NCBI GenBank assembly: GCA_002789955.1 | Contig: PFUG01000420.1 | Coordinates: forward strand, 11,569-75,568 | Origin: Deltaproteobacteria bacterium CG_4_9_14_3_um_filter_63_12 | Lineage (GTDB): Bacteria > Myxococcota_A > Bradymonadia > UBA4248 > UM-FILTER-63-12 | Direction: 5' to 3' | Length of the DNA: 64,000 nucleotides | In this document: piece after piece, positions 1 to 64,000 of the stretch | How positions within the stretch are numbered: position 1 is the first letter of the stretch | How the letters are laid out: each line of letters opens with the position of its first letter | Notes under the pieces: model-generated | Database searches by the model: none | What the model saw: only the letters and a program-made list of their open reading frames with translations | What the model was told of the DNA's origin: nothing | Made by a program: the position numbers and the translations under genes

Positions 1-2
1 AG

Positions 3-587
3 GTGATCTTGGTCGGGATGAACCCAGGCCCTTGGGGTATGGGACAGACCGGGGTCCCCTTTGGTGCCGTCCCCAACGTCGCCGAGTGGCTCGGCATCAA
101 CGAACCCGTCGAGTCGCCCGCGAACGAACACCCCAAACGCCCAGTCAGCGGCTTCGAGTGCCCGCGCATCGAGGTCAGTGGGCAGCGATTCTGGCAATGG
201 GCGGCCGACCGTTTCGAGACCCCCGAGCTCTTCTCCGAGCGCTTCTTCGTCTGGAATTTTTGCCCGCTGATGTTCCTCAGCAAGAGCGGGAGCAACCTCA
301 CCCCGGACAAACTCAAGGTCGAGGAGCGCGCGGCGGTCGAGGGGCCGTGTGGACGCGCGCTCAGAGCGATCGTCGAATTGCTGGGCCCCCGACACGTCAT
401 CGGCGTCGGGGCGTACGCCGAGAAGCAGATCCGGCTCGCCCTCCAGGGACTCGACGGCGTGGAGATCGGTCGAATCCTCCACCCCAGCCCGGCCAGCCCG
501 ATCGCCAACCGGGGTTGGGCCGAGCAGGCCAATAAGCAGTTCGAGGAGCTCGGGATCGCCATCCCCGACCTGCTCGGGAAGCAGTGA
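3..587 (+). CDS. Single-strand-selective monofunctional uracil-DNA glycosylase (SMUG1 family), 5' end cut by window edge
   Basis: Translation begins inside the conserved motif GMNPGPWGMGQTGVPFG (human SMUG1 has GMNPGPFGMAQTGVPFG). It continues with HPKRPV...ECPR...SG.RFW and ends HPSP..P.AN.GW like SMUG1. About 80 N-terminal residues are missing. Confidence 0.7.
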   Translation: MILVGMNPGPWGMGQTGVPFGAVPNVAEWLGINEPVESPANEHPKRPVSGFECPRIEVSGQRFWQWAADRFETPELFSERFFVWNFCPLMFLSKSGSNLTPDKLKVEERAAVEGPCGRALRAIVELLGPRHVIGVGAYAEKQIRLALQGLDGVEIGRILHPSPASPIANRGWAEQANKQFEELGIAIPDLLGKQ

Positions 588-630
588 GCGCGCGTCGGAG
601 GTGAGGCTCACAAGCCCCAAGAAGAAGAAC

Positions 631-703
631 GATGGGATGTCGCGCGCTACTCGTCACGCCAGCCGCCTCGAAGCGAGCCAGCAGGTGTGCCTACGCGCGA
701 TCG
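631..703 (+). repeat. Copy A of a 70-75 bp palindromic intergenic repeat family (REP/MITE-like)
   Basis: gatgggatgtcgcgcgctactcg...gcctcgaagcgagccagc...cctacgcgcgatcg. It aligns with copies at 7929-7998, 31379-31450 and, inverted, 52906-52979. It has a central hairpin GGCTCG-AAG-CGAGCC and GCGCGC-rich imperfect terminal inverted repeats. Confidence 0.75.
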
Positions 704-1062
704 TTCGTTCTCGCTCCGCTTGATCGAGAGCCGCTCCTGCCCCTAACATGCGGGCCCGCGTCGAAAACAGTTTGGCGCCATTTTTGTCGACGTCCTCGTC
801 GCTGCTGCTTCGGCTGCGTGCAACGTCGACCAATCAGGTCCCGCATGGGCCTGGCTCGCTCAACCGGCCGAGACCCTTCATTGCGGCGAAGAGCTTGGAC
901 CCCAGAACTGGAGTCGATGCAGAGAACGTTGACCCGCGGGCGACACCCGGAGGCGAAACTGTCAGAATCGAGAGTTTGAGCAAAATAAGGAGAAGACGAT
1001 GGCCGAGGGCCGGATTCTTCCTCCATGACCATCCCCACGCCTGACGGAACTCAGGAGGACTC

Positions 1063-2502
1063 ATGATCAAGTTCACAGAAAGGAATCTGGCCACTCCAAA
1101 GCAGATGCGCCCGGTTTATCTCGTCGCTTTCGGGCAATCGGATTACCGCAAGCGGTACCCGGAGAAGAAGACCGAAGAGCTTTGTATCGAAGCCTTCCGC
1201 ATGATGGCCCTGGACAACAAGCTCAAGGTCGATGGGATTCAAGAGCTCAAGGGCTATATTCACAGCTGCTACTATGGGCACTTCGCGGACCATTTCGGGG
1301 ACCAGCTTCTCGGTGAAGCGTTGATCCACGACCGGCTCGGGCTGGATCCGATGGGCAACGTCGGCATCAAGAGCGGTGGCGCCACCGGCGGTTCGACGCT
1401 GTGGATGGCCGCGAACGCTGTCGCTTCCGGCTACTCCGACTCCGTGCTCTGCATGGGTTGGGAGCGCATGGACGAGGTCGACACCTGGACCGGCAACCAC
1501 TACATCTCCACCGCCGCAGACAAAGACTACGAGACCGAGCTCGGCCACATCTATACCGGCTACTACGCCCTGATGGCGCAGCGATACTGGAAGACGTTCG
1601 GCCAGTCCTCTCCGGCCTTCCGCCGAACGATGTCCAAGATCGCCGTGAAGAACCACGGCTACGCGGTCTCCAACCCATACGCTCAAGCGCCCGCCCGCAT
1701 CACCGTCGAGGACGTCGAGAAATCCCCCATCGTCGCCGATCCGCTGCGCTTCTATGACGCCTGCCTCATGAGCGTCGGCGCCGCCAGCGTGTTGCTGTGC
1801 GACGAGGAGACGGCCTACAAGCTCACCGACGACCCGATTCGCTTCTACATCACCGCGGGCAGCCACACGCTGCGCGCCGCCGACCGTCGTCACATGGAGA
1901 TCCCGTTGCTTCCCAACGAGAAGGACAACGACGAGATCAAGAAGACCTACGCTGGCCTCTACGGCGACAGCAACATCGAGCGCTACCCTGGCTTCACCGG
2001 CTTCCTCGCCGCTCGTATGGCCGCGTACTATGCCTACAATATGACTGGCATCGTCGACCCCTGCACGGACCTCGACCTCGTCGAGCTGCACGACGCCTTC
2101 ACCATCTCCGACATCCAGACCTACGAAGACATCGGTCTGCGCCCCTACGGACAGGGACCGGACTACGTCGAGAGCGGCGACGCCTACCTCATCGACCCAG
2201 CGACTGGGAAACGTGGCCGGTTGCCGTCGAACCTCTCTGGTGGACTCATTGGCTGCATGCACTCCGTCGGCGCGACGGGCATCATGCAGGTCGGCGAGAT
2301 CTTCTGGCAGCTCCAGAATCGCTGGGCGGAGTTCCATGAGCCCGAGCATCGCTGGACCAGGTGGGGCAAAGAGAAGCCGGCTGACTTCGAGAACCTGCAG
2401 GTTCCCGACGCCAAGCGCGGCCTGGCCATCAGCCACGCGGGCGTCGGCTCCCACGTCACTTGCTCCGTCCTCATGCGACCCGAATCCGTCATCAAGAAGT
2501 AA
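1063..2502 (+). CDS. Thiolase-like protein (SCP-x / nonspecific lipid-transfer-protein type thiolase)
   Basis: 479 aa with a thiolase-fold N- and C-domain pattern (GGATGGSTLWMAANAVASGYSDSVLCMGWE active-site Cys region; C-terminal GCMHSVGATG). It is immediately followed by a DUF35 OB-fold partner, the usual pairing. Confidence 0.7.
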   Translation: MIKFTERNLATPKQMRPVYLVAFGQSDYRKRYPEKKTEELCIEAFRMMALDNKLKVDGIQELKGYIHSCYYGHFADHFGDQLLGEALIHDRLGLDPMGNVGIKSGGATGGSTLWMAANAVASGYSDSVLCMGWERMDEVDTWTGNHYISTAADKDYETELGHIYTGYYALMAQRYWKTFGQSSPAFRRTMSKIAVKNHGYAVSNPYAQAPARITVEDVEKSPIVADPLRFYDACLMSVGAASVLLCDEETAYKLTDDPIRFYITAGSHTLRAADRRHMEIPLLPNEKDNDEIKKTYAGLYGDSNIERYPGFTGFLAARMAAYYAYNMTGIVDPCTDLDLVELHDAFTISDIQTYEDIGLRPYGQGPDYVESGDAYLIDPATGKRGRLPSNLSGGLIGCMHSVGATGIMQVGEIFWQLQNRWAEFHEPEHRWTRWGKEKPADFENLQVPDAKRGLAISHAGVGSHVTCSVLMRPESVIKK

Positions 2503-2514
2503 AGGAGCCCGTCA

Positions 2515-3033
2515 ATGTCGAAGCACGAATTTTCGTTCAACAATATGAACCCGGGTGCGACGGTCCTCCAACGACTCGACCCGATGGTGATCGAGAAACC
2601 CCGCAACCCCATCCATGTGCACACCTACGGCGGCGAGACCCCCTTCTTCAGGGGCCTCACCGAGGGCAAGCTCATGGCGACCAAGTGCATGAACGCCAAG
2701 TGCGATCCTGCTGGCCAGGAGGGCGACTACTTCCTCCCGCCGAGAGTCTACTGCCCAGACTGCCTCGAGAAGATGGAGTGGGTCGACATCACCGAGCTGG
2801 CGCGCGCCACAGCCAAGGTGCACACCCACATCACCGTCGAGCATCCGGGTGCGTTCAACCAGGTCCCCATGCCCTGTGAGCTGATCTCGGTGGAGATCGA
2901 AGGCGTCGCCACCGTGATCATGAGCCAACTCACCGGCGGAAAGGGCGAAATCGGGATGAAGATCGAGCCGATCTTCAACACCGCCAAGCCCTCGTTCACC
3001 ATCCTCGACCTCGCCTGGAAGCCACGCAGTTAG
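2515..3033 (+). CDS. DUF35 family protein (Zn-ribbon + OB-fold), thiolase partner subunit
   Basis: 172 aa. C-x2-C...C-x2-C rubredoxin-like cluster (CMNAKC...CPDC) followed by an OB-fold segment. A 12-nt gap after the thiolase gene and a GGAG RBS. Confidence 0.65.
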   Translation: MSKHEFSFNNMNPGATVLQRLDPMVIEKPRNPIHVHTYGGETPFFRGLTEGKLMATKCMNAKCDPAGQEGDYFLPPRVYCPDCLEKMEWVDITELARATAKVHTHITVEHPGAFNQVPMPCELISVEIEGVATVIMSQLTGGKGEIGMKIEPIFNTAKPSFTILDLAWKPRS

Positions 3034-3279
3034 GTCGTTCGTTCGAAGCGAAGAGCCCACGCGGACTTGCTCCACGTGGGCTCTTTCGTTTGCTGAGCAG
3101 AGCGCAAACGGGAAATCCTTTTGTGCTTGGCGGCGAACTCTTTTCTGTTCTGCTATACAGTTCTCATCTCGTTCTCGTTGCACAGCACACGAAGTGCCTA
3201 TCGACCTGCACAGTCCACGAACTCTTCTCACTCAGCGGCCCTCGAGAGTCCGAGCGCGGTACGGCCTGCAAGAAAACTC

Positions 3280-4374
3280 ATGACCCGATTGAACCCCACC
3301 TCTCTGGTCTCGCTCCTCGTCACCTTGTCGCTTCTCTTCTTGTATGCGTGCAGCGGCGGCGGGTTCAACGCGGGCGATTTTCGTGACCGAGCCGACCGAA
3401 AAGCCCTGCCAAAAGACGTCGTGCGTTCGCTTAAGCTGACCAAGTTCGCCAGCTTCACCTCGAACGATTCCCCCTCGCCGGCTTGGTCTCCGGACAGCGA
3501 GAGGCTGGTCTATTCCGAGCAGTATCCCGGGCGAGTGATCGTTTTTGACCTGGTCAGCCAGAGCAGCCGCACGATCTACGACGCCAGCACCGCGATGCTG
3601 CCCGACATTCAGTACAACGTCAGCCAGCCGGCGTTCTTGGGCAATCACTCGGTCATCACGACCGGGCTGTGGGGGGGCAGCATCAACTACACGGACGCTT
3701 GGACCGGCGCGATCCTCAGTGACGTGGACAACAGCACGAGCAAAGCTTTCGGCATCTCGGGCTCGAGAGCGCAGGTCAGCGCCGATGGCGATCGAGTGCT
3801 CTTCGAGGCCTCCGACGGGCTCATCCTCTCCGACGGCTCGGGACAGCGGCTCGACACCTACCCAAACCTCTATTACGCCCGTTGGGCCCCGCAAGGACGC
3901 CGTTTTGCCGCGCTGCGCTACGCCAATTATATGGGCGAAAGCCCGGAGCTCGTCATTGTCGACGAGGACAAGCAGATCGAGAAGCTCGAGGCGGGCGTCT
4001 TCCAGCTGGCCTGGGATCCGACTGGCGCCGGGTTGGCCTACATTCGCGCCGGCAACCGCACGGTTTTCGACGCCAACTGGGAGTTCGGAAGCCTCTCGTA
4101 CTACGAGTTCGAGACCAAGAAGACCACTGCGGTCGCCAGCCAAGCGCGCTCGCCGGTGTTCGGCGTCGCCCCGTGGGTCCTCTTCTACGAGACGGGGTCG
4201 GGCCTCGGCATCAGCGACCTGAACGAGAGCCGAGTCATGCGCGACCTTCGCCTGTCGAATATCACGGTCAGTCCAGATGGGCAGTACCTCTCGGGCGTCA
4301 CCGCGGCGAGCGGAAGCCCTTACGGTTACTACGGGGCCATGGACGTCACCATCTATTCCATTGGCTTGGAGTAG
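3280..4374 (+). CDS. TolB-like beta-propeller lipoprotein
   Basis: Start at the internal ATG gives signal peptide MTRLNPTSLVSLLVTLSLLFLYAC with a lipobox L-Y-A-C. Repeated WD40-like/TolB-like blades follow (SPDSERLVYSE, VSADGDRVLFEASDG, WDPTGAGLAY). Confidence 0.5.
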   Translation: MTRLNPTSLVSLLVTLSLLFLYACSGGGFNAGDFRDRADRKALPKDVVRSLKLTKFASFTSNDSPSPAWSPDSERLVYSEQYPGRVIVFDLVSQSSRTIYDASTAMLPDIQYNVSQPAFLGNHSVITTGLWGGSINYTDAWTGAILSDVDNSTSKAFGISGSRAQVSADGDRVLFEASDGLILSDGSGQRLDTYPNLYYARWAPQGRRFAALRYANYMGESPELVIVDEDKQIEKLEAGVFQLAWDPTGAGLAYIRAGNRTVFDANWEFGSLSYYEFETKKTTAVASQARSPVFGVAPWVLFYETGSGLGISDLNESRVMRDLRLSNITVSPDGQYLSGVTAASGSPYGYYGAMDVTIYSIGLE

Positions 4375-4390
4375 GCCCGCGAGGTCAGCA

Positions 4391-6499
4391 TTGAAGGTCT
4401 CGAAGTGGAGGTTCGTGGTCGTGGGTTTCGCCCTCTCGAGTCTCTGGGCTGCGCCCTACAGCGCGGCTCAGGAGCTGGAGTCCGTGCTGCCTGACGGGAT
4501 GTGGGTGGTGCCTCGTAACATCGACGAGGCGACCCTCTCGGTCCTCCCCGACGAGGAGTCCCTCGCCACCTACGAGGCCCTTGCAAACGAGGCCCTGGCG
4601 AGCCGCTCGCCGGAGCGACGCGCCTTGGGAACTTACGCGTTGGTGCAGATCGAGTGGGTGCGCGAAGTGACAAAGGCCAAGTCTTCGCTCCTGCTGGGCG
4701 AGCCCGTCGACGTGGCGGAGCCTGACTACAGCGCTGTGCGCGCGCGCTTTGTCGAGCTCTCATTGCCGGCGAAGGTCACCACTCTCGAGGAGGCTGGGCT
4801 GTCGATCGCCTTTGCCATCAGCGCCCAGGGGCATCCCGCAAACGAGGAGGCGGCGCGAGCGGCTCTCACGCGAGTCGTGGACAGCGACCTCGGCGCGCTG
4901 ACGGACGCCGCCGCCGTGGCACTGGTCCAGCTGACAGGGAGCTCCGACGAGGCGTTGCCCAAGAGTCCCGCGCCCGAGTATCGGCTCTTGCTCCTGCTGG
5001 CGGCGGCACGGATAGCCGACCAGAAGGGCAACAGCGCCCTGGCGGAGCGTCGCTACTTGGCTCTCCTCGACGCCATCGACGCAGACCTCGGGTGGAGCCG
5101 CATCTCGAGGAACTTACTGCGTGACATTGCGGTGCGCACCCTTGTGGCGGGAGCGAGAAAAGAGGCGGGCTGGGTACGTGGAGTGAGTCTCCTGGACGGG
5201 TTGCCCGAGGGGCTGGAGGGGGAGGTCCTGGACGGCGCGTTGAGCGCGTTGAGCGCCGAGCCGACGGGGGTCTTGGCCAGCAACGATGCGTTCCTGCATT
5301 TGCGCGCGGCCGAGGACGCGGAGCCTGCTCAAGCCGAAGCGCATCTCGAGGCCTCGGTGTCGGCTTTGGAGCAGCTGACGGATTTACAGAGCGCCGAGCT
5401 GTGCTCGACGCTGGCCGAGCAGAGCCGGCGGCGGTCTCTCGATGGCGCGGTCTTGGGCCGTGTGTTTGGCGGTTGCCTGAAGCGCCTCAGGGCCGCGACC
5501 GAGCTCGACTTGGCGGGGCGAATCGCGGTGATGGACGCCATCGACGGTCTGCGACCTGACGTCTTCGAGTCCGAAGATCATGCGCGCTACGGGTTGACGC
5601 TCTTGGCCGATGGTCAGGGGACGTTGGCCGTGGGCCATCTCGATCAGGTCGACATCGCCTTGCTCCCAGAGGCACTGCGTAACGAATTCGTGGTCGCCGC
5701 GGTGCGATTTCGCCACCAGTACAACTTGGACACCCATGTGGACAAGCTCTCGTGCTCGGGCCTGACAAAGAAGAGCCTGGTCGGGCTGGAGGGTCGCCTC
5801 GAAGAGTGGCTGAAGGTCGCCTTGGAGGTGACCAGCGGCGCCGAGCTCTACGAGATGCGGCGGATCGAGCTCGCGTTGTTGATGATGAAAGAGTCCTACG
5901 ACGAAGCGGCCGAGCGGATGGTCCCCTTCATCACGCTGGTGGACTCGCTCGACGACGACGGGATGCGCGACGAGCTCGTCATGGGACTGAGCGACCTGCT
6001 GGACTGCTTCGACCGCAGCGAGCGTTGGGACCTGTTGTCGCAGCTGACCCCTCTCCTGCGTGGGGAGCTCGACGAGGAGCTGCGGACGGCGCTCTTCGAC
6101 ATCGTCGGAAACCTCTTGATGGAGGCCAACCTGCGCTGGGTTGCGACGCTGACCTTGGTGGGGCGCGATGAGGAGGCGTTGGCGGTGCTGGTGACTCTGC
6201 AGCAGCAGTGGCGCCAGAATCCTGGAATGGCTCGGGCGGCCTTCTGGACGGCAGAGCTGATGTTCAAGGCCGGGCGCAACGAGGAAGCGGCGCACTACTA
6301 CCAACACGTCTTCGAGGAGTCCCCGGAGAGCGAGCTGGCGGACGACGCGTTGTTCGCGCTGGCCTCGATCTTCCTCGAGAGTGGCGATGTGAAATCCGCC
6401 GAGGAAGCGCTCGACCAAATCCTGTCGAACTACCCGGGTGGGAACTTTCCACAGCGTGCTTCTGTCTTGCTCGAGGGGCTCGAGGAAGCGGCGCCTTGA
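4391..6499 (+). CDS. Secreted TPR-repeat protein
   Basis: TTG start at 4391 with a GAGGT RBS 5 nt upstream. Signal peptide LKVSKWRFVVVGFALSSLWAAPYSAAQ. Alpha-helical repeats throughout, with clear TPR units at the C-terminus (AAFWTAELMFKAGRNEEAAHYYQHVF...ALFALASIFLESGDVKSAEEAL). Confidence 0.5.
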   Translation: MKVSKWRFVVVGFALSSLWAAPYSAAQELESVLPDGMWVVPRNIDEATLSVLPDEESLATYEALANEALASRSPERRALGTYALVQIEWVREVTKAKSSLLLGEPVDVAEPDYSAVRARFVELSLPAKVTTLEEAGLSIAFAISAQGHPANEEAARAALTRVVDSDLGALTDAAAVALVQLTGSSDEALPKSPAPEYRLLLLLAAARIADQKGNSALAERRYLALLDAIDADLGWSRISRNLLRDIAVRTLVAGARKEAGWVRGVSLLDGLPEGLEGEVLDGALSALSAEPTGVLASNDAFLHLRAAEDAEPAQAEAHLEASVSALEQLTDLQSAELCSTLAEQSRRRSLDGAVLGRVFGGCLKRLRAATELDLAGRIAVMDAIDGLRPDVFESEDHARYGLTLLADGQGTLAVGHLDQVDIALLPEALRNEFVVAAVRFRHQYNLDTHVDKLSCSGLTKKSLVGLEGRLEEWLKVALEVTSGAELYEMRRIELALLMMKESYDEAAERMVPFITLVDSLDDDGMRDELVMGLSDLLDCFDRSERWDLLSQLTPLLRGELDEELRTALFDIVGNLLMEANLRWVATLTLVGRDEEALAVLVTLQQQWRQNPGMARAAFWTAELMFKAGRNEEAAHYYQHVFEESPESELADDALFALASIFLESGDVKSAEEALDQILSNYPGGNFPQRASVLLEGLEEAAP

Positions 6500-6503
6500 G
6501 GCA

Positions 6504-6540
6504 CAAAAAAACCCGAGTCGAAGTCTCGACTCGGGTTTTA
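6504..6540. terminator. Bidirectional rho-independent terminator
   Basis: aaaaaaa-CCCGAGTCGA-agtc-TCGACTCGGG-tttt. A perfect 10-bp stem flanked by an A-run and a T-run, sitting between the stop of the TPR gene (6499) and the 3' end of the minus-strand tRNA (6541). Confidence 0.8.
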
Positions 6541-6613
6541 AGCCAGCGACCGGAGTTGAACCGGTGACCTGCGCATTACGAATGCGCTGCTCTACCAACT
6601 GAGCTACGCTGGC
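6541..6613 (-). tRNA. tRNA-Thr (anticodon CGT)
   Basis: The reverse complement reads GCCAGCG-TA-GCTC-AGTTGGTA-GAGC-A-GCGCA-TTCGTAA-TGCGC-AGGTC-ACCGG-TTCAACT-CCGGT-CGCTGGC-T. This is a canonical cloverleaf with a 7-bp acceptor stem, GG in the D-loop, TTC in the T-loop, anticodon CGT, and no encoded CCA. Confidence 0.85.
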
Positions 6614-7123
6614 ACCCCAAAAGGCAGGACCGTCTAACATGAGTTTTCGGACGGGGTCAATACTTTCTCGTCTGTGCCTTCTGCGCGAAGCCTCCCTTTT
6701 TCGCAGGCGGGACAGACCCCTGCTCGGAGCAATGTTCAGGTCTCTCAATAATTTCGGAGAGCTGGACCGCAAGCTGCGAACCGCATCGACGTTTCTAGAG
6801 CGGATTCTAGACCGGAAGCGATACGGGTCACGTTGAAATGAGCGTTCAGCTTGCTCGCATGTGACGCGAGCTTCTCCTTCGAGTTCGTCATGGCTCAAGC
6901 CGAGCCGCTCGGCGAATGCTGCGCAACAAAAAGGCCAGCCGGGAAGGAGTATGAGGTCAGTAGAGGTTAATGCTCTCGTCGTTCGCACGAGAGCGCTTCA
7001 CCACGAGGCGTCCACCCTGCGGACGTCCTGATGCAGTCGACCACGAGCGGATCACACTGGCGCGCAGAGCCTTCTGTGTACGCTGGCGGGCGGTCGCGTG
7101 AGCGGTCGCTGGAGAGTCGCGCC

Positions 7124-7858
7124 ATGCACGAGCCACAAACCATCGAGTCGATATTTGACGTCGTCAGCTCGCTCCTAGACGAAGACGAGGTCTCACGCCT
7201 TTCTCATCTGCGCGAGCGATGCATCGAGCGCTTTGGACGGGTGGTGGGGAGGCTGCGAGTCGCCGAACAATTCGACCACTTCTTTTGGGGGAGTCGGGAG
7301 ACGGTTGAGCAGTGGCGAGAGCTCGACGAGCCTGGCCGGACACGTCGCATCCGTCAGTTTCGCAAGGCAATGGAATATCAGAGCCAAAGGATCAATCGAA
7401 GGGTCGAAATGGAGGCGCGACTGCAAGGTCTAGACGCCGTCAACGATGACGTGGCGCGGCTCCAGAAGGTGCAACGCGAGGCGGACGAGGGAGACAAGTT
7501 CTCGGTGGAGGGCTTCGTGATCCGCAAGCAACGCCCCATCAGCCGCGCTCAGTGTCCAGAGTATCGGCCCTGCCCTTACGTGAGTTGTCGCTACCATCTC
7601 TACCTCGATGTCACCCGAAGAGGCCGGCTACGCATCAACTTTCCAAACCAGAACGTGACTGACCTCGAGTCCACCTGCTCCCTCGACCTCGCCGCCCATG
7701 GGCCCAAGACCCTGGAACAGATCGGTGAGATCATGGGCGGGATCAGCCGGGAACGGGTGCGCCAAATCGAACAAGCCGCGCTGACGGCCCTCAAAGAGCA
7801 AGGAGAGGTGGAGCTGGCCGATTTCCTCTCCTCGTCATTCGAGGGCGAAGGCGACTGA
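7124..7858 (+). CDS. Sigma-70 region-4-like HTH protein with a Cys cluster (function unknown)
   Basis: ATG 7124 has a GGAGAG RBS 8 nt upstream. The C-terminal segment KTLEQIGEIMGGISRERVRQIEQAALTALK is a typical sigma-70 region 4 / LuxR-type HTH. It is preceded by CPEYRPCPYVSCRYH...C, and no sigma region 2 is present. Confidence 0.4.
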   Translation: MHEPQTIESIFDVVSSLLDEDEVSRLSHLRERCIERFGRVVGRLRVAEQFDHFFWGSRETVEQWRELDEPGRTRRIRQFRKAMEYQSQRINRRVEMEARLQGLDAVNDDVARLQKVQREADEGDKFSVEGFVIRKQRPISRAQCPEYRPCPYVSCRYHLYLDVTRRGRLRINFPNQNVTDLESTCSLDLAAHGPKTLEQIGEIMGGISRERVRQIEQAALTALKEQGEVELADFLSSSFEGEGD

Positions 7859-7928
7859 GGCGGTTGAGCCCGACGATGGGGTGTGCTATCGCTTCTGCCC
7901 CAGCAGGGACCTGCGCTCGCGTTTCATC

Positions 7929-7998
7929 GATCGGATTTCGCGCGCGACTCGGCACCGCAGCGGTCTCGAAGCGAGCCAGCTGCGGACCTACGCGCGAT
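7929..7998 (+). repeat. Copy B of the palindromic intergenic repeat family
   Basis: gatcggatttcgcgcgcgactcggcaccgcagcggtctcgaagcgagccagctgcggacctacgcgcgattgg. It lies between the region-4 protein gene and the mtnP-like gene. Confidence 0.75.
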
Positions 7999-8121
7999 TG
8001 GAATCGGATGGGCGCATTGGGCGTCTGAGCCCAACCTGGAAGGCCTACCCCGAAGCTCGCGCAACCCCTTTGGGTTACGCGACCGAGCGCAGAACGAAAC
8101 ACCCCAAGGAGCAGGACGACG

Positions 8122-8991
8122 ATGGAAGCGGTGCCTATTGGAATCATTGGTGGCAGTGGCTTGTACGACTTCGAAGGCTTGGAGGTCCTCGACGAGGTGT
8201 TCGTGGACACGCCTTATGGTCAGCCAAGTGACGCCATCCTCATCGCCAAATACGAAGGCCGCCGCGTCGCGTTTCTGCCCAGGCATGGCCGGGGACACCG
8301 CTACAACCCGACCAACGTTCCCTATCGCGCCAATCTGTGGGCCCTCAAAACGCTTGGTGTGTTCTGGTGCGTGACGGTGAGCGCGACAGGGAGCCTGCGG
8401 GAAGAGATCGTCCCCGGACACTTCGTGATTCCGGACCAGATCATCGATCGCACCTTCAAGCGCGCCAATACGTTTTTCGATGACATCGCTGTGCATGCAG
8501 GCTTCTCCTACCCCTTCGACCCAGTATTGCGTGCGGTGCTGATCAACGCCTGCAAGAGCACCCAAGACGTCGTCTTTCATGACGGCGGCACCTACGTCTG
8601 CATGGAGGGACCGCTCTTCTCGACCAAGGCCGAGAGCGCGCTGCATCGCTCGTGGGGCGCGTCGTTGATCGGCATGACCGCGGTGCCCGAAGCGAAGCTG
8701 GCCCGTGAGGCCGAGATGGCGTATGGGACCATCGCGCTCGCGACCGATTATGACGTGTGGAACGAAGACGATCACGTCAGCGTCGAGAGGGTCACCGAGA
8801 CGCTGCAGCGCAGCATCAAGCGAGTGCAGGACGTGCTCAAGACCGTGATCGCGACCGTCCCTTTGGGCGCGGAGGCGGAGAGCACCGCGAGCAAAGCCCT
8901 CGAGAACGCCATTATGACCGCTCCGAAGTATATCGATGACGAGATGTGGACGCGTTTGGAGTTGCTTATTTCCAAGTACGTCACTCGTTGA
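8122..8991 (+). CDS. mtnP: S-methyl-5'-thioadenosine phosphorylase
   Basis: 289 aa. N-terminal IGIIGGSGLYD, then PRHGRGHRYNPTNVPYRANLWALK and MTAVPEAKLAREAEMAY, the characteristic PNP/MTAP-family motifs. An AAGGAG RBS precedes the ATG. Confidence 0.85.
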   Translation: MEAVPIGIIGGSGLYDFEGLEVLDEVFVDTPYGQPSDAILIAKYEGRRVAFLPRHGRGHRYNPTNVPYRANLWALKTLGVFWCVTVSATGSLREEIVPGHFVIPDQIIDRTFKRANTFFDDIAVHAGFSYPFDPVLRAVLINACKSTQDVVFHDGGTYVCMEGPLFSTKAESALHRSWGASLIGMTAVPEAKLAREAEMAYGTIALATDYDVWNEDDHVSVERVTETLQRSIKRVQDVLKTVIATVPLGAEAESTASKALENAIMTAPKYIDDEMWTRLELLISKYVTR

Positions 8992-9079
8992 TCGGGGTCT
9001 TTGCGGCGACTTGTGTGGCCCGAATTCATCTGGTAGTCTCGCCGGCCACCGATGATGATACTCTTGTATTTTCAGCGTC

Positions 9080-11182
9080 TTGCGGACGGCAGTAGCACAA
9101 CCTGGGTTGGCAACGGTCTTGAGAGTCCCTATCCAAAGCGCTCCGCGCCACGGGCGTCAGCTTCCGCCATCGTTGTGGGTGTTGCTGCTCATCGGTTTGG
9201 TTTGGCAGGCACACGCTACAGCTCAGGAGGGTGCAGATGCGCCGCCGCTGTCCGAGCTGCTCTGGCTCGACCACTCAGCCTCCCTGCTCGGCACTGGGGT
9301 CAACGCCGTGGTCGTGGCCCCGGATGATCCCTTGCGACTCTACGCGGCCGGTCGTGGGTATGTCGCCGGAAGTAAAGACGGCGGCGCCACCTGGGGACCG
9401 CTGCTGTTGCTCGCCGGAAACGAGTTTCAGGACGAAGACCAGACCCTCATCGAGGTCCATGAAGACGACCTACAGACCTTTGAGGACACTGACGCGGAGG
9501 CCCAGTTCGAGTCGTTGAGGGAAGAGTATTTCGACGAATTCACACAGCGATACGGCGAGACTCTCGCCACTGAGCTCATGCTCGACATCGAGGACGACCT
9601 CAGAGATGAAGCGTACGCCGACTTGATTGACCTAGCCTCCGAGGCGGGCAACGAGCGCGACTATTTGGACCGGCTCAATCGCTTGCTGACCGCCGGGTTT
9701 TCCGAAGAGGAGGCGACCCGCTTGGCCTCGGATCCGCTGGCCGTCTGGTCGTTGGTGATCGAGGTCGACGCCCCCAAGATCGTGTACGCTGCGACTGGTC
9801 GCGGGCTCTATCGCTCGATCGACCGAGGGACGAGGTGGGAACGTCTGATCTCCGGGCTCGGACCAGATGGCGATGGGGTCTTGTCCGTGCGCGCCGCCGA
9901 CCAAGGCAAAACCATCCTCGCCGGCACAACCCGTGGGCTCCTCGTCAGCACCGACGCGGGACGCACCTGGAGCCGTTCTCTGGGAGCTGTCTCGAGCGAG
10001 CCCATTCGGGAGGTCATTCGAGTCGACGCCCGTGGCCGCTTCTTCGCCATGGGCTCACGCGGGATATTCAGGACCGACGACACGGGGACGACCTGGACAA
10101 CGCTGGTCCCGACGGGCTTCGATGTGGCGGATGCCACAGCAATGCTGTCGCCAGCGGGCTGGGGTGACTCACTCTTTGTCACGACCCCCAAAGGCGTCCA
10201 CCGCAGCGATGATGGCGGAGGGACTTGGGCAAAGCTCAGCGGGTCTGGGCTGGCCTCTTCGGGATTGCTGCAGGTGCTGCCAGTCGATGGCGTGGACAAG
10301 CTCATCGCCATCACCGAAGGCGACGTCTACGCCAGCACGGACGGTGGCGACAACTGGTTCACCGCGAGCGCCGGCTTAGTGGGCCAGGACCTGCGCTGGA
10401 TCGCCGTTGGCCCGACCGGCGAGCTGTGGCTCGGCTCTTCTTCCGGCCTGCTCAAGGGTCTTGCGGGTGAGGCTGCGGCGATTCAAGCAGAGAGTATCCG
10501 TCGCCTGAGAGAGATCTGGGCCGAAGAGCCCAGCATCGCACAGGTTGTTGGAGCCGGGTTGATCTATCACGGGCTCGAGGACACCCCTGTGGACGGTTGG
10601 CACGAGGCATTGTTCTTCTCGAAATTTGCCCCACAAGGCTGGGTCACGTTGGACTATCGACAACGACGCTACGACAACGAATACGTCACCTGGGTTTTTC
10701 CGAATCGGGACTCTGACCGGACCCTGGACACGATCTCGCGTCAACAGCGGCGAACGAACTACCAGAATCCGCAGACCAACGACGAGTTGCTGGGCCCACC
10801 CTCCAATCTGGAGTGGCAAGTGTTCGCGACCTGGGATCTCGGCCGAATGCTTTACGATCCGGCGTCGACCACCATCGAGAATGTCGGAGCCCAGCTCCGC
10901 AAGACCCGTCAAAAACTGGTCGGACGCATCGTTCGCCTGCTCATCAAGCGACGGGCACTGCAGCTGCGCGTCGTTTCGACGGGCGAGCTGGCCGTCGAAC
11001 GACACATCGAGTTTCAACTCGAGCTCGAGGAGATGACCGCTCTGTTGGATGGCCTCACGGGGGGCTATTACTCGAAGGCGGCGTCGAGCTACCGTGCCGA
11101 GGATCTACTTTTTAACGACGACGTGGAAGAGACCGCCAGGGAGAGCCTGGCGAGCATCGACACCGAAGGAGAGAACGAATGA
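9080..11182 (+). CDS. Secreted BNR/Asp-box repeat protein (Ycf48-like beta-propeller) with an acidic helical C-terminal region
   Basis: Signal-like N-terminus (LWVLLLIGLVWQAHATAQEG). Repeated S-x-D-x-G-x-T-W motifs (SKDGGATWGPL, SIDRGTRWERL, STDAGRTWSRS, TDDTGTTWTTL, SDDGGGTWAKL, STDGGDNWFTA). The start codon is uncertain (TTG at 9080). Confidence 0.5.
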   Translation: MRTAVAQPGLATVLRVPIQSAPRHGRQLPPSLWVLLLIGLVWQAHATAQEGADAPPLSELLWLDHSASLLGTGVNAVVVAPDDPLRLYAAGRGYVAGSKDGGATWGPLLLLAGNEFQDEDQTLIEVHEDDLQTFEDTDAEAQFESLREEYFDEFTQRYGETLATELMLDIEDDLRDEAYADLIDLASEAGNERDYLDRLNRLLTAGFSEEEATRLASDPLAVWSLVIEVDAPKIVYAATGRGLYRSIDRGTRWERLISGLGPDGDGVLSVRAADQGKTILAGTTRGLLVSTDAGRTWSRSLGAVSSEPIREVIRVDARGRFFAMGSRGIFRTDDTGTTWTTLVPTGFDVADATAMLSPAGWGDSLFVTTPKGVHRSDDGGGTWAKLSGSGLASSGLLQVLPVDGVDKLIAITEGDVYASTDGGDNWFTASAGLVGQDLRWIAVGPTGELWLGSSSGLLKGLAGEAAAIQAESIRRLREIWAEEPSIAQVVGAGLIYHGLEDTPVDGWHEALFFSKFAPQGWVTLDYRQRRYDNEYVTWVFPNRDSDRTLDTISRQQRRTNYQNPQTNDELLGPPSNLEWQVFATWDLGRMLYDPASTTIENVGAQLRKTRQKLVGRIVRLLIKRRALQLRVVSTGELAVERHIEFQLELEEMTALLDGLTGGYYSKAASSYRAEDLLFNDDVEETARESLASIDTEGENE

Positions 11183-11832
11183 GAAACCAACGAGGACGTT
11201 GGGTCTGGATGGCAATGGCCGCCCTTGCGCTCCTGTTCCCGAGTGTTGCGTTTGCCCAGAGCGCGGATCAGATCCTGGCGAGCTTCGATGACGAACCGAC
11301 CGTTCTCGAAGTTCAGGCTGCGGCATTGACGTATTCGGGGCTTGATCCGGATCGCGTCGAGGGCTGGAACACCCGAGCGAACCTCGCCAATCTCCTTCCG
11401 GAGCGCGCCTCGTATACGATCCGCTACCAGGACCAAGATCGGACCATGGAGCAGCTCACGGATGACTACAACGAGGCCGGCACCACGCTGGGAGCGCAGG
11501 ATCGTCGGGAGCTGCGTACGCAGACCGAGACCCGCCACGAAGGCCGCGTGGAGTGGGACTTCTCGAAGCTGATCTTCAACCCCGAGGTGCTCCGTGTCGC
11601 CCGTGAAGTCGGCAGCCAAACCAAGCTGCGTGAGGACGTGCTGACGACCGTCACGAAGATCTTTTACGAGCGTCGTCGCGCTCAGATCGACATCATCATG
11701 AATCCGCCGTCGGACGCGGCGGACAAGCTGCGCAAAGAACTGCGGGTCCAGGAGCTGACCGCCGACATCGACGCGATGACGGGATCGTGGTTCAGCAGCG
11801 AGCTGAAGGCTGCTGGAAAGAACCCGTACTGA
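11179..11832 (+). CDS. Secreted hypothetical protein
   Basis: Overlaps the upstream stop by 4 nt (ATGA). Signal peptide MRNQRGRWVWMAMAALALLFPSVAFAQ. A charged helical body with no recognisable domain. Confidence 0.4.
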   Translation: MRNQRGRWVWMAMAALALLFPSVAFAQSADQILASFDDEPTVLEVQAAALTYSGLDPDRVEGWNTRANLANLLPERASYTIRYQDQDRTMEQLTDDYNEAGTTLGAQDRRELRTQTETRHEGRVEWDFSKLIFNPEVLRVAREVGSQTKLREDVLTTVTKIFYERRRAQIDIIMNPPSDAADKLRKELRVQELTADIDAMTGSWFSSELKAAGKNPY

Positions 11833-11845
11833 TTTTCGTATGCAG

Positions 11846-11894
11846 AAAAAAGAAAGCGCCAACCCCTCGTAAGTGGTTGGCGCTTTCTTTTTCT
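11846..11894 (+). terminator. Rho-independent terminator
   Basis: AAAGAAAGCGCCAACC-cctcgtaagt-GGTTGGCGCTTTCTTT followed by ttc. A 16-bp stem, 14 nt after the stop at 11832. Confidence 0.75.
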
Positions 11895-12036
11895 TGGTGA
11901 CGGCAACTCCCTTGGGCCTAGAAGAAGAGGCTTCTAAGACCAAGGGAGCCGTCGCTCCCCCGGTGGGTCCCTCCCTGAGGAGTTGACTCTTACATGTGCA
12001 ACGAGCGAGCCAAACGCCAGACCGCTTGTGAACACC

Positions 12037-12060
12037 GGCATTGCTAATCATAGCAACGCC
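12037..12060. promoter_or_regulatory. Inverted repeat, candidate operator upstream of the sigma-54 activator gene
   Basis: ggcaTTGCTAatcaTAGCAAcgcc. Half-sites TTGCTA / TAGCAA form a perfect inverted repeat with a 4-bp spacer. It is the only strong palindrome in the 350-bp leader of the 12185 gene, about 130 bp upstream of its start. Confidence 0.3.
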
Positions 12061-12184
12061 TTGCCGCTCTGGGCTGGAAAAGGCAGCGAGTCGCAGCTAA
12101 GCCTGTTGCGGCGAGTCGACTATCGTGATACGCCAAGCACATATCCGAACAGGAGACCCCACACTTCGGTGAACTTTAGACGCC

Positions 12185-14344
12185 ATGCCCACTGAACAGA
12201 AAGACGCCGAGCTTGTCTCTCACCTGCGACACGACCTGATCAAGCATTTGGACATCCCCAAAGCACACTCGCGCATGACACGATCGGGGTGGGATGTCCT
12301 GCTGCGTAGGCTGTACGCGGGAGAGACCGGCGTCGTTGCATTGGGAGCCCAATGGACAAGGCGCCTAGAGGACGCCTGGGGCGGGCGGCCTCTGCTCGAC
12401 GCGGCGGTCAAGGACCTCAGCCACGCGGTCGCTCAGCTCAACGCCATTCGCGAAGACAACGAGCGGCGAGCGCGCGAAGTGAGCCCGGCAGGTGCCGAGC
12501 TCGTCGAGATGCTCAACTTGTTGGTCGCCACGGTACGCTCCATCGAGACGGTGACTGAGGGCGTGGAGGAGGTCGACGCGCTGGATTGGCTCCTTGGAGA
12601 CAACCTACCTGCCCCTGAAGCACACGAGTTCGCTGCCGTCACAGAGTCGCCTCTGCGCCCCGAGGGGGGGCGCTACCGAGTCCTTGTGGTCGATGACCGC
12701 CTCCAGTCCATAGAGCGCTTCCACTCATTGGAGCATCTGAGGGATCGCTTCGAGTGGGTGACCCTGTGCGAGCTCGACGGCCCTTGTTGGACCTGCGAGC
12801 ACCAATCCGAATGCCCCATGAAGAGGGCAAGAACTTTCCGCGAATTCGAGGGCGCGCTGCGCAGGGCACAGTCCAGAGGGACGCCCATCGACGTCATTCT
12901 GATGGACGTGCGCTTCGATGACATCGCTGCTGGCGAGCTGCTGCCTACGCCGCCAGGCTTCGAGCCCGACACGGAGAGCACGGCGCGCGGTCTGCAAGGA
13001 CCGTTGATGGTCCGTGAACTCAACGAGCGAAATGACCTGCCACAACCGCCTGTGGTGCTGATGACCGGCCGCGACACGCTGCCGCCAGGCGCCGAGAGGC
13101 TGCTCGAAGGCCTCGACGGTCTCCACTTCGTCGACGATGAGGCGAGCATCGAGGCGCTCACTGCGCGCCTCGACATCGTCGCCCGCCGGGGCAGCCGCCC
13201 AATCAGCGAAGGCGCTTTCTTCTGGGGGCGTAGCCCGGTGATGCTCTCGGTTCGTGAGCAGATTGAACTCTTGGCCATGGGACCCCGTCCGGTCCTGCTG
13301 ACTGGACCTTCAGGCTCTGGAAAGAGCTTCTTGGTCGAAGAGGTCTTGCTCCCCGTGAGCAAGCGAACGCACCTCGTCACTATGGACCTCAGCGCCATGC
13401 CGGAGACGCTCGTCGAGAGCGAGCTCTTTGGCCATGTGCGCGGCGCGTTCTCAGGGGCTGTAGCTGAACGCAAGGGACTCGCCGAGGAGGCCGACGGCGG
13501 CATCCTGTTCATCGACGAAATCGGGCACTTGTCCGCCGAGAATCAGCGCAAACTCCTGCTCTTCCTCCAAGACAAGCAGGTGCGACGAGTGGGCGCGAGC
13601 CATCACACGCGCCATGCAGTCGACGTCAAAGTGGTCGTAGCGACGCACCTCGATCTCCAGGAGGAGGTTGAGGCTGGGAGGTTCCGCTTCGATTTGTTCA
13701 TGCGGCTGCGACCGGCGACACAGGTGCGCCTCCCATCGCTGGCTGAGCGGCCGGAGGACCTCGACGGCATGATGTCCCATATCGTGCGTCGTCTCGTCGA
13801 CGGTCCTGAGCTGCGTCCGTATGTGCTCGACGTCTCGAGAGCCCGCCGCATGGAGCCCAAGGTCGAGCTCATTATCGGCAGCCAACGCTCCACCTCGAAA
13901 GGCCTCTCGGTCAGGCTCCCCACCGCGACCGCGGTGGCCTTGAAAAACCACTCGTGGCCAGGCAATACCCGCGAGCTCGAGAGTGTGCTGGACACGTTGC
14001 TGTTGAGGGCGTTCGCGGACTCGCGCCGAGTCGAGGCCCGCAGTCACATCATCGAAGTGGATCACTACTTGACCTTGAAGCTGCTGGGGGTCGGGCGTCA
14101 CAAGAGCACGGCGGGACAACCCATGCTCAACCTGGCGGTCGAACCCTCTGGAGATCTCAAGCGCATGCGCAATCGCCTCGAGCGGGCCTACCTAATCGAG
14201 GCCTTCCGAGCCGCCGATGGGGACATGGAGAGAATGACGGAGATGGTGTTGGGTTCACCGACCGTCGATGACCGACACCGGCTAACGGTCCGTATGAATC
14301 AACTCGGCCTAAAGGTCACTGAGCTGAAGCACACCACGCCTTGA
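12185..14344 (+). CDS. Sigma-54-dependent transcriptional activator (bEBP) with a long atypical N-terminal region and a degenerate receiver domain
   Basis: AAA+ sigma-54 interaction domain: Walker A LLTGPSGSGKSF, ESELFGH, GAFSGA (variant of GAFTGA), Walker B GGILFIDEIGHL, and SWPGNTRELESVL. Upstream of it sits a receiver-like block YRVLVVDD...IDVILMDVRFDD...VVLMTGRD with a roughly 60-aa insertion. No canonical C-terminal Fis-type HTH was recognised. Confidence 0.75.
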   Translation: MPTEQKDAELVSHLRHDLIKHLDIPKAHSRMTRSGWDVLLRRLYAGETGVVALGAQWTRRLEDAWGGRPLLDAAVKDLSHAVAQLNAIREDNERRAREVSPAGAELVEMLNLLVATVRSIETVTEGVEEVDALDWLLGDNLPAPEAHEFAAVTESPLRPEGGRYRVLVVDDRLQSIERFHSLEHLRDRFEWVTLCELDGPCWTCEHQSECPMKRARTFREFEGALRRAQSRGTPIDVILMDVRFDDIAAGELLPTPPGFEPDTESTARGLQGPLMVRELNERNDLPQPPVVLMTGRDTLPPGAERLLEGLDGLHFVDDEASIEALTARLDIVARRGSRPISEGAFFWGRSPVMLSVREQIELLAMGPRPVLLTGPSGSGKSFLVEEVLLPVSKRTHLVTMDLSAMPETLVESELFGHVRGAFSGAVAERKGLAEEADGGILFIDEIGHLSAENQRKLLLFLQDKQVRRVGASHHTRHAVDVKVVVATHLDLQEEVEAGRFRFDLFMRLRPATQVRLPSLAERPEDLDGMMSHIVRRLVDGPELRPYVLDVSRARRMEPKVELIIGSQRSTSKGLSVRLPTATAVALKNHSWPGNTRELESVLDTLLLRAFADSRRVEARSHIIEVDHYLTLKLLGVGRHKSTAGQPMLNLAVEPSGDLKRMRNRLERAYLIEAFRAADGDMERMTEMVLGSPTVDDRHRLTVRMNQLGLKVTELKHTTP

Positions 14345-15720
14345 CGATGAACGAGATTGTCACTCCTCCATACCTCGCCGACAGGTATCGATTCGAACGA
14401 AAGCTCGGCGCTGGCGGCCAAGGCACGACCTACTTGGCAGAGCGCCTAAAGGACGGGGTAAAGGTCGCGGTCAAAACGTTGCATGTGGCGGCGCTCGAGA
14501 ACTGGAAAGCACTGGAGCTCTTCGAGCGAGAAGCCAAGCTGCTCTCCGCCGTATCTCTGGCAGGTGTCCCCAAAGTCTTCGAGTACGGCTCCGAGGACGA
14601 TGCGGGGAGCCCCCGCTTCTATCTGGTTCAGGAGTACCTCGAGGGCGAGAGTGCGGGGGAGCTGCTCGCACGTGGGTATCGCTTCACCGAGGGTGAAGCC
14701 ATCAACTTGGCTTGGCAGGTCCTGGGCATCTTGAGTGAGCTGCACGCCCTTTCGCCACCCGTCATCCATCGCGACGTGAAGCCCTCGAACATCATCGTCA
14801 AACCCGACCACGTCTGCGCTCTGGTCGACTTTGGCTCGATCACCGGAGTGTTGAAGCAGTCGGGCGGCTCAACGGTCTCGGGGACCTTTGGATACATGGC
14901 ACCCGAACAGCTCTCAGGCCGAGCGACCGCGGCCAGCGACGTCTATTCCGTCGGCGCAACGATGGCGCATTTGCTCTCTGGCATCCCGCCGACGGAGATG
15001 GAGAGCCACCTGTTCCGCCTCGAATTCGCTCCCCACTGCAACATCAGTGGGACCCTCGAGCGCCTCTTGGAGCGGATGTTGGATCCGGAGGAAGAACACC
15101 GGTTCGCCTCGGCGCGAGACGCGCAGTTGGCGCTCGCCGCGCTGGAGAACGACATCTCGCGTGCGAGCGAGGTCCTCGCGCCAGCGAAAGACCTCAAAGA
15201 GCTCACGGTCGTCGGGCAGTCTGGCTCGCTGACGATTTTTCACGCGTTGGGCCGGGCGCCTAGAAAAGTGCCGAAAGAGTATGCGAGGCTGTTGACGCGC
15301 CGGCTCTTGCTCTATGGGCTCGGTGGGGGGCTCGCCGCCTTCGTTGCCTTGGTTGGCATGAGCCTGTTCATCTCCTTGGGCCTGGGTCCGGTCGAGTTGG
15401 TCTCGATCGTGGCGCTGCCATTTATCCTTAGCTATGGGCTGATGCGCAGCCGACGGCGACTGAAACGGGTCATTGGAGGCGGAAGGAAAGCGCTTGGTCA
15501 CGTCAGTGAGGTCCGCCAGACCCACGAGGGGCCCCGCCTCGCCTACGAATTCAAGGTTGCGGGTAAGACCATCACCGGCAGTGTGAGGCTCGGAGAGGCC
15601 GATGTTTGTTTGGCCCATGGGGACGAGCTCGGGGTCCTCTACGATGAGGAGAAGCCCGAAGACAATCTGCCCTATCCCCTTCCCCCCTTAGCTTTGGTCA
15701 AAGCCCTCGAGGAGGAGTGA
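14341..15720 (+). CDS. Hanks-type Ser/Thr protein kinase with C-terminal transmembrane segments
   Basis: GAGGQGTTYLAE (Gly loop), VAVK, HRDVKPSNII (catalytic loop), DFGS, GTFGYMAPEQ (activation segment), then two hydrophobic helices and a short C-terminal domain. The TTG start overlaps the bEBP stop (TTGA). Confidence 0.8.
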   Translation: MTMNEIVTPPYLADRYRFERKLGAGGQGTTYLAERLKDGVKVAVKTLHVAALENWKALELFEREAKLLSAVSLAGVPKVFEYGSEDDAGSPRFYLVQEYLEGESAGELLARGYRFTEGEAINLAWQVLGILSELHALSPPVIHRDVKPSNIIVKPDHVCALVDFGSITGVLKQSGGSTVSGTFGYMAPEQLSGRATAASDVYSVGATMAHLLSGIPPTEMESHLFRLEFAPHCNISGTLERLLERMLDPEEEHRFASARDAQLALAALENDISRASEVLAPAKDLKELTVVGQSGSLTIFHALGRAPRKVPKEYARLLTRRLLLYGLGGGLAAFVALVGMSLFISLGLGPVELVSIVALPFILSYGLMRSRRRLKRVIGGGRKALGHVSEVRQTHEGPRLAYEFKVAGKTITGSVRLGEADVCLAHGDELGVLYDEEKPEDNLPYPLPPLALVKALEEE

Positions 15721-15730
15721 GACCGTGCCT

Positions 15731-17359
15731 TCACTCGAGTGAAAGGTAGACCCACACAGCGCCTTCCCGTTCTTCCATCTCAACGATCGGGGTGGAGAAG
15801 CCGAACGGCACCGGAACCGCAAGGTGAATCAGGCGCTGAACGACCGCGGTGACAAGGTCTTCGACCAGCGTGTCGCCTTGAATCGCCGTGCCGACCTTCT
15901 CGAGCACCCCGTAATTGGCGCTCTCCACGTCCACATTGGCTTTGGCCACCTCGAAGCTCAGGAGACCGTCTCGAACGGAGGGCAGTGTGCCGATGTCGAG
16001 GCCCGAGACGATATCCGCGACCTCGATGAGGAGTCCTTCACTGTCGCCATAGAGCTCGAGTCGCACCCGAGGTAGGCCCCACCGGAGCTCGCCGGCCTCG
16101 ATAGACTGCAGCGAGAGGGCGCTCAAGGGCTGCAGCCGCAGGCGCCCCTCAGAAGCGAAGGAGAACTGGTCCATCAGGCCTAACCGAGGGGCGAGCGCGT
16201 TGAGGGTCGTGAGGCGGGTCTGGGCGCCGATGGGCAGATCGACGCAGAAGTAGCCAGAGGCCGTCGCCGTTTCCAACATCTGGTTGAAAAACCCTCGGTC
16301 GATTTGGATGAGCACGTCATAAGGCTCACCCATGGCGGTGAGCCTGGGAGCATCCGTTGCGCTCAGCGGCGTTGGAATCGCTGTGAAGAGCCCGTCGACG
16401 CTCGCCATACAATCGGCCGTTGGTCCTTTGACGGCGACGTCGAGAGCGAGCTTCAGCCCACTCTCGGCTCCAATCTCGAAGCCGCTTCCAGTCCAAGGGG
16501 GAAGCTCTGCAACTTGAGTCGCGAGCTGAACGGTTTGCGGCTCGAAGAATCCCTTTTGCAGGGGTAAGAGCAGGAAGCCGCCCTGTGGCAGTGCGAGTTC
16601 GTTGACGATCAAGGCCTGGAGCGCAGGGACGAACGTCTCTCGAGCCTGCTTGTCGAGGGCGTTCTCAAGGCGGGCATCCACGAACGCCCAGTCCACGCCA
16701 TCGAGATCGAAGGTGCAGGTCTCCCCTGCAGGCATGCCGTATGTGGTCGGGCTCTCCGGTGAGAACGTGCGCAGCTCGGTAGCCCAAGAGGGCAAAGTCC
16801 CGCTCATCGGAACCATGTCGAACTTCAGCTCGCGGGAAGCCAGCCCCAGGTCGACGCGGCAGATGTGGAAGTTTCCTTGTTGCGAAATGCGGACGACGGT
16901 ACGGACCGATTGTGCGCTGTATCGAATAGACACGTCGAGTGTCCCGTCCTCGGGCAAGAGCGCCAATGATTCTAGGGGGAAAGCGACATCAAGCGGACCA
17001 ATGACCAGTGTGGTGCCGTCTTCCAGGAGCTCCTCGATTGCGCCGCCTTCCCAAACCAGTCCGAAGCGCGCTCGGGATTGCGCAGGGAGTGCCATCGAGA
17101 TGGTTTCGAAGTACGAGGGCATGAGGTGGAAAGCCACCACGGACCCCGCTTCCCCCTCGAGACGAGCTCCGCTCGTAATTGGCCGGATTTCCGCGCGCTC
17201 ACACCCAGCCACGAACAGCCCCAGCGCCAAGACCAGCGCGGTGCACGAAAAGACCCCGCGGCACGCCGTCGGCCTGCTTCGAGCCAGCCCGGTGCGAAGC
17301 AGCGTGCGAGAGCCGCTCGAGTTGGACGTGTGGGTCGGGGTTGGGAAGGTGCTCTTCAT
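15731..17359 (-). CDS. Hypothetical lipoprotein
   Basis: N-terminal ...ALVLALGLFVAGC lipobox. No recognisable domain. Convergent with the kinase gene, 10 nt apart. Confidence 0.4.
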   Translation of the reverse strand: MKSTFPTPTHTSNSSGSRTLLRTGLARSRPTACRGVFSCTALVLALGLFVAGCERAEIRPITSGARLEGEAGSVVAFHLMPSYFETISMALPAQSRARFGLVWEGGAIEELLEDGTTLVIGPLDVAFPLESLALLPEDGTLDVSIRYSAQSVRTVVRISQQGNFHICRVDLGLASRELKFDMVPMSGTLPSWATELRTFSPESPTTYGMPAGETCTFDLDGVDWAFVDARLENALDKQARETFVPALQALIVNELALPQGGFLLLPLQKGFFEPQTVQLATQVAELPPWTGSGFEIGAESGLKLALDVAVKGPTADCMASVDGLFTAIPTPLSATDAPRLTAMGEPYDVLIQIDRGFFNQMLETATASGYFCVDLPIGAQTRLTTLNALAPRLGLMDQFSFASEGRLRLQPLSALSLQSIEAGELRWGLPRVRLELYGDSEGLLIEVADIVSGLDIGTLPSVRDGLLSFEVAKANVDVESANYGVLEKVGTAIQGDTLVEDLVTAVVQRLIHLAVPVPFGFSTPIVEMEEREGAVWVYLSLE

Positions 17360-17399
17360 ACTCTATGGGGCCCAAGATCGTCGGCGTCTTTTTGGGGGG

Positions 17400-18650
17400 T
17401 CAATTCCGGCTGATGTGATCCAGTCGAACCAAGGTGTGCTCGCCGCCGATCTCCTGGGTGACGACGTGTCTCGTCCCATCGGACCCGATCGCCAAGGCGG
17501 TTGCAATGACCCCAGGTTCGATGTCCAAGCTGCTGGTCTTCCAACCCGTTGGCGATCGGGTGGAGAGCAGAAGCCCCAATGTGGCGCCGTTGATGTGGCT
17601 GATCACGGCGCTGCCATCGGTGTCGAAAGCGATCGACGGGAACTGCCCAACGATGATCTTGCGCTCCCCCGTCTCGTCCCTTCGTCGCCCGTCGTCGATG
17701 AGCTCGATGAGGGGCACTCCATCGAGGCTGCGTGCGATCTTGAGTGTCCCCTCGCCACCGTCGAAGAAGGCCACGACAGGATCCCCTTTCGCATCTATGG
17801 CAATGTCGTTGTAGTGACCCACACGGGTGCCGGGGTTCTGGCTGGGAAGCGGGTCGCTGGCGCCGTCGATGACCCTGAGCACCCAGGAGCCTCCGCTCTT
17901 TCGAGCGAGTCGCAGCGTGCCGCAGTCGGCATCGTAGTAAGAGACGACGGGGGTTGCTCCCGAGACGACGAGGTGACTTTGGTAGCCAACCCCACGATTG
18001 ACGCGGCTCCTCTGTTCCTCGGGACAGGCCTCTTCCACGGGGATCTGGGAGGGTGGGTCGGCGCCTGTGTCTACGAAATCGAACCGCCAGATCTCTTGGC
18101 TGCGCAGCGCATAGCGCAAGACTTGATACGTTCGGTCTCGATAGGAGACGTGGGGTACGTCCTCCGAGTCGATGGTGAGGTCGAGGTCAACCCCAACATC
18201 TGCGGTGTCGTCGATGACCTCGGTTCGCCACTGCCCGCCTTCGTCCATGTAGGCGAACATCAGCCGAGCCAGTGACGAGTCACGGTAGGCGATGGCGGGC
18301 CGGCCATCGCTGTAGAGGTCGATGGCCGAGTAGAGTCCGACGTCGCGGTTCGAGTCGACGGTTTGGTAGTTCAGACGCCCATCCACGCGGTCCCAAACTC
18401 CGAGCACCAGGTCGCGGCCCTCGGTGTCGTAGGCCGAGACGTAGACCACGCCGTCCGCGTTCGTGACGATCGCGGGCCTCGATGAGATTGAGCGCGCCTT
18501 CACTCGGTTGGGCGCGCGGCATTGCTCCGAGGCGTCGTCGCAGCTCATTCCCCAAGGGCAGGGATCTTCCTTGCAGGTGCTCTGCGACGGATCGTTGGGG
18601 CAGCCCGTGAGGGTGGCTGCGCAGAGCGTGATGACGGCGACGAAAGCCAT
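17400..18650 (-). CDS. Lipoprotein with about 50-aa beta-propeller-like repeats (paralog of the C-terminal part of the 18806 gene)
   Basis: Internal ATG gives MAFVAVITLCAATLTGC (lipobox), then a small Cys-rich module (CKEDPCPWGMSCDDASEQC). Repeated units follow of the form hh.hAhD..G.PhhSYxD....xLxhA (VGLYSAIDLYSDGRPAIAYRDSSLARLMFAY; HYNDIAIDAKGDPVVAFFDGGEGTLKIAR). Confidence 0.45.
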   Translation of the reverse strand: MAFVAVITLCAATLTGCPNDPSQSTCKEDPCPWGMSCDDASEQCRAPNRVKARSISSRPAIVTNADGVVYVSAYDTEGRDLVLGVWDRVDGRLNYQTVDSNRDVGLYSAIDLYSDGRPAIAYRDSSLARLMFAYMDEGGQWRTEVIDDTADVGVDLDLTIDSEDVPHVSYRDRTYQVLRYALRSQEIWRFDFVDTGADPPSQIPVEEACPEEQRSRVNRGVGYQSHLVVSGATPVVSYYDADCGTLRLARKSGGSWVLRVIDGASDPLPSQNPGTRVGHYNDIAIDAKGDPVVAFFDGGEGTLKIARSLDGVPLIELIDDGRRRDETGERKIIVGQFPSIAFDTDGSAVISHINGATLGLLLSTRSPTGWKTSSLDIEPGVIATALAIGSDGTRHVVTQEIGGEHTLVRLDHISRN

Positions 18651-18805
18651 GAGGTGGAGCGCGCGACGCCCAAATTGGCACGTGCTCTGCCCTGTCCCGA
18701 GCTCTCGCCGAATAGCAGAGAGTCGCTTCGGGCCAGAGGGTTGCGCGCGCGAGACGCGCAACAGCTCTGGACGATGGCTGAGCCGGGCAGTGTGCATTGA
18801 GGCAA

Positions 18806-21800
18806 TCAGGGAATCGGAGTCACTTGGAAGATGGGCGAGAGGTTCGTCGGTGAGGCCTGTTGGTCGATGACGAAGTTGATCAGGAACGCCGTATCTCCGA
18901 CGATCACATGGTCTGCGTAGAAGCCGTAGGCTCCTGTGTAGCTGGTACCGCGCCCCTCGCCGGAGAGCACGGTCTGGACGAAGACGCCCGACGCGTCTTT
19001 CTGGGCGAGGACGAGCTGCAAGGTCGAAGAATCCTGGTAGGCGATCGTCGGCAACCCTTGATAGAGCAGGATTGAGGAGTCGTCCCCGATGAAGTTGATG
19101 GAAGGCCCAAAGGCATCGATTCGCGTCCCATCGTCCACGACCTCCTCGGAGCTCCCGTCGAGCGCCAAGTAACGAAGATCTTTGTGGCTCCAGTCCACGA
19201 AGCTGAGGTGTTCGACGTCACTGCCGTCGATCGCGATGGAGGGCCACAGCCCACTGTTTCCGTCGGCGCCAGACAAGACGACAGGAGCGTCGAACGCGCC
19301 GCCCGCGCTCTGTTTCGCGAAGCGGAGGTCGCCATTGGCGCTGTCGTAGTAGGCCAACGCCACGCGGCCGTCGCTGTAGCGCGCCTGTGCGCTGTGCAGA
19401 CCGACGCCGGGCTGCCAATCGACGAGGGCTGCGGGATCCACCACCACTGCGCAGGTCCCGGCGCCGAAGCAGCGCTCTTCGCTGGCGCAGCCAGACCCGC
19501 ACACGCTGTCCGCGACGGGTGCCTCACATTGGCTGTTGTCGAGTCGGCAGAAGGACCCTGTGGCGCATGGGGTGGCGCAAGGTCCAGTGACGTTGAGACG
19601 GTCTACTGTGACGACGGCGAAATCACTGCCGGAGGCTGGCGTCGCTGTCGACGCTTGAGCGTAGCGCAGCTCGCTGTAGACCAGGCCGTCGGCGGGATCG
19701 AGGACCTCTGCGACCATGTACGAGATCCCAGGAGCCCCAGTGGAATCGAGGCTCAGTGAGGTCCACAGGCCGCTGCGACCGGCGGCGTCCACAGTGGTGA
19801 AGGTCCACGAGTAGCTGCCCCCAGTGGCGACGCCGCGCGCATACATCAGGTCTTCGTTGTCGACGTCTTGGTAGGAGATGTGGAGCGTCCCGTCGGCGGC
19901 GACAGCGAGGTCGGTGTAGCGCCCTCTGTCCGCTCCCGGGGCTTTGATGCCGCCGCGAGGCCCGCTCGTCGACCCTTCGACGGGGGCACCGATAGGCAAC
20001 CCATCGATGAAGCTCCACGTCATCTGGCCGCTGGCGTCTTTGAGACCGAGCATGAGATCGCCGTAGGTGTCGTTGTAGGCGGAGGCCGCAACGACTCCAC
20101 CAACGTTCGCGCCGATGTTGGTGTACTGACCGTATCGTCCCATGCGCAACGGCGGCAGCTCGACACAGGTGCAGACGGGGTCGGTGATGTCGCAGGTCGT
20201 CGGGTCACCGCCGCCTGGGCTCTGCATCTCGATTCGGAACCCCGGCTCGCAGGTCAGCTCGCCGCACTGGTCAGGGATAGGCAGACAGCTGTTCTCCGCG
20301 TTGCAACAGAATTGCCCAGTGGGGCATCCGTCGGAGCAGGGAACGCCGCACGAGCAGATCCCTTCGAAGCAGAGGGCCATCTCGCCCGCACCGCAAGAGA
20401 GCGAGCAGTCCGAGGATTGCTCGCATGTCGCGGTGCGGCACTCTTTGAACCCATCGCCGTTCGTATCCTCGCACAGCTGCCCAGGCTGACAGTCTGCAGG
20501 GCCGTCACAGGCGGAGTCGGGGACGCACTGCTCGTCGATGCAGGTGTTGCCCTCCGAACAGCCTCCACAGGGAATGAACTCGCTCTTCGGCGAATCCTCA
20601 CAGGAGAACAGAACCACACCGCTGCACACCAGGGCGGCGAAGAGAGACCACCGACGGCGGCGAACGGCGAGCAAGCCCAGCGCGACGAGCAGCAGGGAGA
20701 GTCCGGTCGGCATCGACGAGGAGCGGCGCGTCGTGCTGCAAGAGCAGGCGCCATCGGTGTCGCTGGCGGCCTCCACGGCTCCCTCGACGGTCAGAGACTG
20801 CTTGAGCGTCGCGACGTTCCCGTTGCCATCGCGCACCTGCGCCTCGAGCCGCACGCGCGAGCCGCGGTGCGCCGAGAGCTCGAATAGGTTAGAACCTGTC
20901 CAGCTCGACCACTCGCCGCCGTTGACGCGGATGCGGTAGCTCAGCTCGGTGGCGGCGCTCGTCTGGTCGTAGGCCATCACGCGGATGGCCGCATCGTCGC
21001 GTTGGATGGCCTCGATGATGGGCGCACGCCAATCGATGGTCACGTCGAGGCTCTCCGGGCTGGGATCCAGGGTGTGGTAGTCGCCGATGACGCGGGAGCG
21101 CACCTGGAGCGTGTGGGGTCCGGGGAGTAGAAGGGCGGGATGTCGCAACGGCAGCCGCTCGACCGGAGAGAAGATCGACCAGAGACTGTCGTCGACGCGA
21201 ACCGAGTACTCGAGCGCCTGGCCAGGCAGGGGTGAGCGGCCCGAGAGCAGCAGGTTGACCGTCGGCACCAAGCCGCTGGGGCTGCCTGCGTGGGCCCAGT
21301 CGATGTTGCCGTTGGCGTCCAAGAAGTGGCTGGCGGGCATCTCGATGGAGTCGACCATCGCTTGCGTCTCGGCGGAACCGGCGAGTCCGCCTGGGGGCAC
21401 ATAGGCCAGGCCGGCGAAGAGGCCGATCATCGTGTTGTTTTCGATGCCCGTCATCTCCTCCACGTTGAGCTGGAACCCCATGAGGTCCGGCAGCTGGATG
21501 GGGTTGGAGATGCTGCCGGCGAGCTGGGGCAGGAATCCGGAGATGAGCGAAGGCAACAAACCAGCGATCAACGCCGGGTCCTCGGAGATCAGCTCAGAGT
21601 TGCGGACCTCGACGTTTTGCAAGGCGTTGCTCAGGTCTCCCAAAACCGGGATCAGCTCGTTCGACGGGGTCAAGGTGAGCCCAAGGGGAAGGTGAATGTC
21701 GCTGTTGATGGTCAGGATCCGCGCGTAGCGGTCGAAGATGAACGCGTAGAGGTCGATGTCGATGTTGTTGAGCTCGATGACCAGCAATGGCTCGGTGAGA

Positions 21801-23137
21801 ATGTACTCACCGGTGTTCGGGTCCTGCTCGACGACGTGCCGGCCAATAGAGACGGTCGGGGCCTGCTTCGGTGCGAACTTGATGAGCACCGGCGCGCTGC
21901 CATCGGTGAGGTTGGACAGACTCTGCATGAAGATGCCGAGGGTCCCGGTGGAGAGCTGGGGCACGGTCGCAGAGGTGATCTCGATGCAGAGCGCACCCGA
22001 GTTGTAGACCCCCCACAGGGTGTGCTCGAGGAAGCTCTCGCTGATCCCGACCGAGGCATCGAAGGGGAAGCCACCGGGCGAGGGCTCGGCCTCGAGGATG
22101 CTCGAGCGGGGAACGCGCGCCGCGCTGGGCGGGTTTTGGTGCGGGACGCAGGAGTCGCCTTCACTGGTCATGCCAGTCTGCACGCCGATCGAGAGGCCGT
22201 CGCCGACGACGTCGGCGTAGTTGCCAGTGAAGATCGAGTAGTAGACCCATCGGGGATCGGGCGGTCCATAGCCAGCCAGAAGCTCGGCGACGTCGAAGCG
22301 CCCCTCGGTCCCGAGCGCCTGCGCGACGCAGGTTCCGCTGGGCTCCATACAGAGGTTGGTGCCGGTGTCGCAGGTGGAGCCCGTCGGACAGCCAGCGTCA
22401 CAGGCCAAGCAGAGGAACCCGTCCATGGTCTCCTCGATGACGGGATCGAACTGGCCGACCAGCTGGTCTGTCAGAACACCTTTGAGCAAATCGGCGATCA
22501 AGCAGAGCGGATCGTAGATAGGACTGATGTCGAGCTGCAGGGAATCCATGTTGACGTCCGAGCCCAAATAGCGCACCGCGAGCCGCTCGTCGGCCGCCCC
22601 CACCCCCAGCTCGAGGTTCGCGGTGAGCGTCAGAACATCACCCGCGTTCAGGTAGGCGTGAACATCGCAGGTGAAGAGCAAGCCCTGCACAGGGATGTGC
22701 TCGTCGAACTGATCGATGTCGATGTTTACGGACAGCGCGTCGGGCGGCTGCGCTCCGGCCTGTCCCGAACCGTTGTCTACGGGGATGATGTTCACCGCAC
22801 CGATGCCCATATCGAGCTGGCACCCGCGGGTCCCGTCGTCACAGGTCACGCCCGAGTCGCAGACCGCCGGAGTCGAGGTCTGGGCCGGCAGACAGAAGCT
22901 CAACCCGGACTGCCCCATCTGAGCCAGGATCAACGGCACAATGGCCTGCTCCAGGGTCCCAACGCCCGACGGAGTCAATCGGACTTGCATCCCCTGATCG
23001 ACCAACAAGCCGTCCTTGGGATACGAGGCGACCTCTCCACATCCGCAACTGCTGGTCTGACCGCAGGCCGACGCGATGACGAGAAGTACACCGAGCGCGA
23101 GGACTCGGTCGATGAGGGTGCGAGTGGAACGGTTCAT
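18806..23137 (-). CDS. Giant surface lipoprotein ORF; probably two fused or readthrough genes (upstream part ends in a MYXO-CTERM-like tail, downstream part is a Cys-rich + beta-propeller-repeat lipoprotein)
   Basis: Start chosen at MNRSTRTLIDRVLALGVLLVIASACG (lipobox). About 830 aa downstream comes GACSCS...PTGLSLLLVALGLLAVRRRR (Cys motif + TM helix + Arg cluster). It is followed in frame by WSLFAALVCSGVVLFSC (a new lipoprotein signal), EGF-like Cys-rich modules, then the same 50-aa repeats as the 17400 gene. There is no stop codon between the two halves. Confidence 0.45.
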   Translation of the reverse strand: MNRSTRTLIDRVLALGVLLVIASACGQTSSCGCGEVASYPKDGLLVDQGMQVRLTPSGVGTLEQAIVPLILAQMGQSGLSFCLPAQTSTPAVCDSGVTCDDGTRGCQLDMGIGAVNIIPVDNGSGQAGAQPPDALSVNIDIDQFDEHIPVQGLLFTCDVHAYLNAGDVLTLTANLELGVGAADERLAVRYLGSDVNMDSLQLDISPIYDPLCLIADLLKGVLTDQLVGQFDPVIEETMDGFLCLACDAGCPTGSTCDTGTNLCMEPSGTCVAQALGTEGRFDVAELLAGYGPPDPRWVYYSIFTGNYADVVGDGLSIGVQTGMTSEGDSCVPHQNPPSAARVPRSSILEAEPSPGGFPFDASVGISESFLEHTLWGVYNSGALCIEITSATVPQLSTGTLGIFMQSLSNLTDGSAPVLIKFAPKQAPTVSIGRHVVEQDPNTGEYILTEPLLVIELNNIDIDLYAFIFDRYARILTINSDIHLPLGLTLTPSNELIPVLGDLSNALQNVEVRNSELISEDPALIAGLLPSLISGFLPQLAGSISNPIQLPDLMGFQLNVEEMTGIENNTMIGLFAGLAYVPPGGLAGSAETQAMVDSIEMPASHFLDANGNIDWAHAGSPSGLVPTVNLLLSGRSPLPGQALEYSVRVDDSLWSIFSPVERLPLRHPALLLPGPHTLQVRSRVIGDYHTLDPSPESLDVTIDWRAPIIEAIQRDDAAIRVMAYDQTSAATELSYRIRVNGGEWSSWTGSNLFELSAHRGSRVRLEAQVRDGNGNVATLKQSLTVEGAVEAASDTDGACSCSTTRRSSSMPTGLSLLLVALGLLAVRRRRWSLFAALVCSGVVLFSCEDSPKSEFIPCGGCSEGNTCIDEQCVPDSACDGPADCQPGQLCEDTNGDGFKECRTATCEQSSDCSLSCGAGEMALCFEGICSCGVPCSDGCPTGQFCCNAENSCLPIPDQCGELTCEPGFRIEMQSPGGGDPTTCDITDPVCTCVELPPLRMGRYGQYTNIGANVGGVVAASAYNDTYGDLMLGLKDASGQMTWSFIDGLPIGAPVEGSTSGPRGGIKAPGADRGRYTDLAVAADGTLHISYQDVDNEDLMYARGVATGGSYSWTFTTVDAAGRSGLWTSLSLDSTGAPGISYMVAEVLDPADGLVYSELRYAQASTATPASGSDFAVVTVDRLNVTGPCATPCATGSFCRLDNSQCEAPVADSVCGSGCASEERCFGAGTCAVVVDPAALVDWQPGVGLHSAQARYSDGRVALAYYDSANGDLRFAKQSAGGAFDAPVVLSGADGNSGLWPSIAIDGSDVEHLSFVDWSHKDLRYLALDGSSEEVVDDGTRIDAFGPSINFIGDDSSILLYQGLPTIAYQDSSTLQLVLAQKDASGVFVQTVLSGEGRGTSYTGAYGFYADHVIVGDTAFLINFVIDQQASPTNLSPIFQVTPIP

Positions 23138-23430
23138 TATCGACCTCACCAAGCAACAGCTTGGCATTCTACGAGGCAGCACGACGCCGCCGTTTGGTGT
23201 ACAGGACAAAAGGCCTTCGAACCACCGAAAGCCGCGTCGTCACCCCTTCTCGAGCTGAGTCCAGCGCAGTATCCGAGGCTGGGGATCGCGAGTCAAGCAG
23301 ACCCAGAATCCCCGCTGGGTTGCAGGACTCCAAGCCAGCCGCTTCGGGGCTTGTCCGGCGTCGGTCCGAAGCCACGCCACCCTCGCCACCGCCGCTCGCG
23401 TGGGAGATTTGGGCGACGCGCTCGTGGCTG

Positions 23431-24834
23431 TCACTTGGAGAAGCCGCTCCGAGAGTAATCTGTGCTGCCGACGAGCAACGGTTTGGTGAGATTTTCGCGT
23501 TGCGCCGCGAGGGCCTCGAAGGCCTTGGCCACGCGCAAATTGGTCTTGAGGATGTCGCGGATGGTGGACGACGGCAGGATCAAGACGTGCAGCTCTTCGC
23601 GAGCCATGACGGTTGCACGGCACTTCTCGCGACTGGCCATCGCGCGCACACCGAAGAACTGTCCAGCTGAGAGCTCAGCCACGGTCTCGGACTCGGCGAT
23701 GGCGCTGATCGACCCCTCGAGGAGGAGGTAGAGGCCCTCGACGGCGTCCCCTTCGCGGAGCACGACCTCGCCAGCATGAAGGTGTCTCGCCTTGAACTTG
23801 CGCGCCAACATCTCCCGTTCGCCGATTTCCAACGCACTGAACAACTGGCTGCTGGCCAGGAAGCTGCGCACCAGTCGCTTGCGGTAGAAGAGTTGGAGGC
23901 GCTCGTAGATGGTCGGATGCTCATGGCAGAGCTTGCTCAGGACTGACTTCGGTAGCACCAAGAGCTCTGACGCTGTTGTGGCGAACCACCGCACATCTTG
24001 GCTTTTTCCGGTCAGCAATTCGAATTCACCAAAGAACCCGCCGCGGGTGACCTCGCCGAGGTCGACGGGCTGCTCCCCCTCTTTGTCGAGCTCGGCCGCA
24101 ACATGGCCTTCGACGAGGATGAAGAGAGCGGGCTCCGAGAGCTGAGTCTGGAGATCGGCTTGGCGAATGGTCGCACCCGCCGGTACACGCCACCACTCGA
24201 GGCTCTTCAGCAGGTCGACGAACGGCGCCGGGGGCAAGACCGAGAAGAGTGGAATCTCCTTGCGGTCGATGTGTTCGAGGCTCAGACTCTGTGCGTCAGG
24301 CACGGCGATTCGCTCGACCGACAATCCGGGGGCTGCTGGCGAAGGCGGCGTTCCGTGCTCAGGCAACGCTTCCCACGCGCTGAGCGCGAGGTCGACCTCG
24401 AGATCCTCGTCGTCGCCGTCGAAGGTCAGCATCGTGAGCTCGATGGACTCGATCACTTGCGCTTGCTCGAGCCAGATCGCCGGCTCGTCGGAGAGATCGT
24501 CCAGCGTCCTCACGGGAACGGCGACGCGGTCTTGCTCTCCGTGCGCTGGGGCGCTGGCGTAGTGGCGAGTGAGAAAAAGGAGGATGTCCGTGCGGGTCGG
24601 ATCGAGGCTCAATACCTGTTTGCTGCAAGCGATGGCCTCCAAGAGCTCTCCCCTGGCGGCGAGCAACTTGGCGCTCAGCTCAAACTCATCGACGGCTTGG
24701 GCTTTGTAGCCCATTGCCGCGAGGTAGCGTGCGAGTTGCCGGCGCAACTGGACATTGGTGGGGTCGGCGGCCACGGCACGCTGGTAGATGCGAAGTGTCG
24801 CCCGAATCTGCTCACGTCCCATGGCGATCCTCAA
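23431..24834 (-). CDS. TPR-repeat protein with two tandem cyclic-nucleotide-binding domains
   Basis: N-terminal TPR helices (RIYQRAVAADPTNVQLRRQLARYLAAMGYKAQAVDEF). Two CAP/cNMP-binding-like beta-roll segments follow (GGFFGEFELLTGKSQDVRWFATTASELLVL; GQFFGVRAMASREKCRATVMAREELHVL). Confidence 0.65.
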   Translation of the reverse strand: MRIAMGREQIRATLRIYQRAVAADPTNVQLRRQLARYLAAMGYKAQAVDEFELSAKLLAARGELLEAIACSKQVLSLDPTRTDILLFLTRHYASAPAHGEQDRVAVPVRTLDDLSDEPAIWLEQAQVIESIELTMLTFDGDDEDLEVDLALSAWEALPEHGTPPSPAAPGLSVERIAVPDAQSLSLEHIDRKEIPLFSVLPPAPFVDLLKSLEWWRVPAGATIRQADLQTQLSEPALFILVEGHVAAELDKEGEQPVDLGEVTRGGFFGEFELLTGKSQDVRWFATTASELLVLPKSVLSKLCHEHPTIYERLQLFYRKRLVRSFLASSQLFSALEIGEREMLARKFKARHLHAGEVVLREGDAVEGLYLLLEGSISAIAESETVAELSAGQFFGVRAMASREKCRATVMAREELHVLILPSSTIRDILKTNLRVAKAFEALAAQRENLTKPLLVGSTDYSRSGFSK

Positions 24835-24949
24835 CGACTGAGGTCAGCGCTGCTGCTGGTCTCGGAAAGGGTCCGTCAGGGACTCTGCCCTGCTCAAGGT
24901 TGGCTGCTCGTCTCGAGAGAAGATGTACTAAGAATGTAGGTCGGCGTCG

Positions 24950-25630
24950 TCATTCTGGGAGTCTAGACAGGTGCCACACCCCATCTTCGAGCGTGAGTTC
25001 GAGCTTCCCCCCCCAATCCAGGTAGACGGTCGCGATATCCCCGTTGATGACGATGTCGTCTTCTGACACACCTTTGAGGCCCCGTCTGAGGATCGCCAAC
25101 TCGGCCTGCAAGGTGTCGCCCTTCTCCTGGGAGAGCAGCTCGATGATCGCATCGAGATCTTTGGTCTCGATGGCATCCGCGAGCGCTGTGATCGTCCCGC
25201 GCGGGCTGGTCGAACCTGCAATAGAGCGTACGTCATCGGCCAGGACCCAATGGTTCTCTTCGAACTGCAGCGCGATCTCGCTGTGCTCGTTCATTGGGAG
25301 TGCGGCGACGATCTCCATTTTGCCCTCGTCGATCGAGGCCTCGATGAGCTCGGCTTGGGCCAAGATCTCATCGTAGTTCTCGTTGAAGAAGACCTGAAAA
25401 TCGGCCTTGGACATTTCGCCGCGAAGGTCCTCACCTATGACGTCGTACACGGCTTCGGCTCGATGGTTGCGGACGTCGTCGACGTACGCGCGCATCGCGT
25501 CTTCCGGATGGGCCGCCGAGCCTGAACAGGCTGTGGCCATCAGCACCAGGAGGCCGACGCAAGCAAGTTTGTCGAAGAGGCCGAAACGGGCAATGGCGCT
25601 CATGAAGACTCTGAGGTTGAGGTGCGACAA
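24950..25630 (-). CDS. Hypothetical lipoprotein
   Basis: Signal + lipobox LLVLMATACSG. No recognisable domain. Confidence 0.4.
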   Translation of the reverse strand: MSHLNLRVFMSAIARFGLFDKLACVGLLVLMATACSGSAAHPEDAMRAYVDDVRNHRAEAVYDVIGEDLRGEMSKADFQVFFNENYDEILAQAELIEASIDEGKMEIVAALPMNEHSEIALQFEENHWVLADDVRSIAGSTSPRGTITALADAIETKDLDAIIELLSQEKGDTLQAELAILRRGLKGVSEDDIVINGDIATVYLDWGGKLELTLEDGVWHLSRLPE

Positions 25631-26144
25631 CGGTCACCAATTCCTTACAGCACTTGTCCCAATGGACGCTGTGGCGGGTGCGGCCGAGTGTATCCAATGC
25701 CCCGGCAAGGTGCAACGCAGCCGCTCGCTCGCAGCGAGCTTGAAGTGCTGGCCAACGAAATTGCACTTTCTACCAGTGACCGTGCGGACAATGTGGCTCG
25801 CGCTCTCCCCGATGAGCCCGACCAGTTGCGCGACTGCGAACTCAGGCGGGGATGGAGATTCAACGTGTGTCTGGCAATAGATGCCCTCGACGACCTCGCT
25901 CTCCTTCCGTCTTGCCAGACTGCGAAAGACCTCTCCAAGTCCGCGTCGTCTCTACGAAAAGGCACTCCTCCCTGCACTTCGATGAACACGATGTGGTACT
26001 TGCACTCCCACCTACTGTGGGACAGACTCTTCCTGTCGTCCATGTGGACTCTCGGAATTCTTTTGCTGGCCGTTGACCGCCAGACAACGAAATCGCCGTG
26101 GTTGGCCGCTGAGAGATGTCAGTTACCTTTGAGAGTTCGTTCAC

Positions 26145-27851
26145 TTGAAGAACAAGGCGGTTATGGCTGGGATGGTGAGCCTGACCCTTCGACAACGAAC
26201 CTGGTTCTACCTGTTCTTGCTCCTTGGGCTCGTCGGTCTGCTCTACGGACCGATTGTTGGTCACCCATTCTCCCAGGCCGACGATCCGGCATACATCCTG
26301 CTCAATCCCGAGATCACGAACCCTGGTGCGGCCTCAGGCGCTGACCTCTTTTTTCAACCCCATATCGGCTACATCGTTCCCATCACCGGCCTCTTCGATG
26401 CAGCGCTGTACGCCGTGGGAGATGGGGAACCTTGGGTCTTTCATCTCGCATCTCTCGTGTTTTTTGGGCTGCTGGTGACGGCTCTGTTTAGTCTACTCCT
26501 CGAGTGGAGTGGGGAGCGGCCTGGGTTCGCGCTGTGCGCGGCCGCCTTGTTTGCTGCTCATCCCCTGGTGGTCGAGCCCATCGCTTGGGCCACGGGCCTC
26601 AAGGACCTCTTGATGGGTGGCTTCGTGTTGTGGGGCACCCTCGCCTTCGTCTTGGGGCTGAAACGTGGCTCGAAGCGATTGTTATGGGTGAGCGCAGCGT
26701 TGGGGGTCTGCGCTCTCTTGAGCAAACCCACTGGTGCGTTCATAGGGCTGGTCTGGGCCCTCTACGCGCTCTACAACGACCGTTCGAAGGCGCCACTCAA
26801 AAGCGCTTTGTGGGCGAGCGCGGTCCCTCTTTTGCTCGCCCTTCCGCTGATGGCGATGAGCTGGATGATCAATACCGAGGTTCTTCCGGGCGATCCGCAG
26901 TCCCTCGAGGGGACCTGGCAAGTCCCGCTGACGCTTGGGTACCAACTCGAACACTTCTTTTGGCCCGCTGAGCTCTTTCCGCGCTACCCAATCATCCGAG
27001 AGGCTGGGTTCGAGGATTTCCACACCTGGCTGGGCTGCTTGGCAATCGGGATCTTCTTCGGAGCTTTGTTTCGCCTCCGAAAACGGCCGAAGGTCGCGCT
27101 CGGTCTGGGGCTCGCGTTCTGCGTCTATCTTCCCGTGAGCGGCGTACTACCCTTTCCGAGGATGGTGGGGGACTCTTACCTCCTCGTTCCTTTGGCTGGA
27201 CTCTCAATGGCGCTGACTGCAGGGGTGACGAGTGCGTTAGAGGCCCCCCGTCGTGCGGCGTGGACGAAACGGCTATTGGCCGTCTGTCTAGTACTCGTCG
27301 CTGTCTTGTCCGTGCGTGCGGTTGACCAACGTGAGCGCTGGCGGTCGGCGGCGACCCTTTGGTATCCGGCGACGCAAGAATATGACAATTGGCCCTTGGC
27401 CTGGATGAGCCTTGCCGAGGGTTTGCGTTTTGAGGGAGAGGTGGATCGCGCGGTCGGAGCGTACGAGCAGCTCTTTGCGTACCGCTATGAACCATCGCTG
27501 CTCCATATGCTCGCCATCATGTTGGTTCGTGCTGGAGACTTAAGTGAAGCCGAATGCGTCTTTGCCGAGGACATCTTCTACGGCTCGGATCAGGCCCGAG
27601 CTCTCAGCAACCATGCGGCGCTCTTGATTTCCAACGAAGAGCACCTCATCGAGCATCTCGATGTCGCCAAGATGTCCCTCGACTGGTCTTTGCTGCAGGT
27701 CCAAAAGGGAATCGTCAAATGGCCGCCCGAGCGTGTCGAAGCGCTGATGCGGCGTCTTGCCACGGTCGGCCCGCCCAGCCAGGACTTGCCGGAGTGGCCG
27801 AAGCGAAACTGTCCGTCGCTGCAGGTCTCGCCAACCGACGCCTGCCCCTGA
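26145..27851 (+). CDS. TMTC-like (DUF1736-type) GT-C membrane glycosyltransferase with C-terminal TPR region
   Basis: Ten or more hydrophobic helices. A conserved first-loop DD motif (FSQADDPAYIL) and the DUF1736/TMTC signature AHPLVVEPIAWATGLKDLL. C-terminal soluble TPR-like helices (AEGLRFEGEVDRAVGAYEQLF...). Confidence 0.55.
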   Translation: MKNKAVMAGMVSLTLRQRTWFYLFLLLGLVGLLYGPIVGHPFSQADDPAYILLNPEITNPGAASGADLFFQPHIGYIVPITGLFDAALYAVGDGEPWVFHLASLVFFGLLVTALFSLLLEWSGERPGFALCAAALFAAHPLVVEPIAWATGLKDLLMGGFVLWGTLAFVLGLKRGSKRLLWVSAALGVCALLSKPTGAFIGLVWALYALYNDRSKAPLKSALWASAVPLLLALPLMAMSWMINTEVLPGDPQSLEGTWQVPLTLGYQLEHFFWPAELFPRYPIIREAGFEDFHTWLGCLAIGIFFGALFRLRKRPKVALGLGLAFCVYLPVSGVLPFPRMVGDSYLLVPLAGLSMALTAGVTSALEAPRRAAWTKRLLAVCLVLVAVLSVRAVDQRERWRSAATLWYPATQEYDNWPLAWMSLAEGLRFEGEVDRAVGAYEQLFAYRYEPSLLHMLAIMLVRAGDLSEAECVFAEDIFYGSDQARALSNHAALLISNEEHLIEHLDVAKMSLDWSLLQVQKGIVKWPPERVEALMRRLATVGPPSQDLPEWPKRNCPSLQVSPTDACP

Positions 27852-27926
27852 GAGAGGTCAGCGAGACAGATGAGCTGAAGAGCTGCGTCCCCCCCTCCCG
27901 GTCACGCCTCAACTGGGCTCGTTGCC

Positions 27927-28379
27927 TTGGACTTCGACCGGACACTGCTCGGCTCCGACCACGAGGTCTCCGAGCGCGACCGCAGGGCGCTCGAATTCCT
28001 ACGTGCAAAGGCCGTCCTCGTCGTCGTCGCCACTGGCCGATCGTTGTCCTCCTTTCGGCGCTCCGTCGTGCAGGAATTGCCGATAGATTGGCCGGTCTTT
28101 TCCTCTGGAGCGGGCATCGCCCAGTGGCCTGCGTGTGAGGTTGTGCACGCCGTCCACCTCCCGTGTGGCGAGACCGCGTCGATCGGCGCGCATCTCGAGC
28201 ATCTCAATGCGCCGTATTGTGTCCATGACAAGATCCCGAACAACCATAGGTTCAGTCATCAGCTTGGCCGCGACAGCGCAGAGCGTACGAAGACCCCAAG
28301 GGCTCGCCCCTCCAATCCACGAACCGACCTCATGGACGTGCGTCGGACTTGGTCACATGTAGGCTCGCACAAGACCTGA
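27927..28379 (+). pseudogene. Truncated duplicate of the HAD/Cof-type phosphatase gene (5' fragment)
   Basis: Nucleotides 27932-28300 are about 93% identical to 30474-30842. The translation MDFDRTLLGSDHEVSERDRRALEFLRAKAVLVVVATGRS... matches the 30428 protein but has DFDRT instead of the catalytic DFDGT and lacks the C-terminal half (no GNDYNDLDML motif). Confidence 0.55.
27932..28300 (+). repeat. Segmental duplication, copy 1 (HAD phosphatase 5' region)
   Basis: Direct repeat of 30474-30842, aligned by eye at about 90-93% identity over roughly 370 bp. It is also visible as paralogous ORF-track peptides (27927 vs 30236, and 27554 vs 30067). Confidence 0.8.
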
Positions 28380-30048
28380 ACTCCCACGGTGGTGGCGGCT
28401 CGTGTTTTCCCCAGGCCGCAACCAGTTGGTCGAGCCGGGGTCCTAGGCGCGACGCCAAGAGGGGCTCGAGTTTCAGACGACGGGCCTCGACTTCGCTTCC
28501 CACCCACCACAGAGGCTCGATGCCATAGCCAGGATAGCGAGGCGCGCGGTCGATCTTCATGAGGTACAACACTCCTAGGTTGTACTTCGACACCGGAGGA
28601 TGCCCGCCGAAGTGGACGTCTTCGATCATGAGGCATTCGGCCTCGTCGAAATTGCCAGCCGACACCTGTGCGAACGCGAAGCTGTCGAGATAGGAGGGGA
28701 CGTAAGCCCGCGTAAATGTTTGCTCCCAGGCGCTCACCGAGCGTTCGAACTCGCCCGCGAATTGCAGACCTTCCGCCATCATCATCCACGGGTAGTGTTG
28801 CCACTGGGGGTCGTCGGAGGCGTCGATGGCTGGGTACCAAAGCGCCACAGCGGACGCCCAGCGCTGCGACTGATCGTGCCCGAGCCACCCCAGCACAGCC
28901 ACGAGGGCAAAGGCGACGAGGGCGAAGCCTTTTCTAAGTCGCGGCCAGGGGAGTTCCTTCAACCACACGGCAACCGCCACGAGAGATGTAGAGAGGGGCA
29001 AATAAAGGTAGCTGTCGGCGACCATCCGTGCGAAGGGCAGCAGATTGCTGACCGGCAGATAGCCGCAAACGGCGAGCGCAAGAGCGAACAAGACCTCGGC
29101 GCGCCTCCTAGCAAACCAAACCACGGCGACCACGAGAAGCAGTACACACATGCCGAAATATACGTGGGGGTCGGAGTAGCCGGCGAGTCGATTGACCGCG
29201 TAGCGTGGGAGGAGATCAAGTGGCCACAAGAGGTGCTGAGTCTGGTGGCCTAGAGCCATGAAGAAGTGCGCCCCTCCCGAACCAATCGCAGCGTCTGTGT
29301 CCAGCAACTCGCTGTGCATGTGGAAGCTGGCCGCGGTGATCACCAGGCTGACAAGTACCAAGAGCGTGATCGCCCGACAGAAGACTGGGGGAACGACTTC
29401 GCCGCGTCGGCGAACCTGCACCAAGTACCCGGCCCAGGCGAGGGGCACCAGAGCCCCCGTAGGCTTCGAGAGCACCGAGAGCAACGTGGCCGTCACCGCT
29501 AAAGTGAGCCAGACGCGAACGCTTTTCTCGTTGCTTTCCTGGCTGCAACGAAACGCCCTGAGGACCATGAGCGTGGCAGCCAACGCAAAGTTGGCCATCA
29601 GCAGGTCTTTCAGCCCTGTCGCCCACGCGAATGGCTCGACTGTAATGGGGTGAACGGCAAACAGGGACGCGGCGAGGAAGGCAGCGAGTGGCGAACAAGC
29701 AAGCCTGCGGGCCAAACTGTAGGTCAACGCTGCCATGAGCGCATGGAGCAACAAACCAACCAAGTGAAAGGGCCATGGCGCACCGCCGCCGAGCCAGAAG
29801 AGAGCCGCCTCGACGTTGCTGGTTACCGGAACGATGTAACCTATTCCGGGGGTCATGATGAGGTCCATGAGCGGCTGGCTCGTGGGCTTTGTGATCTGGG
29901 GGTTCTCGAGGATGAATCGTACGTCGTCCATTTTCGTGAACGGCTGGCTGATGACGTGTGTATGGAGGCCCATCACGAGGACGAACAGCGCGCTCCACGC
30001 TGCAAGATCGCGGCGTTTGTCGAGGTTGGGTGAGGAGGATGTCGGCAT
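28330..30048 (-). CDS. TMTC-like GT-C membrane glycosyltransferase with C-terminal TPR region (paralog of 26145-27851)
   Basis: Start at MPTSSSPNLDKRRD. FTKMDDVRFIL (DD loop), AVHPITVEPFAWATGLKDLLM (DUF1736 signature), multi-pass membrane topology and a C-terminal TPR-like domain. It is convergent with its paralog. Confidence 0.55.
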   Translation of the reverse strand: MPTSSSPNLDKRRDLAAWSALFVLVMGLHTHVISQPFTKMDDVRFILENPQITKPTSQPLMDLIMTPGIGYIVPVTSNVEAALFWLGGGAPWPFHLVGLLLHALMAALTYSLARRLACSPLAAFLAASLFAVHPITVEPFAWATGLKDLLMANFALAATLMVLRAFRCSQESNEKSVRVWLTLAVTATLLSVLSKPTGALVPLAWAGYLVQVRRRGEVVPPVFCRAITLLVLVSLVITAASFHMHSELLDTDAAIGSGGAHFFMALGHQTQHLLWPLDLLPRYAVNRLAGYSDPHVYFGMCVLLLVVAVVWFARRRAEVLFALALAVCGYLPVSNLLPFARMVADSYLYLPLSTSLVAVAVWLKELPWPRLRKGFALVAFALVAVLGWLGHDQSQRWASAVALWYPAIDASDDPQWQHYPWMMMAEGLQFAGEFERSVSAWEQTFTRAYVPSYLDSFAFAQVSAGNFDEAECLMIEDVHFGGHPPVSKYNLGVLYLMKIDRAPRYPGYGIEPLWWVGSEVEARRLKLEPLLASRLGPRLDQLVAAWGKHEPPPPWEFRSCASLHVTKSDARP

Positions 30049-30427
30049 GGAAGACTGACCCGTGCGATGTCTTGGGCGATGGTTCGCTTGAACACGAGCG
30101 CAGGCACCCAAACTCGCCTGAGTCGAGGTTGGTGCCAGGAGGCGAGCGAACCCCGACCGCGCGTCGGCAGCTGGCTCGATTGTGACAGCGTGGTGCCTCG
30201 TGCGAGGTCTGCTCGACGACTAGCGCGAATCGGCGTTGGTTGTCACGGTCACCCAGCAGTGGGGTGGCGCCCACGTCGAAGGGCTCTTAGAGTCGTGGCC
30301 AGTCGCTGCAACAGTTGCGGAGCGAGGGAGCCCGCTCAGCGACGAAAATCGCGGCTTGATTCGCCAGGCGATGCACAGGCTCACCGAACTTGCCGGGGAG
30401 GGTGCCCCACGGCCGGCAAGAAAAACA

Positions 30428-31276
30428 ATGCACAGCAAACGCCCAAACTCGCCCCCCTTCGGGCTCTTTGCCTGCGACTTCGACGGGACACTGCTCGGCT
30501 CCGACCACCAGGTCTCCGAGCGCGACCGCAGGGCGCTCGAGTGCCTACGCACAAAGGGCGTCCTCGTCGTCGTCGCCACTGGCCGATCGTTGTTCTCCTT
30601 TCGACGCGCGGTCGTGCAGGAATTGCCGGTAGATTGGCTAGTCTTTTCCTCGGGAGCGGGCATCGCCCAGTGGCCTGTGTGTGAGGTTGTGCACGCCGTC
30701 CACCTCACGTGTGAAGAGACCGCGTCGATCGGTGCGCACCTCGAGCTCCTCAATGCGCCATATTGCGTCCACGACACGATCCCGAACAACCATAGGTTCA
30801 GCTATCAGCTCGGTCGCGACAGTGCAGACTTGAGACGTCGGATCGAACTCTACGCGCCCTTCTCTAGACCCTTGAGCGCTGATCGACTCGAGAAAGAGGC
30901 CACCCAAGTCATCGTGCACCTCGAGGAGCACGAGGCCGAAGCGGGCTGTCTAGCGCTGCGGGAGCACTTCGAGGACCTGGGGGTAATCCGGACCACTTCG
31001 CCGTTGGACCACTGCTCGACTTGGGTCGAGATCTTCCCGCGTGGCGTCTCCAAGAGCAGCGGTCTGCGCTGGCTCTGTGAGCATCTCAATGTCGCGCCGG
31101 CGAGGACTGGGGCCGTCGGGAACGACTACAACGACCTCGATATGTTGGAGTGGGTGGCTCATCCGTTCGTGGTTTCCAATGCCGCAGCGCCCCTGAGAGC
31201 GCGCTTTCAGGTCGTACGGAGCCACGACAGTGGAGGGGTCGCCGAGGCGGTCGAACGGTGGCTGGAGTCCCTCTGA
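30428..31276 (+). CDS. HAD-superfamily hydrolase, Cof-like (subfamily IIB) phosphatase
   Basis: Motif I FACDFDGTLL, motif II VVVATGRS, motif IV GNDYNDLDML. The ORF track offers an upstream start at 30236, but the conserved N-terminus begins at the ATG at 30428. Confidence 0.7.
   Translation: MHSKRPNSPPFGLFACDFDGTLLGSDHQVSERDRRALECLRTKGVLVVVATGRSLFSFRRAVVQELPVDWLVFSSGAGIAQWPVCEVVHAVHLTCEETASIGAHLELLNAPYCVHDTIPNNHRFSYQLGRDSADLRRRIELYAPFSRPLSADRLEKEATQVIVHLEEHEAEAGCLALREHFEDLGVIRTTSPLDHCSTWVEIFPRGVSKSSGLRWLCEHLNVAPARTGAVGNDYNDLDMLEWVAHPFVVSNAAAPLRARFQVVRSHDSGGVAEAVERWLESL
30474..30842 (+). repeat. Segmental duplication, copy 2 (intact HAD phosphatase 5' region)
   Basis: See 27932-28300. Confidence 0.8.
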
Positions 31277-31378
31277 GGCGTAGGACGTACGCAACAATTC
31301 CGCTCGTCAGGAATCTCCACTGGCGCTCTGGACTTGACCCTCGACCGGTTCTTGTGGGACTTGTTCTGCGAGCCGCCC

Positions 31379-31450
31379 GATCGGATTTCGCGCGCTACTC
31401 GGAACAGAGGGGGCTCGAAGCGAGCCATCTCGCGTCCCTACCCGCGATCG
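31379..31450 (+). repeat. Copy C of the palindromic intergenic repeat family
   Basis: gatcggatttcgcgcgctactcggaacagagggggctcgaagcgagccatctcgcgtccctacccgcgatcg. Intergenic, between the HAD gene and the amidohydrolase gene. Confidence 0.75.
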
Positions 31451-31628
31451 ACGGCTCATTGTTTGTCATTCCGGGCGAAAGTAGAGCGTGTTGCCCATGT
31501 TGCTGGGCGGCCGACGGTTCGGCATCCGAAAGGCGCACACAGTAGGCCGACGAGCGAGCCACGTGGCTCTTGGATTCTAGATGCGCACCGGATTGACTGA
31601 GCTCCCTCTATCGACAAAGGCGACCGTC

Positions 31629-32843
31629 ATGTCCTCCGAAAACACCCTCATTGGCCCAGATCGAGACGGCAACTATCTGCAAACCGAAGGCTCGAAGATT
31701 CGCACCTTTGGTCCGAGTCCGAGCTCGGTCGAGGGCGCCGTCTCCTGTCCGGACGGACAACTCAAGCCCGGTCGGGTGTGTGCCCACACTCATCTCTACT
31801 CGGGACTTGCCCCCTTGGGTTTGCCGGCGCCGGAAATCGCGCCCGAAAACTTCGTGCAGATCCTGGAGCGCGTGTGGTGGAGACTCGACCGTGCACTCGA
31901 CGCCCGTTCGCTCGACGCCTCGGCACGCTACTACATCGCCAACGCCTTGCTCGATGGCACAACCAGCCTCGTCGATCACCACGAATCCCCCAACTTCATC
32001 GAGGGTTCTCTCGACGTCTTGGGGACCGCTTGCACGGAGTTGGGGATGCGTGCGGCGCTCTGCTTCGGAGCCACTGAGCGCAACGGCGGCGTGGTAGAGG
32101 GACGTCGCGGTCTGGCTGAGTGCGCGCGTTTCGTGAAGTCCAACCACCATCCCCTGCTGAGAGGGCTGGTCGGGCTCCATGCCTCGTTCACCGTCTCGGA
32201 CTCCTCTATCGAAGAGGCGGGACGTCTGTGTCGCGAGCTGGGGGTGGGGATGCACATCCACGTGGCCGAAGCCGACTCAGACGTCGCTGACGCCAAAGAG
32301 CGCGGCTACGAAAGCCCATTCGACAGGCTGGTCGAGTTGGGAGGGCTGCCGCCGCGCTCTGTCCTCGTGCATGGCGTTCACGCCACTCGAGAGCAGGTCC
32401 TGCACGGCGAGAAGCTTGGCGCCTGGTGGGTCCACAACCCTCGGTCGAACAAGGGCAACCGCGTGGGTTATGCGAGCGCCTTGTCCGCGGCCAACGACGT
32501 CGCGCTCGGCACAGATGGCTATCCCGCCAAGATGCTCGAGGAGCAACAGGCCCTCTTCGAGGAGGCCGAGGCGGCGGGCGACAGCCTTTCGAAAGTAAAG
32601 AGCCGACAAGAAAACGGCGCGAAGATGGTCGGAATGCTCTTCGACCTGCCGCTCGGCCAGCTCGTACCTGGCGCTGCGGCCGACGTCATCGTTGAAGGGG
32701 AGAACGGGGTCATGCACGTGCTGGTCGACGGAGAGTGGGTGGTCCGCGATGGGCGTCTAGTCAACGCCGACCTCGCCGCCATTAAAGAGGCTGCGGAGCA
32801 GGAAGCTCCTCGTCTCTGGTCCCTCATGGCCACCTACCAATGA
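31629..32843 (+). CDS. Amidohydrolase-superfamily protein (MtaD/SsnA-like deaminase/chlorohydrolase family)
   Basis: N-terminal metal-binding HxH (VCAHTHLYSGL), then HIHVAEADSD, VHGVH and GTDGYP, matching the binuclear-metal amidohydrolase fold. The substrate cannot be assigned. Confidence 0.6.
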   Translation: MSSENTLIGPDRDGNYLQTEGSKIRTFGPSPSSVEGAVSCPDGQLKPGRVCAHTHLYSGLAPLGLPAPEIAPENFVQILERVWWRLDRALDARSLDASARYYIANALLDGTTSLVDHHESPNFIEGSLDVLGTACTELGMRAALCFGATERNGGVVEGRRGLAECARFVKSNHHPLLRGLVGLHASFTVSDSSIEEAGRLCRELGVGMHIHVAEADSDVADAKERGYESPFDRLVELGGLPPRSVLVHGVHATREQVLHGEKLGAWWVHNPRSNKGNRVGYASALSAANDVALGTDGYPAKMLEEQQALFEEAEAAGDSLSKVKSRQENGAKMVGMLFDLPLGQLVPGAAADVIVEGENGVMHVLVDGEWVVRDGRLVNADLAAIKEAAEQEAPRLWSLMATYQ

Positions 32844-33943
32844 GGCTCGTCGTCTCCCTCAGTGTGGCCCTGTGCCTCGGGCTCGCCGTTCAGGTGAGCC
32901 TGGGGAGCGCCGAAGAGCTGAACCCCGATGGCGCCGTTGTGGTTGCGCAGGGGGACGTGCCGGCGGCCGACGAGCTGGGCGACACGCCGAAGACGACGAC
33001 CAAGAAAGAAACCAAGAAGACCAAGAAGAAAGCCAAGACCAAGAAGGCAAAGAAGAAAGCCAAGGCGAAGAAGAAGCCCAAACACGACGAGGTCCGAAAG
33101 AAGGTCGTCGGCGAGGAGGTCAAGCCCAAGGATGGGTTCGCGGCGCCCTACTCATACGACAACCTCGGCAGGGGGTTTGATGGCGCCGATTGTACACACC
33201 AAGGGCTCGACATCGGTGGAGTTGGCGAGAGCGCTGGCGTAGGGACCCCGGTCCACGCAATCGTCAAGGCCGAGGTCATCTTCATCGGCACGCCGGAGAC
33301 GAACCCGAAGAAGTTTGGCAAGCGCGACAAGCGAAAGGGCACGGAGACTCGTTCCGGCGTGAAGGTCCCGCGCCGCCTAGAGGTCGAGGGCTATGGAGAG
33401 GTCTACCCCTTCACGACCAGCAACGGCTCGTCGCGCACGGGGGTTTTCATCAAGACCCGAGTGCTCGAAGGCGAGCTCGCCGAGCATTCTGTTCGGTACA
33501 TGCATCTGTCCGCGGTCCGTCCAGGTCTTGCGGTCGGTGACATCGTCGAGCCTGGAGACGAGCTCGGCTTGATGGGCGCGACAGGCTTCGAGGATAACCT
33601 TCCCCACCTGCACATTGACATCGAAGATCCCGACGAGCTTCGTGTCGACCCCGCTCCATTCCTCGGCTTGCAGGAGGTGAGGCCCTCGAGCTGTACGCCC
33701 ATCAACAAGAAGAAGAAGGCGAAGGAGCGCAAGCTCAAAAAGGGGAAGGGGAAGAAGGGCGGGAAGACCAAGAAGGACGGCTCGCGAAAGACGATCCGCT
33801 ACACCGTAGAGAAGGGAGACACCTTGAACTCCATCGCACAGGAGTTCGGCGTCACCAAGGCGGATTTGATCCGGCGCAATGACCTCGCCGACCCGGATTC
33901 GCTCAAGGCCGGCCAGAAGGTGAAGATCGTCGTCTATGAGTGA
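32840..33943 (+). CDS. Secreted M23-family (LytM) peptidase with lysine-rich low-complexity segments and a C-terminal LysM domain
   Basis: Signal peptide. HQGLDIGG...HLHIDI (M23 zinc ligands). C-terminal YTVEKGDTLNSIAQEFGVTKADLIRRNDL...GQKVKI (LysM). Two poly-Lys/Ala tracts (KKTKKKAKTKKAKKKAKAKKKPK; KKKKAKERKLKKGKGKKGGKTKK). The ATG overlaps the upstream stop (ATGA). Confidence 0.7.
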   Translation: MRLVVSLSVALCLGLAVQVSLGSAEELNPDGAVVVAQGDVPAADELGDTPKTTTKKETKKTKKKAKTKKAKKKAKAKKKPKHDEVRKKVVGEEVKPKDGFAAPYSYDNLGRGFDGADCTHQGLDIGGVGESAGVGTPVHAIVKAEVIFIGTPETNPKKFGKRDKRKGTETRSGVKVPRRLEVEGYGEVYPFTTSNGSSRTGVFIKTRVLEGELAEHSVRYMHLSAVRPGLAVGDIVEPGDELGLMGATGFEDNLPHLHIDIEDPDELRVDPAPFLGLQEVRPSSCTPINKKKKAKERKLKKGKGKKGGKTKKDGSRKTIRYTVEKGDTLNSIAQEFGVTKADLIRRNDLADPDSLKAGQKVKIVVYE

Positions 33944-34042
33944 GCCGGCGTCGCGGCAGTTAGGCCTACTTTAGGTCGATCATGGGTCGATGGGACCTGG
34001 GCTTTTTGCCGCCGGCTCACATGTAGGCAAATGTAACCTCCA

Positions 34043-34768
34043 GTGTCCCCCGAGTCGCTTGCTCGGGAATGCACGAAGACCCCGGGTTGCCGGCCCAAGG
34101 TGGGACCTTGGGCTGGGAACCTCGCCATGGAGGAGGGGCTGATGCCAACACGCAGGTATGTGATCGCCGAGACGGTTCAAGACTCCCGTGAACTCAGGTC
34201 GCGCTACCACAACATCCAGACCACTCGGCTGTTGATGTTTCCGAACCGACCGCAGTTCCAGGTCGGGGACGGGGTGAGCGTACAGCTCAGCATCCGCGCC
34301 CAGAACGTGCGAATGATGCTCGAAGGCCTCGTTCATCGCGTGCCGACCAAGTCGACGACGGTCTTCGGCAAGCGAATGTTCGCCATGGGGCTGGACGCCA
34401 AGAGCTTCGAGCGCCTCTCCCCCTATTTGGCCAACCTCACTCCCAAAGCCCCAGAGACCCGTGCGAACGAGCGCCGGATGCCAGTTCGCGCGCGCTGGAG
34501 CGAATGTTGTGTGCCGAATTCTGGTGCGACACGCACCGCCCGCATCTTGGATGTGACTCCCAGGGGATTGTTCTTGGCGACCGGTCTCGACGTCGTGCAG
34601 GGTTCGACGGTGCTCTTCCGGCCGGATCGGGGTTCGAACTGGCTGGGTGGCACGGTGTGTTGGCAGGGCGAGAAGGCGGGGCAGCGGGGCATTGGAATGG
34701 AGCTGGTGTTCAGCCGAGTCGATGAGCGGCACAGCTGGAACGAGTTCGTTCTCCACGCCAACGGCTGA
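34043..34768 (+). CDS. PilZ-domain protein (putative c-di-GMP receptor)
   Basis: C-terminal half has RRMPVRARW (RxxxR) and DVTPRGLFLATG (D-x-S/T-x-x-G), the bipartite PilZ signature. The N-terminal half is a degenerate PilZ-like beta-barrel. The start may instead be the internal ATG at 34127. Confidence 0.45.
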   Translation: MSPESLARECTKTPGCRPKVGPWAGNLAMEEGLMPTRRYVIAETVQDSRELRSRYHNIQTTRLLMFPNRPQFQVGDGVSVQLSIRAQNVRMMLEGLVHRVPTKSTTVFGKRMFAMGLDAKSFERLSPYLANLTPKAPETRANERRMPVRARWSECCVPNSGATRTARILDVTPRGLFLATGLDVVQGSTVLFRPDRGSNWLGGTVCWQGEKAGQRGIGMELVFSRVDERHSWNEFVLHANG

Positions 34769-35149
34769 TGGCCTTCGCGCCAAGGCGCCCATAAGGCACC
34801 GATATCAAAGGGCTATCACCAGCGATCGAGCGGTGAGCTTGCCAGTCACCGAGCGGTGTGATAGGAAAGGGCCTGCTGATCGCGAACGCGAACGACTTCT
34901 GGTCGCCACGTTGGCAATTGGCAGGTGGGAGCTCAGCGTCCCGGTGTTCCCTGCACCCCACAGGTCAAGGTTCTCGTTGACGGGTGGGCTCTCGAGCGGT
35001 GGTTCACTGCCTCACACAGCCACGTTTCGGCGTGGAAGAACACCGCAGCAGGCGTCCCCTGTATCGTCCTAAGGGACGAGAAAAGGGACCTAAGAATCTA
35101 GGCGTCCAGCCCACAGGGTTGGGCGCCTAGGTGCGTCAAAGAGGTACTC

Positions 35150-35644
35150 ATGAGGTTCCAGATAGGCTCGCTCATCGGACCCAAACACACCCTCCTGAAT
35201 GAGCTGCTCGAGTACGGCAAGGTCATGGTGCACCTCGACGCACGTCGTTCGGGGGTCGAGGTCCCGAGGGACTTTGGGGGTGACTCGCACCTGCGTCTGA
35301 ACCTATCGCACCACTTCGGCTACTCGGACTTCGTCGTCGACGAGTCCTCGGCGCGATGTTCACTTTCTTTCGGTGGACAGCCCTTCTTCTGTGTCCTGCC
35401 TTGGAACGCGGTTTTCGCGATGACCAGTCACCGCGAGCCCCTTGGGTACTTGTGGCCAGAGGACCTTCCTCCAGAGCTCTCGAACAGTCTCGAGATGTTC
35501 CCGGTGGAAGCGCCGAGCACCGCGCCAAAATTGCGGATGGTCTCGCGAGAAGACGGGCTAGACGAGGCGGAGCTGGTCCTCTCGAGTGTCGACCGCGCCC
35601 CGGAAACGAAGAAACAATACGGACACTTGCGGGTCGTCAAATAG
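35150..35644 (+). CDS. sspB: SspB-like ClpXP adaptor (stringent starvation protein B family)
   Basis: N-terminal P..LL.EyG...V.LDar..GVEVP...HL.LNLS...SFGGQPF...PWNAVFAM is collinear with E. coli SspB. The extreme C-terminus is LRVVK, identical to the ClpX-binding tail of E. coli SspB. Confidence 0.65.
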   Translation: MRFQIGSLIGPKHTLLNELLEYGKVMVHLDARRSGVEVPRDFGGDSHLRLNLSHHFGYSDFVVDESSARCSLSFGGQPFFCVLPWNAVFAMTSHREPLGYLWPEDLPPELSNSLEMFPVEAPSTAPKLRMVSREDGLDEAELVLSSVDRAPETKKQYGHLRVVK

Positions 35645-35656
35645 GAGTCTCTGGCT

Positions 35657-37210
35657 TCAGAACGCGTACAGACCTTTGACGAAGATCGTGTTCGCGCCAG
35701 CCGTCCGGTTGCCGAACTTCGAGTCTTTGTCTCCGCCGTGCAGCAGCGCTCCTGCGACGAGCTCGGTGTTCTGCCAGAACTTGAACGCCAGCTGCGGGAA
35801 CACAATGAAGCTCTCGTCCTGCACCTGGATGATGCCGAAGAGTCGGAGGAGCACTTGCTCGTCGAAGGTCTTGAAGTCGCTGCCGGCGACGATGTAGTCC
35901 GACAAGAACTCGGACCCAAACTCGTCGATGAAGCCGTGTAGATACTGAACGTTGAGGTACCACCACTTGGTGATGGTGTAGTCCATGCCAGCGGTGAGCT
36001 TCCAGAACTTGCCGGGTCGGACCTGGACCTCCTCAGATTCCATGACGTCGCCGATGATCAAGTCCATGTTGACCCCGTCGTGGTAGGTCATCGCGAACTC
36101 CGCCCACAGGCCCAACCCGCCGAGCATGTCGATACTCGTTGACAGGTCGGCGCCGACTACCCGGACCTCTGGATAGACGAGCGTGATCTCGGTGGCGATG
36201 GTGATACCTGGACCAACGATTCCCGGGAGGTCGAGGAGCTTCATGAGTCCTTCGATGTCGTTGCGGAGAGTGTCCTCGAAGTCGTCGAACAGACCAAAGA
36301 GCCCGTCGTCGGTCACGAAGTCGCGGCCAGGCTGCGTGTTGTGGTCGTAGCCTTTGTAGGCCATGACGCCTAGATCGAGCCCCAACAGCGTGAACGAGAG
36401 CCGCCCGCCTAGCTGAGTGTTCTCGAGTAGAGCTTCGGGCTCCTTCACGTTCACGTCGTACACAACGGCCCCGCCCTTCTCGAGGAACTTCTCCTGCACA
36501 TCGATGAGGTTGTTGATCAGCGGCGAGCGCACGAACCGCCCGAACTGCGAGGGTTCCGAGAAGACCAGCAGTGCGCTGTCCGGGATCAGACCTGAGCGAA
36601 ACTTTGGAATCGCCACCAGCATCAAGGTGGGCTCTGCGAAGATGGGGGCCTCGTCTCCCTCGACCATCCAGTCCGGACTGATGTTCACCACGACCATTTC
36701 GTTTGCGACTTGGCGGCCAAAGTCCAGCGGGTCCTCAAGGTCATAACCATTGAGAACGCTGGTCGGATTGAACATGTCTGCGGTGCCCCACTTGATGATC
36801 TGACGACCCAGTCGAATGTCGATGCCCTCGACGACGACATCCGAAACCTCGACGTACAGCGAGTCGCTCTCGAGGTAGTAGGGATCGACCTTGGGCCGAG
36901 ATTGGAGGTCTTCCATGCCCTGCACCTCCGAGCGCCCACTGAACACCAACGCCATGTCCGCGACCGCCTGGACGGAACCCCATGTGAAGCTCGCCACAAA
37001 TTGTGCGAGGTTGTCGGTGCGTCCAAAGGCATACTCCGGCGAATCGCTCGGCTTATCATTGCCAGGGATGGAGGCCCGCAGGTCGCTTTGCACATGACCA
37101 CGATATTCTATGTCCGTCTGCGCGAAGGCTGGCTTCGAGCCGAGCAGGCAGGCGGCGAGCAGAAAAACTTTCAGCACGGCAGGCATCGTCGTGCGAAATT
37201 GAAGACGCAT
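35657..37210 (-). CDS. Putative outer-membrane beta-barrel protein (DUF1302-like)
   Basis: Signal peptide MRLQFRTTMPAVLKVFLLAACLLGSKPAFAQ. Alternating amphipathic beta-strand pattern. C-terminal ...FVKGLYAF with a terminal aromatic residue typical of OM barrels. Co-directional with the downstream LolA-like and RND genes. Confidence 0.45.
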   Translation of the reverse strand: MRLQFRTTMPAVLKVFLLAACLLGSKPAFAQTDIEYRGHVQSDLRASIPGNDKPSDSPEYAFGRTDNLAQFVASFTWGSVQAVADMALVFSGRSEVQGMEDLQSRPKVDPYYLESDSLYVEVSDVVVEGIDIRLGRQIIKWGTADMFNPTSVLNGYDLEDPLDFGRQVANEMVVVNISPDWMVEGDEAPIFAEPTLMLVAIPKFRSGLIPDSALLVFSEPSQFGRFVRSPLINNLIDVQEKFLEKGGAVVYDVNVKEPEALLENTQLGGRLSFTLLGLDLGVMAYKGYDHNTQPGRDFVTDDGLFGLFDDFEDTLRNDIEGLMKLLDLPGIVGPGITIATEITLVYPEVRVVGADLSTSIDMLGGLGLWAEFAMTYHDGVNMDLIIGDVMESEEVQVRPGKFWKLTAGMDYTITKWWYLNVQYLHGFIDEFGSEFLSDYIVAGSDFKTFDEQVLLRLFGIIQVQDESFIVFPQLAFKFWQNTELVAGALLHGGDKDSKFGNRTAGANTIFVKGLYAF

Positions 37211-37379
37211 ATTATCCTTGTTCCAGTGCTCTTTCGTTCTGTATTGAGAGGATTCGGCGCGACGGCGAGCCAAAAACGCTTGACGGAGTCAGCATCCACC
37301 GGCGAGTTTCCTCGCCTTTGCGCCGCAGCTGGAGTGGCATGGCGCAACGACCGATTTCAGCCGATGAACACCATCCGCC

Positions 37380-37428
37380 GAGAACTACACTCCGTCGGGA
37401 ACTACTCCCCGTCGAGAACTACTAATGG
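37380..37428. promoter_or_regulatory. Three tandem imperfect direct repeats in a divergent promoter region
   Basis: GAGAACTACACTCCGTCG / GGAACTACTCCCCGTCG / AGAACTACTAATGG. It sits between the divergent OM-barrel gene (start 37210) and the Hsp33-like gene (start 37545). Confidence 0.35.
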
Positions 37429-37544
37429 AAGGCCGATCGAACCGCAACGAGCCGCCCACATGTGAGCTTGTTTGTGCATTGCGACGGTGAGCGACGTCAC
37501 TTTGAGACGATGCTGGCATTTCTGACCTATCACGAGAGAAGACC

Positions 37545-38321
37545 TTGAGTACGACCGACAATCGCATCGCGCATTTCAAACGCTACCTGTGGGCGGAGCC
37601 CCAGCTCACCGTGGTCGTCGGGTCCGGTGAAGCCCTCGAGAGAGGGTGGATGGACTACGTCCAGGAGCATTCCGTCGATGAGGATGCACCGGAAGCCGCG
37701 CCCCAGATCCCTCGGCTCATCGTAGGCGCAGCGCTGGCGCTGGTGTCCTCTCCCACGCGGGAGTCTTGGGGCTGGACGCTGACGCTCAAGGATGAGCCCT
37801 ACGGCTTCTTCTGTGGCGCCGAGCCCGAAGGCATGCTCTGCGCCTCGACCCGGAAAGCCGACGCGGCCAACGCGGCGATGTCCCTGCAGAGACAGGTCAC
37901 GCCGCAGAGCATCTTGCGACAGAGCAACTACACTCCGCAGCAGTCCGATCCCCTGAGCGCCATCGAGGATTATTTTCGCTTTGCGGAGCAAATCGTCACT
38001 CGGATGGGCTGTGACGCTCGAGGACGCGCGGCGCTGTTCCAATCGTTGCCCGGCGGAGATTTCTCCCAGATTCGTCCTCTGAGTGAGGACGAGCTCGTCG
38101 AGCTCGCCTGGTCGCTGGAGAGCGCCGGAGCGCTCAAACGTCTCGACGAGATGATCCTATTCTACGCCTGTCGCTGTAACGACGAGGCCATCTTGAACAT
38201 GCTCACGTCGCTGCCCGACGAGTCCCGCAAGGAGCTCTGGGGCGACGAGAAGAAGCTCAAGATCGATTGCCCGAGGTGCAGTCGAACCTACGTCGTCGAG
38301 CGACACCACCAACTGAATTGA
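37545..38321 (+). CDS. hslO: Hsp33-family redox-regulated chaperone
   Basis: C-terminal zinc centre FYACRCNDEAILNMLTSLPDE...KIDCPRCSRTY (CxC...about 30 aa...CxxC), matching the Hsp33 redox switch. The overall length (258 aa) is slightly short for the family. Confidence 0.55.
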   Translation: MSTTDNRIAHFKRYLWAEPQLTVVVGSGEALERGWMDYVQEHSVDEDAPEAAPQIPRLIVGAALALVSSPTRESWGWTLTLKDEPYGFFCGAEPEGMLCASTRKADAANAAMSLQRQVTPQSILRQSNYTPQQSDPLSAIEDYFRFAEQIVTRMGCDARGRAALFQSLPGGDFSQIRPLSEDELVELAWSLESAGALKRLDEMILFYACRCNDEAILNMLTSLPDESRKELWGDEKKLKIDCPRCSRTYVVERHHQLN

Positions 38322-38386
38322 ACCGAGAGGGAACTCGCTTGTTGCGCGCATCTTGCGCGCAACCCTGCGGGTTGTTCGGCTCAGCC

Positions 38387-39172
38387 TCAGATGCCACGCA
38401 GCAGCCAGCGTCGTGAGAACGTCGAGTCAGGCACCTCCTGGTCGACCGCCTCGTCGAGCACCTCGTTCTGGGTCGTGTGCTTGGCCGCCACGTCGGTCAT
38501 CGTCACGCGTGTGTAGATCAGGTGCTCGCCGCCAAGTTTCTTGGGCTCGAAGCGCTCCTGGAGTTTTACCATCTCGCCGCCGTCGTCGTAGTACTCGATG
38601 CGGTCGATGAGGATGTAGGCCTTGTCGATCCGCAGCTTGAGTTTCGGATACTGAAGGTCCACGCCGTCCCGACGGGTGCACTCCAGAAAGATGTAGGCGC
38701 CAGTGGTCTCATCCGCGAGGATCCTGGCGCTGAAGTCTTTGCCCAGGCGAATCATCGACATCTCGTCGAAGTTCCAGTCCGAGCTTTGAAAGCTCTGGCG
38801 TTTGGCGTGCGCGCCAACCCGTCTGACCTTTCGCATGTCCGGGAGCTTCACGTAGATATCGTCTCGGCCTTTGATGACAACGCCCATGCCCTTCATGTCA
38901 GCCGGCTCTTCGAAGGAAATCGCCCTGAGGTTATCTCCCTTCGTGATCGTCTGGAAGGTATATTGGTTCCCGTCGTTGCCGCCTCCTAGAAGGGTCATGC
39001 GGACCGTGATCGTCTGGTCCTCGAAGGGGTTGTGGCGCTTATCTGCCTCTTCGAGAAGGGCGTCCCCGCCCTTGGCGACCAGAGCGTCGAGAGACGGATC
39101 GGGCTCCCCCGCTTGTACCGGCGACGGAGTGAGGAGATTAACGAGAAATACGGCGGGGATAAACCACTTCAT
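38387..39172 (-). CDS. LolA-like outer-membrane lipoprotein-sorting family protein (partner of the RND exporter)
   Basis: Signal peptide MKWFIPAVFLVNLLTPSPVQA. Size, composition and position (26 nt downstream of a COG1033-type exporter) fit the LolA-fold proteins that accompany MMPL/HpnN-type transporters. Confidence 0.45.
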   Translation of the reverse strand: MKWFIPAVFLVNLLTPSPVQAGEPDPSLDALVAKGGDALLEEADKRHNPFEDQTITVRMTLLGGGNDGNQYTFQTITKGDNLRAISFEEPADMKGMGVVIKGRDDIYVKLPDMRKVRRVGAHAKRQSFQSSDWNFDEMSMIRLGKDFSARILADETTGAYIFLECTRRDGVDLQYPKLKLRIDKAYILIDRIEYYDDGGEMVKLQERFEPKKLGGEHLIYTRVTMTDVAAKHTTQNEVLDEAVDQEVPDSTFSRRWLLRGI

Positions 39173-39197
39173 AGGAAAACCTCTAGTCCTCTTTGGG

Positions 39198-42161
39198 TCA
39201 CTCGTGGTGCGCCGGGACTGCAGCCACGATTGGAGCCGGCGATGTCTGAGCGTCGGGGCGCAAGCTGCGAATCAGTGCAGGGACCAACAGTAGTGTCGTG
39301 ATGGCGCTAATCAACATCGCCGATGCGGTCAGCAGTCCGAAATTCCTCATGGGGATGATCGTTCCAAAGGCCAACAGGCTCAAACCTGCGCTGACCTCGA
39401 GTGCGTTGACCACAATCCCCCAGCCTGTCGCTGAGAGCGCCTCCTCGAGCACAGCCTCGGCGTTCTCTGGAGAGGGAACTCGGTGCTTCCAAACCAAGTG
39501 CACCGCATAGTCGATTCCGACTCCGAGCCCAATTGCCGCGATCATCGACGTTCCGACGTCCATCGGTATTCGAAAGACCCCCATCAACGCAAACGTAAAC
39601 ACCAAGGTCAACGCTGCCGGAACCATGGACACCAGCGCCAAACCGAAGCGCCGGAAGAAGAACCAAAGAGCCAGAAACACCAAGATGGCCGAGCTGAGCA
39701 AACTCATGAGTTGGTTGCGGTAAACGCTGCGGTTCATGCCGACGTAGACCAGGGGGTACCCACTCACCAAGGTAGACAGCTCGACGGCCTCCAAGACCTT
39801 CAGGTCGCCACTCGCCGCCTCTGGAAGGAACACCACTGGATCGGTCATCGACCACAAAGTCCGCTCGACAGCGTGTCGCAGTCCCTCGCTGCGTTTCTCT
39901 TCGGGGACCATGGCGAGGACTGCGTCCGTCTGCTCTTGACGGATGTTTCCTTGCCCGATTCCGGCGAGCTCCTCGAGGATGAACATCACGCCCTCGGAGA
40001 CCTTGGCGGCCGCGTCGCCTTCGACCAAGCGCTGCAGCTCTTCTTCCTCGTCGGCTTGCTCTTGCTCGCTCTTGTAGGGCGCCAGAATGGCGTCGAGGCT
40101 CGCCGCGTCTAGGCCTCCTCTGCGGAGCGTCGCGGAGACCTCGCGAACGATGGGGCCGAGCTCGGCCTCTTCTTTGAGCTCGATGATGGGGTCATCGAAC
40201 AGGTTGAGACGAAGGATCGACTCGATTTCGGGATTGATTGGACCGTCGCTGGAGATGTCGAAGAGCTTGGCCAACGAACCCAACTCGACCGGGGTCCCTT
40301 GGGCGACGAGCAAGTCTCTGAGCTGTTCGAGCACCTCTGCGCGCTCGGTCGCCACTTGCGGCTCGCCGATGCTGGTTCGCTCTACAGCCACGCGACGTCC
40401 GACATAAGCGCTCAACCCACGCTCGATGGTGGCGGCCAACTCTGCGGCGTGGCTCATGTCGAAATCGCTGAGCTTGACCTGGATGAGCGTGTGCTCCCAG
40501 TCGTCGTCGACCAAGAGCGAGACGCTCGCGTCGCTGCTCACGAGCTCGGCGATGGACGCCGAGGTCCGGCGCGAGACCGGCACCCGTCGTTCGCCGGTCG
40601 ACCCTTCGGCCGCCAGCACGACCACGTCGGTCAAGCTTTGGACCGTACTCACTCCCTGAAGGCCTGACATCCAGGCTTTCATGCGATCGATCTGGCGTAA
40701 GGTCAGCGGGCTCTTGATGTCTCCCGTGACCTCGACCTGCAGGTAGAGAGACCCTCCAAAGCGCTCATCGAGAAAGCGCTCCGCCTTGAGTGGTTCGCTC
40801 TCTTTTGCGAAGAGCGTGCGGAGATCGGTGTGGGTGTCGACCCGCAGTGCGAAAATCGTCGAAGCGGCCAAAGCCCCCCCTGCGATCAGTGAAACCGCAA
40901 CTCGCCAACGTATCACGCCTCGTGCGCCGCCCATCATCCACTTCAAGGCCCAACGCGGGGCGCGCCCTTCCGCCCTCGGCTTCATGGAAAACCGCGCCGC
41001 GGCTGCGGGTACGAGAATGAGCGTGAGGGCGACGATCAGCAGAGTCGCCGACGACATCAGCACACCAAATTCCCGCATTGGTGTGACGTCCATCAAGGTG
41101 AAGGACGCGAAACCGGCAGTCGTCGTGCTCCCCGCGGCCAGGATCGGCGGCCCCACGGCGCGCAACGCCGCGCGGATGGCCGCTCGCCGCTCCAGACCTT
41201 GGTCCAAACGGGCGAGGATGGCGGTGAGCAGGTGCACTGAGTAGGCGCTGCCGAGAGCGACCAGGAGCACGGGCAACGACGAGGAAACCAAGGTCATCGA
41301 GCCCCCAACCAGCTTCAACGCGCCCATCACCCAGACGATGCCGATGCCCACGGAGCCTAACGCGATGAACACGGAGGTCGCACTGCGGATGGTCAGGACC
41401 ATGATCAGCACGACAACGGCGCAAACCCACGGCGACAGTCGCGCCAGATCGGCTCGGGTGTGCTCAGCCGCATAAGAGCCGATAAATGGGGCTCCACCGA
41501 AGTGCGCACGAAACCCACCGCCTTGCGGCATCTGCTCCGCGACCACCGCACGGATGGCGTCCGCGGTCTGCTGGGTGTTGGCGTCCACATCGAGCTGGCA
41601 GAGGACGATGGAAGCCGCGCCATCTGCGGAGATTAAGGTTCCAACGAGGTGATCGCGGTTGAGTACCCGGGAGCGGACATCGGCGACAAAGGCATTCGCC
41701 TCAGGGCTATTGGCGTCTTTGGGCAGGTTCCCTACGAGGTCTTTGAGGACCGAGAAACTGCCACCGGCGGCATCGACCTTCTCTGTGAGGTCTGGGAGCT
41801 CTGTGAGGCTCGTTACCGCACTCACCCCATCGACGTTAGCAAGGGATTCAGCGATCCCCCGGAGCAACCTCAGTCCTTCGAGCGTGAGCACATCGCCGTC
41901 TGTGGCCTCGATGCCGACAATACCAATGTGCAGTCCATGGAATCTGCGGCCGATCTCCTGGAAGCGCACGACCTGCTCGTCACCGGCTGGGAGAAAGCGA
42001 ATGACGTCGTCATCGTGCGTCAGCTGCGACGCAGGGAAGCCCAACGCCAGCGTCGCGAGCAATGAGACGACGAGCACCCCCCAAGAGTGTCGTGCGCTCC
42101 AGTCCCCAACGTTGGTCACCCAACGGCTCATCCGCTCCTGCTCTCGCATCTCCTCGCCCAT
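39198..42161 (-). CDS. RND-superfamily exporter (MMPL/HpnN-like, COG1033 type) with two large periplasmic loops
   Basis: 987 aa with a 12-TM duplicated architecture (TM1 + large loop + TM2-6, repeated). Typical MMPL segments include GSAYSVHLL, GVGIDYAVHL and the C-terminal TM bundle. Confidence 0.7.
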   Translation of the reverse strand: MGEEMREQERMSRWVTNVGDWSARHSWGVLVVSLLATLALGFPASQLTHDDDVIRFLPAGDEQVVRFQEIGRRFHGLHIGIVGIEATDGDVLTLEGLRLLRGIAESLANVDGVSAVTSLTELPDLTEKVDAAGGSFSVLKDLVGNLPKDANSPEANAFVADVRSRVLNRDHLVGTLISADGAASIVLCQLDVDANTQQTADAIRAVVAEQMPQGGGFRAHFGGAPFIGSYAAEHTRADLARLSPWVCAVVVLIMVLTIRSATSVFIALGSVGIGIVWVMGALKLVGGSMTLVSSSLPVLLVALGSAYSVHLLTAILARLDQGLERRAAIRAALRAVGPPILAAGSTTTAGFASFTLMDVTPMREFGVLMSSATLLIVALTLILVPAAAARFSMKPRAEGRAPRWALKWMMGGARGVIRWRVAVSLIAGGALAASTIFALRVDTHTDLRTLFAKESEPLKAERFLDERFGGSLYLQVEVTGDIKSPLTLRQIDRMKAWMSGLQGVSTVQSLTDVVVLAAEGSTGERRVPVSRRTSASIAELVSSDASVSLLVDDDWEHTLIQVKLSDFDMSHAAELAATIERGLSAYVGRRVAVERTSIGEPQVATERAEVLEQLRDLLVAQGTPVELGSLAKLFDISSDGPINPEIESILRLNLFDDPIIELKEEAELGPIVREVSATLRRGGLDAASLDAILAPYKSEQEQADEEEELQRLVEGDAAAKVSEGVMFILEELAGIGQGNIRQEQTDAVLAMVPEEKRSEGLRHAVERTLWSMTDPVVFLPEAASGDLKVLEAVELSTLVSGYPLVYVGMNRSVYRNQLMSLLSSAILVFLALWFFFRRFGLALVSMVPAALTLVFTFALMGVFRIPMDVGTSMIAAIGLGVGIDYAVHLVWKHRVPSPENAEAVLEEALSATGWGIVVNALEVSAGLSLLAFGTIIPMRNFGLLTASAMLISAITTLLLVPALIRSLRPDAQTSPAPIVAAVPAHHE

Positions 42162-42367
42162 CTGTTCCCTCGTCGTCGCTCAACGCCACAGGAGCTTTGC
42201 CCCCTCTTAGCGGTTTTTGGGCGGAACATCATCCTTTTTGCGCCGGTTGGAGAACCTAGCCGCGGGCGGCGGCAGGCGTCGTTCTTGATGTTGCGCGGGG
42301 AATGGCGCACTCTTGGCCCCCAAGGCAAGGGCCCCCGGCGATTGGGTGCGGGGTCTGGAGGATTTCG

Positions 42368-43105
42368 ATGCGCACCGGGAATCGCCACTCTTTATGGTTG
42401 CTCGCGTTCGTCGCGCTGTTCACGGGTTGTCGAGTGGCCCCAAACGCGGCGGAACCCGATCGTGAGCGGGCGGCGGGCGGCGAGATTGAGCACGAGCAGT
42501 CCCTCGTCCCTGTCGACACAATGGGCCCCCCTGGCGGCTTTGATGTCAGCGCGCTGCAAACTCGCTACACCAAGGACATCCCCGGCGAAGGCCGCCTCTA
42601 TGTCACTTTCCTCACCTCGGCGGGCAAGCTCCAATGTCTCCTGCATGAAGAGGAGGCACCACGAACGGTCGACAATTTCGTCGGACTCGCACGGGGTTTG
42701 AAGACTTGGACCGACCCCGCGAGCAAAGAACCCGTCAAACGCCCCTTCTATGATGGGTTGAGTTTCCACCGGGTGGTCCCCAATGTGCTCATTCAGACCG
42801 GCGATCCGACCAACAGCGGTGTGGGGCACCCAGGCTTTACCATCGACGACGAGTTCGGGGCTGGGCTGGAACACGACAGCGCGGGGGTCATGGCGATGGC
42901 ACAAAGTCGTCCCAACGGCTCCGGAAGTCAATTCTACATCACGGATTCGCCGACCCCCCAATTCGACGGGCGCTATCCCATTTTTGGGCACTGCGAAGAT
43001 CTCGACGTGATTCACAAGATTGCAGCAGCCGCGCTCACCGAGGGCACCGTCGATCGCCCCCTCGACCCCATACGAATCGAGTCCTTGAGCTTCGAACGAC
43101 GATGA
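42368..43105 (+). CDS. Cyclophilin-type peptidyl-prolyl cis-trans isomerase, lipoprotein
   Basis: GGAGG RBS 5 nt before the ATG at 42368. Signal + lipobox LLAFVALFTGC. Cyclophilin core motifs FHRVVPNVLIQTGDP, MAMAQSRPNGSGSQFYIT and FGHCEDLDVIHKI. Confidence 0.8.
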   Translation: MRTGNRHSLWLLAFVALFTGCRVAPNAAEPDRERAAGGEIEHEQSLVPVDTMGPPGGFDVSALQTRYTKDIPGEGRLYVTFLTSAGKLQCLLHEEEAPRTVDNFVGLARGLKTWTDPASKEPVKRPFYDGLSFHRVVPNVLIQTGDPTNSGVGHPGFTIDDEFGAGLEHDSAGVMAMAQSRPNGSGSQFYITDSPTPQFDGRYPIFGHCEDLDVIHKIAAAALTEGTVDRPLDPIRIESLSFERR

Positions 43106-43408
43106 CGATCGACTTGCATCGAGCCCTAGTGCGGGTTACTGATCGTGTCAGTCCATTCAAGTTTGGGTGTTCCTAGCTGTCCGACGAGCTCTTCGGCTCC
43201 CGAGAGTCGCTTGTCGGACTCTTCATTGGTCGGTTACGAACCAGCGTCGGCCGCTCTGCCGCCTCTATCCCTTCGTGGTTCGCGGTGGACGCGAGAGATA
43301 GCCTGAGGAGTCCTCGTTCATGTGGACTCACGATGGTTTTGCGGATGAGTACCGTTCCCAGACACCGCTCTCGAGTTCGCTCCTTTCTTGAAGCGTTGGA
43401 GGATGCCC

Positions 43409-43783
43409 ATGCAACCCAATCTCAAAGTTCTTGGTCAAAAAGTACGCGACGCCCGCCACAACATGGGCCTCACTCAGCAGCAGCTTTCCGAGCGAGTGGA
43501 CTGCTCGCCAGAGTGGATCTCCAAGATCGAGCGAGGCCGTGCCAGCCCATCCCTGAGCTGCATCAACACCATCGGCCATATTCTGGGCGTCGACCTGACG
43601 GTCCTTTTGTCGGCCGAAAGAGCGCAGAGCGAGGTGGACGTCGAGGGGAGGGTCGAGTACGCGACCAGTCTGGTCAGGGCGCTGAACGACGACTACCAAG
43701 GCACCGCGATCTACCTCATCGAAGCCCTATTGAGACGCCAACGTGAGCTCGAGTTCAGGTCCGAAATCGCCGAGGTCTCTTGA
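43409..43783 (+). CDS. XRE-family HTH transcriptional regulator
   Basis: LGQKVRDARHNMGLTQQQLSERVDCSPEWISKIERGRASPSLSCINTIGHILGV is a Cro/C1-type HTH. GGAGG is 6 nt upstream of the ATG at 43409. Confidence 0.6.
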   Translation: MQPNLKVLGQKVRDARHNMGLTQQQLSERVDCSPEWISKIERGRASPSLSCINTIGHILGVDLTVLLSAERAQSEVDVEGRVEYATSLVRALNDDYQGTAIYLIEALLRRQRELEFRSEIAEVS

Positions 43784-43795
43784 GCTGGATGGAGC

Positions 43796-44173
43796 TCAGT
43801 TCAGCTTCTTGAGGAAGCCCTCGAGCGGCTTGACCGTCCAACGTTGACCTTCGAACGCTTTCATCATCGAGATGATGTTGAGCACTAGAAAAGCCACGCC
43901 AACAAATCCCCAAAGGATATAGAAAAGCGCCTTACCTGCGTCCCAGAAGAGCCCGAACAGGTTGGCGATCCCGAGGAGGACGACCGACAGGAAGAACCAG
44001 ACCAGCGCCAACACGATGCCGTGTTTGGCGTGCCACTTCGCAAACTCGTCCTCGCGCTCGACGACCAAGGGAATCGCGGGCAGGAAAACGCAACATGCGA
44101 CGATCCACGTGTAGCTTAGGATGAGCCAAACGGTCCGGTTCGGACTTTGTTGGGGGTCAGCAGATTGCTCCAT
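43796..44173 (-). CDS. Small integral membrane protein (DUF4870-like)
   Basis: 125 aa with three hydrophobic helices. A conserved-looking HAKHGIVLALVWFF...ILWGFVGVAFLVLNII pattern typical of DUF4870/TM2-like proteins. Confidence 0.4.
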   Translation of the reverse strand: MEQSADPQQSPNRTVWLILSYTWIVACCVFLPAIPLVVEREDEFAKWHAKHGIVLALVWFFLSVVLLGIANLFGLFWDAGKALFYILWGFVGVAFLVLNIISMMKAFEGQRWTVKPLEGFLKKLN

Positions 44174-44298
44174 GTCCGCAGGGTCCTTCGTTCATGGGTG
44201 ATTGGGAACCGCGCGAAGTGTATGGCTTGCGATTCGAAAGTGTCAACCCGTGCATGGCTCCCTACATGTGCTCCCTATGACTCTGGCGAGGGTTCGCC

Positions 44299-45531
44299 TT
44301 GCGCCTGCAGGTGGTCGCCCCCCACGAAGTCCGCTATTTTCGCGTCGATGGTCGAAATGCGAGGGAGGTGAGGGTGGACGCGAAAGACTACAACGGCTGG
44401 GCCAAACGCTTTCTCTGGCCCTTCAACCTTCCTGCGGAGTGTCCTGTTCACGAGCTGGATCCGGGCAGCGAAGCCTGTGTCGAATGGATCTCTGAGTTCC
44501 AGCGCCAGCATGGACTTCTCGTCGATGGGCGCTTGGGCCCGTCGACGCTCTACGCCTGCGTCGCGGTCTATCATGAAGGCGCTGGCGGCGTCGGTGGCCT
44601 CCTCATCGGCGGCGAGACCGTCGACATCGGCGTCCCCGTCGCACGGATGCGGTCTTTGATGGCTGAACATCAAACCCTATCCAAAGCTCCTGACCTCTGT
44701 GTCCTGCTCTCGACCAGCGAGATGGAAAGGGCAACCCGGAGTCGAAGGCTGAGGGAGAAGCCCCTGAGATCCCATTTCGCCATCGATGGGTCGCGTGGAG
44801 TCAACGGCAAGAGCCTGATCATCCAGTGGGCTGACCCGCTCTGCATCGTGGATTTCGTCCCCGTGCTGGAGCCCTCGGACTATCCCGCTAACCGTCAGGC
44901 CGTCGGGATCGAGCTCGAAAACCCTCTCACCGCTCATCATCGAGACAGTGACGCCAGACGCTGGCAGAGGAAGCGCAACAACGTCTCCGCCGATATCAAC
45001 GGGCGAGTTTCTGCCCAACTCGAGTATCATCCCGAGCAGCTGCAGAGCCTGATTCTCCTGATGGACGTGCTCGAAAGTCGCCTTGGATTGCCTCGACAGT
45101 TCCCGATTCGCAACGGCAAATACGACACTTATCTGAGCTCGAACTGGCAGGACCACAAAGGCTACCTCGCTCGCTTCAACTTCGAACAGCGACTCAACGA
45201 GCCCGGCGCTGGACTCGTACAGCAGCTGCCAACGCTGTTCGGCCCGCTTGCGACTGATGAACCCACCGCCGTGAAGCCCTCCTCGACCAAGATTCGTCCC
45301 GCCGCCGCCGAACCGCCCCCCCCCCTCGACGTCGTCACGAACGACGAGCGTCGGTCGCTCAAGAAGGCCTGGGACGCGCCGGTCTCCTCTGCGGTTGCCC
45401 CTCCCGTGGTCGACCGCGAGAGCTTCTCGCTGTCTCGTTCGTTGAAGAGCCGCCGAGGCAGGCGACAGAGCGGACTCACACGGGCTGAAAGCCTGCGCGC
45501 ACGCCTTCTCGACAAACCCTCTCAAGAATAG
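44299..45531 (+). CDS. Hypothetical protein with a peptidoglycan-binding (PG_binding_1) domain
   Basis: EFQRQHGLLVDGRLGPSTLYA matches the PG-binding-1 helix motif. The rest has no recognisable domain. The C-terminus is Pro/Ala-rich and basic. Confidence 0.4.
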   Translation: MRLQVVAPHEVRYFRVDGRNAREVRVDAKDYNGWAKRFLWPFNLPAECPVHELDPGSEACVEWISEFQRQHGLLVDGRLGPSTLYACVAVYHEGAGGVGGLLIGGETVDIGVPVARMRSLMAEHQTLSKAPDLCVLLSTSEMERATRSRRLREKPLRSHFAIDGSRGVNGKSLIIQWADPLCIVDFVPVLEPSDYPANRQAVGIELENPLTAHHRDSDARRWQRKRNNVSADINGRVSAQLEYHPEQLQSLILLMDVLESRLGLPRQFPIRNGKYDTYLSSNWQDHKGYLARFNFEQRLNEPGAGLVQQLPTLFGPLATDEPTAVKPSSTKIRPAAAEPPPPLDVVTNDERRSLKKAWDAPVSSAVAPPVVDRESFSLSRSLKSRRGRRQSGLTRAESLRARLLDKPSQE

Positions 45532-45588
45532 AGCGAGCCTCTGGCTCCCTACCACCAGATTATAGGCGTGGCCTTGGGGGCTTGTTTG

Positions 45589-46806
45589 TCAGGGACACGG
45601 ATTCTCGACCCCAGGGCTCGGCTCTGAGTCGACGGCGTCACCCACCTCCACCCGGACCGCCCCGTCGGGACAACGTGCCAGCGATCGTCCGTCCCCGACG
45701 TCAGCCGAGATCTGGTCCGCGAGAAGCCCCATCGCAGCGGGATCCGCGGGGGTTCCCCAGGCGATGACGTCAAAGACCTCGCCTGAGCATCCCACCAAAC
45801 GAAACGCTCCGCTGTCGTTGCTGGCGTCCACGGTCTCGAGAACGAGGTCGTTGCTGAGGCTCGAGTCTTCGGCAATCAAGAAGACCCCTTCAGCGTCGAG
45901 CGTTCGGCCCACATCGGTGAGGACATTCCAAAGCCCAACTTCCTCATCCCAGCTCTCGAGCCAGACTCCCTCCAACGAGAGCTTGGGCACGCCTCGAAGC
46001 TCGACGAACGCCGTGGAGCCCTCGTCAGCCCCTGGTGGATCGTAGAGCACCTCTCCGAGCCACACCTCTCCAGCCACGGCGAGCGTCTCGCAGGGTGTGC
46101 ACGCCGGCGAATCCGAGATGCGCTCGTTCGCCGCACCAGGCGACGCCGCATCCACGACAAAGTCAGAGGCATTGTCACCGCTATCTATGACGTCGAGAGC
46201 ACCAGGACAGCGAGCCAACGCGAGATCAGCTCCGCTCCCCGCGACTGGGGACCCCTCCCCCCTGAAAGTCTCCTCTGGCCCGAAAGTGCCGTAGCCAACC
46301 GAATCTTGCCTTCGTCCGTGGCAATCGAAGAGTTGGATGTTTCCGTTGGGCGCCGGAAAGCCTTCGACGCCCAGCAGCTGGTCTGCCGTGCTCTCGAGGG
46401 AGTCGCCAAAGGCCCCCACGAACAATCCAGAGGAGTCGAGTTCCCCACTGAGAACCACCTCAAATCGTCGAATCGAGTCACCTGACGTCGCCAGCAGACG
46501 ATATCCGTCCAGCGCCTCGCCGGGTTGTCCCAAGAGCTCGACGAAGTCGGGGCGCGAAGCACCCGCATAGCGAAACTCGTTGATCACTACAGGCCCTGCG
46601 GAACAGACCGGGCTGCTCGTTGTTTCCCCTCCGCTGCCATCCAACACAAGAGTGTCGGTAACCCGGACACAGGCATCGTTCACGCAGATCTCGTCGGGCT
46701 GACAGCGACAGAGGTTCACCGAGTCAATGGTCACGTCCGAGCCACACCCGGGTCCAAAGACCAAAGAGAGAAGAAGCGCCCAGAGAATTCTTCGGAAACT
46801 GTTCAT
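45589..46806 (-). CDS. Lipoprotein with two lamin-tail (LTD) domains
   Basis: Start at the ATG at 46806 gives MNSFRRILWALLLSLVFGPGCG (lipobox). LTD signatures VVINEFRYAG...PDFVELLG and VWLGEVLYDPPGADEGSTAFVELRG. Confidence 0.5.
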   Translation of the reverse strand: MNSFRRILWALLLSLVFGPGCGSDVTIDSVNLCRCQPDEICVNDACVRVTDTLVLDGSGGETTSSPVCSAGPVVINEFRYAGASRPDFVELLGQPGEALDGYRLLATSGDSIRRFEVVLSGELDSSGLFVGAFGDSLESTADQLLGVEGFPAPNGNIQLFDCHGRRQDSVGYGTFGPEETFRGEGSPVAGSGADLALARCPGALDVIDSGDNASDFVVDAASPGAANERISDSPACTPCETLAVAGEVWLGEVLYDPPGADEGSTAFVELRGVPKLSLEGVWLESWDEEVGLWNVLTDVGRTLDAEGVFLIAEDSSLSNDLVLETVDASNDSGAFRLVGCSGEVFDVIAWGTPADPAAMGLLADQISADVGDGRSLARCPDGAVRVEVGDAVDSEPSPGVENPCP

Positions 46807-46980
46807 AGGCTCGTTCTTAGTCGTGTTGAAACGCACAGAGACAGAGGTCAGGTCGCAAACCTGATGTCCATTTTGACGATCGACATCTCGAGTCGCGGAA
46901 TGTCCTCGTCCTCGCTGGGTGAGCCAAAGAAAACAGGGTGAACTGGAGTCCACCCTGTTCGAGATTCGCAAGCCGTGGGG

Positions 46981-48396
46981 TTATTGGCATCCTGTTGAGA
47001 ACAAGGCGCCATTGACGCATGTCCCCGGGGACTGTTTGCGGGGATCCGCCACGACGTCAGTGATCAGAGAGGTGAACGGCACAAACGCCGTCCCAGTGAG
47101 GTCGGGGCTTCGCTGCAAAGATTGGTCTGAGGCGTCCGCATTCGAAGCCCACGTCGCGGTCCCGAGGGTGAAGGCCACCCCCTGTGCGTCGAAGATCGCG
47201 ACGGTGCTGCCGCCGTTGACGAGCCCGAGGGAGTCGACGACCACCAGCGCGTCGGCGAACTCAGGGCAACTCGGTGTTCCGCCACCAAAGAAAACCAAGG
47301 CTTGTTTCGGCCCAAGACACTGATCGGTGGTGAACGTGTACTTGCTTGCCCCCGCGACACCCAGCCGCACGCCTTTGAGGTTGACGTCCGACATCCCGAC
47401 GTTGACGACCTCGACGAATTCGTCCTTGGTCGACTCTTGCACGCCGTCGCAGTTGGCGTCGCCTCCGGCCTGTCCAGGTGTGGTGTTGCTGGCCATCGGA
47501 TCGAAAAGGACTTCATTGAGCACGAGGTCGTCGAGGGAGGGCGGATCGCAGGGTGGAGGGACGTCCACAGGCACATCGGTCACATCGGTCGCATCGGCGA
47601 CATCTGAGCTTACGTCGTCCCCGTCCACCGGGCTTGCGGGCATGCAGCCCTTGATGAGCTCCTCGCCGTTGATGCATTTGCCGGGGGAGGACCGAGTGGT
47701 TGAGACCTCGACGTGTTTCAGAAAGTCCCCAGTAAAGTCTGGGGCTCGCGTCCATGAGCTGTTTCCACTGCTCAAGGAAGGGACATTGACCACATCGAGC
47801 TGCGTGCCTGACAGGACCAAGCTGACCTGCGTACCGCTGTTGCTCAGAGAGAGTGACTTGGAGGAGACCAACGCTTGAGTGCCACCAAGGACGGTGCAGG
47901 CTGCTGTCCCACCAGAGTACAAAACCAACCCACGGGAAGGCTCCAAACACCCACTCAGCGTGTGCTTGGTCGTCCCATTGACCTGAACCTCGATTCCATC
48001 CAGGGACAAGACTCCGCTCGAGTTGTTGACGATCTCGATGAATTCATCCTGGAGATTGCTGGCGAGCCCATCGCAATTGGAATCGTCTGCGCCATTGAGC
48101 GGCGACGTGTGCACCTCATTGATGCGCAGTTCAGACTCCGTCACAGGCGGGACGCCCTGACAGTTCATGGCATCGACTCCATCAGGCAAATCGCCTGCTG
48201 CAGTGCCGTCAAATGCGGGGCGTTCTTCGCACTTGTTGAACACGCAGCGCATATTTATCGGACACTCCTCGTCCTCCGTGCACTGTCGTTGCGTGTCATC
48301 GCAACTCGTGAGCAACGTCGGCGTTGCGAGGAGGGCGAGAAGGAGCGAAAGGACGAGGGGGGATACCCTGTGCGCTTTGGTTTTGCCGTACTCTGT
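46981..48396 (-). CDS. Lipoprotein with two lamin-tail (LTD) domains (tandem paralog)
   Basis: ATG at 48396 with GAGGAG 6 nt upstream. MTEYGKTKAHRVSPLVLSLLLALLATPTLLTSC (lipobox). LRINEVHTSP...DEFIEIVN and LVLNEVLFDP...DEFVEVVN. Confidence 0.5.
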   Translation of the reverse strand, partial: TEYGKTKAHRVSPLVLSLLLALLATPTLLTSCDDTQRQCTEDEECPINMRCVFNKCEERPAFDGTAAGDLPDGVDAMNCQGVPPVTESELRINEVHTSPLNGADDSNCDGLASNLQDEFIEIVNNSSGVLSLDGIEVQVNGTTKHTLSGCLEPSRGLVLYSGGTAACTVLGGTQALVSSKSLSLSNSGTQVSLVLSGTQLDVVNVPSLSSGNSSWTRAPDFTGDFLKHVEVSTTRSSPGKCINGEELIKGCMPASPVDGDDVSSDVADATDVTDVPVDVPPPCDPPSLDDLVLNEVLFDPMASNTTPGQAGGDANCDGVQESTKDEFVEVVNVGMSDVNLKGVRLGVAGASKYTFTTDQCLGPKQALVFFGGGTPSCPEFADALVVVDSLGLVNGGSTVAIFDAQGVAFTLGTATWASNADASDQSLQRSPDLTGTAFVPFTSLITDVVADPRKQSPGTCVNGALFSTGCQ

Positions 48397-48606
48397 CATT
48401 TGGGTCTCCTCGAGCCCTGATTGCTTATGTCTTTCGCGAAACAAGTGTCGGCTTTGGTCGCGCCAACTTGCTCATCGGGTCACGAACAAAGGAGGTCTCA
48501 ATCCTCATGTTCGAGCCCAAACTGCGGGGCAGTGTAGCGGTGGGCACAACCCGGATCAATCTCCCCCTGAGAGGGAGCCGAGAACACCCCGAGGCCCCAA
48601 CTCCCT

Positions 48607-49842
48607 TCAAGAGGCCTTCTTGGTGTAGATAACTTCGGGCTTCTCCTCGCCACGCACGGCGCCACGGCTGATCACGACCTCACGGACGTTATCCAGTGAA
48701 GGCAGCTCGTACATGATGTCGAGCATCACTTCTTCAATAATTGCCCGGAGTCCCCGCGCGCCACTCTTACGCTCAATGGCCTTTTGCACGATCGCGAGCA
48801 TTGCGCCCTCGGTGATCGTGAGCTTCACGTTCTCGAGGTCGAAGAGCTTCTTGTACTGCTTCACGAGGCTGTTCTTGGGTTGCCAGAGAATCTGTACCAG
48901 AGCCGTCTCGTCGAGCTCGTCAAGAGCGACGACGACGGGCAGACGCCCGACGAACTCAGGGATGAGACCATATTTCGTCAGATCTTCGGTCTCTACCTGG
49001 TGAGTCAACGTGTTGAGTTTCTCGGGCTTCTTGGAGACGTCGGCGTTGAAGCCAATAGCGCTCTCGCCGAGTCGCCGTTGGATGATCTCCGTCAGTCCTG
49101 AAAATGAACCGCAGCAGATGAAGAGGATGTTCGTAGTGTCGACCTGGATGAACTCCTGTTGGGGGCGATTCCGGCTCCCTTCAGGGGGGATCATCACTTT
49201 TTCGGACTCGATCATCTTGAGCAGCGCCTGTTGGACTCCCTCGCCACCAACATCACGAGTCGAACTGGTGGCGTTGCCTTTTCGCGCGAGCTTGTCGATC
49301 TCATCGATGCACACGATGCCGCGAGCAGCCTTGTTTACATCCCGGCCGGCAGCAATCCACAGGTTTTTGATGACGTTCTCGACATCCTCCCCTACGTATC
49401 CAGCCTCCGTCAGGCTGGTCGCGTCAGCCATGGTAAAGGGGACGTCAAGGAGCTTTGCCAGGGTCTGAGCGAGCAGGGTCTTGCCGCTCCCGGTTGGGCC
49501 GATCATGAGGATGTTCCCCTTGCTCAGCTCGACTTCGTCCTCGGTCTCGTCTTGGCAATTGATGCGCTTGTAATGGTTGTAGACCGCAACGGAGATGACC
49601 TTCTTGGCTCGTTCTTGCCCGACGACGTGTTGGTCGAGATGGGCTTTGATGGTCTTGGGCCGCATCTCTCGCGCGGACAACTCGCTGGTGCCATCCCGCT
49701 GAAGATCCTCGGCAATGATCTCGTTGCAGAGCGTGACGCACTCATCGCAAATGTGGACCTTCGGTCCCGCAATGAGCTTTCTGACGTCTGAAGAGTCCTT
49801 ACCGCAGAACGAGCAGCGGACCTTTTCGGTTGGCCTCGGCAT
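48607..49842 (-). CDS. clpX: ATP-dependent Clp protease ATP-binding subunit ClpX
   Basis: N-terminal C4 zinc-binding domain CSFCGK...CDEC. Walker A GPTGSGKT. Full-length collinearity with ClpX, including the pore loop GYVGEDVE and the IGF-loop region. Confidence 0.9.
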
Positions 49843-50081
49843 CTAAATCCAGACTTTCGCTATCGAAGGTTTATGCCCAGTGGACTGGCCTACAGGAGCG
49901 TTAGCCACTGAAGGCGCCACCAAATTCCAACGCATCACTGAACGCTCGAATTGGCGACGGACGGTTCATCAATAGTGCCCGTCCATCCCCAATGTCAATG
50001 ACCGTTCAATGTCCAGCTTCCTCGATTCGCCCGATGGGATCAACGTCATTCTGGCGTCCCCATTGGGCTCCAGCTTGCCAA

Positions 50082-52889
50082 CTATGGGGTCACGACGCTC
50101 GTCAGAACCTGCCCAAAAGGCGCAACGAGCAGCGCCCGCCCACTGTCGATCGACAGCCCTCCGACGAGGTTCCCACGCAAGTCAATGAGGGTCTCCCCGA
50201 CCGTCGTCCCGAGATCGGGGCTGAAGACGATGATGCCATTCGGAGCGGCTGCGATCACATTCTGGCCATCGACCTGCACCATTGTCAGATTCGCGGTGGA
50301 GCCCGTCTCGATCTTGGTCCACGTCGTCCCGCCGTCTTCGCTCTTGTACATGGCTCCAGCGTCCCCAACAGCGATGCCAACGCTCCCATCCCAGTCCCAA
50401 GCCTTGAGGCTCGCGATCGGGGTTTCGAGGGTACCATTGAACACGGGTGTATCGGGCGTCAGTCCATCGGTCCAGGTCGCGCCGTCGTCCGTGGACTGGT
50501 AGATCAAACTGCCAGCCCCGGCGCCATCCGTTAGGATGAGCACGTTCGTCCCGTCGTATTCGAGTTCGCGAATGCTGTGATTGGTCCCAAGAGGCAGCAG
50601 AACGGTTGCCCAGGTCCCCCCACTTTTCCACGAGCCTGTGGTGTCGGCATCCCCCCTGACGACCTCGCCATTGTTCGTCCCCATCATCGCCTCTACACCG
50701 GCCAGGACTACTGTGGTGCCCTCTCCAGTCTTGCCGGTGATGTTACACATGGAGCCAGAAGCGCAGTTGATCGGCACGCTGTACATGGTGCCATCGGTGC
50801 CAATGGTCAAGACAATGACCGACACCGAGATCGCGTTCGAACCGACCACCAACGCGGTGGGCTCGACGCCGGCCTCGAACGCCGTGTCGTTGTAGGTGTC
50901 CAGAAGACCAATGTTGCCAGGCTGCCAGGAGAGGCCGGCGTCCGAGGTCCGCAAAATCTCTTCGGTCTCACCAGCTATGATCCCCACGTCGCCCGAGAGT
51001 GCGGGACGGTGCAGCTTCACATTGCGCGTGGTGGCTGTGGTGTCGGCGAGATTCCAAGTAACTCCGTCGTCCGCAGACCGCAGCAGAAACTCTTCCGGCC
51101 CGCCCCCGCTCAGGAGCAAGTCCCCTTGCTCGTAGAGCCAAGTCAGCTCATTGCGAGCATAGGTCAAACCCCTCTTTGTGTAGGTCTGCGGGGTCCCATC
51201 GACGGTCTGCATGACGCGCCCAAATCCAGCATTGCTCCCATAGAGCAATGCTTCGCTGCCGATCAAATGCACTCCCACCAGCGAGTCGCCTTCGATGATG
51301 CTCACGGGATCAGCGGCAGTCCCAACGCTTCGTCGGAAGACGAATTGAGAACCGGAAAGCAGGACGATCGAGTCGCCGCTCACTGAGATGCTGGTCCAGT
51401 CCAGAGCCGGAACGTCTGCGACGGGTGTCCAAGAGAGCCCCTCGTTCTCCGTGTAGGCCAAAAACCCTGTACCTCCGGCGTAAATTCGGGCGCCATCGGC
51501 AACGAGGAAGCGGACCGTGCCGTTCGCTGGCTTGGTGGGCGTGGTGATCAAGTCGCCCGCGTTGTCGGATCGCAAGATGTTTCCACTCCCAGAGTCCGGA
51601 CCCGCCATGAGGATGAACTGCCCTTCGACCAACACGGTCTCGAGAAGTGCGCCGTTGACCGACGACGAGAGGTCAGTCCAGATCGCTCCAGCGTCGGTGC
51701 TGCGGAGGAACACACCGTGTCCAACCATGACGAAGAGGTCCCCGTCCCCAGCGGCCGCAAGCGGCGTCCCCACACCCAGCGGGAGAAGGACGAGCTGCCA
51801 AGTCAAACCTTTGTCGGTGGAGCGAACGACGCTGCCCGTCTCATCGATGGCGACCACCACATTGCTGCCGTTGTTGCTGACGTGAATGACCTTGCCCGTG
51901 AGCGGCGTGGGAATGGGGTACCAAGTGCTGCCGTCATCCTCACTCCGATACACGAGACCGCCGCTGGAACCGAGGTAGCCGATCCCGTTGGCGGCGAAGT
52001 TGGCGGTCGTGAAGGGGTAATAAGAATCCGTCCAACACTCACCGAGGGCACAGACCTTCTCGCAGCCATCCGCCCACTGCCCATTGGCGTCACGCCGACC
52101 TGGCTGACAAGCGACGATGGCACAGTAGCTCCCACCGCAATGCGACACCTCCACACCGGCGAGAGCTGTGCAGTCGATGCCGCATGTCGCGCCACAGATG
52201 CCATCGTCGTAGGGCTGCTCACAGCCGTCCGCAGGGTCCCCGTCACAATCCAACCAGCCCCAGTCACACACACTTATGGCACAGGTTTGACCCGTACATT
52301 GGGCCGATGAGACGTTGGAGAGACTGGTGCAGTCCAAGCACGCCCCCGCTACTCCACAGACTGTGGGTCCGGACGCCGCTTCGCAGCCGTTCTGCAAGTT
52401 CCCATCGCAGTCGATGCGCCCTGAGTTGCAATCCAGCACGCAAGCGCTCGCTGAACAGGCGCCTCCAAGCGAATTCGGTCGGTCCAAACAGCTCGTGCAC
52501 TCTGGACCGCAAGCATCGTCGGACTCTGGGTTCTCGCAACCGTCGGAGATCTCGCCGTTGCAGTTCGCGAATCCGTCGGAACATGCGCTGATTCCACACC
52601 CCCCCGCCACACAGGTGGCGTCGCCCACATGGCTCAGCGCGGTGCAGTCGGTGCAGGCCGCACCGCACGCCGCGGGATCGGAGTCCCCGCATTGGCTGGT
52701 CTCGGTTTCCTGAACATCCTCGGGTGTGTCCACTGTGACGTCTTCCACGACATCGGGGAGGCCAGTGCTCTGATCGAGACCCTCGATGGCCGCCGGGTCC
52801 TCCCCCAAGATGCAGCCCGAAAGCAGCGCCGAAGCAAACAGCAAAGCCGCGAGAGCTCGCGTGATTGAACGAATATCTCTGCTCCCCAT
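50082..52889 (-). CDS. Large surface lipoprotein with N-terminal cysteine-rich repeats and a multi-blade BNR/Asp-box beta-propeller region
   Basis: Signal + lipobox LLFASALLSGC. Four or five about 40-aa Cys-rich repeats (CG.SDPAACGAACTDCTAL...; ACVLDCNSGRIDCDGNLQNGCE...) resembling the Myxococcus cysteine-rich repeat. At least seven S-x-D-x-G-x-T-W motifs follow (YRSEDDGSTWYPI, VRSTDKGLTWQLV, LRSTDAGAIWTDL, YTENEGLSWTPV, LRSADDGVTWNL, YQSTDDGATWTDG, YKSEDGGTTWTKI). Confidence 0.55.
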   Translation of the reverse strand: MGSRDIRSITRALAALLFASALLSGCILGEDPAAIEGLDQSTGLPDVVEDVTVDTPEDVQETETSQCGDSDPAACGAACTDCTALSHVGDATCVAGGCGISACSDGFANCNGEISDGCENPESDDACGPECTSCLDRPNSLGGACSASACVLDCNSGRIDCDGNLQNGCEAASGPTVCGVAGACLDCTSLSNVSSAQCTGQTCAISVCDWGWLDCDGDPADGCEQPYDDGICGATCGIDCTALAGVEVSHCGGSYCAIVACQPGRRDANGQWADGCEKVCALGECWTDSYYPFTTANFAANGIGYLGSSGGLVYRSEDDGSTWYPIPTPLTGKVIHVSNNGSNVVVAIDETGSVVRSTDKGLTWQLVLLPLGVGTPLAAAGDGDLFVMVGHGVFLRSTDAGAIWTDLSSSVNGALLETVLVEGQFILMAGPDSGSGNILRSDNAGDLITTPTKPANGTVRFLVADGARIYAGGTGFLAYTENEGLSWTPVADVPALDWTSISVSGDSIVLLSGSQFVFRRSVGTAADPVSIIEGDSLVGVHLIGSEALLYGSNAGFGRVMQTVDGTPQTYTKRGLTYARNELTWLYEQGDLLLSGGGPEEFLLRSADDGVTWNLADTTATTRNVKLHRPALSGDVGIIAGETEEILRTSDAGLSWQPGNIGLLDTYNDTAFEAGVEPTALVVGSNAISVSVIVLTIGTDGTMYSVPINCASGSMCNITGKTGEGTTVVLAGVEAMMGTNNGEVVRGDADTTGSWKSGGTWATVLLPLGTNHSIRELEYDGTNVLILTDGAGAGSLIYQSTDDGATWTDGLTPDTPVFNGTLETPIASLKAWDWDGSVGIAVGDAGAMYKSEDGGTTWTKIETGSTANLTMVQVDGQNVIAAAPNGIIVFSPDLGTTVGETLIDLRGNLVGGLSIDSGRALLVAPFGQVLTSVVTP

Positions 52890-52905
52890 GCCATCCTCCT
52901 AGTGA

Positions 52906-52979
52906 ACCCAGAACGCGATCGCGCGTAGGCACGCTGCTGGCTCGCTTCGAGACCGCTCGGCGCCGAGTAGCGCGCGAAA
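52906..52979 (-). repeat. Copy D (inverted orientation) of the palindromic intergenic repeat family
   Basis: The plus strand reads gatcgcgcgtaggcacgctgctggctcgcttcgagaccgctcggcgccgagtagcgcgcgaaatccgattgg, the reverse complement of the copy A/B/C consensus. It lies between the lipoprotein start (52889) and the Nif3 stop (53056). Confidence 0.75.
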
Positions 52980-53055
52980 TCCGATTGGCGAAGTATAGAG
53001 CGCCCCTGCGAAGCGGGTCAATGGCGCTCCCAGCCCCATTCCTCGCGTGCAGGCC

Positions 53056-53811
53056 CTAGATCGGGTTCGAAACCTCGAAAAAGCGCACCTCGAGACCGTA
53101 CTCTGCTGCGATGTGTTCGCCCAGCGCTCGCACACCGAAGACCTCGGTCCGATGATGACCGGCAGCCACGAAGTGCACCCCGAGTTCTTGGGAGACGGCC
53201 ATCGAATCCTCTTGTGCCTCCCCCGTTAGGTAGAGATCCAGCCGCGCCTTGTGGGCTTCCTCCACCATTCGCGCGGCACCTCCGCTGACGATCCCGACCG
53301 TCTCGACCAGCTTCGGGCCGTGGAGAAAAGCGGCCGTGAGCCCACCGCATAGGGTGAGAATCATCGAGCGCACCTCCTCGGCGGGCAGAGCCCTCGGCAT
53401 TCTGCCCCAACAGCCCACAGGTACGCCGTTGACTGGGGCAAAGGGTTGCACGTCCTGCAGCTCCATCGCCCTGGCCAAACACGCGTTGTTGCCGACCTTT
53501 GGGTGTGCATCCAAGGGTAGGTGATAGGCCGCGACGTTCAACTCCGCCGCCAGAATCGACGCCATCCGTGCACGCCGATAGCCGAGTAGGCTCTGAGGAG
53601 ATTGCGTCCAGAAAAAGCCGTGATGGACCAACAGAAGGTCCGCCTCCCACTCGATGGCGCGCTCGATGACATCTTGGGTGATGCTGACCGCCGCAGCGAC
53701 ACGCTCAACGCTCTGCTTCCCTTCGATCTGCAAGCCGTTGACGCAGTAGTCCTTGAACGTGTCTACGGCGAGGGTGTCGTTCAGAGCCTCTATGAGAATG
53801 TCTCGACGCAT
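53056..53811 (-). CDS. Nif3-family dinuclear-metal-centre protein (YqfO/YbgI-like)
   Basis: 251 aa. NGLQIEG...LLLVHHGFFW...YHLPLDAH...GGAA and C-terminal VAAGHH are the conserved Nif3 metal-ligand blocks. Confidence 0.7.
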   Translation of the reverse strand: MRRDILIEALNDTLAVDTFKDYCVNGLQIEGKQSVERVAAAVSITQDVIERAIEWEADLLLVHHGFFWTQSPQSLLGYRRARMASILAAELNVAAYHLPLDAHPKVGNNACLARAMELQDVQPFAPVNGVPVGCWGRMPRALPAEEVRSMILTLCGGLTAAFLHGPKLVETVGIVSGGAARMVEEAHKARLDLYLTGEAQEDSMAVSQELGVHFVAAGHHRTEVFGVRALGEHIAAEYGLEVRFFEVSNPI

Positions 53812-53822
53812 CGATGTCCTTG

Positions 53823-55037
53823 TCAGCGCGATACTCGACCGCTGAGCTCACGTACACGTCGTGCAGCGCTCTCGAGGAAGACCCAGAGCAGTTTGTTCGC
53901 CAGCACGGGATCTTGCTGGGTCAGCTTGTAGAAGTCCCCTTGGTCAATCCGGAGCAGAGTGACATTCTCTCTAGCAAACGCCGAGGCTGAGCGCGGCGAC
54001 TTGTCGACCAAGGCTAGCTCGCCAAAGTGCCCCCCCTCTGGGATGACCGTCAGCTCGACACCCTTGAGTGAGACGGTCACTGCGCCCTCGGCTACGACGT
54101 AGAGGCAGTTGCCGGCTGTCCCTTCGGCGATAATGCAGGCGCCAGCCTGGTGAGACTCTTCGTACACGATGCGCAGAACTCGGGTGAGTTCTTGGTCGTT
54201 GAGGAGCCGGAACAGCTCGATGTTCGAGAACAGCGTCAGTCTTGCGGTGAAATCGATGGAGTGAGTGTCCGACTCGGGGCTCTCGTCTATGGAGATCGCC
54301 ACGGCCGTCGCGTTGTCTGGAGCGCCGCGCTCCTTCGCCAGCTCGACCAACTTGTCGACTAGGTGGGCGGGCCCGTCGTAGTGGCCGATGCTGAGCATCT
54401 CCACGGGCTTGATCAGGTCGCTGACCCCATCCGAGCACAACAGGTAGATGTCGTTGGGGAGCAGATCGACGAACAACGTGTCCGTTTGCACCGTAGGCTC
54501 AGAGCCAATCGAACGGCTGATGATGTGCTTGTAGGGGAACTTGTCGTAGTCCTCGGGCTTTAGTTTGCCTGCGTTCACCAGCCGCTGAAAGAAGCTGTGG
54601 TCTTCTGTCAGCTGGTAGATCTTGTCACGGCGGATCAAATAGATCCGTGAGTCTCCGACGTGACCGATAAACCCGGACGAGTCGAGAAAGGCGAGCATGA
54701 CGCCTGTGGTGGCCATGCCCGTGAGCTCAGGTTCGTGCTGGGTCGTCCCGAAGATCTCGTTGCTGCACTGGTCGAAGATCCGCGCGATCTGTTGCAGGAT
54801 CTGGGTCCGCAGGTCTTTGTCTTTGGCCGATCGATAGTCGGCGAAGGTCTGAGCGAGGCGTGCCCCTTCATGGGAGATGATTCTCGCCGCGGTCGCGCTG
54901 GCGCGATCCCCGCCTGCCTTCCCGCCACAGCCGTCGCAGACCGCAAACACGCCGTTGTCTTGCAGAACGACGAAGGAGTCCTCATTTCGCTCTCGAACAC
55001 ACCCGACGTCTGTTCGATGCCAACTTCGGAAGTGCAT
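53823..55037 (-). CDS. PP2C-family Ser/Thr phosphatase fused to a C-terminal cyclic-nucleotide-binding domain
   Basis: PP2C motifs RERNEDSF, AVCDGCGGKAGGDRAS and LLCSDGVSD. The C-terminal about 120 aa carry GGHFGELALVDKSPRSASAFARENVTLLRI, a CAP-family cNMP-binding beta-roll with the phosphate-binding cassette. Start chosen at the ATG at 55037 to avoid overlap with the upstream cyclase gene. Confidence 0.7.
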   Translation of the reverse strand: MHFRSWHRTDVGCVRERNEDSFVVLQDNGVFAVCDGCGGKAGGDRASATAARIISHEGARLAQTFADYRSAKDKDLRTQILQQIARIFDQCSNEIFGTTQHEPELTGMATTGVMLAFLDSSGFIGHVGDSRIYLIRRDKIYQLTEDHSFFQRLVNAGKLKPEDYDKFPYKHIISRSIGSEPTVQTDTLFVDLLPNDIYLLCSDGVSDLIKPVEMLSIGHYDGPAHLVDKLVELAKERGAPDNATAVAISIDESPESDTHSIDFTARLTLFSNIELFRLLNDQELTRVLRIVYEESHQAGACIIAEGTAGNCLYVVAEGAVTVSLKGVELTVIPEGGHFGELALVDKSPRSASAFARENVTLLRIDQGDFYKLTQQDPVLANKLLWVFLESAARRVRELSGRVSR

Positions 55038-55068
55038 GTCTTCTCCCCAATCGAGTTCGGTGGGCGCC

Positions 55069-56547
55069 TCAGTCTGAATCCGATTCCGTTTGGTGAGCCA
55101 CCAAGGGGTCAACACGACCCGCCCGACCTGCACCCAAAGGACGGAAGATCATGATGGGTCGGCTCACGTTCTTCAACGTTCTACGCCCGACCCGTTCCAA
55201 CTCCAGATGCTCTCGAACCCGCTCCGCTGTTGACTCACTCAGGAGTATATCCCCTTCTTTGGCGAGTCCAGCGACTCGTGCGGCTATGTTAGTCGTTGGC
55301 CCCGTGGCGGTGTACGTATACCGCTCTCCCGTTAGCCCCACGAAGCGATTGAGACCGACGAAGGCTTTGCCACTGTTGATGCCGATATTGACCGACACCG
55401 GCTGCTCGCCTTCCTCCAGCTCGGCGTTGATATTGGCTCCTCCTTCCAGGATCTCCAGCGCTGCTTCGACCGCATCGAGCGCATGCCCCACCGGGGCGTT
55501 CTCTTGGAAAATCACCATGAGCCCGTCGCCGGCGGTCTCGTTGACCTGCCCTCGATGGCGGTGAATCACTTCGAGGAAGCGCGAGAAATAACGTTCGAGG
55601 ATTCTCCCCAGAGACTCCCCTTCGACGATCTCGCTCATTCGCGTATAGCCACCAAGATCCAGGAACATGACGCTGACGTCGCACTCTTTGCGCTGCAGAC
55701 TGCTGGCGTCAGGGTTGCGTTCGAGCTCCCTGCGGACGTTCTCTGGCACGAACTTGGCGAACATGTCGGTCACCTCCATCAACTCCTTCTGGAGGAGGAC
55801 GGTCTGGCTAAACGCCACGGTTCGTCGGCGGTAGAGGTAGAACGTGTAGAGGAGGAGGAATCCCAAAAGGACGCTCACGCCGATCACCGCGAACATGACC
55901 GAGTCCGACTTCTTCAGGAGATCGGCGTAGACCATGTCGATGGCCAAAACGCCCTTAACCTCTCCCTCCGCATCGTAGACCGGCGCGTAACCCGTAACCA
56001 GCACACCCCATGGAGGATCCGGCTCGGGGATCATCCGGGCTGAACTGTGCTCGAGACCAAGGAGCATGACCTCGTGAAACTGGCGCGCATGATAGGGATC
56101 GCCAGGCAGAGTAGCGACCTCGTCGCTGTCCAGCACTCCGTTCCCGTCGCGGTCGAGGCTGAAGGGCTCTGCGTCGACAAGGTACTCCCAGAGGTCTCCA
56201 GGTCCTACGTAGCGCATCGTGTAGACCCAAGTGAAACCCGGGGAGGTCGAGCGGATGCGGGACAACGTCGATTGGATACGGTGAAATTCGGGCTTGCTCA
56301 TGTCGGAGCGGTCGGTGATGGCCTCCAGGTCCTCCCCTCGAACCTGGCTTGCTCCCAGCAACGCAGCGGTCCGCAGCTGCTGATCGGCCTCGCGGATCAG
56401 CACATCGTTGGTCAGGGTGATGATCCAGACGTCGAGAGCACCCAAGACCACCGCGATCACCACACCGGCAAGAACAACAGGCAGCCATCGGCGTGTCGAA
56501 TGCCTCGAGACCGTGGACCTTGCCGTTTCCGCTTCGTTCGGCATCAA
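55069..56547 (-). CDS. Membrane-anchored class III adenylate/guanylate cyclase with a periplasmic sensor domain
   Basis: TM1 (LPVVLAGVVIAVVLGAL), about 170-aa extracytoplasmic segment, TM2 (VMFAVIGVSVLLGFLLLYTFYLY). CHD catalytic domain with VMFLDLGGYT (metal Asp), ETAGDGLMVIF, GINSGKAFVG and TGPTTNIAARV. Confidence 0.75.
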   Translation of the reverse strand: MMPNEAETARSTVSRHSTRRWLPVVLAGVVIAVVLGALDVWIITLTNDVLIREADQQLRTAALLGASQVRGEDLEAITDRSDMSKPEFHRIQSTLSRIRSTSPGFTWVYTMRYVGPGDLWEYLVDAEPFSLDRDGNGVLDSDEVATLPGDPYHARQFHEVMLLGLEHSSARMIPEPDPPWGVLVTGYAPVYDAEGEVKGVLAIDMVYADLLKKSDSVMFAVIGVSVLLGFLLLYTFYLYRRRTVAFSQTVLLQKELMEVTDMFAKFVPENVRRELERNPDASSLQRKECDVSVMFLDLGGYTRMSEIVEGESLGRILERYFSRFLEVIHRHRGQVNETAGDGLMVIFQENAPVGHALDAVEAALEILEGGANINAELEEGEQPVSVNIGINSGKAFVGLNRFVGLTGERYTYTATGPTTNIAARVAGLAKEGDILLSESTAERVREHLELERVGRRTLKNVSRPIMIFRPLGAGRAGRVDPLVAHQTESDSD

Positions 56548-56550
56548 GCG

Positions 56551-57081
56551 TCAGGAGAACTTGAGTTGATCGACCAAACTCTTCAACGACTCGTAGTAGG
56601 TATCTCGCTTGGCGTCTTCGAAGTAGCCAATGACCAAGAACGCTGAGTCGTCTTTGGTGAAACTGAAGACAACGACACGCAGCTTGAGGCCCGTGTGTTC
56701 GAAACTGTACTCGGTCTGCTTGCCGTCAATCGCCCCGATCTTGGTGTCGGTGGCCGCCGAATACTCGACGAAATCCGCGCCGAGAAGTGATTGGTGAAAG
56801 GTGTCGAAAAACACCTGCGTCATGTCGCTGTTGATCAGCTTCGTCCCGATCACCTCGAGCTGGCTGCCGCTCTCGGCGTGCCGGTAGCTCGCGATGGACT
56901 TGTCGTTGCCGGGCAGCTTCACCAGCTCCCACCCTTCAGGCGGGGAGACAGTGACACCCAAGAGGTCGTTGACAACGGGTTGTCCGTCGTTCTGGGCGAT
57001 CAACTGGGTCGAAGTGAAGACCAGTGACAACACGACAGCCAACATCAGCCCACTACGTTTCGTCGCAATTGGCTTCATCAA
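56551..57081 (-). CDS. Small secreted protein, first gene of the cyclase operon
   Basis: Signal peptide MMKPIATKRSGLMLAVVLSLVFTSTQLIAQ. 176 aa with no recognisable domain. Its stop lies 3 nt before the cyclase start. Confidence 0.4.
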   Translation of the reverse strand: MMKPIATKRSGLMLAVVLSLVFTSTQLIAQNDGQPVVNDLLGVTVSPPEGWELVKLPGNDKSIASYRHAESGSQLEVIGTKLINSDMTQVFFDTFHQSLLGADFVEYSAATDTKIGAIDGKQTEYSFEHTGLKLRVVVFSFTKDDSAFLVIGYFEDAKRDTYYESLKSLVDQLKFS

Positions 57082-57251
57082 AGGGCCTCCTCTTCCTGCT
57101 GCATCAAGTGATATCGCTCATCTGCAAAACCTGCGTAGGAACTCCCACTGCTGGATAGCATCGTTGCTCGACCATCGCAAGACACGCCAATCGGCGGCGG
57201 CACTCTTGTACAACATCGAGACCCACCCCCGGCGGCCACCAACCTCCATGA

Positions 57252-58979
57252 TCATCTGGGACCACGTCGCTTCTTCCTCGTATCCCGGGATTGGAATGCC
57301 TCGAGGGCCTCGATGAGTGTGTCGTGCTCAACGGCCATGGGCCGCAGACGCTCGGCGCGGGGCGCGCGATCCGATTCGATGTCAGAGCGGAACTCTACGG
57401 GTTCAGACTCCCTTGTACACCAGCGGTAGATCTTCAGCTCGTCCTCGTCCCAACGGTAGAGTCCATAGGTGAGCGGTGACCGACAGTGGGGATCGTGCCG
57501 CTCACGACGTTCGGGAGATATCCAAGCTCCAGTGTTCACATAGAAGCGCGGCGGATCTCGCTTGAGTTGATGAAACTCTGGGTAGTGTGAGTGCCCCATC
57601 ACCACATAACGAACATCGATCAGGCGGTGGATTTGTTCGGCGGCTTGAAGGAGTTTTGGTGATACTGAAGTCGACAGTCGCCCTTCCGAGAACGACGCCA
57701 CCAGTGCCGTGGTGCCGAACCACGCAAAGATCGTGAGAAAACCTATGGCGAGGAGCATCAGCAGCCGAACACCACTGCTGAAAAGTCCGGACCCAAAGCC
57801 ACTCAAGACATCGGCGAAGACCCCCACCGCGAGGATCCACAGCACTACCGAACCGATCGCCAAACCCAGCAGGTATTTGTCGAGCGCCGTCACTTGAATC
57901 GTTCGCCAAAGAGACTGCTCGATCGGCAATCGCCGGCTTCGACTGACCTCCTGCAGCGCTTTTACGGGAATCTTGTAGTGGACGGCCTCAACTTCGAGGA
58001 GTCGATCGTGCTCGTCCGTCAGCGCCTGCGACGGAGCATTTTGCTGAACGTCCCGCGTATAGTTCCAAACTCGGCTGAACAACGATCCATAGAGGAACAC
58101 GACCTTCGCGACGTTCCGCGCCCCCTGGTCGCGCAGCCAATGCACGTAATCGAGCAGGGTCCAGTTGTCCTTGTCGTGGCTTTGAAAGCCTGTGTATTGA
58201 TTCACGAAGTAACGGATGATGAGGTGCGACAACGGCATCGCGATCTGGCTCTCTCGCTCCACCATCAGCGGCCTCAGACGACGGTCAAAGCTCGAAAAGT
58301 CGTCGTACTGGTTCCCGTGCTCGATGTAGAGCCGACCAGGGATGTGCAAAAACCATTGATGAAAAGTGACTCGATTGACGAAGTCCTCTTCGTTCACGCC
58401 TTCGACGCGCTCGCCGCCGAAGTACGACTCCGTCAACAGCTCGACAAAACGCCCCTGCACCGAGGGCCAGAAGAACTCGACGTCGTGGTTCCCATACAGC
58501 ATTTCGAGGCGATTCCCCTTCGCCACGAAATCTGCGAGGAACGTAAAGAGCCGCTTATGACGCTCCGCGATGTGTTCCAGCTTCCAAACACACTTTGCGG
58601 CACTGTTGTCCAAACCGAATCTGAGCTCGTCGTCGGAGTACTCGAACTCTGGATTGGACGCGATCTCCTTGCGGGAGGGCATGAAGGTCACGGCGAGGAA
58701 ATCGATGAAGTCCCCGTTGATCACGAGCCGCCAGGGCCGATCGGCGACGCGGTGATTGCCGTGGTACTCGAGGAATGCACACAACTCGCGATCCAACGAG
58801 TCCGCCCGTTTGACGTATTCGATCCGGTCGAAGTTCTTGGAGTGCTCACCGACGTGATGGTCACTGCAAATCAGCACAGACCAGGGCTCTGCTGAGCCAG
58901 TCTGCACCTCGCCTGCACTCTGCTTACTCTTCCGAATTTCTCGCAGGGTCTTGACCATCCGTGTCCATCTTCGTCCCAA
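57252..58979 (-). CDS. Calcineurin-like metallophosphoesterase with an inserted transmembrane hairpin
   Basis: Phosphoesterase motifs ICSDHHVG (DxH), INGDFIDF (GDxxD), YGNHD (GNHD/E) and VVMGHSH (GHxH). Two or three hydrophobic helices (LGLAIGSVVLWILAVGVFADVL; LLMLLAIGFLTIFAWFGTTALVA) interrupt the fold before the last His motif. Confidence 0.55.
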   Translation of the reverse strand: MGRRWTRMVKTLREIRKSKQSAGEVQTGSAEPWSVLICSDHHVGEHSKNFDRIEYVKRADSLDRELCAFLEYHGNHRVADRPWRLVINGDFIDFLAVTFMPSRKEIASNPEFEYSDDELRFGLDNSAAKCVWKLEHIAERHKRLFTFLADFVAKGNRLEMLYGNHDVEFFWPSVQGRFVELLTESYFGGERVEGVNEEDFVNRVTFHQWFLHIPGRLYIEHGNQYDDFSSFDRRLRPLMVERESQIAMPLSHLIIRYFVNQYTGFQSHDKDNWTLLDYVHWLRDQGARNVAKVVFLYGSLFSRVWNYTRDVQQNAPSQALTDEHDRLLEVEAVHYKIPVKALQEVSRSRRLPIEQSLWRTIQVTALDKYLLGLAIGSVVLWILAVGVFADVLSGFGSGLFSSGVRLLMLLAIGFLTIFAWFGTTALVASFSEGRLSTSVSPKLLQAAEQIHRLIDVRYVVMGHSHYPEFHQLKRDPPRFYVNTGAWISPERRERHDPHCRSPLTYGLYRWDEDELKIYRWCTRESEPVEFRSDIESDRAPRAERLRPMAVEHDTLIEALEAFQSRDTRKKRRGPR

Positions 58980-58998
58980 CCATCAGGGATGGGGAACT

Positions 58999-60750
58999 TC
59001 AATCGATGCCGAGCTGATCGCGGGTGAAGAACGCGTCCTCGCGGCCATCGTAACGAGCCCGCTGAGGCAACTCGAACAAAGCGAGAACCGCCTCGTATCC
59101 GTCCTCTTCGCCGAACAGTCTGGACAAACGACGGCTGACGCCGACCAAGGATGGGAAGTCGGCCGCATACGGCGTCTCGATGAACCCGAGCCTGAAGGCC
59201 TTCTCGCGTACGGCTGGTAAGGGCACGACCGACACCTCTTTCAGGTCCTCATTCGGCCAGACGCCCATCGCATGCAGCTCCCGTGCGATCCAGATCACTT
59301 CGTAGGTGAGGTTGAAGGCGCCCAGATGTTGCCAAAGCTGCCCGATGACAACGTCCGCGCTCTGCTGTGCAAAAGCCTGTACTCCCTCGTCTTTGAGCTC
59401 CTTAATCGCGCGCCGGAAAAGGAGGAAGTAGTGGAGGTTTCCGAACACCTCCGGGCGACCACCAAGTCCTCCCTTGAACAGCGCCTCCAAGACCGAATCG
59501 ATGCTCTTGCGGCTCTTGAACGCGTTGACAAAGAATCCCATCTGGTCGAGCAAGCCAAAAGCTTCGCCGCCACGGGCGACGTTTAGCCTTCCTTGATGGC
59601 GAAACAGGGAGACGGCGAGACAGGACAGCCTGAAGAGCTCGAAGCTGGGATCTTCCGCATACTTTTCGGCGGTAAATCCGTAGCTCGCGGCGCTCAGCCG
59701 GCGCCCACCGGGACGTCCTCGCCAAAATGCCCTCAGCGCCGCTAGATTCTGCGCCACCAACTCCTCGTCCGGACGGAGCTGTGCGAGCCGAGATGCGAGG
59801 GCGGGGGCGGGCTCACCAAAGGGATCCACGTCCTCTTCCTCGTCCGCTTCCTGGAAGACCTCGCTGATGAGACGCAACGGGAGGTCGTCGCTTCCTGGCG
59901 CAATGGGCTGAACCAGAACCTGAACGGTCTCCACCCCCGGCTCGATCACCACACGAGGCTCGGCGAAGGAAGCGTGCGCGTGGGCTCTTGGCGCAGCCTG
60001 GGCCGCACCAGCTACGGGGGATGGCGCTGACTGCATCTCAACGGGGGCCTCGACCGCGCGAGGCGTCACGCCGGGGGCAATGAATTCGGGCTCAATAGAG
60101 TCCTCGCCGAACTCTGGCTCCTCGACAGGCTGCGGAGCCTTGGCCGACTCCTCGTCCTCCCCTTTATCCTCGTCGTCTGCGTCGTCGCCGCCGTCCTCGT
60201 CTTCCAAGATCTCATCGACATCAATGGTCTTGATGTAGTTCATGGCCTCTTCGCCCAGGGCACTTAGGCCCCAGCGAATCCCGATCATCTTGATGTGCTC
60301 GCTGGCTTGCAGCCAAGCCATCCAGGCACGGAAGTTCACAAGGGTGATGTACTCGCCTGGGTAGACGTAGCTGGTGATGAACCGATAGAGCTCGTTCGTC
60401 GAGTAGAGGCGCTCCGCCAAGCCATCAATCACGTACTTGACCAAGATCTCGTTCATCTTGGCCAGGTGCCCAAAGAGGAGGCGATGGCGCTCCTCGGGCG
60501 TGCCGCATTCGTAAAGCCTCGTCATGAATTTTCCGAGGACGATGGACTTACCCTTGGTTGCCGTAATTCCGAGGAATTGCAGCATGTCACTCAAGCTATC
60601 CTTGTCGAAGAGGTCGTGCTCTCGAAGGTAGCGTTTGAAATCTTTGAAGTCGGGGTCGTGTCCGCTCACGTATTGGTGGATCGAGACGAGTTTCGGAATG
60701 AAATCCGCAGGTTTGCTGCTCGGCATTTGGACGAAATTGACGATCTGCAT
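58999..60750 (-). CDS. Hypothetical protein (two folded regions joined by an acidic disordered linker)
   Basis: 583 aa with no recognisable motif. A central Asp/Glu-rich tract (EDEDGGDDADDEDKGEDEE) and Pro/Ala-rich linker separate an about 170-aa N-terminal domain from an about 300-aa C-terminal domain. Confidence 0.35.
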   Translation of the reverse strand: MQIVNFVQMPSSKPADFIPKLVSIHQYVSGHDPDFKDFKRYLREHDLFDKDSLSDMLQFLGITATKGKSIVLGKFMTRLYECGTPEERHRLLFGHLAKMNEILVKYVIDGLAERLYSTNELYRFITSYVYPGEYITLVNFRAWMAWLQASEHIKMIGIRWGLSALGEEAMNYIKTIDVDEILEDEDGGDDADDEDKGEDEESAKAPQPVEEPEFGEDSIEPEFIAPGVTPRAVEAPVEMQSAPSPVAGAAQAAPRAHAHASFAEPRVVIEPGVETVQVLVQPIAPGSDDLPLRLISEVFQEADEEEDVDPFGEPAPALASRLAQLRPDEELVAQNLAALRAFWRGRPGGRRLSAASYGFTAEKYAEDPSFELFRLSCLAVSLFRHQGRLNVARGGEAFGLLDQMGFFVNAFKSRKSIDSVLEALFKGGLGGRPEVFGNLHYFLLFRRAIKELKDEGVQAFAQQSADVVIGQLWQHLGAFNLTYEVIWIARELHAMGVWPNEDLKEVSVVPLPAVREKAFRLGFIETPYAADFPSLVGVSRRLSRLFGEEDGYEAVLALFELPQRARYDGREDAFFTRDQLGID

Positions 60751-60883
60751 GGCGGCCTTTCGCTCCTCGAAGAAAATGAACTTTTGAGGGCCGAATCGAG
60801 TCAGGATTTCGAACCCACGTCAAGCGTCGAAACCGATGACGAGACTTCGGTGGTGCTGTGACTCCACACATACCCCGCTACTA

Positions 60884-60922
60884 AAAAAGGCGCACCCAGT
60901 TCTGGGTGCGCCTTTGTTGTTT
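60884..60922 (-). terminator. Rho-independent terminator downstream of the multi-DsbA gene (bidirectional architecture)
   Basis: Plus strand ctaaaaaa-GGCGCACCCAG-ttct-GGGTGCGCC-tttgttgttt. On the minus strand the stem is followed by TTTTTT, and it lies 15-50 nt downstream of the stop at 60937. Confidence 0.7.
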
Positions 60923-60936
60923 CGAATCGAACTTGG

Positions 60937-63639
60937 CTACTTCGCGGCGGCCAGGGCGGCGTCGATCTCGGCCTTGAAGGCCTCGAATGGCTGCGCACCA
61001 ACGAACTTCTTGCCGTTGATCAGGAAACTCGGAGTTCCAGAGATCCCAGCGCCTTTGGCCTGAGCGCCGTCGCTCTGGATCGTGGCTTTGAACTTTCCGC
61101 TGTCGAGAGCGGCGCGGAACTTGACCATATCGAGACCCAACTGCCCTGCGTAGGCCTCGAGATTCTCCCGCTTGATGGCTCTTTGGTTGGCGAAGAGGAT
61201 GTCGTGGTATTCCCAGAACTTGCCCTGCTCGTGCGCGGCGAGTGCGGCCTCTGCGGCCAAGGGGGCATCCTCGTGGAATTCAAGAGGCATCTGCTTGAAG
61301 ACGATCTTGACGTCGTTCGGGTAGGACTCGTGGATCTGTTTGAAGGTGGGAAGGACCTTTGAGCAGAAGGGGCATTGGAAGTCACTGAACTCGATGATCG
61401 TCACCTTGGCACTCGCTGGTCCCTTGATCGGCGAGCCTTTGATATCGACTTCGACGGGGGCCGGGGCTTGAGTCTTCTCGCTGGAGATGATCGTCTCGTA
61501 GAGCTTGTCCTTGGCGACGCCCTTCGCGAGGTAGTCTTGGGCAGTCTTGTACTCGCGGTCCAGAGCCGCCTGGAAAGACGCCAGCGGCTGTGCTCCCGAG
61601 AAGCGAGTCCCATTGATGAAGAAGTGAGGGGTTCCCCGAACGCCAACCTTGCCAGCGGCGGCCTTGTCGGCCTCGATCACCTTGTCCAGCTCTGCATTGT
61701 CGAGGTCTGCCTCGAACTTGGCCATGTTGAGCTGCAGTTGCTGCGCATAGGAGACCAAGTTATCGCGTCCGAGCGCCTTCTGATTCTTGAACAACATGTC
61801 GTGGTACTCCCAGAACTTCCCTTGTTTGTTCGCCGCGACAGCTGCCCTCGCGGCCAGTGGGGCGCTCTTGTGGAACTCCAGCGGGAAATGCTTGAAGACG
61901 ATCTTGACCTTGCCAGGATTCTTCTCGAGGAGCTCCTTCAAAGTCTCCGCTCCACGGCTGCAGAAGGGACATTCGAAGTCACTGAACTCAACGATAGTGA
62001 CCGGAGCATTCTTGTCGCCAATGACTGGGCTGTCGCCCACGACCACCAAATGGCGACCATCGTCTTCGGGTGCCTCTGCGGCCTGTGGCGGTGCGGCTTC
62101 CTTCGGCGCGCTCAGGACCAACGCCTTGTAGAGATTTTCGCCAGTCAGGCCTTTGGCCTTCGACAGGGCATCGGCTCGCTTGATCTCCTCATCAATGATC
62201 TTCTTGAAGTTCTCGGTGGGCTGCGCCCCAACGAACTTGCGTCCGTTGATCAAGAAACTCGGCGTTCCGGTGATTCCGAACTTGCGACCATCGGCCAAAT
62301 GGGTCGCGATCGTGGTTTCGTACTTTTTGGAGTCCAAGGCCGCTCTGAACTTGGCCATGTTCAAGCCGAGCTGCTCTGCGTACTTCTCCAAGTCCGCCCG
62401 TTGGATGGCCTTCTGGTTGGCGAAGAGCAGGTCGTGGTACTGCCAGAACTTGCCCTGCTCGTGGGCGGCCAGCGCGGCTTGTGCGGCGAGCGGCGCGTCC
62501 TTGTGGAAGTCTAGGGGGAACATCGCGAAGGCGACGCGGACGTCGTTCGGATAGGCCTTGAGGAGCTCCTCGACGGTCGGATTGACCTTGCCGCAGAAGG
62601 GGCATTGGAAATCACTGAATGCGAGGATCGTAACCTTGCCATTTGGCGCGCCTTTCACGGGCAGCGTCGAGATGTCGGGACCCACTCCACCTGCAGTCTC
62701 CTGCCCTGTGGGCAGCGCTGCGGACGGCTGGGGCTGTTCGTTTCCGCCACCGGCCTCCACAACCTCAGGACGTCCACCGCGATCGGCGGCGACTGCATCT
62801 TCAGCAAGGGACGGCCCCGTCTTGATCCCATCGGCGAGGCTGCGGTTGGCCCACACGGCGTAGCTGTAATAGCCATTGGCGCTCTCGAGGAGGTCGTTGG
62901 ACTTGGAGAGTTCCTCGTCGATGATCTGCTTCACCGAGGGGTAGGAGACGCCCTGCTTGAAGGAAACCTTGCGGCCGTTGACGAAGATCGATGGCGTCGA
63001 ACGCAGACCCAATCCCTCGGCGAGTTGCGTATCGCGCTCGAGCGCGGCCTCGGCTTCCTTGGAGTTCATGTCGGCGAGGAACTTCTTGTCGTCGAGGTTG
63101 AGGTCTTTGGCGTAGCCGACCAACTTGTCACTCTTCAAGAAACTGTTGAAATCGGCCTCGAACCCCTTCGCGTCCTTGCGGTCGGTGGGGAAGGCATCGA
63201 AGACCTTGTCGTGGAATTCCCAAAACTTCCCTTGCTGACCAGCGGCCCAAGCGGCCTGCGCAGCGAGGCGAGCATCCGGATGCGTCGAGAGCGGGAGGTT
63301 CTTCCAGATGATGCGGACGTTGTCCTCACCATATTCACGCATGGCGCTGTTGATGAGCGCATCAGAGGCGGCGCGACAGGCTGTGCACTGGAAATCGCCG
63401 AACTCGACAATTGTGACGGGGGCCTTGTGTGAGCCCTTGGCGGGAGAGCCCTTCACTGGAAGGAGCTCGGAATCCACCGTCACCTTTGCCAACTCGGCGC
63501 TCGAGTCGGGGACGCTCGTGATACTGGGCGGGGAGGCTATGAAGTAGCCGATGAGAAAGGCAACCACGGCGGTCACGACGAAGCCAACTACGGCGACGAT
63601 TGGACTTAACCGTTTCTCCTCTGGACCCTGATGTGCCAT
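60937..63639 (-). CDS. Membrane-anchored protein with four tandem DsbA-like thioredoxin-fold domains
   Basis: N-terminal TM anchor (IVAVVGFVVTAVVAFLIGYFI). Four about 200-aa repeats each contain a CxxC thioredoxin active site in the same context (VEFGDFQCTAC; LAFSDFQCPFC; VEFSDFECPFC; IEFSDFQCPFC). Each is followed by ...HKDAPLAA.AALAA..QGKFWEYHD..F and ...GTPSFLINGKKFVGAQP. Confidence 0.65.
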   Translation of the reverse strand: MAHQGPEEKRLSPIVAVVGFVVTAVVAFLIGYFIASPPSITSVPDSSAELAKVTVDSELLPVKGSPAKGSHKAPVTIVEFGDFQCTACRAASDALINSAMREYGEDNVRIIWKNLPLSTHPDARLAAQAAWAAGQQGKFWEFHDKVFDAFPTDRKDAKGFEADFNSFLKSDKLVGYAKDLNLDDKKFLADMNSKEAEAALERDTQLAEGLGLRSTPSIFVNGRKVSFKQGVSYPSVKQIIDEELSKSNDLLESANGYYSYAVWANRSLADGIKTGPSLAEDAVAADRGGRPEVVEAGGGNEQPQPSAALPTGQETAGGVGPDISTLPVKGAPNGKVTILAFSDFQCPFCGKVNPTVEELLKAYPNDVRVAFAMFPLDFHKDAPLAAQAALAAHEQGKFWQYHDLLFANQKAIQRADLEKYAEQLGLNMAKFRAALDSKKYETTIATHLADGRKFGITGTPSFLINGRKFVGAQPTENFKKIIDEEIKRADALSKAKGLTGENLYKALVLSAPKEAAPPQAAEAPEDDGRHLVVVGDSPVIGDKNAPVTIVEFSDFECPFCSRGAETLKELLEKNPGKVKIVFKHFPLEFHKSAPLAARAAVAANKQGKFWEYHDMLFKNQKALGRDNLVSYAQQLQLNMAKFEADLDNAELDKVIEADKAAAGKVGVRGTPHFFINGTRFSGAQPLASFQAALDREYKTAQDYLAKGVAKDKLYETIISSEKTQAPAPVEVDIKGSPIKGPASAKVTIIEFSDFQCPFCSKVLPTFKQIHESYPNDVKIVFKQMPLEFHEDAPLAAEAALAAHEQGKFWEYHDILFANQRAIKRENLEAYAGQLGLDMVKFRAALDSGKFKATIQSDGAQAKGAGISGTPSFLINGKKFVGAQPFEAFKAEIDAALAAAK

Positions 63640-64000
63640 GAAAACACTCCTCTCTTGTTTGTCCGCGAATTCCGCCGGACAGAATGATGGTTGGCCTCTC
63701 GCTACACGATATGGGTTGTGAACTCACTCGGTCGAGCGAGGACATCTCATGAAAAATGAACATTACTCGCTACAGAAACACGGGCCGGCTCGTGCTGAAC
63801 ACGCCGCTCGACGCACTCATCCGTACGCCTGAGTCGGCAGTCATCATGCCACGCAAGTTTCGGTCTCGAGAGCACACTCAGAAGTCATCGGGGGGGGCGG
63901 TAGAGCCTGCTGACAACGGACTTCGGATTGAGTGTGCAGTGGAGTATGCCCCTCTCGGACTCCTCCTCGGAGCCCCGTAGAGGCTGATGCTCCGTGCCGT

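Follow-up and report, generated by a model that had tools for sequence, protein, structure and literature searches.

A dispersed palindromic repeat of 72-76 nt with REPIN-like features in an uncultivated Myxococcota-like lineage

The window (the whole stretch of DNA analysed here, 64,000 nucleotides in length) carries four copies of a short palindromic repeat, each located between two protein-coding genes. The first copy lies between a UDG-family gene, which ends at position 587, and a thiolase gene (1063-2502), and it contains a G.T wobble within its middle stem CACGCC/GGTGTG. The second one, referred to below as the focal copy, separates the gene of a sigma-70-type factor (7031-7858) from that of an MTA phosphorylase (8122-8991), and the third one separates a HAD-type hydrolase gene (30236-31276) from an amidohydrolase gene (31581-32843). 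The fourth copy, which is on the minus strand, is located between a NIF3 gene (53056-53811, minus strand) and a gene encoding a 935-aa BNR/sortilin-repeat protein (50082-52889, minus strand); it ends 26 nt ahead of the ATG of the latter and 15 nt ahead of its AGGAGG. An additional, degenerate match contains the 5' arm and the central hairpin, lacks the 3' arm, and falls within the first ~35 codons of an open reading frame (15731-17359, minus strand). It may be a decayed copy, either absorbed into this gene or lying just upstream of it, or it may be a chance match. The features are as follows:

630-703, plus strand: copy of the repeat, 74 nt (58.4 bits)
7928-8000, plus strand: focal copy, 73 nt (66.2 bits)
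17261-17320, minus strand: degenerate partial match (17.5 bits, E = 0.0015)
31378-31450, plus strand: copy of the repeat, 73 nt (77.3 bits)
52916-52987, minus strand: copy of the repeat, 72 nt (69.0 bits)

An earlier sequence-only reading of this DNA had reported four copies, and all four exist: direct reading and alignment reveal one conserved unit of 72-76 nt, and the similarity among the four breaks off sharply at either end. The 20-mer GGATTTCGCGCGCTACTCGG, searched with up to three mismatches, occurs within the 64 kb only at the four copy sites (0.01 matches expected), and the central 13-mer CTCGAAGCGAGCC matches exactly at all four, with 6 matches when up to one mismatch is allowed (0.45 expected). 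In an nhmmer search with a 78-position profile HMM built from unrelated copies, the window copies scored 58-77 bits (E = 1e-16 to 1e-22). The coordinates proposed earlier are within 1-2 nt of the true extents for the first three copies, but the fourth had been placed at 52906-52979, which is ~8-10 nt off. Similarly, the gaps had been described as convergent or co-directional and as 100-450 bp long; all four are co-directional and none is convergent, and their sizes are 166-475 bp. The perfect central hairpin GGCTCG-AAG-CGAGCC that had been assigned to the element is present in the 31378 copy only, the other three having CTCG-AAG-CGAG with a mismatch below. GGCTCG is nevertheless the majority form across the family, and the 31378 copy is the nearest of the four to the commonest subfamily (GGAACAGAGG..GGCTCG).

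The repeat is not limited to the window. An exact-pattern scan of JGI metagenomes retrieved 88 loci, all of them from one sample series (L-numbers below are labels of retrieved loci), and an nhmmer search of the window and 90 loci gave 144 matches, which, once their flanks had been used to remove duplicates, correspond to ~70 distinct sites scoring at least 40 bits. The wider search therefore found far more than the original four copies, with 40 loci of the strict pattern coming from one assembly, and the similarity spans the whole 72-76 nt unit, with the 3' arm that lies outside the search pattern, rather than the GC-rich core alone; neither of the two outcomes named earlier as refuting the repeat family was obtained. 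One Crystal Geyser population (MAGs CG2_30_63_29 and CG_4_9_14_3_um_filter_63_12) accounts for the contigs of all ~70 sites, CG-named MAGs being, by naming convention, genomes from the Crystal Geyser aquifer. The site has been described previously (PMC6792436). Exact-protein matches assign the window contig to the MAG Deltaproteobacteria bacterium CG_4_9_14_3_um_filter_63_12, which belongs to the same population as CG2_30_63_29 (MNYG01000079.1; assembly GCA_001873925.1), and the best named relatives of the MTA phosphorylase encoded in the window are from Myxococcota/Bradymonadia (60-67% identity). In one assembly, 40 loci with a total of 356,667 bases contained 14 copies beyond the retrieving ones, i.e., ~1 per 25 kb, and the 82-kb home contig contains 4 copies. 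At a density of one copy per ~20-25 kb, a genome would contain a few hundred copies.

Outside this population, neither the 185,579 reference genomes nor the viral contigs yielded a genuine copy when scanned with the exact pattern. The single reference match, in an Acidobacteriaceae MAG, was rejected as a chance one, as it is inside a coding region and its similarity ends with the pattern. The Rfam search of the focal region, with gathering thresholds as well as at E <= 10, gave no match to the element, the sole Rfam match in the window being a tRNA gene (6541-6613, minus strand, 71.6 bits), and our literature search found no account of such repeats in Myxococcota. The family is lineage-specific. 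It adds a new member to the well-known small selfish DNA repeats and does not represent a new kind of biology.

A single strand of the unit can fold as one long imperfect hairpin. From the outside inward, this hairpin comprises the terminal inverted CGATCG/CGATCG, a GGATTT bulge, a 7-bp GC stem TCGCGCG/CGCGCGA, an asymmetric junction (CTACTC vs CTA), an inner stem of 16-18 bp, and an AAG loop. The ends of the element are CGATCGGATTT...CGCGATCG, and its core has ~70% G+C. The positions of these parts in the focal copy are as follows:

7928-7933 / 7995-8000, plus strand: terminal inverted CGATCG / CGATTG
7938-7944 / 7991-7997, plus strand: outer stem TCGCGCG/CGCGCGA
7951-7988, plus strand: inner hairpin, with the AAG loop at 7969-7971
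7988-7991, plus strand: CTAC foot

The pairing was assessed in 51 distinct copies. With the named structure, 87% of cells were paired, as compared to 24-46% with slid partners, and the covariation score was 0.083 vs 0.049 for shuffled alignments, with none of 500 shuffles as high. At the inner pair 37-55, for instance, 24 copies have CG and 20 have GC, and the middle of the inner stem differs among subfamilies with the pairing retained. Judging from these comparisons, the long hairpin is retained through compensatory changes, the number of independent covariation events being few, since most of the signal comes from a few subfamily-defining changes. The folding energies of the window copies (z = -2.3 to +1.1) are unremarkable given their G+C content, and thus the support for the structure comes from the kept pairing and not from stability. 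The retrieval pattern fixes TCGCGCG..ACTCG and CTCGAAGCGAGCC, so that the 5' arm and the loop look more invariant than they are; the 3' arm (CCTACGCGCGATCG) is well conserved though it lies outside this pattern, and the mean pairwise identity in columns outside the pattern is 72%. Mismatches on the strand as given are 63 A.C vs 20 G.T, which indicates that the wobble-compatible strand is the complementary one. It is this strand that bears GTAG, the complement of the CTAC found at the 3' foot in 34 of the 51 copies (67%) and at the 5' foot in 26 of them. The CTAC/GTAG motifs are direct, not inverted, and are partly paired in the full hairpin.

The sense strand of the element is open in all three frames, and four of the six frames are open in total. 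The related peptides that the sequence-only reading had noticed in translations of the copies, and had rightly considered spurious, are explained by the lack of stop codons in these three sense frames. The same property explains how an insertion into a gene could be tolerated, as in the verified case described below. The earlier description of the element as strictly intergenic holds for the window copies, but not for the family, in which at least one copy elsewhere is within a coding sequence. Overlap with a gene call was seen at only 9 of 57 sites, mostly due to start-codon over-extension, and one intragenic copy was verified. This copy (L021, 418-490) is inside a long open reading frame, the third-position GC periodicity of which is unbroken and the product of which is 100% identical to P0121, a 906-aa GlmS-like SIS-domain amidotransferase of CG2_30_63_29. 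It corresponds to exactly a 22-residue in-frame insertion, SIGVRAPLGTEQARSEPAASPR, in the variable linker of the protein, and this insertion is missing from all 11 aligned GlmS-like homologues (62-67% identical, 867-897 aa). Its absence from the homologues shows that the element is, or was, mobile at the DNA level. Another copy (L020, 205-276, minus strand) continues the reading frame of a Ser/Thr kinase (Pkinase domain, aa 21-275) in the C-terminal region, with coding periodicity on either side, and is probably a second intragenic insertion. A third candidate open reading frame, in L046, gave zero homologues in the protein search.

The comparison of flanks of 51 unique copies did not reveal a target-site duplication: the best diagonal had a z of ~3.2 among thousands of offsets, and no diagonal abutted the ends. 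Deviations from CGATCG at the two termini are uncorrelated (13 identical 5-mers vs 11.0 in permuted data), and hence these terminal motifs are part of the element itself rather than copies of a target sequence. The lack of target-site duplication means that the element is without a defining feature of DDE-mobilised MITEs, and it fits single-strand transposition of the HUH/Y1 type, as in REP/REPIN-RAYT systems and IS200/IS605. Of the two labels that had been offered for the repeat, REP-like or MITE, the REP/REPIN-like one fits better, and that of a classical MITE is unlikely to hold.

The gene of a REP-associated tyrosine transposase (RAYT, a Y1/HUH enzyme of family PF01797) is as a rule present once per genome and has REPs of its own on either side. 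A RAYT or other Y1 transposase was looked for in the window and the loci. None of the 5,709 six-frame open reading frames from ~0.74 Mb (the window and 90 loci) matched E. coli RayT in a phmmer search at E <= 10, a scan of the same frames for the HUH...YxxNP motif gave 0 matches, and none of the open reading frames read by eye in gene-call gaps beside copies was transposase-like. As the sample is probably less than 10% of the genome and the query was a single sequence, this negative result carries little weight against a RAYT.

The sites are shared by different assemblies. Those at 31378 and 52916 are identical and occupied in 10 other assemblies each, and those at 630 and 7928 are occupied in 3 assemblies each (L112-L114); the 7928 copy is identical in L112-L114 and in L002. 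The four window sites thus showed neither insertion nor excision polymorphism in these other assemblies (10, 10, 3, and 3), and the search for empty sites found no region orthologous to the window among the pattern-derived loci. Copies of the family are mutually ~20-30% divergent, which, together with the identity of the sites across assemblies, indicates that the family is old.

Taken together, these results make it highly probable that the repeat is a multi-copy DNA element, devoid of coding capacity, which has inserted at many unrelated places of one lineage, once in frame in a gene, without target-site duplication. One alternative origin is that of a classical MITE, i.e., a deletion derivative of an insertion sequence, the terminal inverted repeats of which are recognised by a DDE transposase. 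The element is indeed small, non-coding, and numerous, its terminal inverted repeats (CGATCG...CGATCG and TCGCGCG...CGCGCGA) are clear, and several MITE families with in-frame gene insertions are known (PMC10969869). However, a duplication of 2-8 bp was seen neither at nor near the ends of the 51 unique copies, the terminal CGATCG motifs vary independently of each other, and a non-systematic reading of the ~0.74 Mb of loci did not bring up any transposase gene whose ends match, and we consider such an origin unlikely. The in-frame insertion in the amidotransferase gene, verified against homologues, the probable second case in the kinase gene with its unbroken codon periodicity, and the stop-free sense frames (with four of six frames open) bring to mind another possibility: a module like the Rickettsia palindromic elements (RPEs), with coding sequence as its main niche, selected as translatable, and with its way of spreading left unspecified. 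We regard it as a long shot, since among ~70 sites there are only one verified and one or two candidate intragenic copies, the others being intergenic, and the L046 candidate is without any homologue; besides, 74 nt of high G+C can be expected to lack stops by chance, and the sequence is unrelated to the AT-rich RPEs.

Two further possibilities start from the placement of the window copies, all four of which are in the sense orientation in co-directional gaps, 41-101 nt past the upstream stop codon and from 26 to 358 nt ahead of the next start codon. Such placement, as well as the hairpin kept through compensatory changes and the fixation of the sites in the population, would fit a structure selected by the host, with its spread being secondary, whether as a stabiliser, attenuator, or processing site at mRNA 3' ends, or as DNA bound by gyrase or a nucleoid protein, a role proposed for E. 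coli BIMEs. At the 48 family sites with both neighbours called, however, orientations are mixed: co-directional gaps hold 19 sense and 11 antisense copies, divergent gaps hold 12, and convergent ones 6 (these counts use start-trimmed gene calls). The sense placement of all four window copies is therefore compatible with chance. Also, there is no bias of orientation relative to the strand of flanking genes, no favoured distance to stops or starts family-wide, and one copy lies within a coding sequence. A terminator was tried as the identity of the element and rejected, as the GC-rich hairpin is without a U-tract: no T-run follows any of the four window copies, and the terminator scan found none in the element. 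The folding energies are unremarkable at this G+C content, and the wobble asymmetry points to the strand which, in the window, is the antisense one at all four sites. Selection by the host as the primary cause thus seems improbable, slightly more so than a MITE origin. A cis-regulatory RNA (a riboswitch, a leader, or a protein-binding element of a 5' UTR) was considered due to the same four sense placements, in each of which the next gene follows on the same strand, to the conserved structure, and to the copy that is 26 nt ahead of an ATG, beside a Shine-Dalgarno sequence. The family-wide orientation counts ruled out a riboswitch or leader, 17 of the 48 copies being antisense to the downstream gene. 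Flanking genes throughout the family have unrelated functions, as have the genes downstream of the window copies (thiolase, MTA phosphorylase, amidohydrolase, and BNR-repeat protein), the distance to the start codon varies between 26 and 358 nt, copies occur in tandem arrays and in a coding sequence, Rfam is blank even at E <= 10, and there is no genuine match elsewhere in 185,579 species. A regulatory RNA therefore has hardly any probability left.

We are thus confident that the repeat is a dispersed, non-autonomous, palindromic mobile element. That it belongs, more specifically, to lineage-specific small interspersed repeats of the REP/REPIN kind, with an occasional RPE-like behaviour, is in our view the likeliest reading, with about even odds, and that it was spread by a RAYT-like or IS200/IS605-type HUH/Y1 enzyme is a tentative proposal, which falls a little short of even. 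According to this proposal, the enzyme, which would be specific to single strands and act in trans, would have distributed the copies by recognising the hairpin and the GTAG-like foot of the complementary strand, and the family would by now be old and nearly quiescent. Effects on neighbouring genes, such as those of a hairpin in read-through mRNA or of a copy 26 nt before a start codon, would be by-products and not the reason for which the element exists.

The likeness to known REPINs is considerable, the 72-76 nt unit lying within the ~70-110 nt of their replicative units. Published REPINs are symmetric hairpins of ~71 bp with conserved ends and compensatory changes, and they depend on RAYT (PMC3116915); the substrate of the E. 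coli RAYT consists of GTAG and an imperfect hairpin (PMC3479197). As in REPIN/REP sequences, i.e., the GI-GIII groups of P. fluorescens and the REP/BIME of E. coli with TnpA-REP, the elements described here are short imperfect palindromes, mostly extragenic, present in tens to hundreds of copies (PMC3116915, PMC3479197, PMC5581495). They share with them the single long hairpin of ~70 nt, with conserved ends and a middle that is paired via compensatory changes, and may share a GTAG-like motif at the hairpin foot, which is 67% conserved here. They also share the occurrence in tandem or inverted clusters, the lack of target-site duplication, the restriction to a lineage, and the old age and slow movement. 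In our sample, head-to-tail pairs with a common terminal CGATCG were found in L004, L008, L012, and L087, and adjacent inverted pairs in L065, L038/L071, and L070. In contrast to REPIN/REP systems, no cognate RAYT was found within ~0.74 Mb, the hairpin tip, and not the ends alone, seems to be the most conserved part (partly a matter of ascertainment), the host is an uncultured Myxococcota-like bacterium and not a gamma-proteobacterium, and at least one copy is in a gene. Moreover, the two CTAC/GTAG motifs are direct and partly paired here, unlike in a textbook REPIN.

Other systems resemble the repeat in part. As in the case of RPEs, a palindrome lies in frame within a gene and adds a peptide in a variable region, leaving the frame intact (PMC10969869). 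However, RPEs are ~100-150 bp long, AT-rich, predominantly intragenic, and characteristic of obligate intracellular alpha-proteobacteria, whereas the unit described here has 72-76 bp, a core of ~70% G+C, and only a small minority of intragenic copies. MITEs, such as Correia of Neisseria and ERIC/IRU, are likewise small, dispersed, and non-coding, have terminal inverted repeats, and are sometimes co-transcribed or located in genes; unlike in MITEs, target-site duplication was tested and is absent here, and no parent insertion sequence was seen in ~0.74 Mb. The IS200/IS605-derived palindrome-associated elements (PATEs) also lack target-site duplication and have a subterminal hairpin recognised on single-stranded DNA, which is what we propose here. 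PATEs are, however, longer and have two distinct end hairpins, left and right, whereas our unit is a single symmetric hairpin. A far bolder possibility, to which we assign little probability, is that the repeat was mobilised by something that is neither a RAYT nor a DDE transposase, and was possibly shaped for translatability, seeding peptide insertions as RPEs do in Rickettsia. The first part is suggested by the sequence analysed, in which neither a transposase nor a target-site duplication was seen, and the second by the three open sense frames. If true, 'selfish DNA inside proteins' would have arisen a second time, independently, in a free-living Myxococcota-like host.

The repeat extends REPIN-like elements to an uncultivated subsurface Myxococcota-like lineage, and provides one clean example of a repeat tolerated in frame, in the GlmS-like amidotransferase. 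It leaves the current understanding of such elements unchanged, and would be of greater interest only if a complete genome turned out to be without a Y1 transposase. Practically, the copies are an annotation hazard, since their sense strand, open in all three frames, gives rise to spurious open reading frames. As the exact pattern is confined to one metagenome series, apart from the one chance reference match in a gene, the repeat can be used as a sequence signature for contigs of the Crystal Geyser population. It also appears to break or chimerise metagenome contigs. In the 1.4-kb contig L017, for example, the 5' flank of one site is joined to the 3' flank of another (by comparison with L062 and L040), which indicates either an assembly chimera or true recombination across repeat copies.

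Several minor observations were made in the course of the analysis. The cumulative GC skew of the window rises at 4-36 kb and falls at 36-60 kb, and the strands of genes converge there, so that the region ~36000-47000 could be a replication-terminus-like switch. The four window copies track the polarity of the skew; the wider sample shows no such rule, as copies are oriented with positive local skew in 25 cases and with negative skew in 28. In addition, a second, unrelated repeat of ~75-85 nt, with the consensus GGAATTCTTTTGCTGGCCGTTGACCGCCAGACAnCGAAATCGACGTGGTTGGCCGCnGAGAGA, was identified by sequence similarity at no fewer than five distinct loci (75-90% identity). It had no Rfam match and was not consistently upstream of co-oriented genes. 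Its locations are as follows:

window 26051-26136, plus strand: GGAATTCTTTTGCTGGCCGTTGACCGCCAGACAnCGAAATCGACGTGGTTGGCCGCnGAGAGA repeat
L029, 6973-7058: GGAATTCTTTTGCTGGCCGTTGACCGCCAGACAnCGAAATCGACGTGGTTGGCCGCnGAGAGA repeat
L062, 3357-3441: GGAATTCTTTTGCTGGCCGTTGACCGCCAGACAnCGAAATCGACGTGGTTGGCCGCnGAGAGA repeat
L079, 2656-2718: GGAATTCTTTTGCTGGCCGTTGACCGCCAGACAnCGAAATCGACGTGGTTGGCCGCnGAGAGA repeat
L074, 7282-7361: GGAATTCTTTTGCTGGCCGTTGACCGCCAGACAnCGAAATCGACGTGGTTGGCCGCnGAGAGA repeat

Local duplications were found beside two copies of the palindromic repeat: in L045 (~3200-3270), five tandem decamers TCGCGAGGTT directly adjoin a 5'-truncated copy, and in L024 (~4050-4700), a gene-call gap beside a partial copy contains an internal duplication with the repeated peptide ...ETLRVIQEMR.... 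Finally, orthologues of the BNR/sortilin-repeat gene downstream of the 52916 copy (L093, L096, L098, L100, and L117) were called as 723-aa proteins starting ~640 nt later (424 aa in L100, due to the contig end), which suggests that strains differ in the start of this gene or by a frameshift, with the 52916 element itself unchanged.

What the first reader, a model, noticed from the sequence alone, without database searches (positions are those of the whole stretch)
12185..15720. Sigma-54 activator translationally coupled to a Hanks-type Ser/Thr kinase
The bEBP (12185-14344) and the membrane Ser/Thr kinase (14341-15720) overlap by 4 nt (TTGA). The bEBP has a complete AAA+ sigma-54-interaction module, but its roughly 330-aa N-terminal region is unusual. 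It has an unassignable first 150 aa, then a receiver-like fold with the acceptor-Asp context (VILMDVRF) split by an insertion of about 60 aa. I cannot recognise a canonical C-terminal DNA-binding HTH, and about 120 extra C-terminal residues follow the SWPGNTRELE box. The kinase has two TM helices after the catalytic domain. This looks like a dedicated Ser/Thr-kinase-controlled sigma-54 enhancer-binding protein, the Pkn/MrpC-like logic of myxobacteria in a different domain arrangement. Its target promoter is not in view.
Basis: partly seen in the sequence, partly recalled or inferred. Interest (0 to 1): 0.65.

Follow-up and report, generated by a model that had tools for sequence, protein, structure and literature searches.

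The report
Sigma-54 activator, kinase and divergent sRNA
An unusual sigma-54 transcription activator from an uncultured myxobacterium is co-transcribed with a membrane-anchored Ser/Thr kinase, and its likely target, a small structured RNA behind a sigma-54-type promoter, lies just upstream on the opposite strand, much like the Vibrio LuxO/Qrr quorum-sensing switch but built from different parts.

Summary
Both genes are real and tightly coupled: a 4-nt overlap with the TTG start, or a 2-nt gap with the in-frame ATG that a public gene call uses. The activator belongs to a small family found only in Myxococcota. It has a family-private N-terminal helical bundle. It also has a true CheY-fold receiver carrying two insertions, one of them a nearly invariant CX5CX2CX5C motif, with Asp in place of the catalytic Lys. 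The rest is an AAA+ core with a GAFSGA loop and a divergent but recognisable Fis-type HTH.

The kinase is adjacent in only 4 of 6 close lineages and in none of about 17 distant ones, so it is a clade-specific accessory and not a defining partner.

The main new result is a sigma-54-type -24/-12 motif on the opposite strand, 173 nt upstream of the activator start (11998-12012). It keeps that distance in four independent lineages. In the window it is followed by a roughly 85-150-nt RNA whose 24-bp helix has 13 compensatory pairs, with a U-run terminator in three lineages. No Rfam family matches it.

Best reading: a LuxO/Qrr1-like module of sRNA, activator and kinase. Phosphorylation of the activator, metal binding by the cysteines and expression of the RNA are all untested.

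The parts
11998..12012 (-). Sigma-54-type -24/-12 promoter motif, TGGCTC-N5-TTGC, divergent from the activator gene. Its -24 end lies 173 nt from the activator ATG.
   Evidence: one mismatch to TGGCAC-N5-TTGC; the strict motif TGGCNN-N5-TTGC lies on the same strand at 173/174/173/160 nt in the window, L001, L009 and L027, and a loose variant lies at 193 nt in L005. Background is 0.018 per 450 nt. No locus of the 40-45% clade has it.
11892..11991 (-). Candidate small RNA, with a predicted start near 11986. It consists of a 5' hairpin, an invariant core GACCCACCGGGGGAGC (11954-11969) and a long 3' hairpin (11899-11953).
   Evidence: conserved in the window, L001, L005 and L009. (RNAalifold: 31 pairs, 13 compensatory). 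(96% paired versus 40-62% when partners are slid; 0/500 shuffles reach the observed values). (minus strand 96% paired versus plus strand 85.5%). (covariance model: one copy per locus). (no Rfam family).
11847..11892 (.). Strong hairpin (21-nt arms) with an A-run on one side and a T-run on the other. It is the likely terminator of the + strand gene 11179-11832, and in the window also the likely end of the minus-strand RNA.
   Evidence: (I1, 95% complementary) and the sequence. In L001, L005 and L009 the U-run instead directly follows the long hairpin.
12013..12184 (.). Intergenic control region between the divergent promoter and the activator start. Enhancer sites are expected here. The window has a dyad, TTGCTA-N4-TAGCAA, at 12041-12056.
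   Evidence: The dyad is not conserved in other lineages, so the enhancer is unresolved.
12185..14344 (+). Sigma-54 enhancer-binding protein, 719 aa.
12185..12592 (+). N-terminal helical bundle (aa 1-136) with the invariant motif HDLIKHLDIP, followed by a disordered linker (aa ~128-160).
   Evidence: block-mean pLDDT mostly >90. (only generic helical-bundle matches). (no Hpt or DHp relative). (no homologues outside the family).
12674..13195 (+). Atypical receiver domain (aa 164-337). D170, D171, D241 and T294 are invariant, and D317 occupies the position of the conserved Lys. It has two ~25-aa insertions.
12767..12814 (+). Cys motif C195-x5-C201-x2-C204-x5-C210, inside the beta2-alpha2 insertion of the receiver.
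   Evidence: (present in 44 of 47 family members and in P0048/P0049). (also present in ~550-aa activators, e.g. from Sandaracinaceae). The same spacing ligates Fe-S clusters in RseC and Wbl proteins.
13226..13711 (+). AAA+ sigma-54 interaction domain (aa 348-509). Its sigma-54 contact loop reads GAFSGA (aa 420-425, nt 13442-13459). The lid that follows carries a beta-hairpin insertion (aa 557-578).
14156..14335 (+). Divergent Fis-type helix-turn-helix (aa 658-717), with an extended turn and the conserved recognition helix H-x-L/I-x-V-R-M-N-Q-L-G-L.
   Evidence: hhalign 82%, E 1e-5. (four helices, block-mean pLDDT 76-86). (an RtcR/PspF-type profile extends to aa 688).
14341..15720 (+). Hanks-type Ser/Thr kinase, 459 aa from TTG 14341 or 457 aa from ATG 14347.
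14386..15108 (+). Kinase catalytic domain (aa 16-256) with GAGGQG, VAVK, HRDVK, DFG and APE motifs.
15301..15447 (+). Hydrophobic hairpin (aa 321-369) forming two transmembrane helices, so both flanking domains face the cytoplasm.
   Evidence: hydropathy. The topology itself is inferred.
15448..15717 (+). C-terminal ~90-aa domain resembling DUF3592.
   Evidence: E 0.037, weak. PF12158 is on record for the full-length homologues P0158, P0181 and P0212. The domain is 25-47% identical among orthologues.

Best explanation
The locus is a three-part regulatory module.

1. Output. A sigma-54-type promoter on the minus strand (11998-12012) drives a small structured RNA of about 85-150 nt (roughly 11986 down to 11900, or down to 11845).

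2. Activator. A divergently transcribed, atypical sigma-54 enhancer-binding protein binds the ~170-bp intergenic region through its divergent Fis-type HTH. Its AAA+ ring remodels sigma-54 RNA polymerase at that promoter.

3. Input. A membrane-anchored Hanks kinase is translated in tight coupling with the activator. It most likely sets the activator's activity by Ser/Thr phosphorylation of the N-terminal regulatory region (the bundle, the linker or the receiver).

The receiver lacks the catalytic Lys and carries four cysteines with Fe-S-type spacing. It probably supplies a second input, redox or metal, or simply a structural metal site. This logic is that of Vibrio qrr1-luxO-luxU, with a Ser/Thr kinase in the place of the Hpt protein.

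Shown here: the gene structures, the domain folds, the family conservation, the conservation of the promoter motif's position, the RNA covariation and its strand bias, and the adjacency statistics.

Inferred only: that the activator acts on this promoter, that the kinase phosphorylates the activator, that the cysteines bind a metal, and that the RNA is made and acts in trans.
For: - Domains and folds.
- Promoter: a strict -24/-12 motif at 173/174/173/160 nt from the ATG in four independent lineages, against a background of 0.018 per 450 nt. The spacer and the N5 bases are not conserved, while the TGGC and TTGC elements are.
- RNA: a 24-bp helix with 13 compensatory pairs; 96% of cells paired versus 40-62% for slid controls; 0 of 500 shuffles reach the observed values. 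Read as RNA, the minus strand pairs at 96% (15 G-U) and the plus strand at 85.5%. U-runs follow the helix in 3 of 4 lineages. There is one copy per locus.
- The genes downstream on the minus strand differ between lineages, or are absent, so the conserved unit is the promoter plus the RNA.
- Kinase linkage: present in 4 of 6 close lineages, with 1-5-nt spacing and no other conserved synteny.
- All three lineages in which both sides of the activator gene can be seen carry both the RNA and the kinase.
- Precedents: qrr1 lies 151 bp upstream of luxO in the opposite orientation (PMC8043402); pxr lies next to nla19 with a sigma-54 promoter (PMC5568312).
Against: - There are no expression data, and the RNA rests on only four lineages.
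- The promoter deviates from the TGGCAC consensus (TGGCTC here; GGGTAC...TTGA in L005). The motif on its own is not enriched in the window (4 matches versus 2.3 expected).
- No enhancer site shared across lineages was found.
- rpoN was not seen in the window.
- The window copy has no U-run directly after the long hairpin.
- The kinase is unlinked or absent next to most family members, and the activator has no FHA domain.
- L027 keeps the promoter but not the RNA, and L026 has neither.
- The GAFSGA loop is non-canonical.
Confidence: 0.5

Rival explanations
1. The kinase is the dedicated, defining input of this activator family, a Ser/Thr-kinase-controlled sigma-54 activator whose target lies elsewhere in the genome.
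For: The coupling is tight. Orthologous pairs recur in L001, L005 and L041. The receiver lacks the catalytic Lys, so classical His-Asp control is doubtful. No histidine kinase is encoded in the window.
Against: The kinase is adjacent in 0 of about 17 lineages at 40-45% identity and is missing in 2 of 6 close lineages. In the sample holding P0004 a kinase orthologue sits on another contig. There is no FHA domain. The Asp pocket and the Cys motif are conserved whether or not the kinase is present. A conserved candidate target promoter lies 173 nt upstream.
Confidence: 0.2
2. The activator is an orphan atypical response regulator controlled only through its own N-terminal module. Control would come from Asp-241 phosphorylation by an unlinked histidine kinase or a small phosphodonor, or from a redox or metal change at the four cysteines. 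The kinase would be an operon passenger or a co-regulated output, not an input.
For: D170, D171, D241 and T294 are invariant across the family. The Cys motif is present in 44 of 47 members and in a second architecture that lacks the N-terminal domain. The spacing matches Fe-S ligands in RseC and Wbl proteins. Fe-S and metal-sensing activators exist: OrpR and PexR. Most family members have no adjacent kinase.
Against: An invariant Asp sits at the Lys position, which argues against normal phosphoryl chemistry. Three family members have lost the cysteines. The kinase pairing has been kept across deep divergence with 1-5-nt spacing. Cys geometry could not be measured, because no model coordinates were available.
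Confidence: 0.3
3. The conserved upstream element is not a trans-acting sRNA. It could be a cis-acting leader or attenuator for whatever lies downstream on the minus strand, a plus-strand 5' UTR structure of the activator mRNA, or merely a conserved terminator.
For: The 3' part of the core (GGGAGC) is complementary to the 5' base of the long hairpin (GCTCCC), and this pairing co-varies in L009 (GGAACC/GGTTCC). That looks like an alternative, antiterminator-like pairing. Protein-coding genes do follow on the minus strand in L001 (a kinase), L005 (UppS) and L027. The plus strand also folds well, with z = -3.1.
Against: In the window nothing is encoded downstream on the minus strand: that stretch is antisense to a real secreted-protein gene, 11179-11832. 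The downstream genes are unrelated between lineages. G-U asymmetry and the U-runs favour the minus strand. On the plus strand the helix is preceded by an A-run, not followed by a U-run. The invariant 16-mer between covarying helices is typical of an sRNA seed.
Confidence: 0.2
4. The kinase is an anti-phage defence kinase (PD-T4-6 or MADS-like), and its position next to the activator is incidental.
For: Hits in the defence-system library (PADLOC) to PD-T4-6 and mad6 profiles, E about 1e-50, and an NCBIfam MAD6 hit.
Against: The hits cover only the generic kinase domain, and the NCBIfam MAD6 hit is far below its curated cut-off (100.7 versus 460 bits). No defence genes are nearby. The pairing with the activator is conserved.
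Confidence: 0.02

Closest known systems
Vibrio qrr1-luxO-luxU (LuxO/Qrr quorum-sensing switch)
   Same: A sigma-54 activator gene with a sigma-54-dependent small RNA gene immediately upstream in the opposite orientation: 151 bp in V. harveyi (PMC8043402), and 173 nt from promoter motif to ATG here. From my own knowledge, a phospho-signalling partner gene (luxU) lies directly downstream of the activator.
   Different: LuxO has a canonical receiver that is phosphorylated through the Hpt protein LuxU. Here the receiver lacks the Lys and carries four cysteines, an extra private N-terminal domain is present, and the downstream partner is a Hanks Ser/Thr kinase. The RNA matches no Rfam family, Qrr included.
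Myxococcus xanthus Pxr sRNA next to nla19
   Same: Same phylum. It is an sRNA of about 108 nt with several stem-loops, apparently transcribed from a sigma-54 promoter and located beside an NtrC-like activator gene (PMC5568312).
   Different: pxr lies downstream of nla19, not upstream and divergent. From my own knowledge, Nla19 is a conventional response regulator. No kinase of this type is involved. No sequence or structure match was detected. Whether Rfam 15 contains a Pxr model was not checked.
FHA-domain sigma-54 activators of Myxococcus (own knowledge: Jelsbak, Givskov and Kaiser 2005)
   Same: Sigma-54 activators thought to be linked to Ser/Thr kinase signalling in Myxococcota.
   Different: That link is made by an N-terminal FHA phosphothreonine-binding domain. 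No FHA domain is present here.
Metal and Fe-S-sensing sigma-54 activators: OrpR, PexR, NorR
   Same: The regulatory domain of a sigma-54 activator uses Cys, His or Asp-bound metal to sense redox state, H2O2 or NO (PMC8359166, PMC12754779).
   Different: Their sensor sites lie in PAS or GAF domains. Here the cysteines sit in an insertion within a receiver fold, and metal binding is untested.
CX5CX2CX5C / CxnCx2Cx5C Fe-S motifs of RseC and Wbl proteins
   Same: Identical Cys spacing. The RseC N-terminal domain reconstitutes an O2-sensitive cluster with a [4Fe-4S]-like spectrum, and the Wbl cysteines ligate a [4Fe-4S] cluster (PMC11729352, PMC7363131).
   Different: There is no detectable homology outside the motif (no Pfam RseC_MucC or Whib hit), and the fold context is different.
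NtrC-family response regulators (NtrC1, NtrC4, HupR, NtrX)
   Different: There is an extra N-terminal domain and two receiver insertions. Lys is replaced by Asp. The contact loop is GAFSGA instead of GAFTGA. The HTH falls below Pfam detection. No cognate histidine kinase is in view.

Membership tests
Bacterial enhancer-binding protein (sigma-54 activator, Pfam PF00158) | AAA+ sigma-54 interaction domain scoring above the curated threshold | tested here: met
   163.4 bits against a cut-off of 20.2, E 4.9e-48, aa 348-509.
Bacterial enhancer-binding protein (sigma-54 activator, Pfam PF00158) | GAFTGA sigma-54 contact loop | tested here: inconclusive
   The loop reads GAFSGA here, and GAFSGA, GAYSGA or GSFSGA in all 47 family members. 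It is a conservative Thr-to-Ser variant whose function is untested.
Bacterial enhancer-binding protein (sigma-54 activator, Pfam PF00158) | C-terminal Fis-type HTH (HTH_8) | tested here: inconclusive
   No Pfam HTH_8 hit at E<=1. However, hhalign against HTH_8-bearing tails gives 82% probability and E 1e-5, and AF2 predicts the helices.
Response-regulator receiver (Pfam PF00072) | CheY-like alpha/beta fold | tested here: met
Response-regulator receiver (Pfam PF00072) | Acidic pocket (DD), phospho-acceptor Asp and conserved Thr/Ser | tested here: met
   D170, D171, D241 and T294 are invariant, and their register is confirmed against PleD.
Response-regulator receiver (Pfam PF00072) | Conserved Lys after beta5 | tested here: not met
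   An invariant Asp (D317, in 'FVDD') occupies the position. The register was counted on from the aligned LEGL/LESG segment.
Response-regulator receiver (Pfam PF00072) | Pfam model score | tested here: not met
   No PF00072 hit at E<=1 for the window protein. Only some short second-tier relatives carry the annotation.
FHA-domain sigma-54 activators (kinase-coupled, Myxococcus) | N-terminal FHA domain | tested here: not met
   No FHA or Yop-YscD_cpl hit at E<=1. The N-terminal domain is all-helical.
Hanks-type Ser/Thr protein kinase | Pkinase domain with Gly-loop, VAIK Lys, HRD, DFG and APE | tested here: met
   127.3 bits against a cut-off of 31.7. All motifs are present.
PknB/PASTA sensor kinases | Extracellular PASTA repeats | tested here: not met
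   130 bits against a cut-off of 450, covering only the kinase domain. The TM hairpin leaves no extracellular domain.
LuxO/Qrr-type circuit (works-like comparison) | Sigma-54 promoter plus terminator-ended sRNA divergent from the activator gene | tested here: met
   This was tested at the sequence level only; expression cannot be tested here.
LuxO/Qrr-type circuit (works-like comparison) | Homology of the RNA to Qrr, and of the partner protein to LuxU | tested here: not met
   No Rfam match, and the partner is a Pkinase. The locus is therefore analogous to the LuxO/Qrr circuit, not a member of it.
Fe-S cluster sensor proteins (Wbl/RseC-type motif) | Cx2Cx5C-containing four-Cys motif | tested here: met
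   C195-x5-C201-x2-C204-x5-C210, compared with the literature.
Fe-S cluster sensor proteins (Wbl/RseC-type motif) | Actual cluster or metal binding, and clustering of the four thiols in space | not testable with these tools
   Model coordinates are not exposed. Biochemistry is needed.

The most novel reading that the evidence does not exclude
A LuxO/Qrr-like sigma-54/sRNA switch in uncultured Myxococcota in which the activator is not a two-component response regulator. Its Lys-less receiver would hold an Fe-S (or other redox-active metal) centre on a CX5CX2CX5C insertion, and its activity would be set jointly by that centre and by a co-translated membrane Hanks kinase. The output would be a previously undescribed sRNA family. 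If so, the receiver fold has been repurposed from His-Asp phosphotransfer to combined redox and Ser/Thr-phosphorylation sensing.
Probability: 0.2. Interest if true: 0.8.

Novelty: new variant of a known kind. Interest (0 to 1): 0.62.

Why it matters
If the reading is right, it gives four things:
1. A complete, compact signalling unit (input kinase, activator, output RNA) that can be tested directly, in a phylum where dozens of sigma-54 activators and about a hundred Ser/Thr kinases per genome remain mostly unconnected.
2. A route from Ser/Thr kinases to sigma-54 activators that does not use an FHA domain.
3. A receiver domain that has lost its catalytic Lys and gained an Fe-S-type Cys motif. 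No such sensor design turned up in the literature I searched or among the solved structures I compared.
4. A new sigma-54-dependent sRNA family. This adds to evidence, with Qrr and Pxr, that placing an sRNA gene beside its activator gene is a recurrent design.

Relatives of the activator family are also abundant in animal-gut and rumen metagenomes, where Myxococcota are little studied.

Tried and rejected
- Conserved regulon from synteny. No window gene within 1-32 kb recurs beside relatives other than the activator and the kinase. The genes that follow the kinase in L001, L005 and L041 are unrelated to each other.
- Shared enhancer dyad in the intergenic region. None was found across five lineages.
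- Extra copies of the RNA. None was found in the window or in 30 other loci.
- Other sigma-54 promoters in the window. The motif count is at chance level. The site at 6923-6937 lies about 310 nt upstream of a tRNA-Thr gene and I judged it a chance match.
- Identity with PexR. Rejected, because PexR senses through a GAF domain.
- Defence-system reading. The defence-library (PADLOC) hits are domain-level only.
- Measuring Cys-Cys distances in the AF2 model.
- Metagenome scan for more close-clade loci. It returned only 12 loci, just one of them in the close clade and already known.
- The homology search with the Cys-receiver profile returned mostly fragments.

Full report
**Observation.** The junction reads ...CC TTG ACG ATG.... 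TTG 14341 overlaps the TGA stop (14342-14344) by 4 nt, but an in-frame ATG at 14347 lies 2 nt after the stop, and the public gene call for this protein (P0121, 457 aa) uses that ATG. Either way the genes are tightly coupled. The orthologous pairs have gaps of 5, 1 and 2 nt. Upstream, a 21-nt-arm hairpin (11847-11892) ends the preceding gene. Downstream, the next gene is convergent. The two genes therefore form a bicistronic unit.

**The activator: domain scans and family.** Pfam finds Sigma54_activat (aa 348-509, E 4.9e-48) and a weak AAA lid. It finds no Response_reg, HTH_8 or FHA even at E<=1. NCBIfam hits are all far below the equivalog cut-offs; the best is RtcR at 214 bits against a cut-off of 650. 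A homology search found a distinct full-length family, P0001-P0047, at 39-64% identity and about 98% coverage, and a shorter ~549-aa tier. All 18 genome hits are MAGs of Myxococcota, Myxococcales or Bradymonadales. Several come from ruminant or other animal guts and carry loose bin labels.

**The activator: N-terminal region.** The family alignment and an AF2 model of aa 1-345 (mean pLDDT 84.5) give this layout:
- A helical bundle at aa 1-136 with the invariant motif HDLIKHLDIP.
- A disordered linker.
- An alpha/beta domain at aa 164-337.

**The activator: receiver details.** D170, D171, D241 and T294 are invariant. Alignment to PleD sets the register: LQG 270-272 corresponds to the canonical MDG, and an invariant Asp (D317) falls at the position of the conserved Lys. 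There are two insertions of about 25 aa, not one of 60:
- aa 193-217 in the beta2-alpha2 loop carries C195-x5-C201-x2-C204-x5-C210.
- aa 245-269 lies in the beta3-alpha3 loop, just after D241.

The Cys motif is present in 44 of 47 family members. It also occurs in ~550-aa activators that lack the bundle, for example from Sandaracinaceae. The same spacing ligates Fe-S clusters in RseC and in Wbl proteins (PMC11729352, PMC7363131). For this protein that is a lead, not a test.

**The activator: C-terminal region.** The sigma-54 contact loop is GAFSGA, GAYSGA or GSFSGA throughout the family. The C-terminal tail aligns in register with HTH_8-bearing tails of canonical activators (hhalign 82%, E 1e-5), with a 4-5-residue insertion in the turn. 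The full-length AF2 model shows the expected helices at 658-717, with block-mean pLDDT of 76-86. An HTH is therefore present but divergent. The tail after the WPGNTREL box is 121 aa, against a canonical median of 104, so it is not really 'extra'.

**The kinase.** All Hanks catalytic motifs are present. A ~48-residue hydrophobic hairpin (aa 321-369) is followed by a ~90-aa domain with a weak DUF3592 match. The inferred topology places both the kinase domain and the C-terminal domain in the cytoplasm, with no extracellular sensor. This ~450-aa layout is common in several phyla.

**Is the pairing conserved?** Among close lineages (activator 60-68% identical):
- The kinase is adjacent and co-oriented in the window, in P0003 (L001/L002/L008/L028), in P0006 (L005) and in L041. 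The L041 kinase is the window kinase's best database relative at 52% identity.
- It is absent next to P0002, the closest activator, and next to P0004.
- A kinase orthologue, P0123 (45% identical), occurs in the same sample as P0004, at similar assembly coverage but on another contig. That suggests the pair was split while the kinase was kept.
- Two other orthologue-level kinases are unlinked.
- None of about 17 lineages in the 40-45% clade has an adjacent kinase.
- No other neighbour is conserved.

The pairing is therefore a real, clade-restricted operon. That is decent evidence for a functional link. It does not define the activator family.

**The unexpected part: an upstream RNA element.** Aligning the regions upstream of the activator in the window and L001 revealed a conserved ~75-nt segment. 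Its long hairpin keeps its pairing while its sequence changes. The invariant 16-mer GCTCCCCCGGTGGGTC occurs once in the window (11954-11969). It also occurs upstream of the activator in L001, L008, L028 and L005, with a 3-mismatch version in L009.

Read on the minus strand, four lineages share the same order:
1. A -24/-12-type motif.
2. A non-conserved spacer of 14-15 nt.
3. A short 5' hairpin.
4. The core GACCCACCGGGGGAGC.
5. A long hairpin.
6. A U-run in L001, L005 and L009. In the window, a second hairpin with a U-run takes this place.

**The promoter motif.** The strict motif TGGCNN-N5-TTGC lies at 173, 174, 173 and 160 nt from the activator ATG in the window, L001, L009 and L027. L005 has GGGTAC-N5-TTGA at 193 nt. 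The background rate is 45 hits in 1.108 Mb, or 0.018 per 450 nt. No locus of the 40-45% clade has the motif, and neither does L026. Taking the window as the discovery case, three further lineages with a hit inside a ~21-nt positional window has a chance probability of about 1e-8 (my calculation from the numbers). The motif on its own is not enriched in the window. Its significance comes from the conserved position.

**The RNA structure.**
- RNAalifold gives 31 pairs, 13 of them compensatory.
- Counting shows 96% of cells paired, against 40-62% when partners are slid. Fourteen pairs carry changes on both sides, against 7.1 +/- 1.6 in shuffles, and 0 of 500 shuffles reach the observed values. 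With four sequences these figures are indicative, not probabilities.
- Read as RNA, the minus strand pairs at 96% (15 G-U pairs) and the plus strand at 85.5% (2 G-U pairs).
- A covariance model finds one copy per locus and none elsewhere in the window or in 30 other loci.
- Rfam has no match, either in a permissive scan or in the whole-window scan at gathering thresholds.
- Downstream on the minus strand, the window has nothing (the stretch is antisense to a real secreted-protein gene), L001 has a kinase gene, L005 has UppS and L027 has an unrelated gene. The conserved unit is therefore the promoter plus the RNA.

[quoted passage not shown] It also recalls M. xanthus pxr beside nla19 (PMC5568312). 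I therefore propose that the activator drives the divergent sigma-54 promoter to make a small RNA, and that the co-translated kinase is an input. The Lys-less, Cys-bearing receiver would be a second sensor, or simply a structural metal site. The conservation and the folds are shown here. Phosphorylation of the activator, metal binding, enhancer binding and expression of the RNA are inferred.

**Weak points.**
- The RNA is supported by only four lineages.
- No shared enhancer site was found.
- rpoN is not in the window.
- The promoter is off-consensus.
- L027 keeps the promoter without the RNA.
- The 5' domain of the RNA has two competing folds.
- The core's 3' part can also pair with the 5' base of the long hairpin, and L009 shows covariation there. 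This hints at an alternative, antiterminator-like structure that I cannot resolve.

**Novelty and score.** Sigma-54 activators with adjacent sigma-54-dependent sRNAs are known. So are metal-sensing activators, such as OrpR and PexR. From my own knowledge, so are kinase-linked FHA activators. What is new is the combination:
- a family-private N-terminal domain;
- a receiver with a CX5CX2CX5C insertion and Asp in place of Lys;
- a Hanks kinase partner without an FHA domain;
- an sRNA absent from Rfam.

I rate this as a new variant of a known kind, with interest 0.62.

Noticed in passing
window 11954-11959 with 11943-11948 (minus-strand RNA); L009 ~250-262: The 3' end of the invariant core (GGGAGC) is complementary to the 5' base of the long hairpin (GCUCCC), which also pairs with the hairpin's 3' base (GGGAGU). 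In L009 all three segments have changed together (GGAACC / GGUUCC / GGGAAC). This suggests two mutually exclusive pairings, like a terminator/antiterminator switch.
   Followed up: partly
L027 ~1100-1116 (minus strand) and downstream to 804: The P0004 lineage has an unlinked kinase. It keeps a strict TGGCCT-N5-TTGC motif 160 nt from the activator start, but the sequence after it does not match the RNA model. About 300 nt further on the same strand is an unrelated 268-aa gene. The promoter may have been re-used there.
   Followed up: partly
P0048, P0049, P0250, P0254, P0256: A second activator architecture of ~550 aa (e.g. from Sandaracinaceae) has the same Cys-bearing receiver ('GPCWTC') fused directly to the AAA+ domain, with no N-terminal bundle. 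A further ~549-aa group (P0050-P0060) lacks the cysteines. Most of that group keep 'LDLRFD', the post-Asp insertion and the 'RFNxLGL' HTH.
   Followed up: partly
L003, L004, L017, L035 (P0046 lineage): The activator family has abundant members in animal-gut and rumen metagenomes. P0046 stands for 156 sequences on 54 contigs. Several MAGs holding the family are labelled 'Proteobacteria' or even 'Bacteroidaceae', which are probably loose or contaminated bin labels for gut Myxococcota.
   Followed up: no
L001 6519-7541 (minus strand): In the P0003 lineage a second, unrelated 340-aa Pkinase gene lies on the minus strand about 150 nt beyond the RNA element's U-run. The activator gene there is flanked by kinase genes on both sides.
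   Followed up: no
window 6541-6613 (-), 6923-6937 (-): A tRNA-Thr (CGU) gene with a strong terminator. A second TGGCCT-N5-TTGC motif lies about 310 nt upstream of it, in a 530-nt intergenic gap. I judged it a chance match.
   Followed up: partly
window 53826-55133 (-), 55072-56547 (-), 23434-24834 (-): A cluster of cyclic-nucleotide signalling genes: a PP2C phosphatase fused to a cNMP-binding domain, next to an adenylate/guanylate cyclase, and elsewhere a TPR protein with two cNMP-binding domains. The PP2C is the only Ser/Thr phosphatase in the window, but it lies about 38 kb from the kinase.
   Followed up: no
window 60940-63639 (-): A 900-aa protein with four tandem DsbA/Thioredoxin_4 domains (E 1e-116). 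This is an unusually repetitive thiol-disulfide oxidoreductase.
   Followed up: no
window 15731-23209 (-): Three consecutive large genes (542, 465 and 1467 aa), convergent on the kinase gene, have no Pfam hit at E<=0.01. They appear to be secreted or lipoproteins with Cys-rich stretches, and none recurs beside relatives of the activator.
   Followed up: no
window 12530-12532 (aa 116): The database cluster representative P0001 (listed as 100% identical) differs from the window protein at one residue: Arg in P0001, Thr in the window (LLVARVRS versus LLVATVRS). The window is therefore a near-identical strain, not the identical record.
   Followed up: no

Follow-up and report, generated by a model that had tools for sequence, protein, structure and literature searches.

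An internal MYXO-CTERM tail followed by a lipoprotein-type signal in fused envelope proteins of Myxococcota and Bradymonadales

Myxosortase cleaves MYXO-CTERM, although cleavage and surface display have been demonstrated only for TraA and MXAN_4924, and internal copies of the motif, reported to be rare, have been proposed to function (Guo, Haft and Wall, mBio 2025, PMC11980579). In Myxococcus xanthus MXAN_5598, a mid-ORF MYXO-CTERM lies between an N-terminal surface module and a different envelope module, and gene fusion with processing of the N part was proposed for it (PMC11980579). The protein analysed here has the same architecture with other domains: MXAN_5598 combines an adhesin with an outer-membrane barrel/OmpA module, whereas ours combines a BPI-like module with a propeller, both predicted. 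No lipoprotein signal after the motif is described in the MXAN_5598 paper (PMC11980579), whereas the present family has a lipobox there and occurs in fused and split states. A second likeness is with TraA/TraB of M. xanthus, where the gene for a MYXO-CTERM protein overlaps that of a signal-bearing partner (PMC11980579), as happens through an ATGA overlap in split relatives of our gene; TraA and TraB, however, are separate ORFs of other protein families, whereas here there is one ORF.

The second signal at this locus resembles ordinary Lgt/LspA lipoprotein precursors in its arginine n-region, its uncharged h-region of about 15 residues and its L-F-S-C lipobox, but it starts at residue 830 and borrows its n-region from the end of another sorting signal. 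Internal hydrophobic signals that re-initiate translocation are known from Bradyrhizobium japonicum FbcH (cytochrome b-c1) and from flavivirus polyproteins, in which cuts by type I signal peptidase give two membrane-associated proteins in a fixed ratio. Here, by contrast, we propose that a CPBP-type myxosortase makes one cut and LspA the other, each beside a cysteine that would be lipid-modified. By predicted fold only, the protein also recalls TipA/TipB of the predator Bdellovibrio bacteriovorus (bioRxiv 10.1101/2025.09.09.675085), where a beta-rich protein encoded alongside a BPI-like double-TULIP protein serves as its dedicated partner; that partner, however, is a small beta-sandwich, the genes are separate and MYXO-CTERM is absent.

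The fused gene and its modules

The gene lies on the minus strand of the window, by which we mean the whole 64,000-nucleotide stretch of DNA analysed (Table 1). The ORF has an ATG start at 23137 and a stop at 18806-18808; the ORF listing extends it to an upstream TTG at 23209. Both public annotations, OIP42561.1 and PJB38495.1, give the 1443-aa form. A search with the N part returned 989 clusters (50% identity level) at E<=1e-3. Among 160 members analysed, 96 are fused, with at least 250 aa (median 547) after the Arg cluster that closes the internal tail, and 41 stop 0-16 aa after that cluster. Every family member whose source name was looked up is annotated 'hypothetical protein'. An N-terminal lipobox pattern like that of the window protein is present in 90 of the 96 fused homologues.

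Table 1. Positions of the fused gene, its predicted modules and signals, and the neighbouring paralogues in the window.
Feature	Position	Strand	Basis or remark
Whole fused ORF	18806..23137	minus	1443 aa + stop; identical to PJB38495.1, 1 residue from OIP42561.1
N-terminal lipoprotein-type signal peptide, M1-C25 (MNRSTRTLIDRVLALGVLLVIASA, then C)	23063..23137	minus	read from sequence
Predicted BPI/CETP-like double-TULIP module, about residues 45-580	21398..23005	minus	
Two predicted FN3/Ig-like beta-sandwich domains, about residues 590-785	20783..21370	minus	
Internal MYXO-CTERM sorting motif, residues 795-829	20651..20755	minus	TIGR03901, conserved Cys
Arg cluster R826-R829	20651..20662	minus	sequence
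Internal lipoprotein-type signal (h-region W830-F844, lipobox L-F-S-C, Cys846)	20600..20650	minus	sequence
Cys-rich region of small disulfide-type modules, about residues 847-1000	20138..20599	minus	conserved Cys, AF2
Predicted beta-propeller, about residues 1000-1443	18809..20137	minus	AF2 model, pLDDT 78
Paralogous propeller lipoprotein, 465-aa ORF	17400..18797	minus	BLASTP E 2e-13 to C part
Paralogous BPI-like lipoprotein, 542 aa	15731..17359	minus	hhalign to N part

AF2 structure models covered the two large domains. In its model, the N part forms a BPI/CETP-like double-TULIP module followed by two FN3-like domains, and its predicted fold has the two tandem helix-wrapped beta-barrels of TULIP proteins in a boomerang shape. 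The N part had no Pfam match, the LBP_BPI_CETP models included, and the whole protein matched no Pfam family at E<=1; with the C part, only BNR_4 appeared, below threshold. The predicted propeller found its best Foldseek PDB matches in the Photorhabdus PLL/PHL propeller lectins (E 9e-13, target-normalised TM 0.64, about 10% identity). Between C846 and C991, about 24 cysteines are invariant in an alignment of the closest homologues (A4), and AF2 places short hairpins in this region; an earlier note on this DNA, made from the sequence alone, had called these modules EGF-like, a label left without HMM support by the lack of any Pfam EGF match. Conserved cysteines abound in both halves of the protein, and each half has an export-type signal.

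Both halves have paralogues next door. The earlier note had seen propeller repeats shared between the C part and the adjacent gene, and BLASTP bears this out (Table 1). A homologue of that neighbour adjoins the fused gene in three related loci (L003, L004 and L007) and lies within about 3.5 kb upstream in L005. The 542-aa paralogue aligns with residues 12-562 of the N part over 468 columns (hhalign probability 98.2%, E 3.8e-14) and has tblastn homologues in L003 and L005; a 500-aa ORF at 15666-17168 of L004 was placed in alignment A8 by position, at 21% identity.

Two sorting signals around one arginine cluster

Residues 795-829, reading ...DGACSCSTTRRSSSMPTGLSLLLVALGLLAVRRRR, comprise a GACSC signature, a spacer, a helix (G810-V825) and RRRR. 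The codon after R829 is TGG (20648-20650), and the frame continues into SLFAALVCSGVVLFS, running through W830-S845 to the lipobox Cys846 (codon 20600-20602). Searched with NCBIfam TIGR03901, the MYXO-CTERM profile that the earlier note had named, the whole protein scores 24.4 bits (E 2.8e-5) and the excised tail 33.4 to 33.9 bits, against a curated cutoff of 20 bits. The match spans profile positions 1-33 of 34 and stops exactly at R829. The signature Cys that marks MYXO-CTERM is often one of a CxC or GCGC pair; here, all 13 tails of a first alignment and all 96 of a larger one have C800 of GACSC. The transmembrane stretch GLSLLLVALGLLAV holds no charged or Pro residue before RRRR, and AF2 predicts a helix at residues 812-828. 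Profiles for PEP-CTERM, IPTL-CTERM, GlyGly-CTERM, LPXTG and GC_trans_RRR (TIGR03382) all scored the tail below their cutoffs, and MYXO-CTERM was preferred. True MYXO-CTERM domains sit close to the C terminus according to a preprint by Haft; in the window protein, 614 residues follow R829. Nevertheless, 71 of 96 excised internal tails match TIGR03901 at E<=1e-3, compared with 12 of 41 true C-terminal tails of the same family. A host of MYXO-CTERM proteins is expected to be a member of Myxococcota or Bradymonadales with a myxosortase gene (MrtX or MrtP); no myxosortase was seen in a scan of ten window proteins, and relatives come from Myxococcota, Bradymonadales and Lujinxingia MAGs.

The second segment was read against the signal peptidase II pattern, which consists of a positive n-region, an uncharged h-region of 7-22 residues and the lipobox [LVI][ASTVI..][GAS]C. 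RRRR is followed by the uncharged WSLFAALVCSGVVLF and then by L-F-S-C846, in which F at -2 is an uncommon residue. An ordinary lipoprotein signal is N-terminal; this one begins at residue 830, and the homologous segment is N-terminal in split relatives. The position of Cys846 is Cys in all 96 fused homologues and -1 is G, A or S in 95 of them (G 66, A 25, S 4), a composition resembling that of the same proteins' own N-terminal lipoboxes. The uncharged run before the lipobox Cys has a median of 16 residues, within the signal-peptide range, and the Cys lies a median of 19 aa beyond the Arg cluster. Under a hydrophobic-stretch and lipobox rule custom-made for this analysis, with 6 of the 96 junctions assigned by eye, 90 of the 96 fused junctions pass compared with 15 of 2359 control windows (0.6%) from the same proteins. 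In at least 90 of the 96, the lipobox falls 11-43 residues after the MYXO-CTERM motif. The combination of tail and lipobox is far beyond chance. An internal MYXO-CTERM-like tail followed by a lipobox-like signal in one 1443-codon ORF, as the earlier note had described it, thus stands on a real ORF, an above-cutoff TIGR03901 match and the lipoprotein-signal features of RRRR, h-region and L-F-S-C846.

The charged loop between the segments comprises at most 4 residues in total in 35 of the 96 fused homologues, and in the window protein R826-R829, as the sequence reads, would double as the cytoplasmic anchor of the MYXO-CTERM tail and the n-region of the next signal. Literature searches found no precedent for LspA or Lgt acting on a lipobox as deep in a protein as residue 846, or for an LspA-processed polyprotein.

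The earlier note had posed a choice between a sorting tail and a two-transmembrane hairpin joining exported regions, and had expected orthologues to point to the hairpin if they were uninterrupted and gave no MYXO-CTERM match. The orthologues are indeed uninterrupted, but their excised internal tails still match MYXO-CTERM, which makes the choice a false dichotomy: a hairpin fits the biosynthetic topology, and at this junction two sorting signals appear to form it. A permanent hairpin, with both segments uncleaved, would leave one 150-kDa inner-membrane chain whose two large domains are periplasmic. Such a topology is self-consistent, with arginines inside and Cys-rich domains on both sides, and a tail away from the C terminus departs from the definition of MYXO-CTERM. 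Yet a structural hairpin requires neither an invariant Cys before its first helix nor a G/A/S-Cys pair after its second, features that 95-96 of 96 homologues possess; the uncharged stretch leading up to the lipobox Cys is as short as in signal peptides; and close relatives make the two halves separately, each with an ordinary signal of its own. We consider a permanent hairpin unlikely and favour two cleavable signals.

Fused and split forms across the family

The earlier note had pointed out that the junction is one base from a stop codon and had listed a very recent stop-codon loss and a sequencing error among its explanations. The first statement is true of TGG but uninformative, as any TGG needs only a single substitution to become TGA or TAG; the residue after the Arg cluster varies across the homologous proteins (S, Q, G, N, H, A, L, W and others). 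A sequencing error is contradicted by three assemblies of the same population (OIP42561.1, PJB38495.1 and a JGI contig) that keep the junction open, and the independently assembled OIP42561.1 differs from the window protein by a single change, S744A, that leaves the junction unaltered. A recent loss is contradicted by the family itself. Fused members are 27-52% identical to the window protein, comprising P0020-22 and L003 at 46-52% and others at 27-35%, and fused single ORFs occur in MAGs of Myxococcota, Bradymonadales and Lujinxingia vulgaris. On the tree, at least 10 state changes are needed, against an average of 34 for shuffled states; a fused root is inferred, and the window protein falls within a 53-taxon clade in which all members are fused. 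Most of the family data derive from assembled metagenomes, where a lone 1-nt indel could put an individual member in the wrong class, fused or split. An accident in this lineage, whether a stop loss or frameshift joining two adjacent genes or an assembly error, has in its favour that two-gene versions exist, that a net 1 nt parts both states within one clade and that TGG is close to a stop; set against the shared junction and the fused relatives, we regard it as hardly credible. The fused architecture is, by the sequences compared, ancient and widespread in Myxococcota and Bradymonadales.

The split members show what the two halves look like as separate genes. In the close relatives L001 and L002, the TGA of gene 1 overlaps the ATG of gene 2 (ATGA) with GAGGTG upstream, and gene 2 starts MKSRRALRALSGLAVAGVVGIFSGC..., a sequence that lines up with the internal linker in fused relatives. 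By this alignment, the putative N-terminal lipoprotein signal of gene 2 is the homologue of the internal signal. P0013, which is split, and P0009, which is fused, share 82% identity, and their linkers differ in length by a net 1 nt. As in internal-MYXO-CTERM fusion proteins of the MXAN_5598 type, the motif of the window protein lies inside an ORF between envelope modules for which separate genes exist elsewhere. Not every shorter member is of this kind: the gene after P0011 encodes a 175-aa protein and not a propeller, with which L009 agrees, so that the P0011 clade is no simple split of the window architecture. P0169 (891 aa, in the 90% cluster of fused P0023) ends inside the second signal; we treated it as a truncation or frameshift and set it aside as evidence.

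The split relatives also suggest that one mRNA might serve two starts, with the C part made also or mainly by internal initiation and the fusion protein a minor product. In-frame candidates exist at TTG (L821) and ATG (M808), initiation at L821 would yield MLAVRRRRWSLFAALVCSGVVLFSC, a textbook lipoprotein signal, and split relatives use coupled re-initiation. However, the window has no Shine-Dalgarno-like motif upstream of L821 or M808, whereas split relatives have GAGGTG, and our search of the window for an internal ATG with a Shine-Dalgarno motif before the second signal found none. Fused homologues share no conserved in-frame Met before that signal, and ribosome traffic along the long ORF would block access to such sites. 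Internal initiation is in our judgement improbable, and we continue with a single fused precursor.

Proposed two-product biogenesis and its meaning

The motifs and how well they are conserved, the occurrence of fused and split forms and the fold predictions lead us to infer a topology and two cleavages. The N-terminal lipoprotein signal would start export of the BPI-like double-TULIP module and the two FN3-like domains, and the MYXO-CTERM helix G810-V825 would then stop transfer and leave R826-R829 in the cytoplasm. W830-F844 would re-insert in an N-in, C-out orientation and export the Cys-rich propeller part, with the same four arginines serving both signals. Myxosortase would most likely cut at lipid-modified C800 of GACSC; the foremost candidate for the enzyme that lipidates the MYXO-CTERM Cys is Lgt (PMC11980579). 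Lgt and LspA would modify and cut before C846 of L-F-S-C. The outcome would be two lipid-anchored proteins at 1:1, with the hairpin peptide between them, about 45 residues long, discarded; the two proteins would be those encoded by the ATGA-coupled genes of close relatives. WSLFAALVCSGVVLFSCEDSPK is an example of a tryptic peptide from residues 801-845.

We consider it probable that this is an ancient and widespread architecture in which one precursor encodes two exported proteins, joined by back-to-back sorting signals that are both cut. To the more specific reading, a Myxococcota 'polyprotein' strategy in which a MYXO-CTERM and a mirror-image lipoprotein signal form a membrane hairpin around one Arg cluster and, cut by myxosortase and LspA beside two lipidated cysteines, yield a doubly anchored BPI-like lipid-binding protein and a propeller partner at 1:1, we give about an even chance.

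C-terminal tags are defined as terminal and lipoprotein signals as N-terminal; here both lie in mid-protein, joined through a shared Arg cluster. An internal MYXO-CTERM was already known as a rarity from MXAN_5598, but a widespread form with a following lipobox is new: the back-to-back signals belong to a family of 989 clusters (50% identity level, E<=1e-3), and fused proteins are the majority of its members examined. Pipelines that restrict MYXO-CTERM to the C terminus or lipoboxes to the N terminus will miss both signals here. Guo, Haft and Wall ask which enzyme lipidates the MYXO-CTERM Cys, and whether it is Lgt (PMC11980579); the junction offers a natural substrate for testing Lgt on both cysteines, that is, for testing MYXO-CTERM as an inverted lipoprotein signal. 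If both signals are processed, this would be a clean bacterial precursor of two lipid-anchored proteins, and the interchange of fused and ATGA-coupled forms would be explained. The predicted BPI-like double-TULIP protein and its propeller partner form a myxobacterial module, duplicated within this locus, that may matter for lipid handling by predators.

A sorting tail and a lipoprotein signal in one reading frame

The fused protein, which carries a lipoprotein-type signal at its own N-terminus (MNRSTRTLIDRVLALGVLLVIASAC), has an internal tail that matches the NCBIfam MYXO-CTERM model TIGR03901 over profile positions 1–33 of 34, with the match stopping exactly at R829. The score was 24.4 bits for the whole protein and 33.4 bits for a 50-residue fragment, relative to a curated cutoff of 20 bits. 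PEP-CTERM and other C-terminal tag models all scored under their cutoffs on this tail. The earlier note, which had suggested running TIGR03901 here, described the junction accurately: the match is above cutoff and ends at R829, the following codon is TGG rather than a stop, and the frame is open through Cys846. Judged from its sequence, the first segment has every feature of a MYXO-CTERM tail but the terminal position, and the second every feature of a lipoprotein signal but the N-terminal position. We assign the junction as a canonical example of neither; most likely, it works like both.

The fused gene, its junction and the paralogues beside it
Feature	Position	Strand	Basis or remark
Fused ORF	ATG 23137 to stop 18806-18808	-	1443 residues
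MYXO-CTERM tail, residues 795-829, DGACSCSTTRRSSSMPTGLSLLLVALGLLAVRRRR	20651-20755	-	TIGR03901 match
Codon TGG directly after R829	20648-20650	-	sequence
Cys846, reached in frame via SLFAALVCSGVVLFS	20600-20602	-	sequence; 597 further residues after Cys846
Paralogous propeller lipoprotein, 465 aa	17400-18797	-	next gene after fused gene
Paralogue of BPI-like module, 542-aa lipoprotein	15731-17359	-	hhalign 98.2%, E 3.8e-14, 468 columns

With the N part (residues 1–829) as sole query, an exhaustive HMMER search retrieved 989 clusters (50% identity level) at E ≤ 1e-3; at E ≤ 1e-30 there were 450. Mapping the junction with a small HMM in 160 members (top hits plus members from an earlier search) showed that 96 run on for at least 250 residues past the Arg cluster (median 547), 41 terminate 0–16 residues past it and the other 23 are either fragmentary or without a complete junction match. 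The 96 fused proteins share a constant order of Cys signature, spacer, uncharged helix, Arg cluster, second uncharged stretch and Cys; all of them have a Cys at the position of C800, and the second stretch has G, A or S before its closing Cys. A hydrophobic 9-mer with a lipobox pattern no more than 45 residues from the Arg cluster was present in 90 of the 96 junctions but in just 15 of 2359 control windows from these proteins, and the other six junctions have a lipobox-like sequence by eye. Position −1 of the lipobox (G 66, A 25, S 4) resembles that of the N-terminal lipoboxes of the same proteins, and the median distance from the Arg cluster to the lipobox Cys is 19 residues. Because the charged loop totals four residues or fewer in 35 of the 96, the minimal RRRR linker of the window protein is a common form and no oddity. 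When excised as 44-residue fragments, 71 of the 96 internal tails matched TIGR03901 at E ≤ 1e-3, compared with only 12 of the 41 genuinely C-terminal tails of the family, indicating that the internal tails are not decayed relics.

One protein of the family alignment weakly matches NCBIfam NF058595, 'lipo-invert putative C-terminal anchoring domain' (E 0.0017), a model whose name implies that a C-terminal anchor is a lipoprotein signal in reverse. P0169 (891 aa) ends inside the second signal (…LSLIALSA), with siblings P0023 and P0168 of 1514–1516 aa in one 90%-identity cluster; it may stem from a frameshift or an artefact of the contig, or have been truncated recently.

The earlier note had listed a recent stop-codon loss and a sequencing error, with a genuine two-helix hairpin as a third option. 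Its observation that the junction lies one base from a stop is literally true but uninformative, as this holds for any Trp codon and the position is unconserved among homologues. Sequencing error is contradicted by the same junction in PJB38495.1, which is identical to the window protein, in OIP42561.1 ('Deltaproteobacteria bacterium CG2_30_63_29'; sole residue difference S744A) and on a JGI contig. Recent fusion is contradicted by homologues from a word-indexed search that are 28–30% identical over 97–99% of the query (1340–1412 aa) and that all share its internal arrangement. Single fused ORFs are also carried by Myxococcota MAG BF4_93 (49% identical), by an uncultured Bradymonadales bacterium and by one MAG each of Lujinxingia vulgaris and Myxococcales. 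In a neighbour-joining tree built from the N parts of 130 taxa, at least 10 fused/split changes are required, versus a mean of 34 with shuffled states; the root is inferred to be fused, and the window protein falls within a run of 53 fused taxa. We reject the first two readings; the hairpin option is upheld and sharpened.

Fused and split relatives

In two Polyangium-like contigs (L001 and L002), the TGA stop codon of the N-part gene and the ATG start codon of the gene that follows overlap as ATGA, with GAGGTG a few bases upstream. The second gene starts MKSRRALRALSGLAVAGVVGIFSGCGDD... or MISIGSRRALRAFTALAILATAGSFAGCGDD..., ordinary lipoprotein signals that precede the propeller, and such signals of split relatives correspond in alignments to the linker inside fused ones (for example, ...SSGRRALRVLTSISVLGAAGFFAGCGDD in P0009). 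The N part of split P0013 has 82% identity to that of fused P0009, and their linker DNA differs in length by a net 1 nt and also by substitutions that abolish the Shine-Dalgarno motif and the ATGA. The fused and split states thus interconvert easily, and both persist, as would be expected if they gave identical mature products.

In another large split clade (P0011, P0047), the neighbouring gene is of another type and encodes a protein of 175–179 aa, with a 4-nt overlap in P0011 and a start about 10 nt downstream in related locus L009 (8539–9078). With its type-I-like signal and Phe at the C-terminus, the L009 product resembles a small outer-membrane protein. This pairing with a MYXO-CTERM-ending gene recalls TraA/TraB.

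Modules and genes of the locus

The C part comprises a Cys-rich region and then a predicted β-propeller (pLDDT 78), for which the closest PDB matches are Photorhabdus PLL/PHL lectin propellers at ~10% identity. The propeller paralogue adjoins the fused gene in L003, L004 and L007 and lies a few kilobases upstream in L005; the 542-aa gene was found by tblastn in L003 and L005. The 542-aa product, without a Pfam or NCBIfam match, is by profile alignment a distant paralogue of the BPI-like module. The locus therefore has two BPI-like and two propeller modules, and the fusion of one pair points to the modules being physical partners. The predator Bdellovibrio is known to encode a BPI-like double-TULIP protein in one operon with its partner (TipA/TipB; bioRxiv 10.1101/2025.09.09.675085); its likeness to the BPI-like/propeller pair is an analogy, homology not being demonstrated.

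The propeller paralogue ORF begins 8 nt past the fused gene's stop and has its lipoprotein signal (MAFVAVITLCAATLTGC) ~48 residues in, so that either the true start is internal or the N-terminal extension is unusual. Directly upstream of the fused gene, L004, L005, L006 and L008 conserve an ORF of 462–475 aa, which starts MQRLF(E/D)AF..GKELYLVGGAVRD in three relatives and has the same motif ~15 residues into the listed ORF in L004; it resembles a CCA-adding or poly(A)-polymerase-type enzyme. The window instead has, upstream of the fused gene, one for a protein with TPR and two cNMP-binding domains (23431-24834). Elsewhere, convergent genes (26145-27851, +; 28330-30111, -) encode membrane proteins of ~570–590 aa, one with a weak PMT_2 match, whose C-terminal ends are alike (…NCPSLQVSPTDACP and …SCASLHVTKSDARP); they are probably glycosyltransferase-like paralogues. 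Three more large candidates for secreted proteins or lipoproteins (9080-11182, +; 50082-52889, -; 46981-48444, -) all lack a MYXO-CTERM tail; two of them contain Sortilin-Vps10/BNR propeller repeats and the other has lamin-tail (LTD) domains.

Proposed processing of the fused protein

The analysis establishes the motifs, with their order and conservation, and the equivalence of the fused and split states; the folds are predicted. Both large parts, rich in conserved Cys and each preceded by an export signal, are probably exported, which would require the hydrophobic segments between them to fold as a hairpin that keeps the arginines in the cytoplasm. Myxosortase cuts MYXO-CTERM tails, presumably once the Cys is lipidated; the enzyme most favoured for that lipidation is Lgt, and internally placed tags are said to work (PMC11980579). 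On this basis, the most economical model has two cuts: myxosortase would cut at C800 and Lgt/LspA would process the S845–C846 site, yielding a pair of lipid-anchored proteins plus a ~45-residue hairpin. A permanent hairpin whose segments are never cut is the chief rival and is less likely, as it leaves the near-invariant cysteines and the lipobox unexplained.

Internal MYXO-CTERM motifs are already known, though reported to be rare, and MXAN_5598, which has one, has been discussed as a probable two-gene fusion (PMC11980579). What is new is a different, very large family with the fused state in the majority, a MYXO-CTERM tail immediately paired with a lipoprotein signal through a common Arg cluster, direct evidence that fused and ATGA-coupled states interchange, and the BPI-like and propeller content. 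The junction is chiefly of interest as a testable natural substrate for myxosortase and for the Lgt question.
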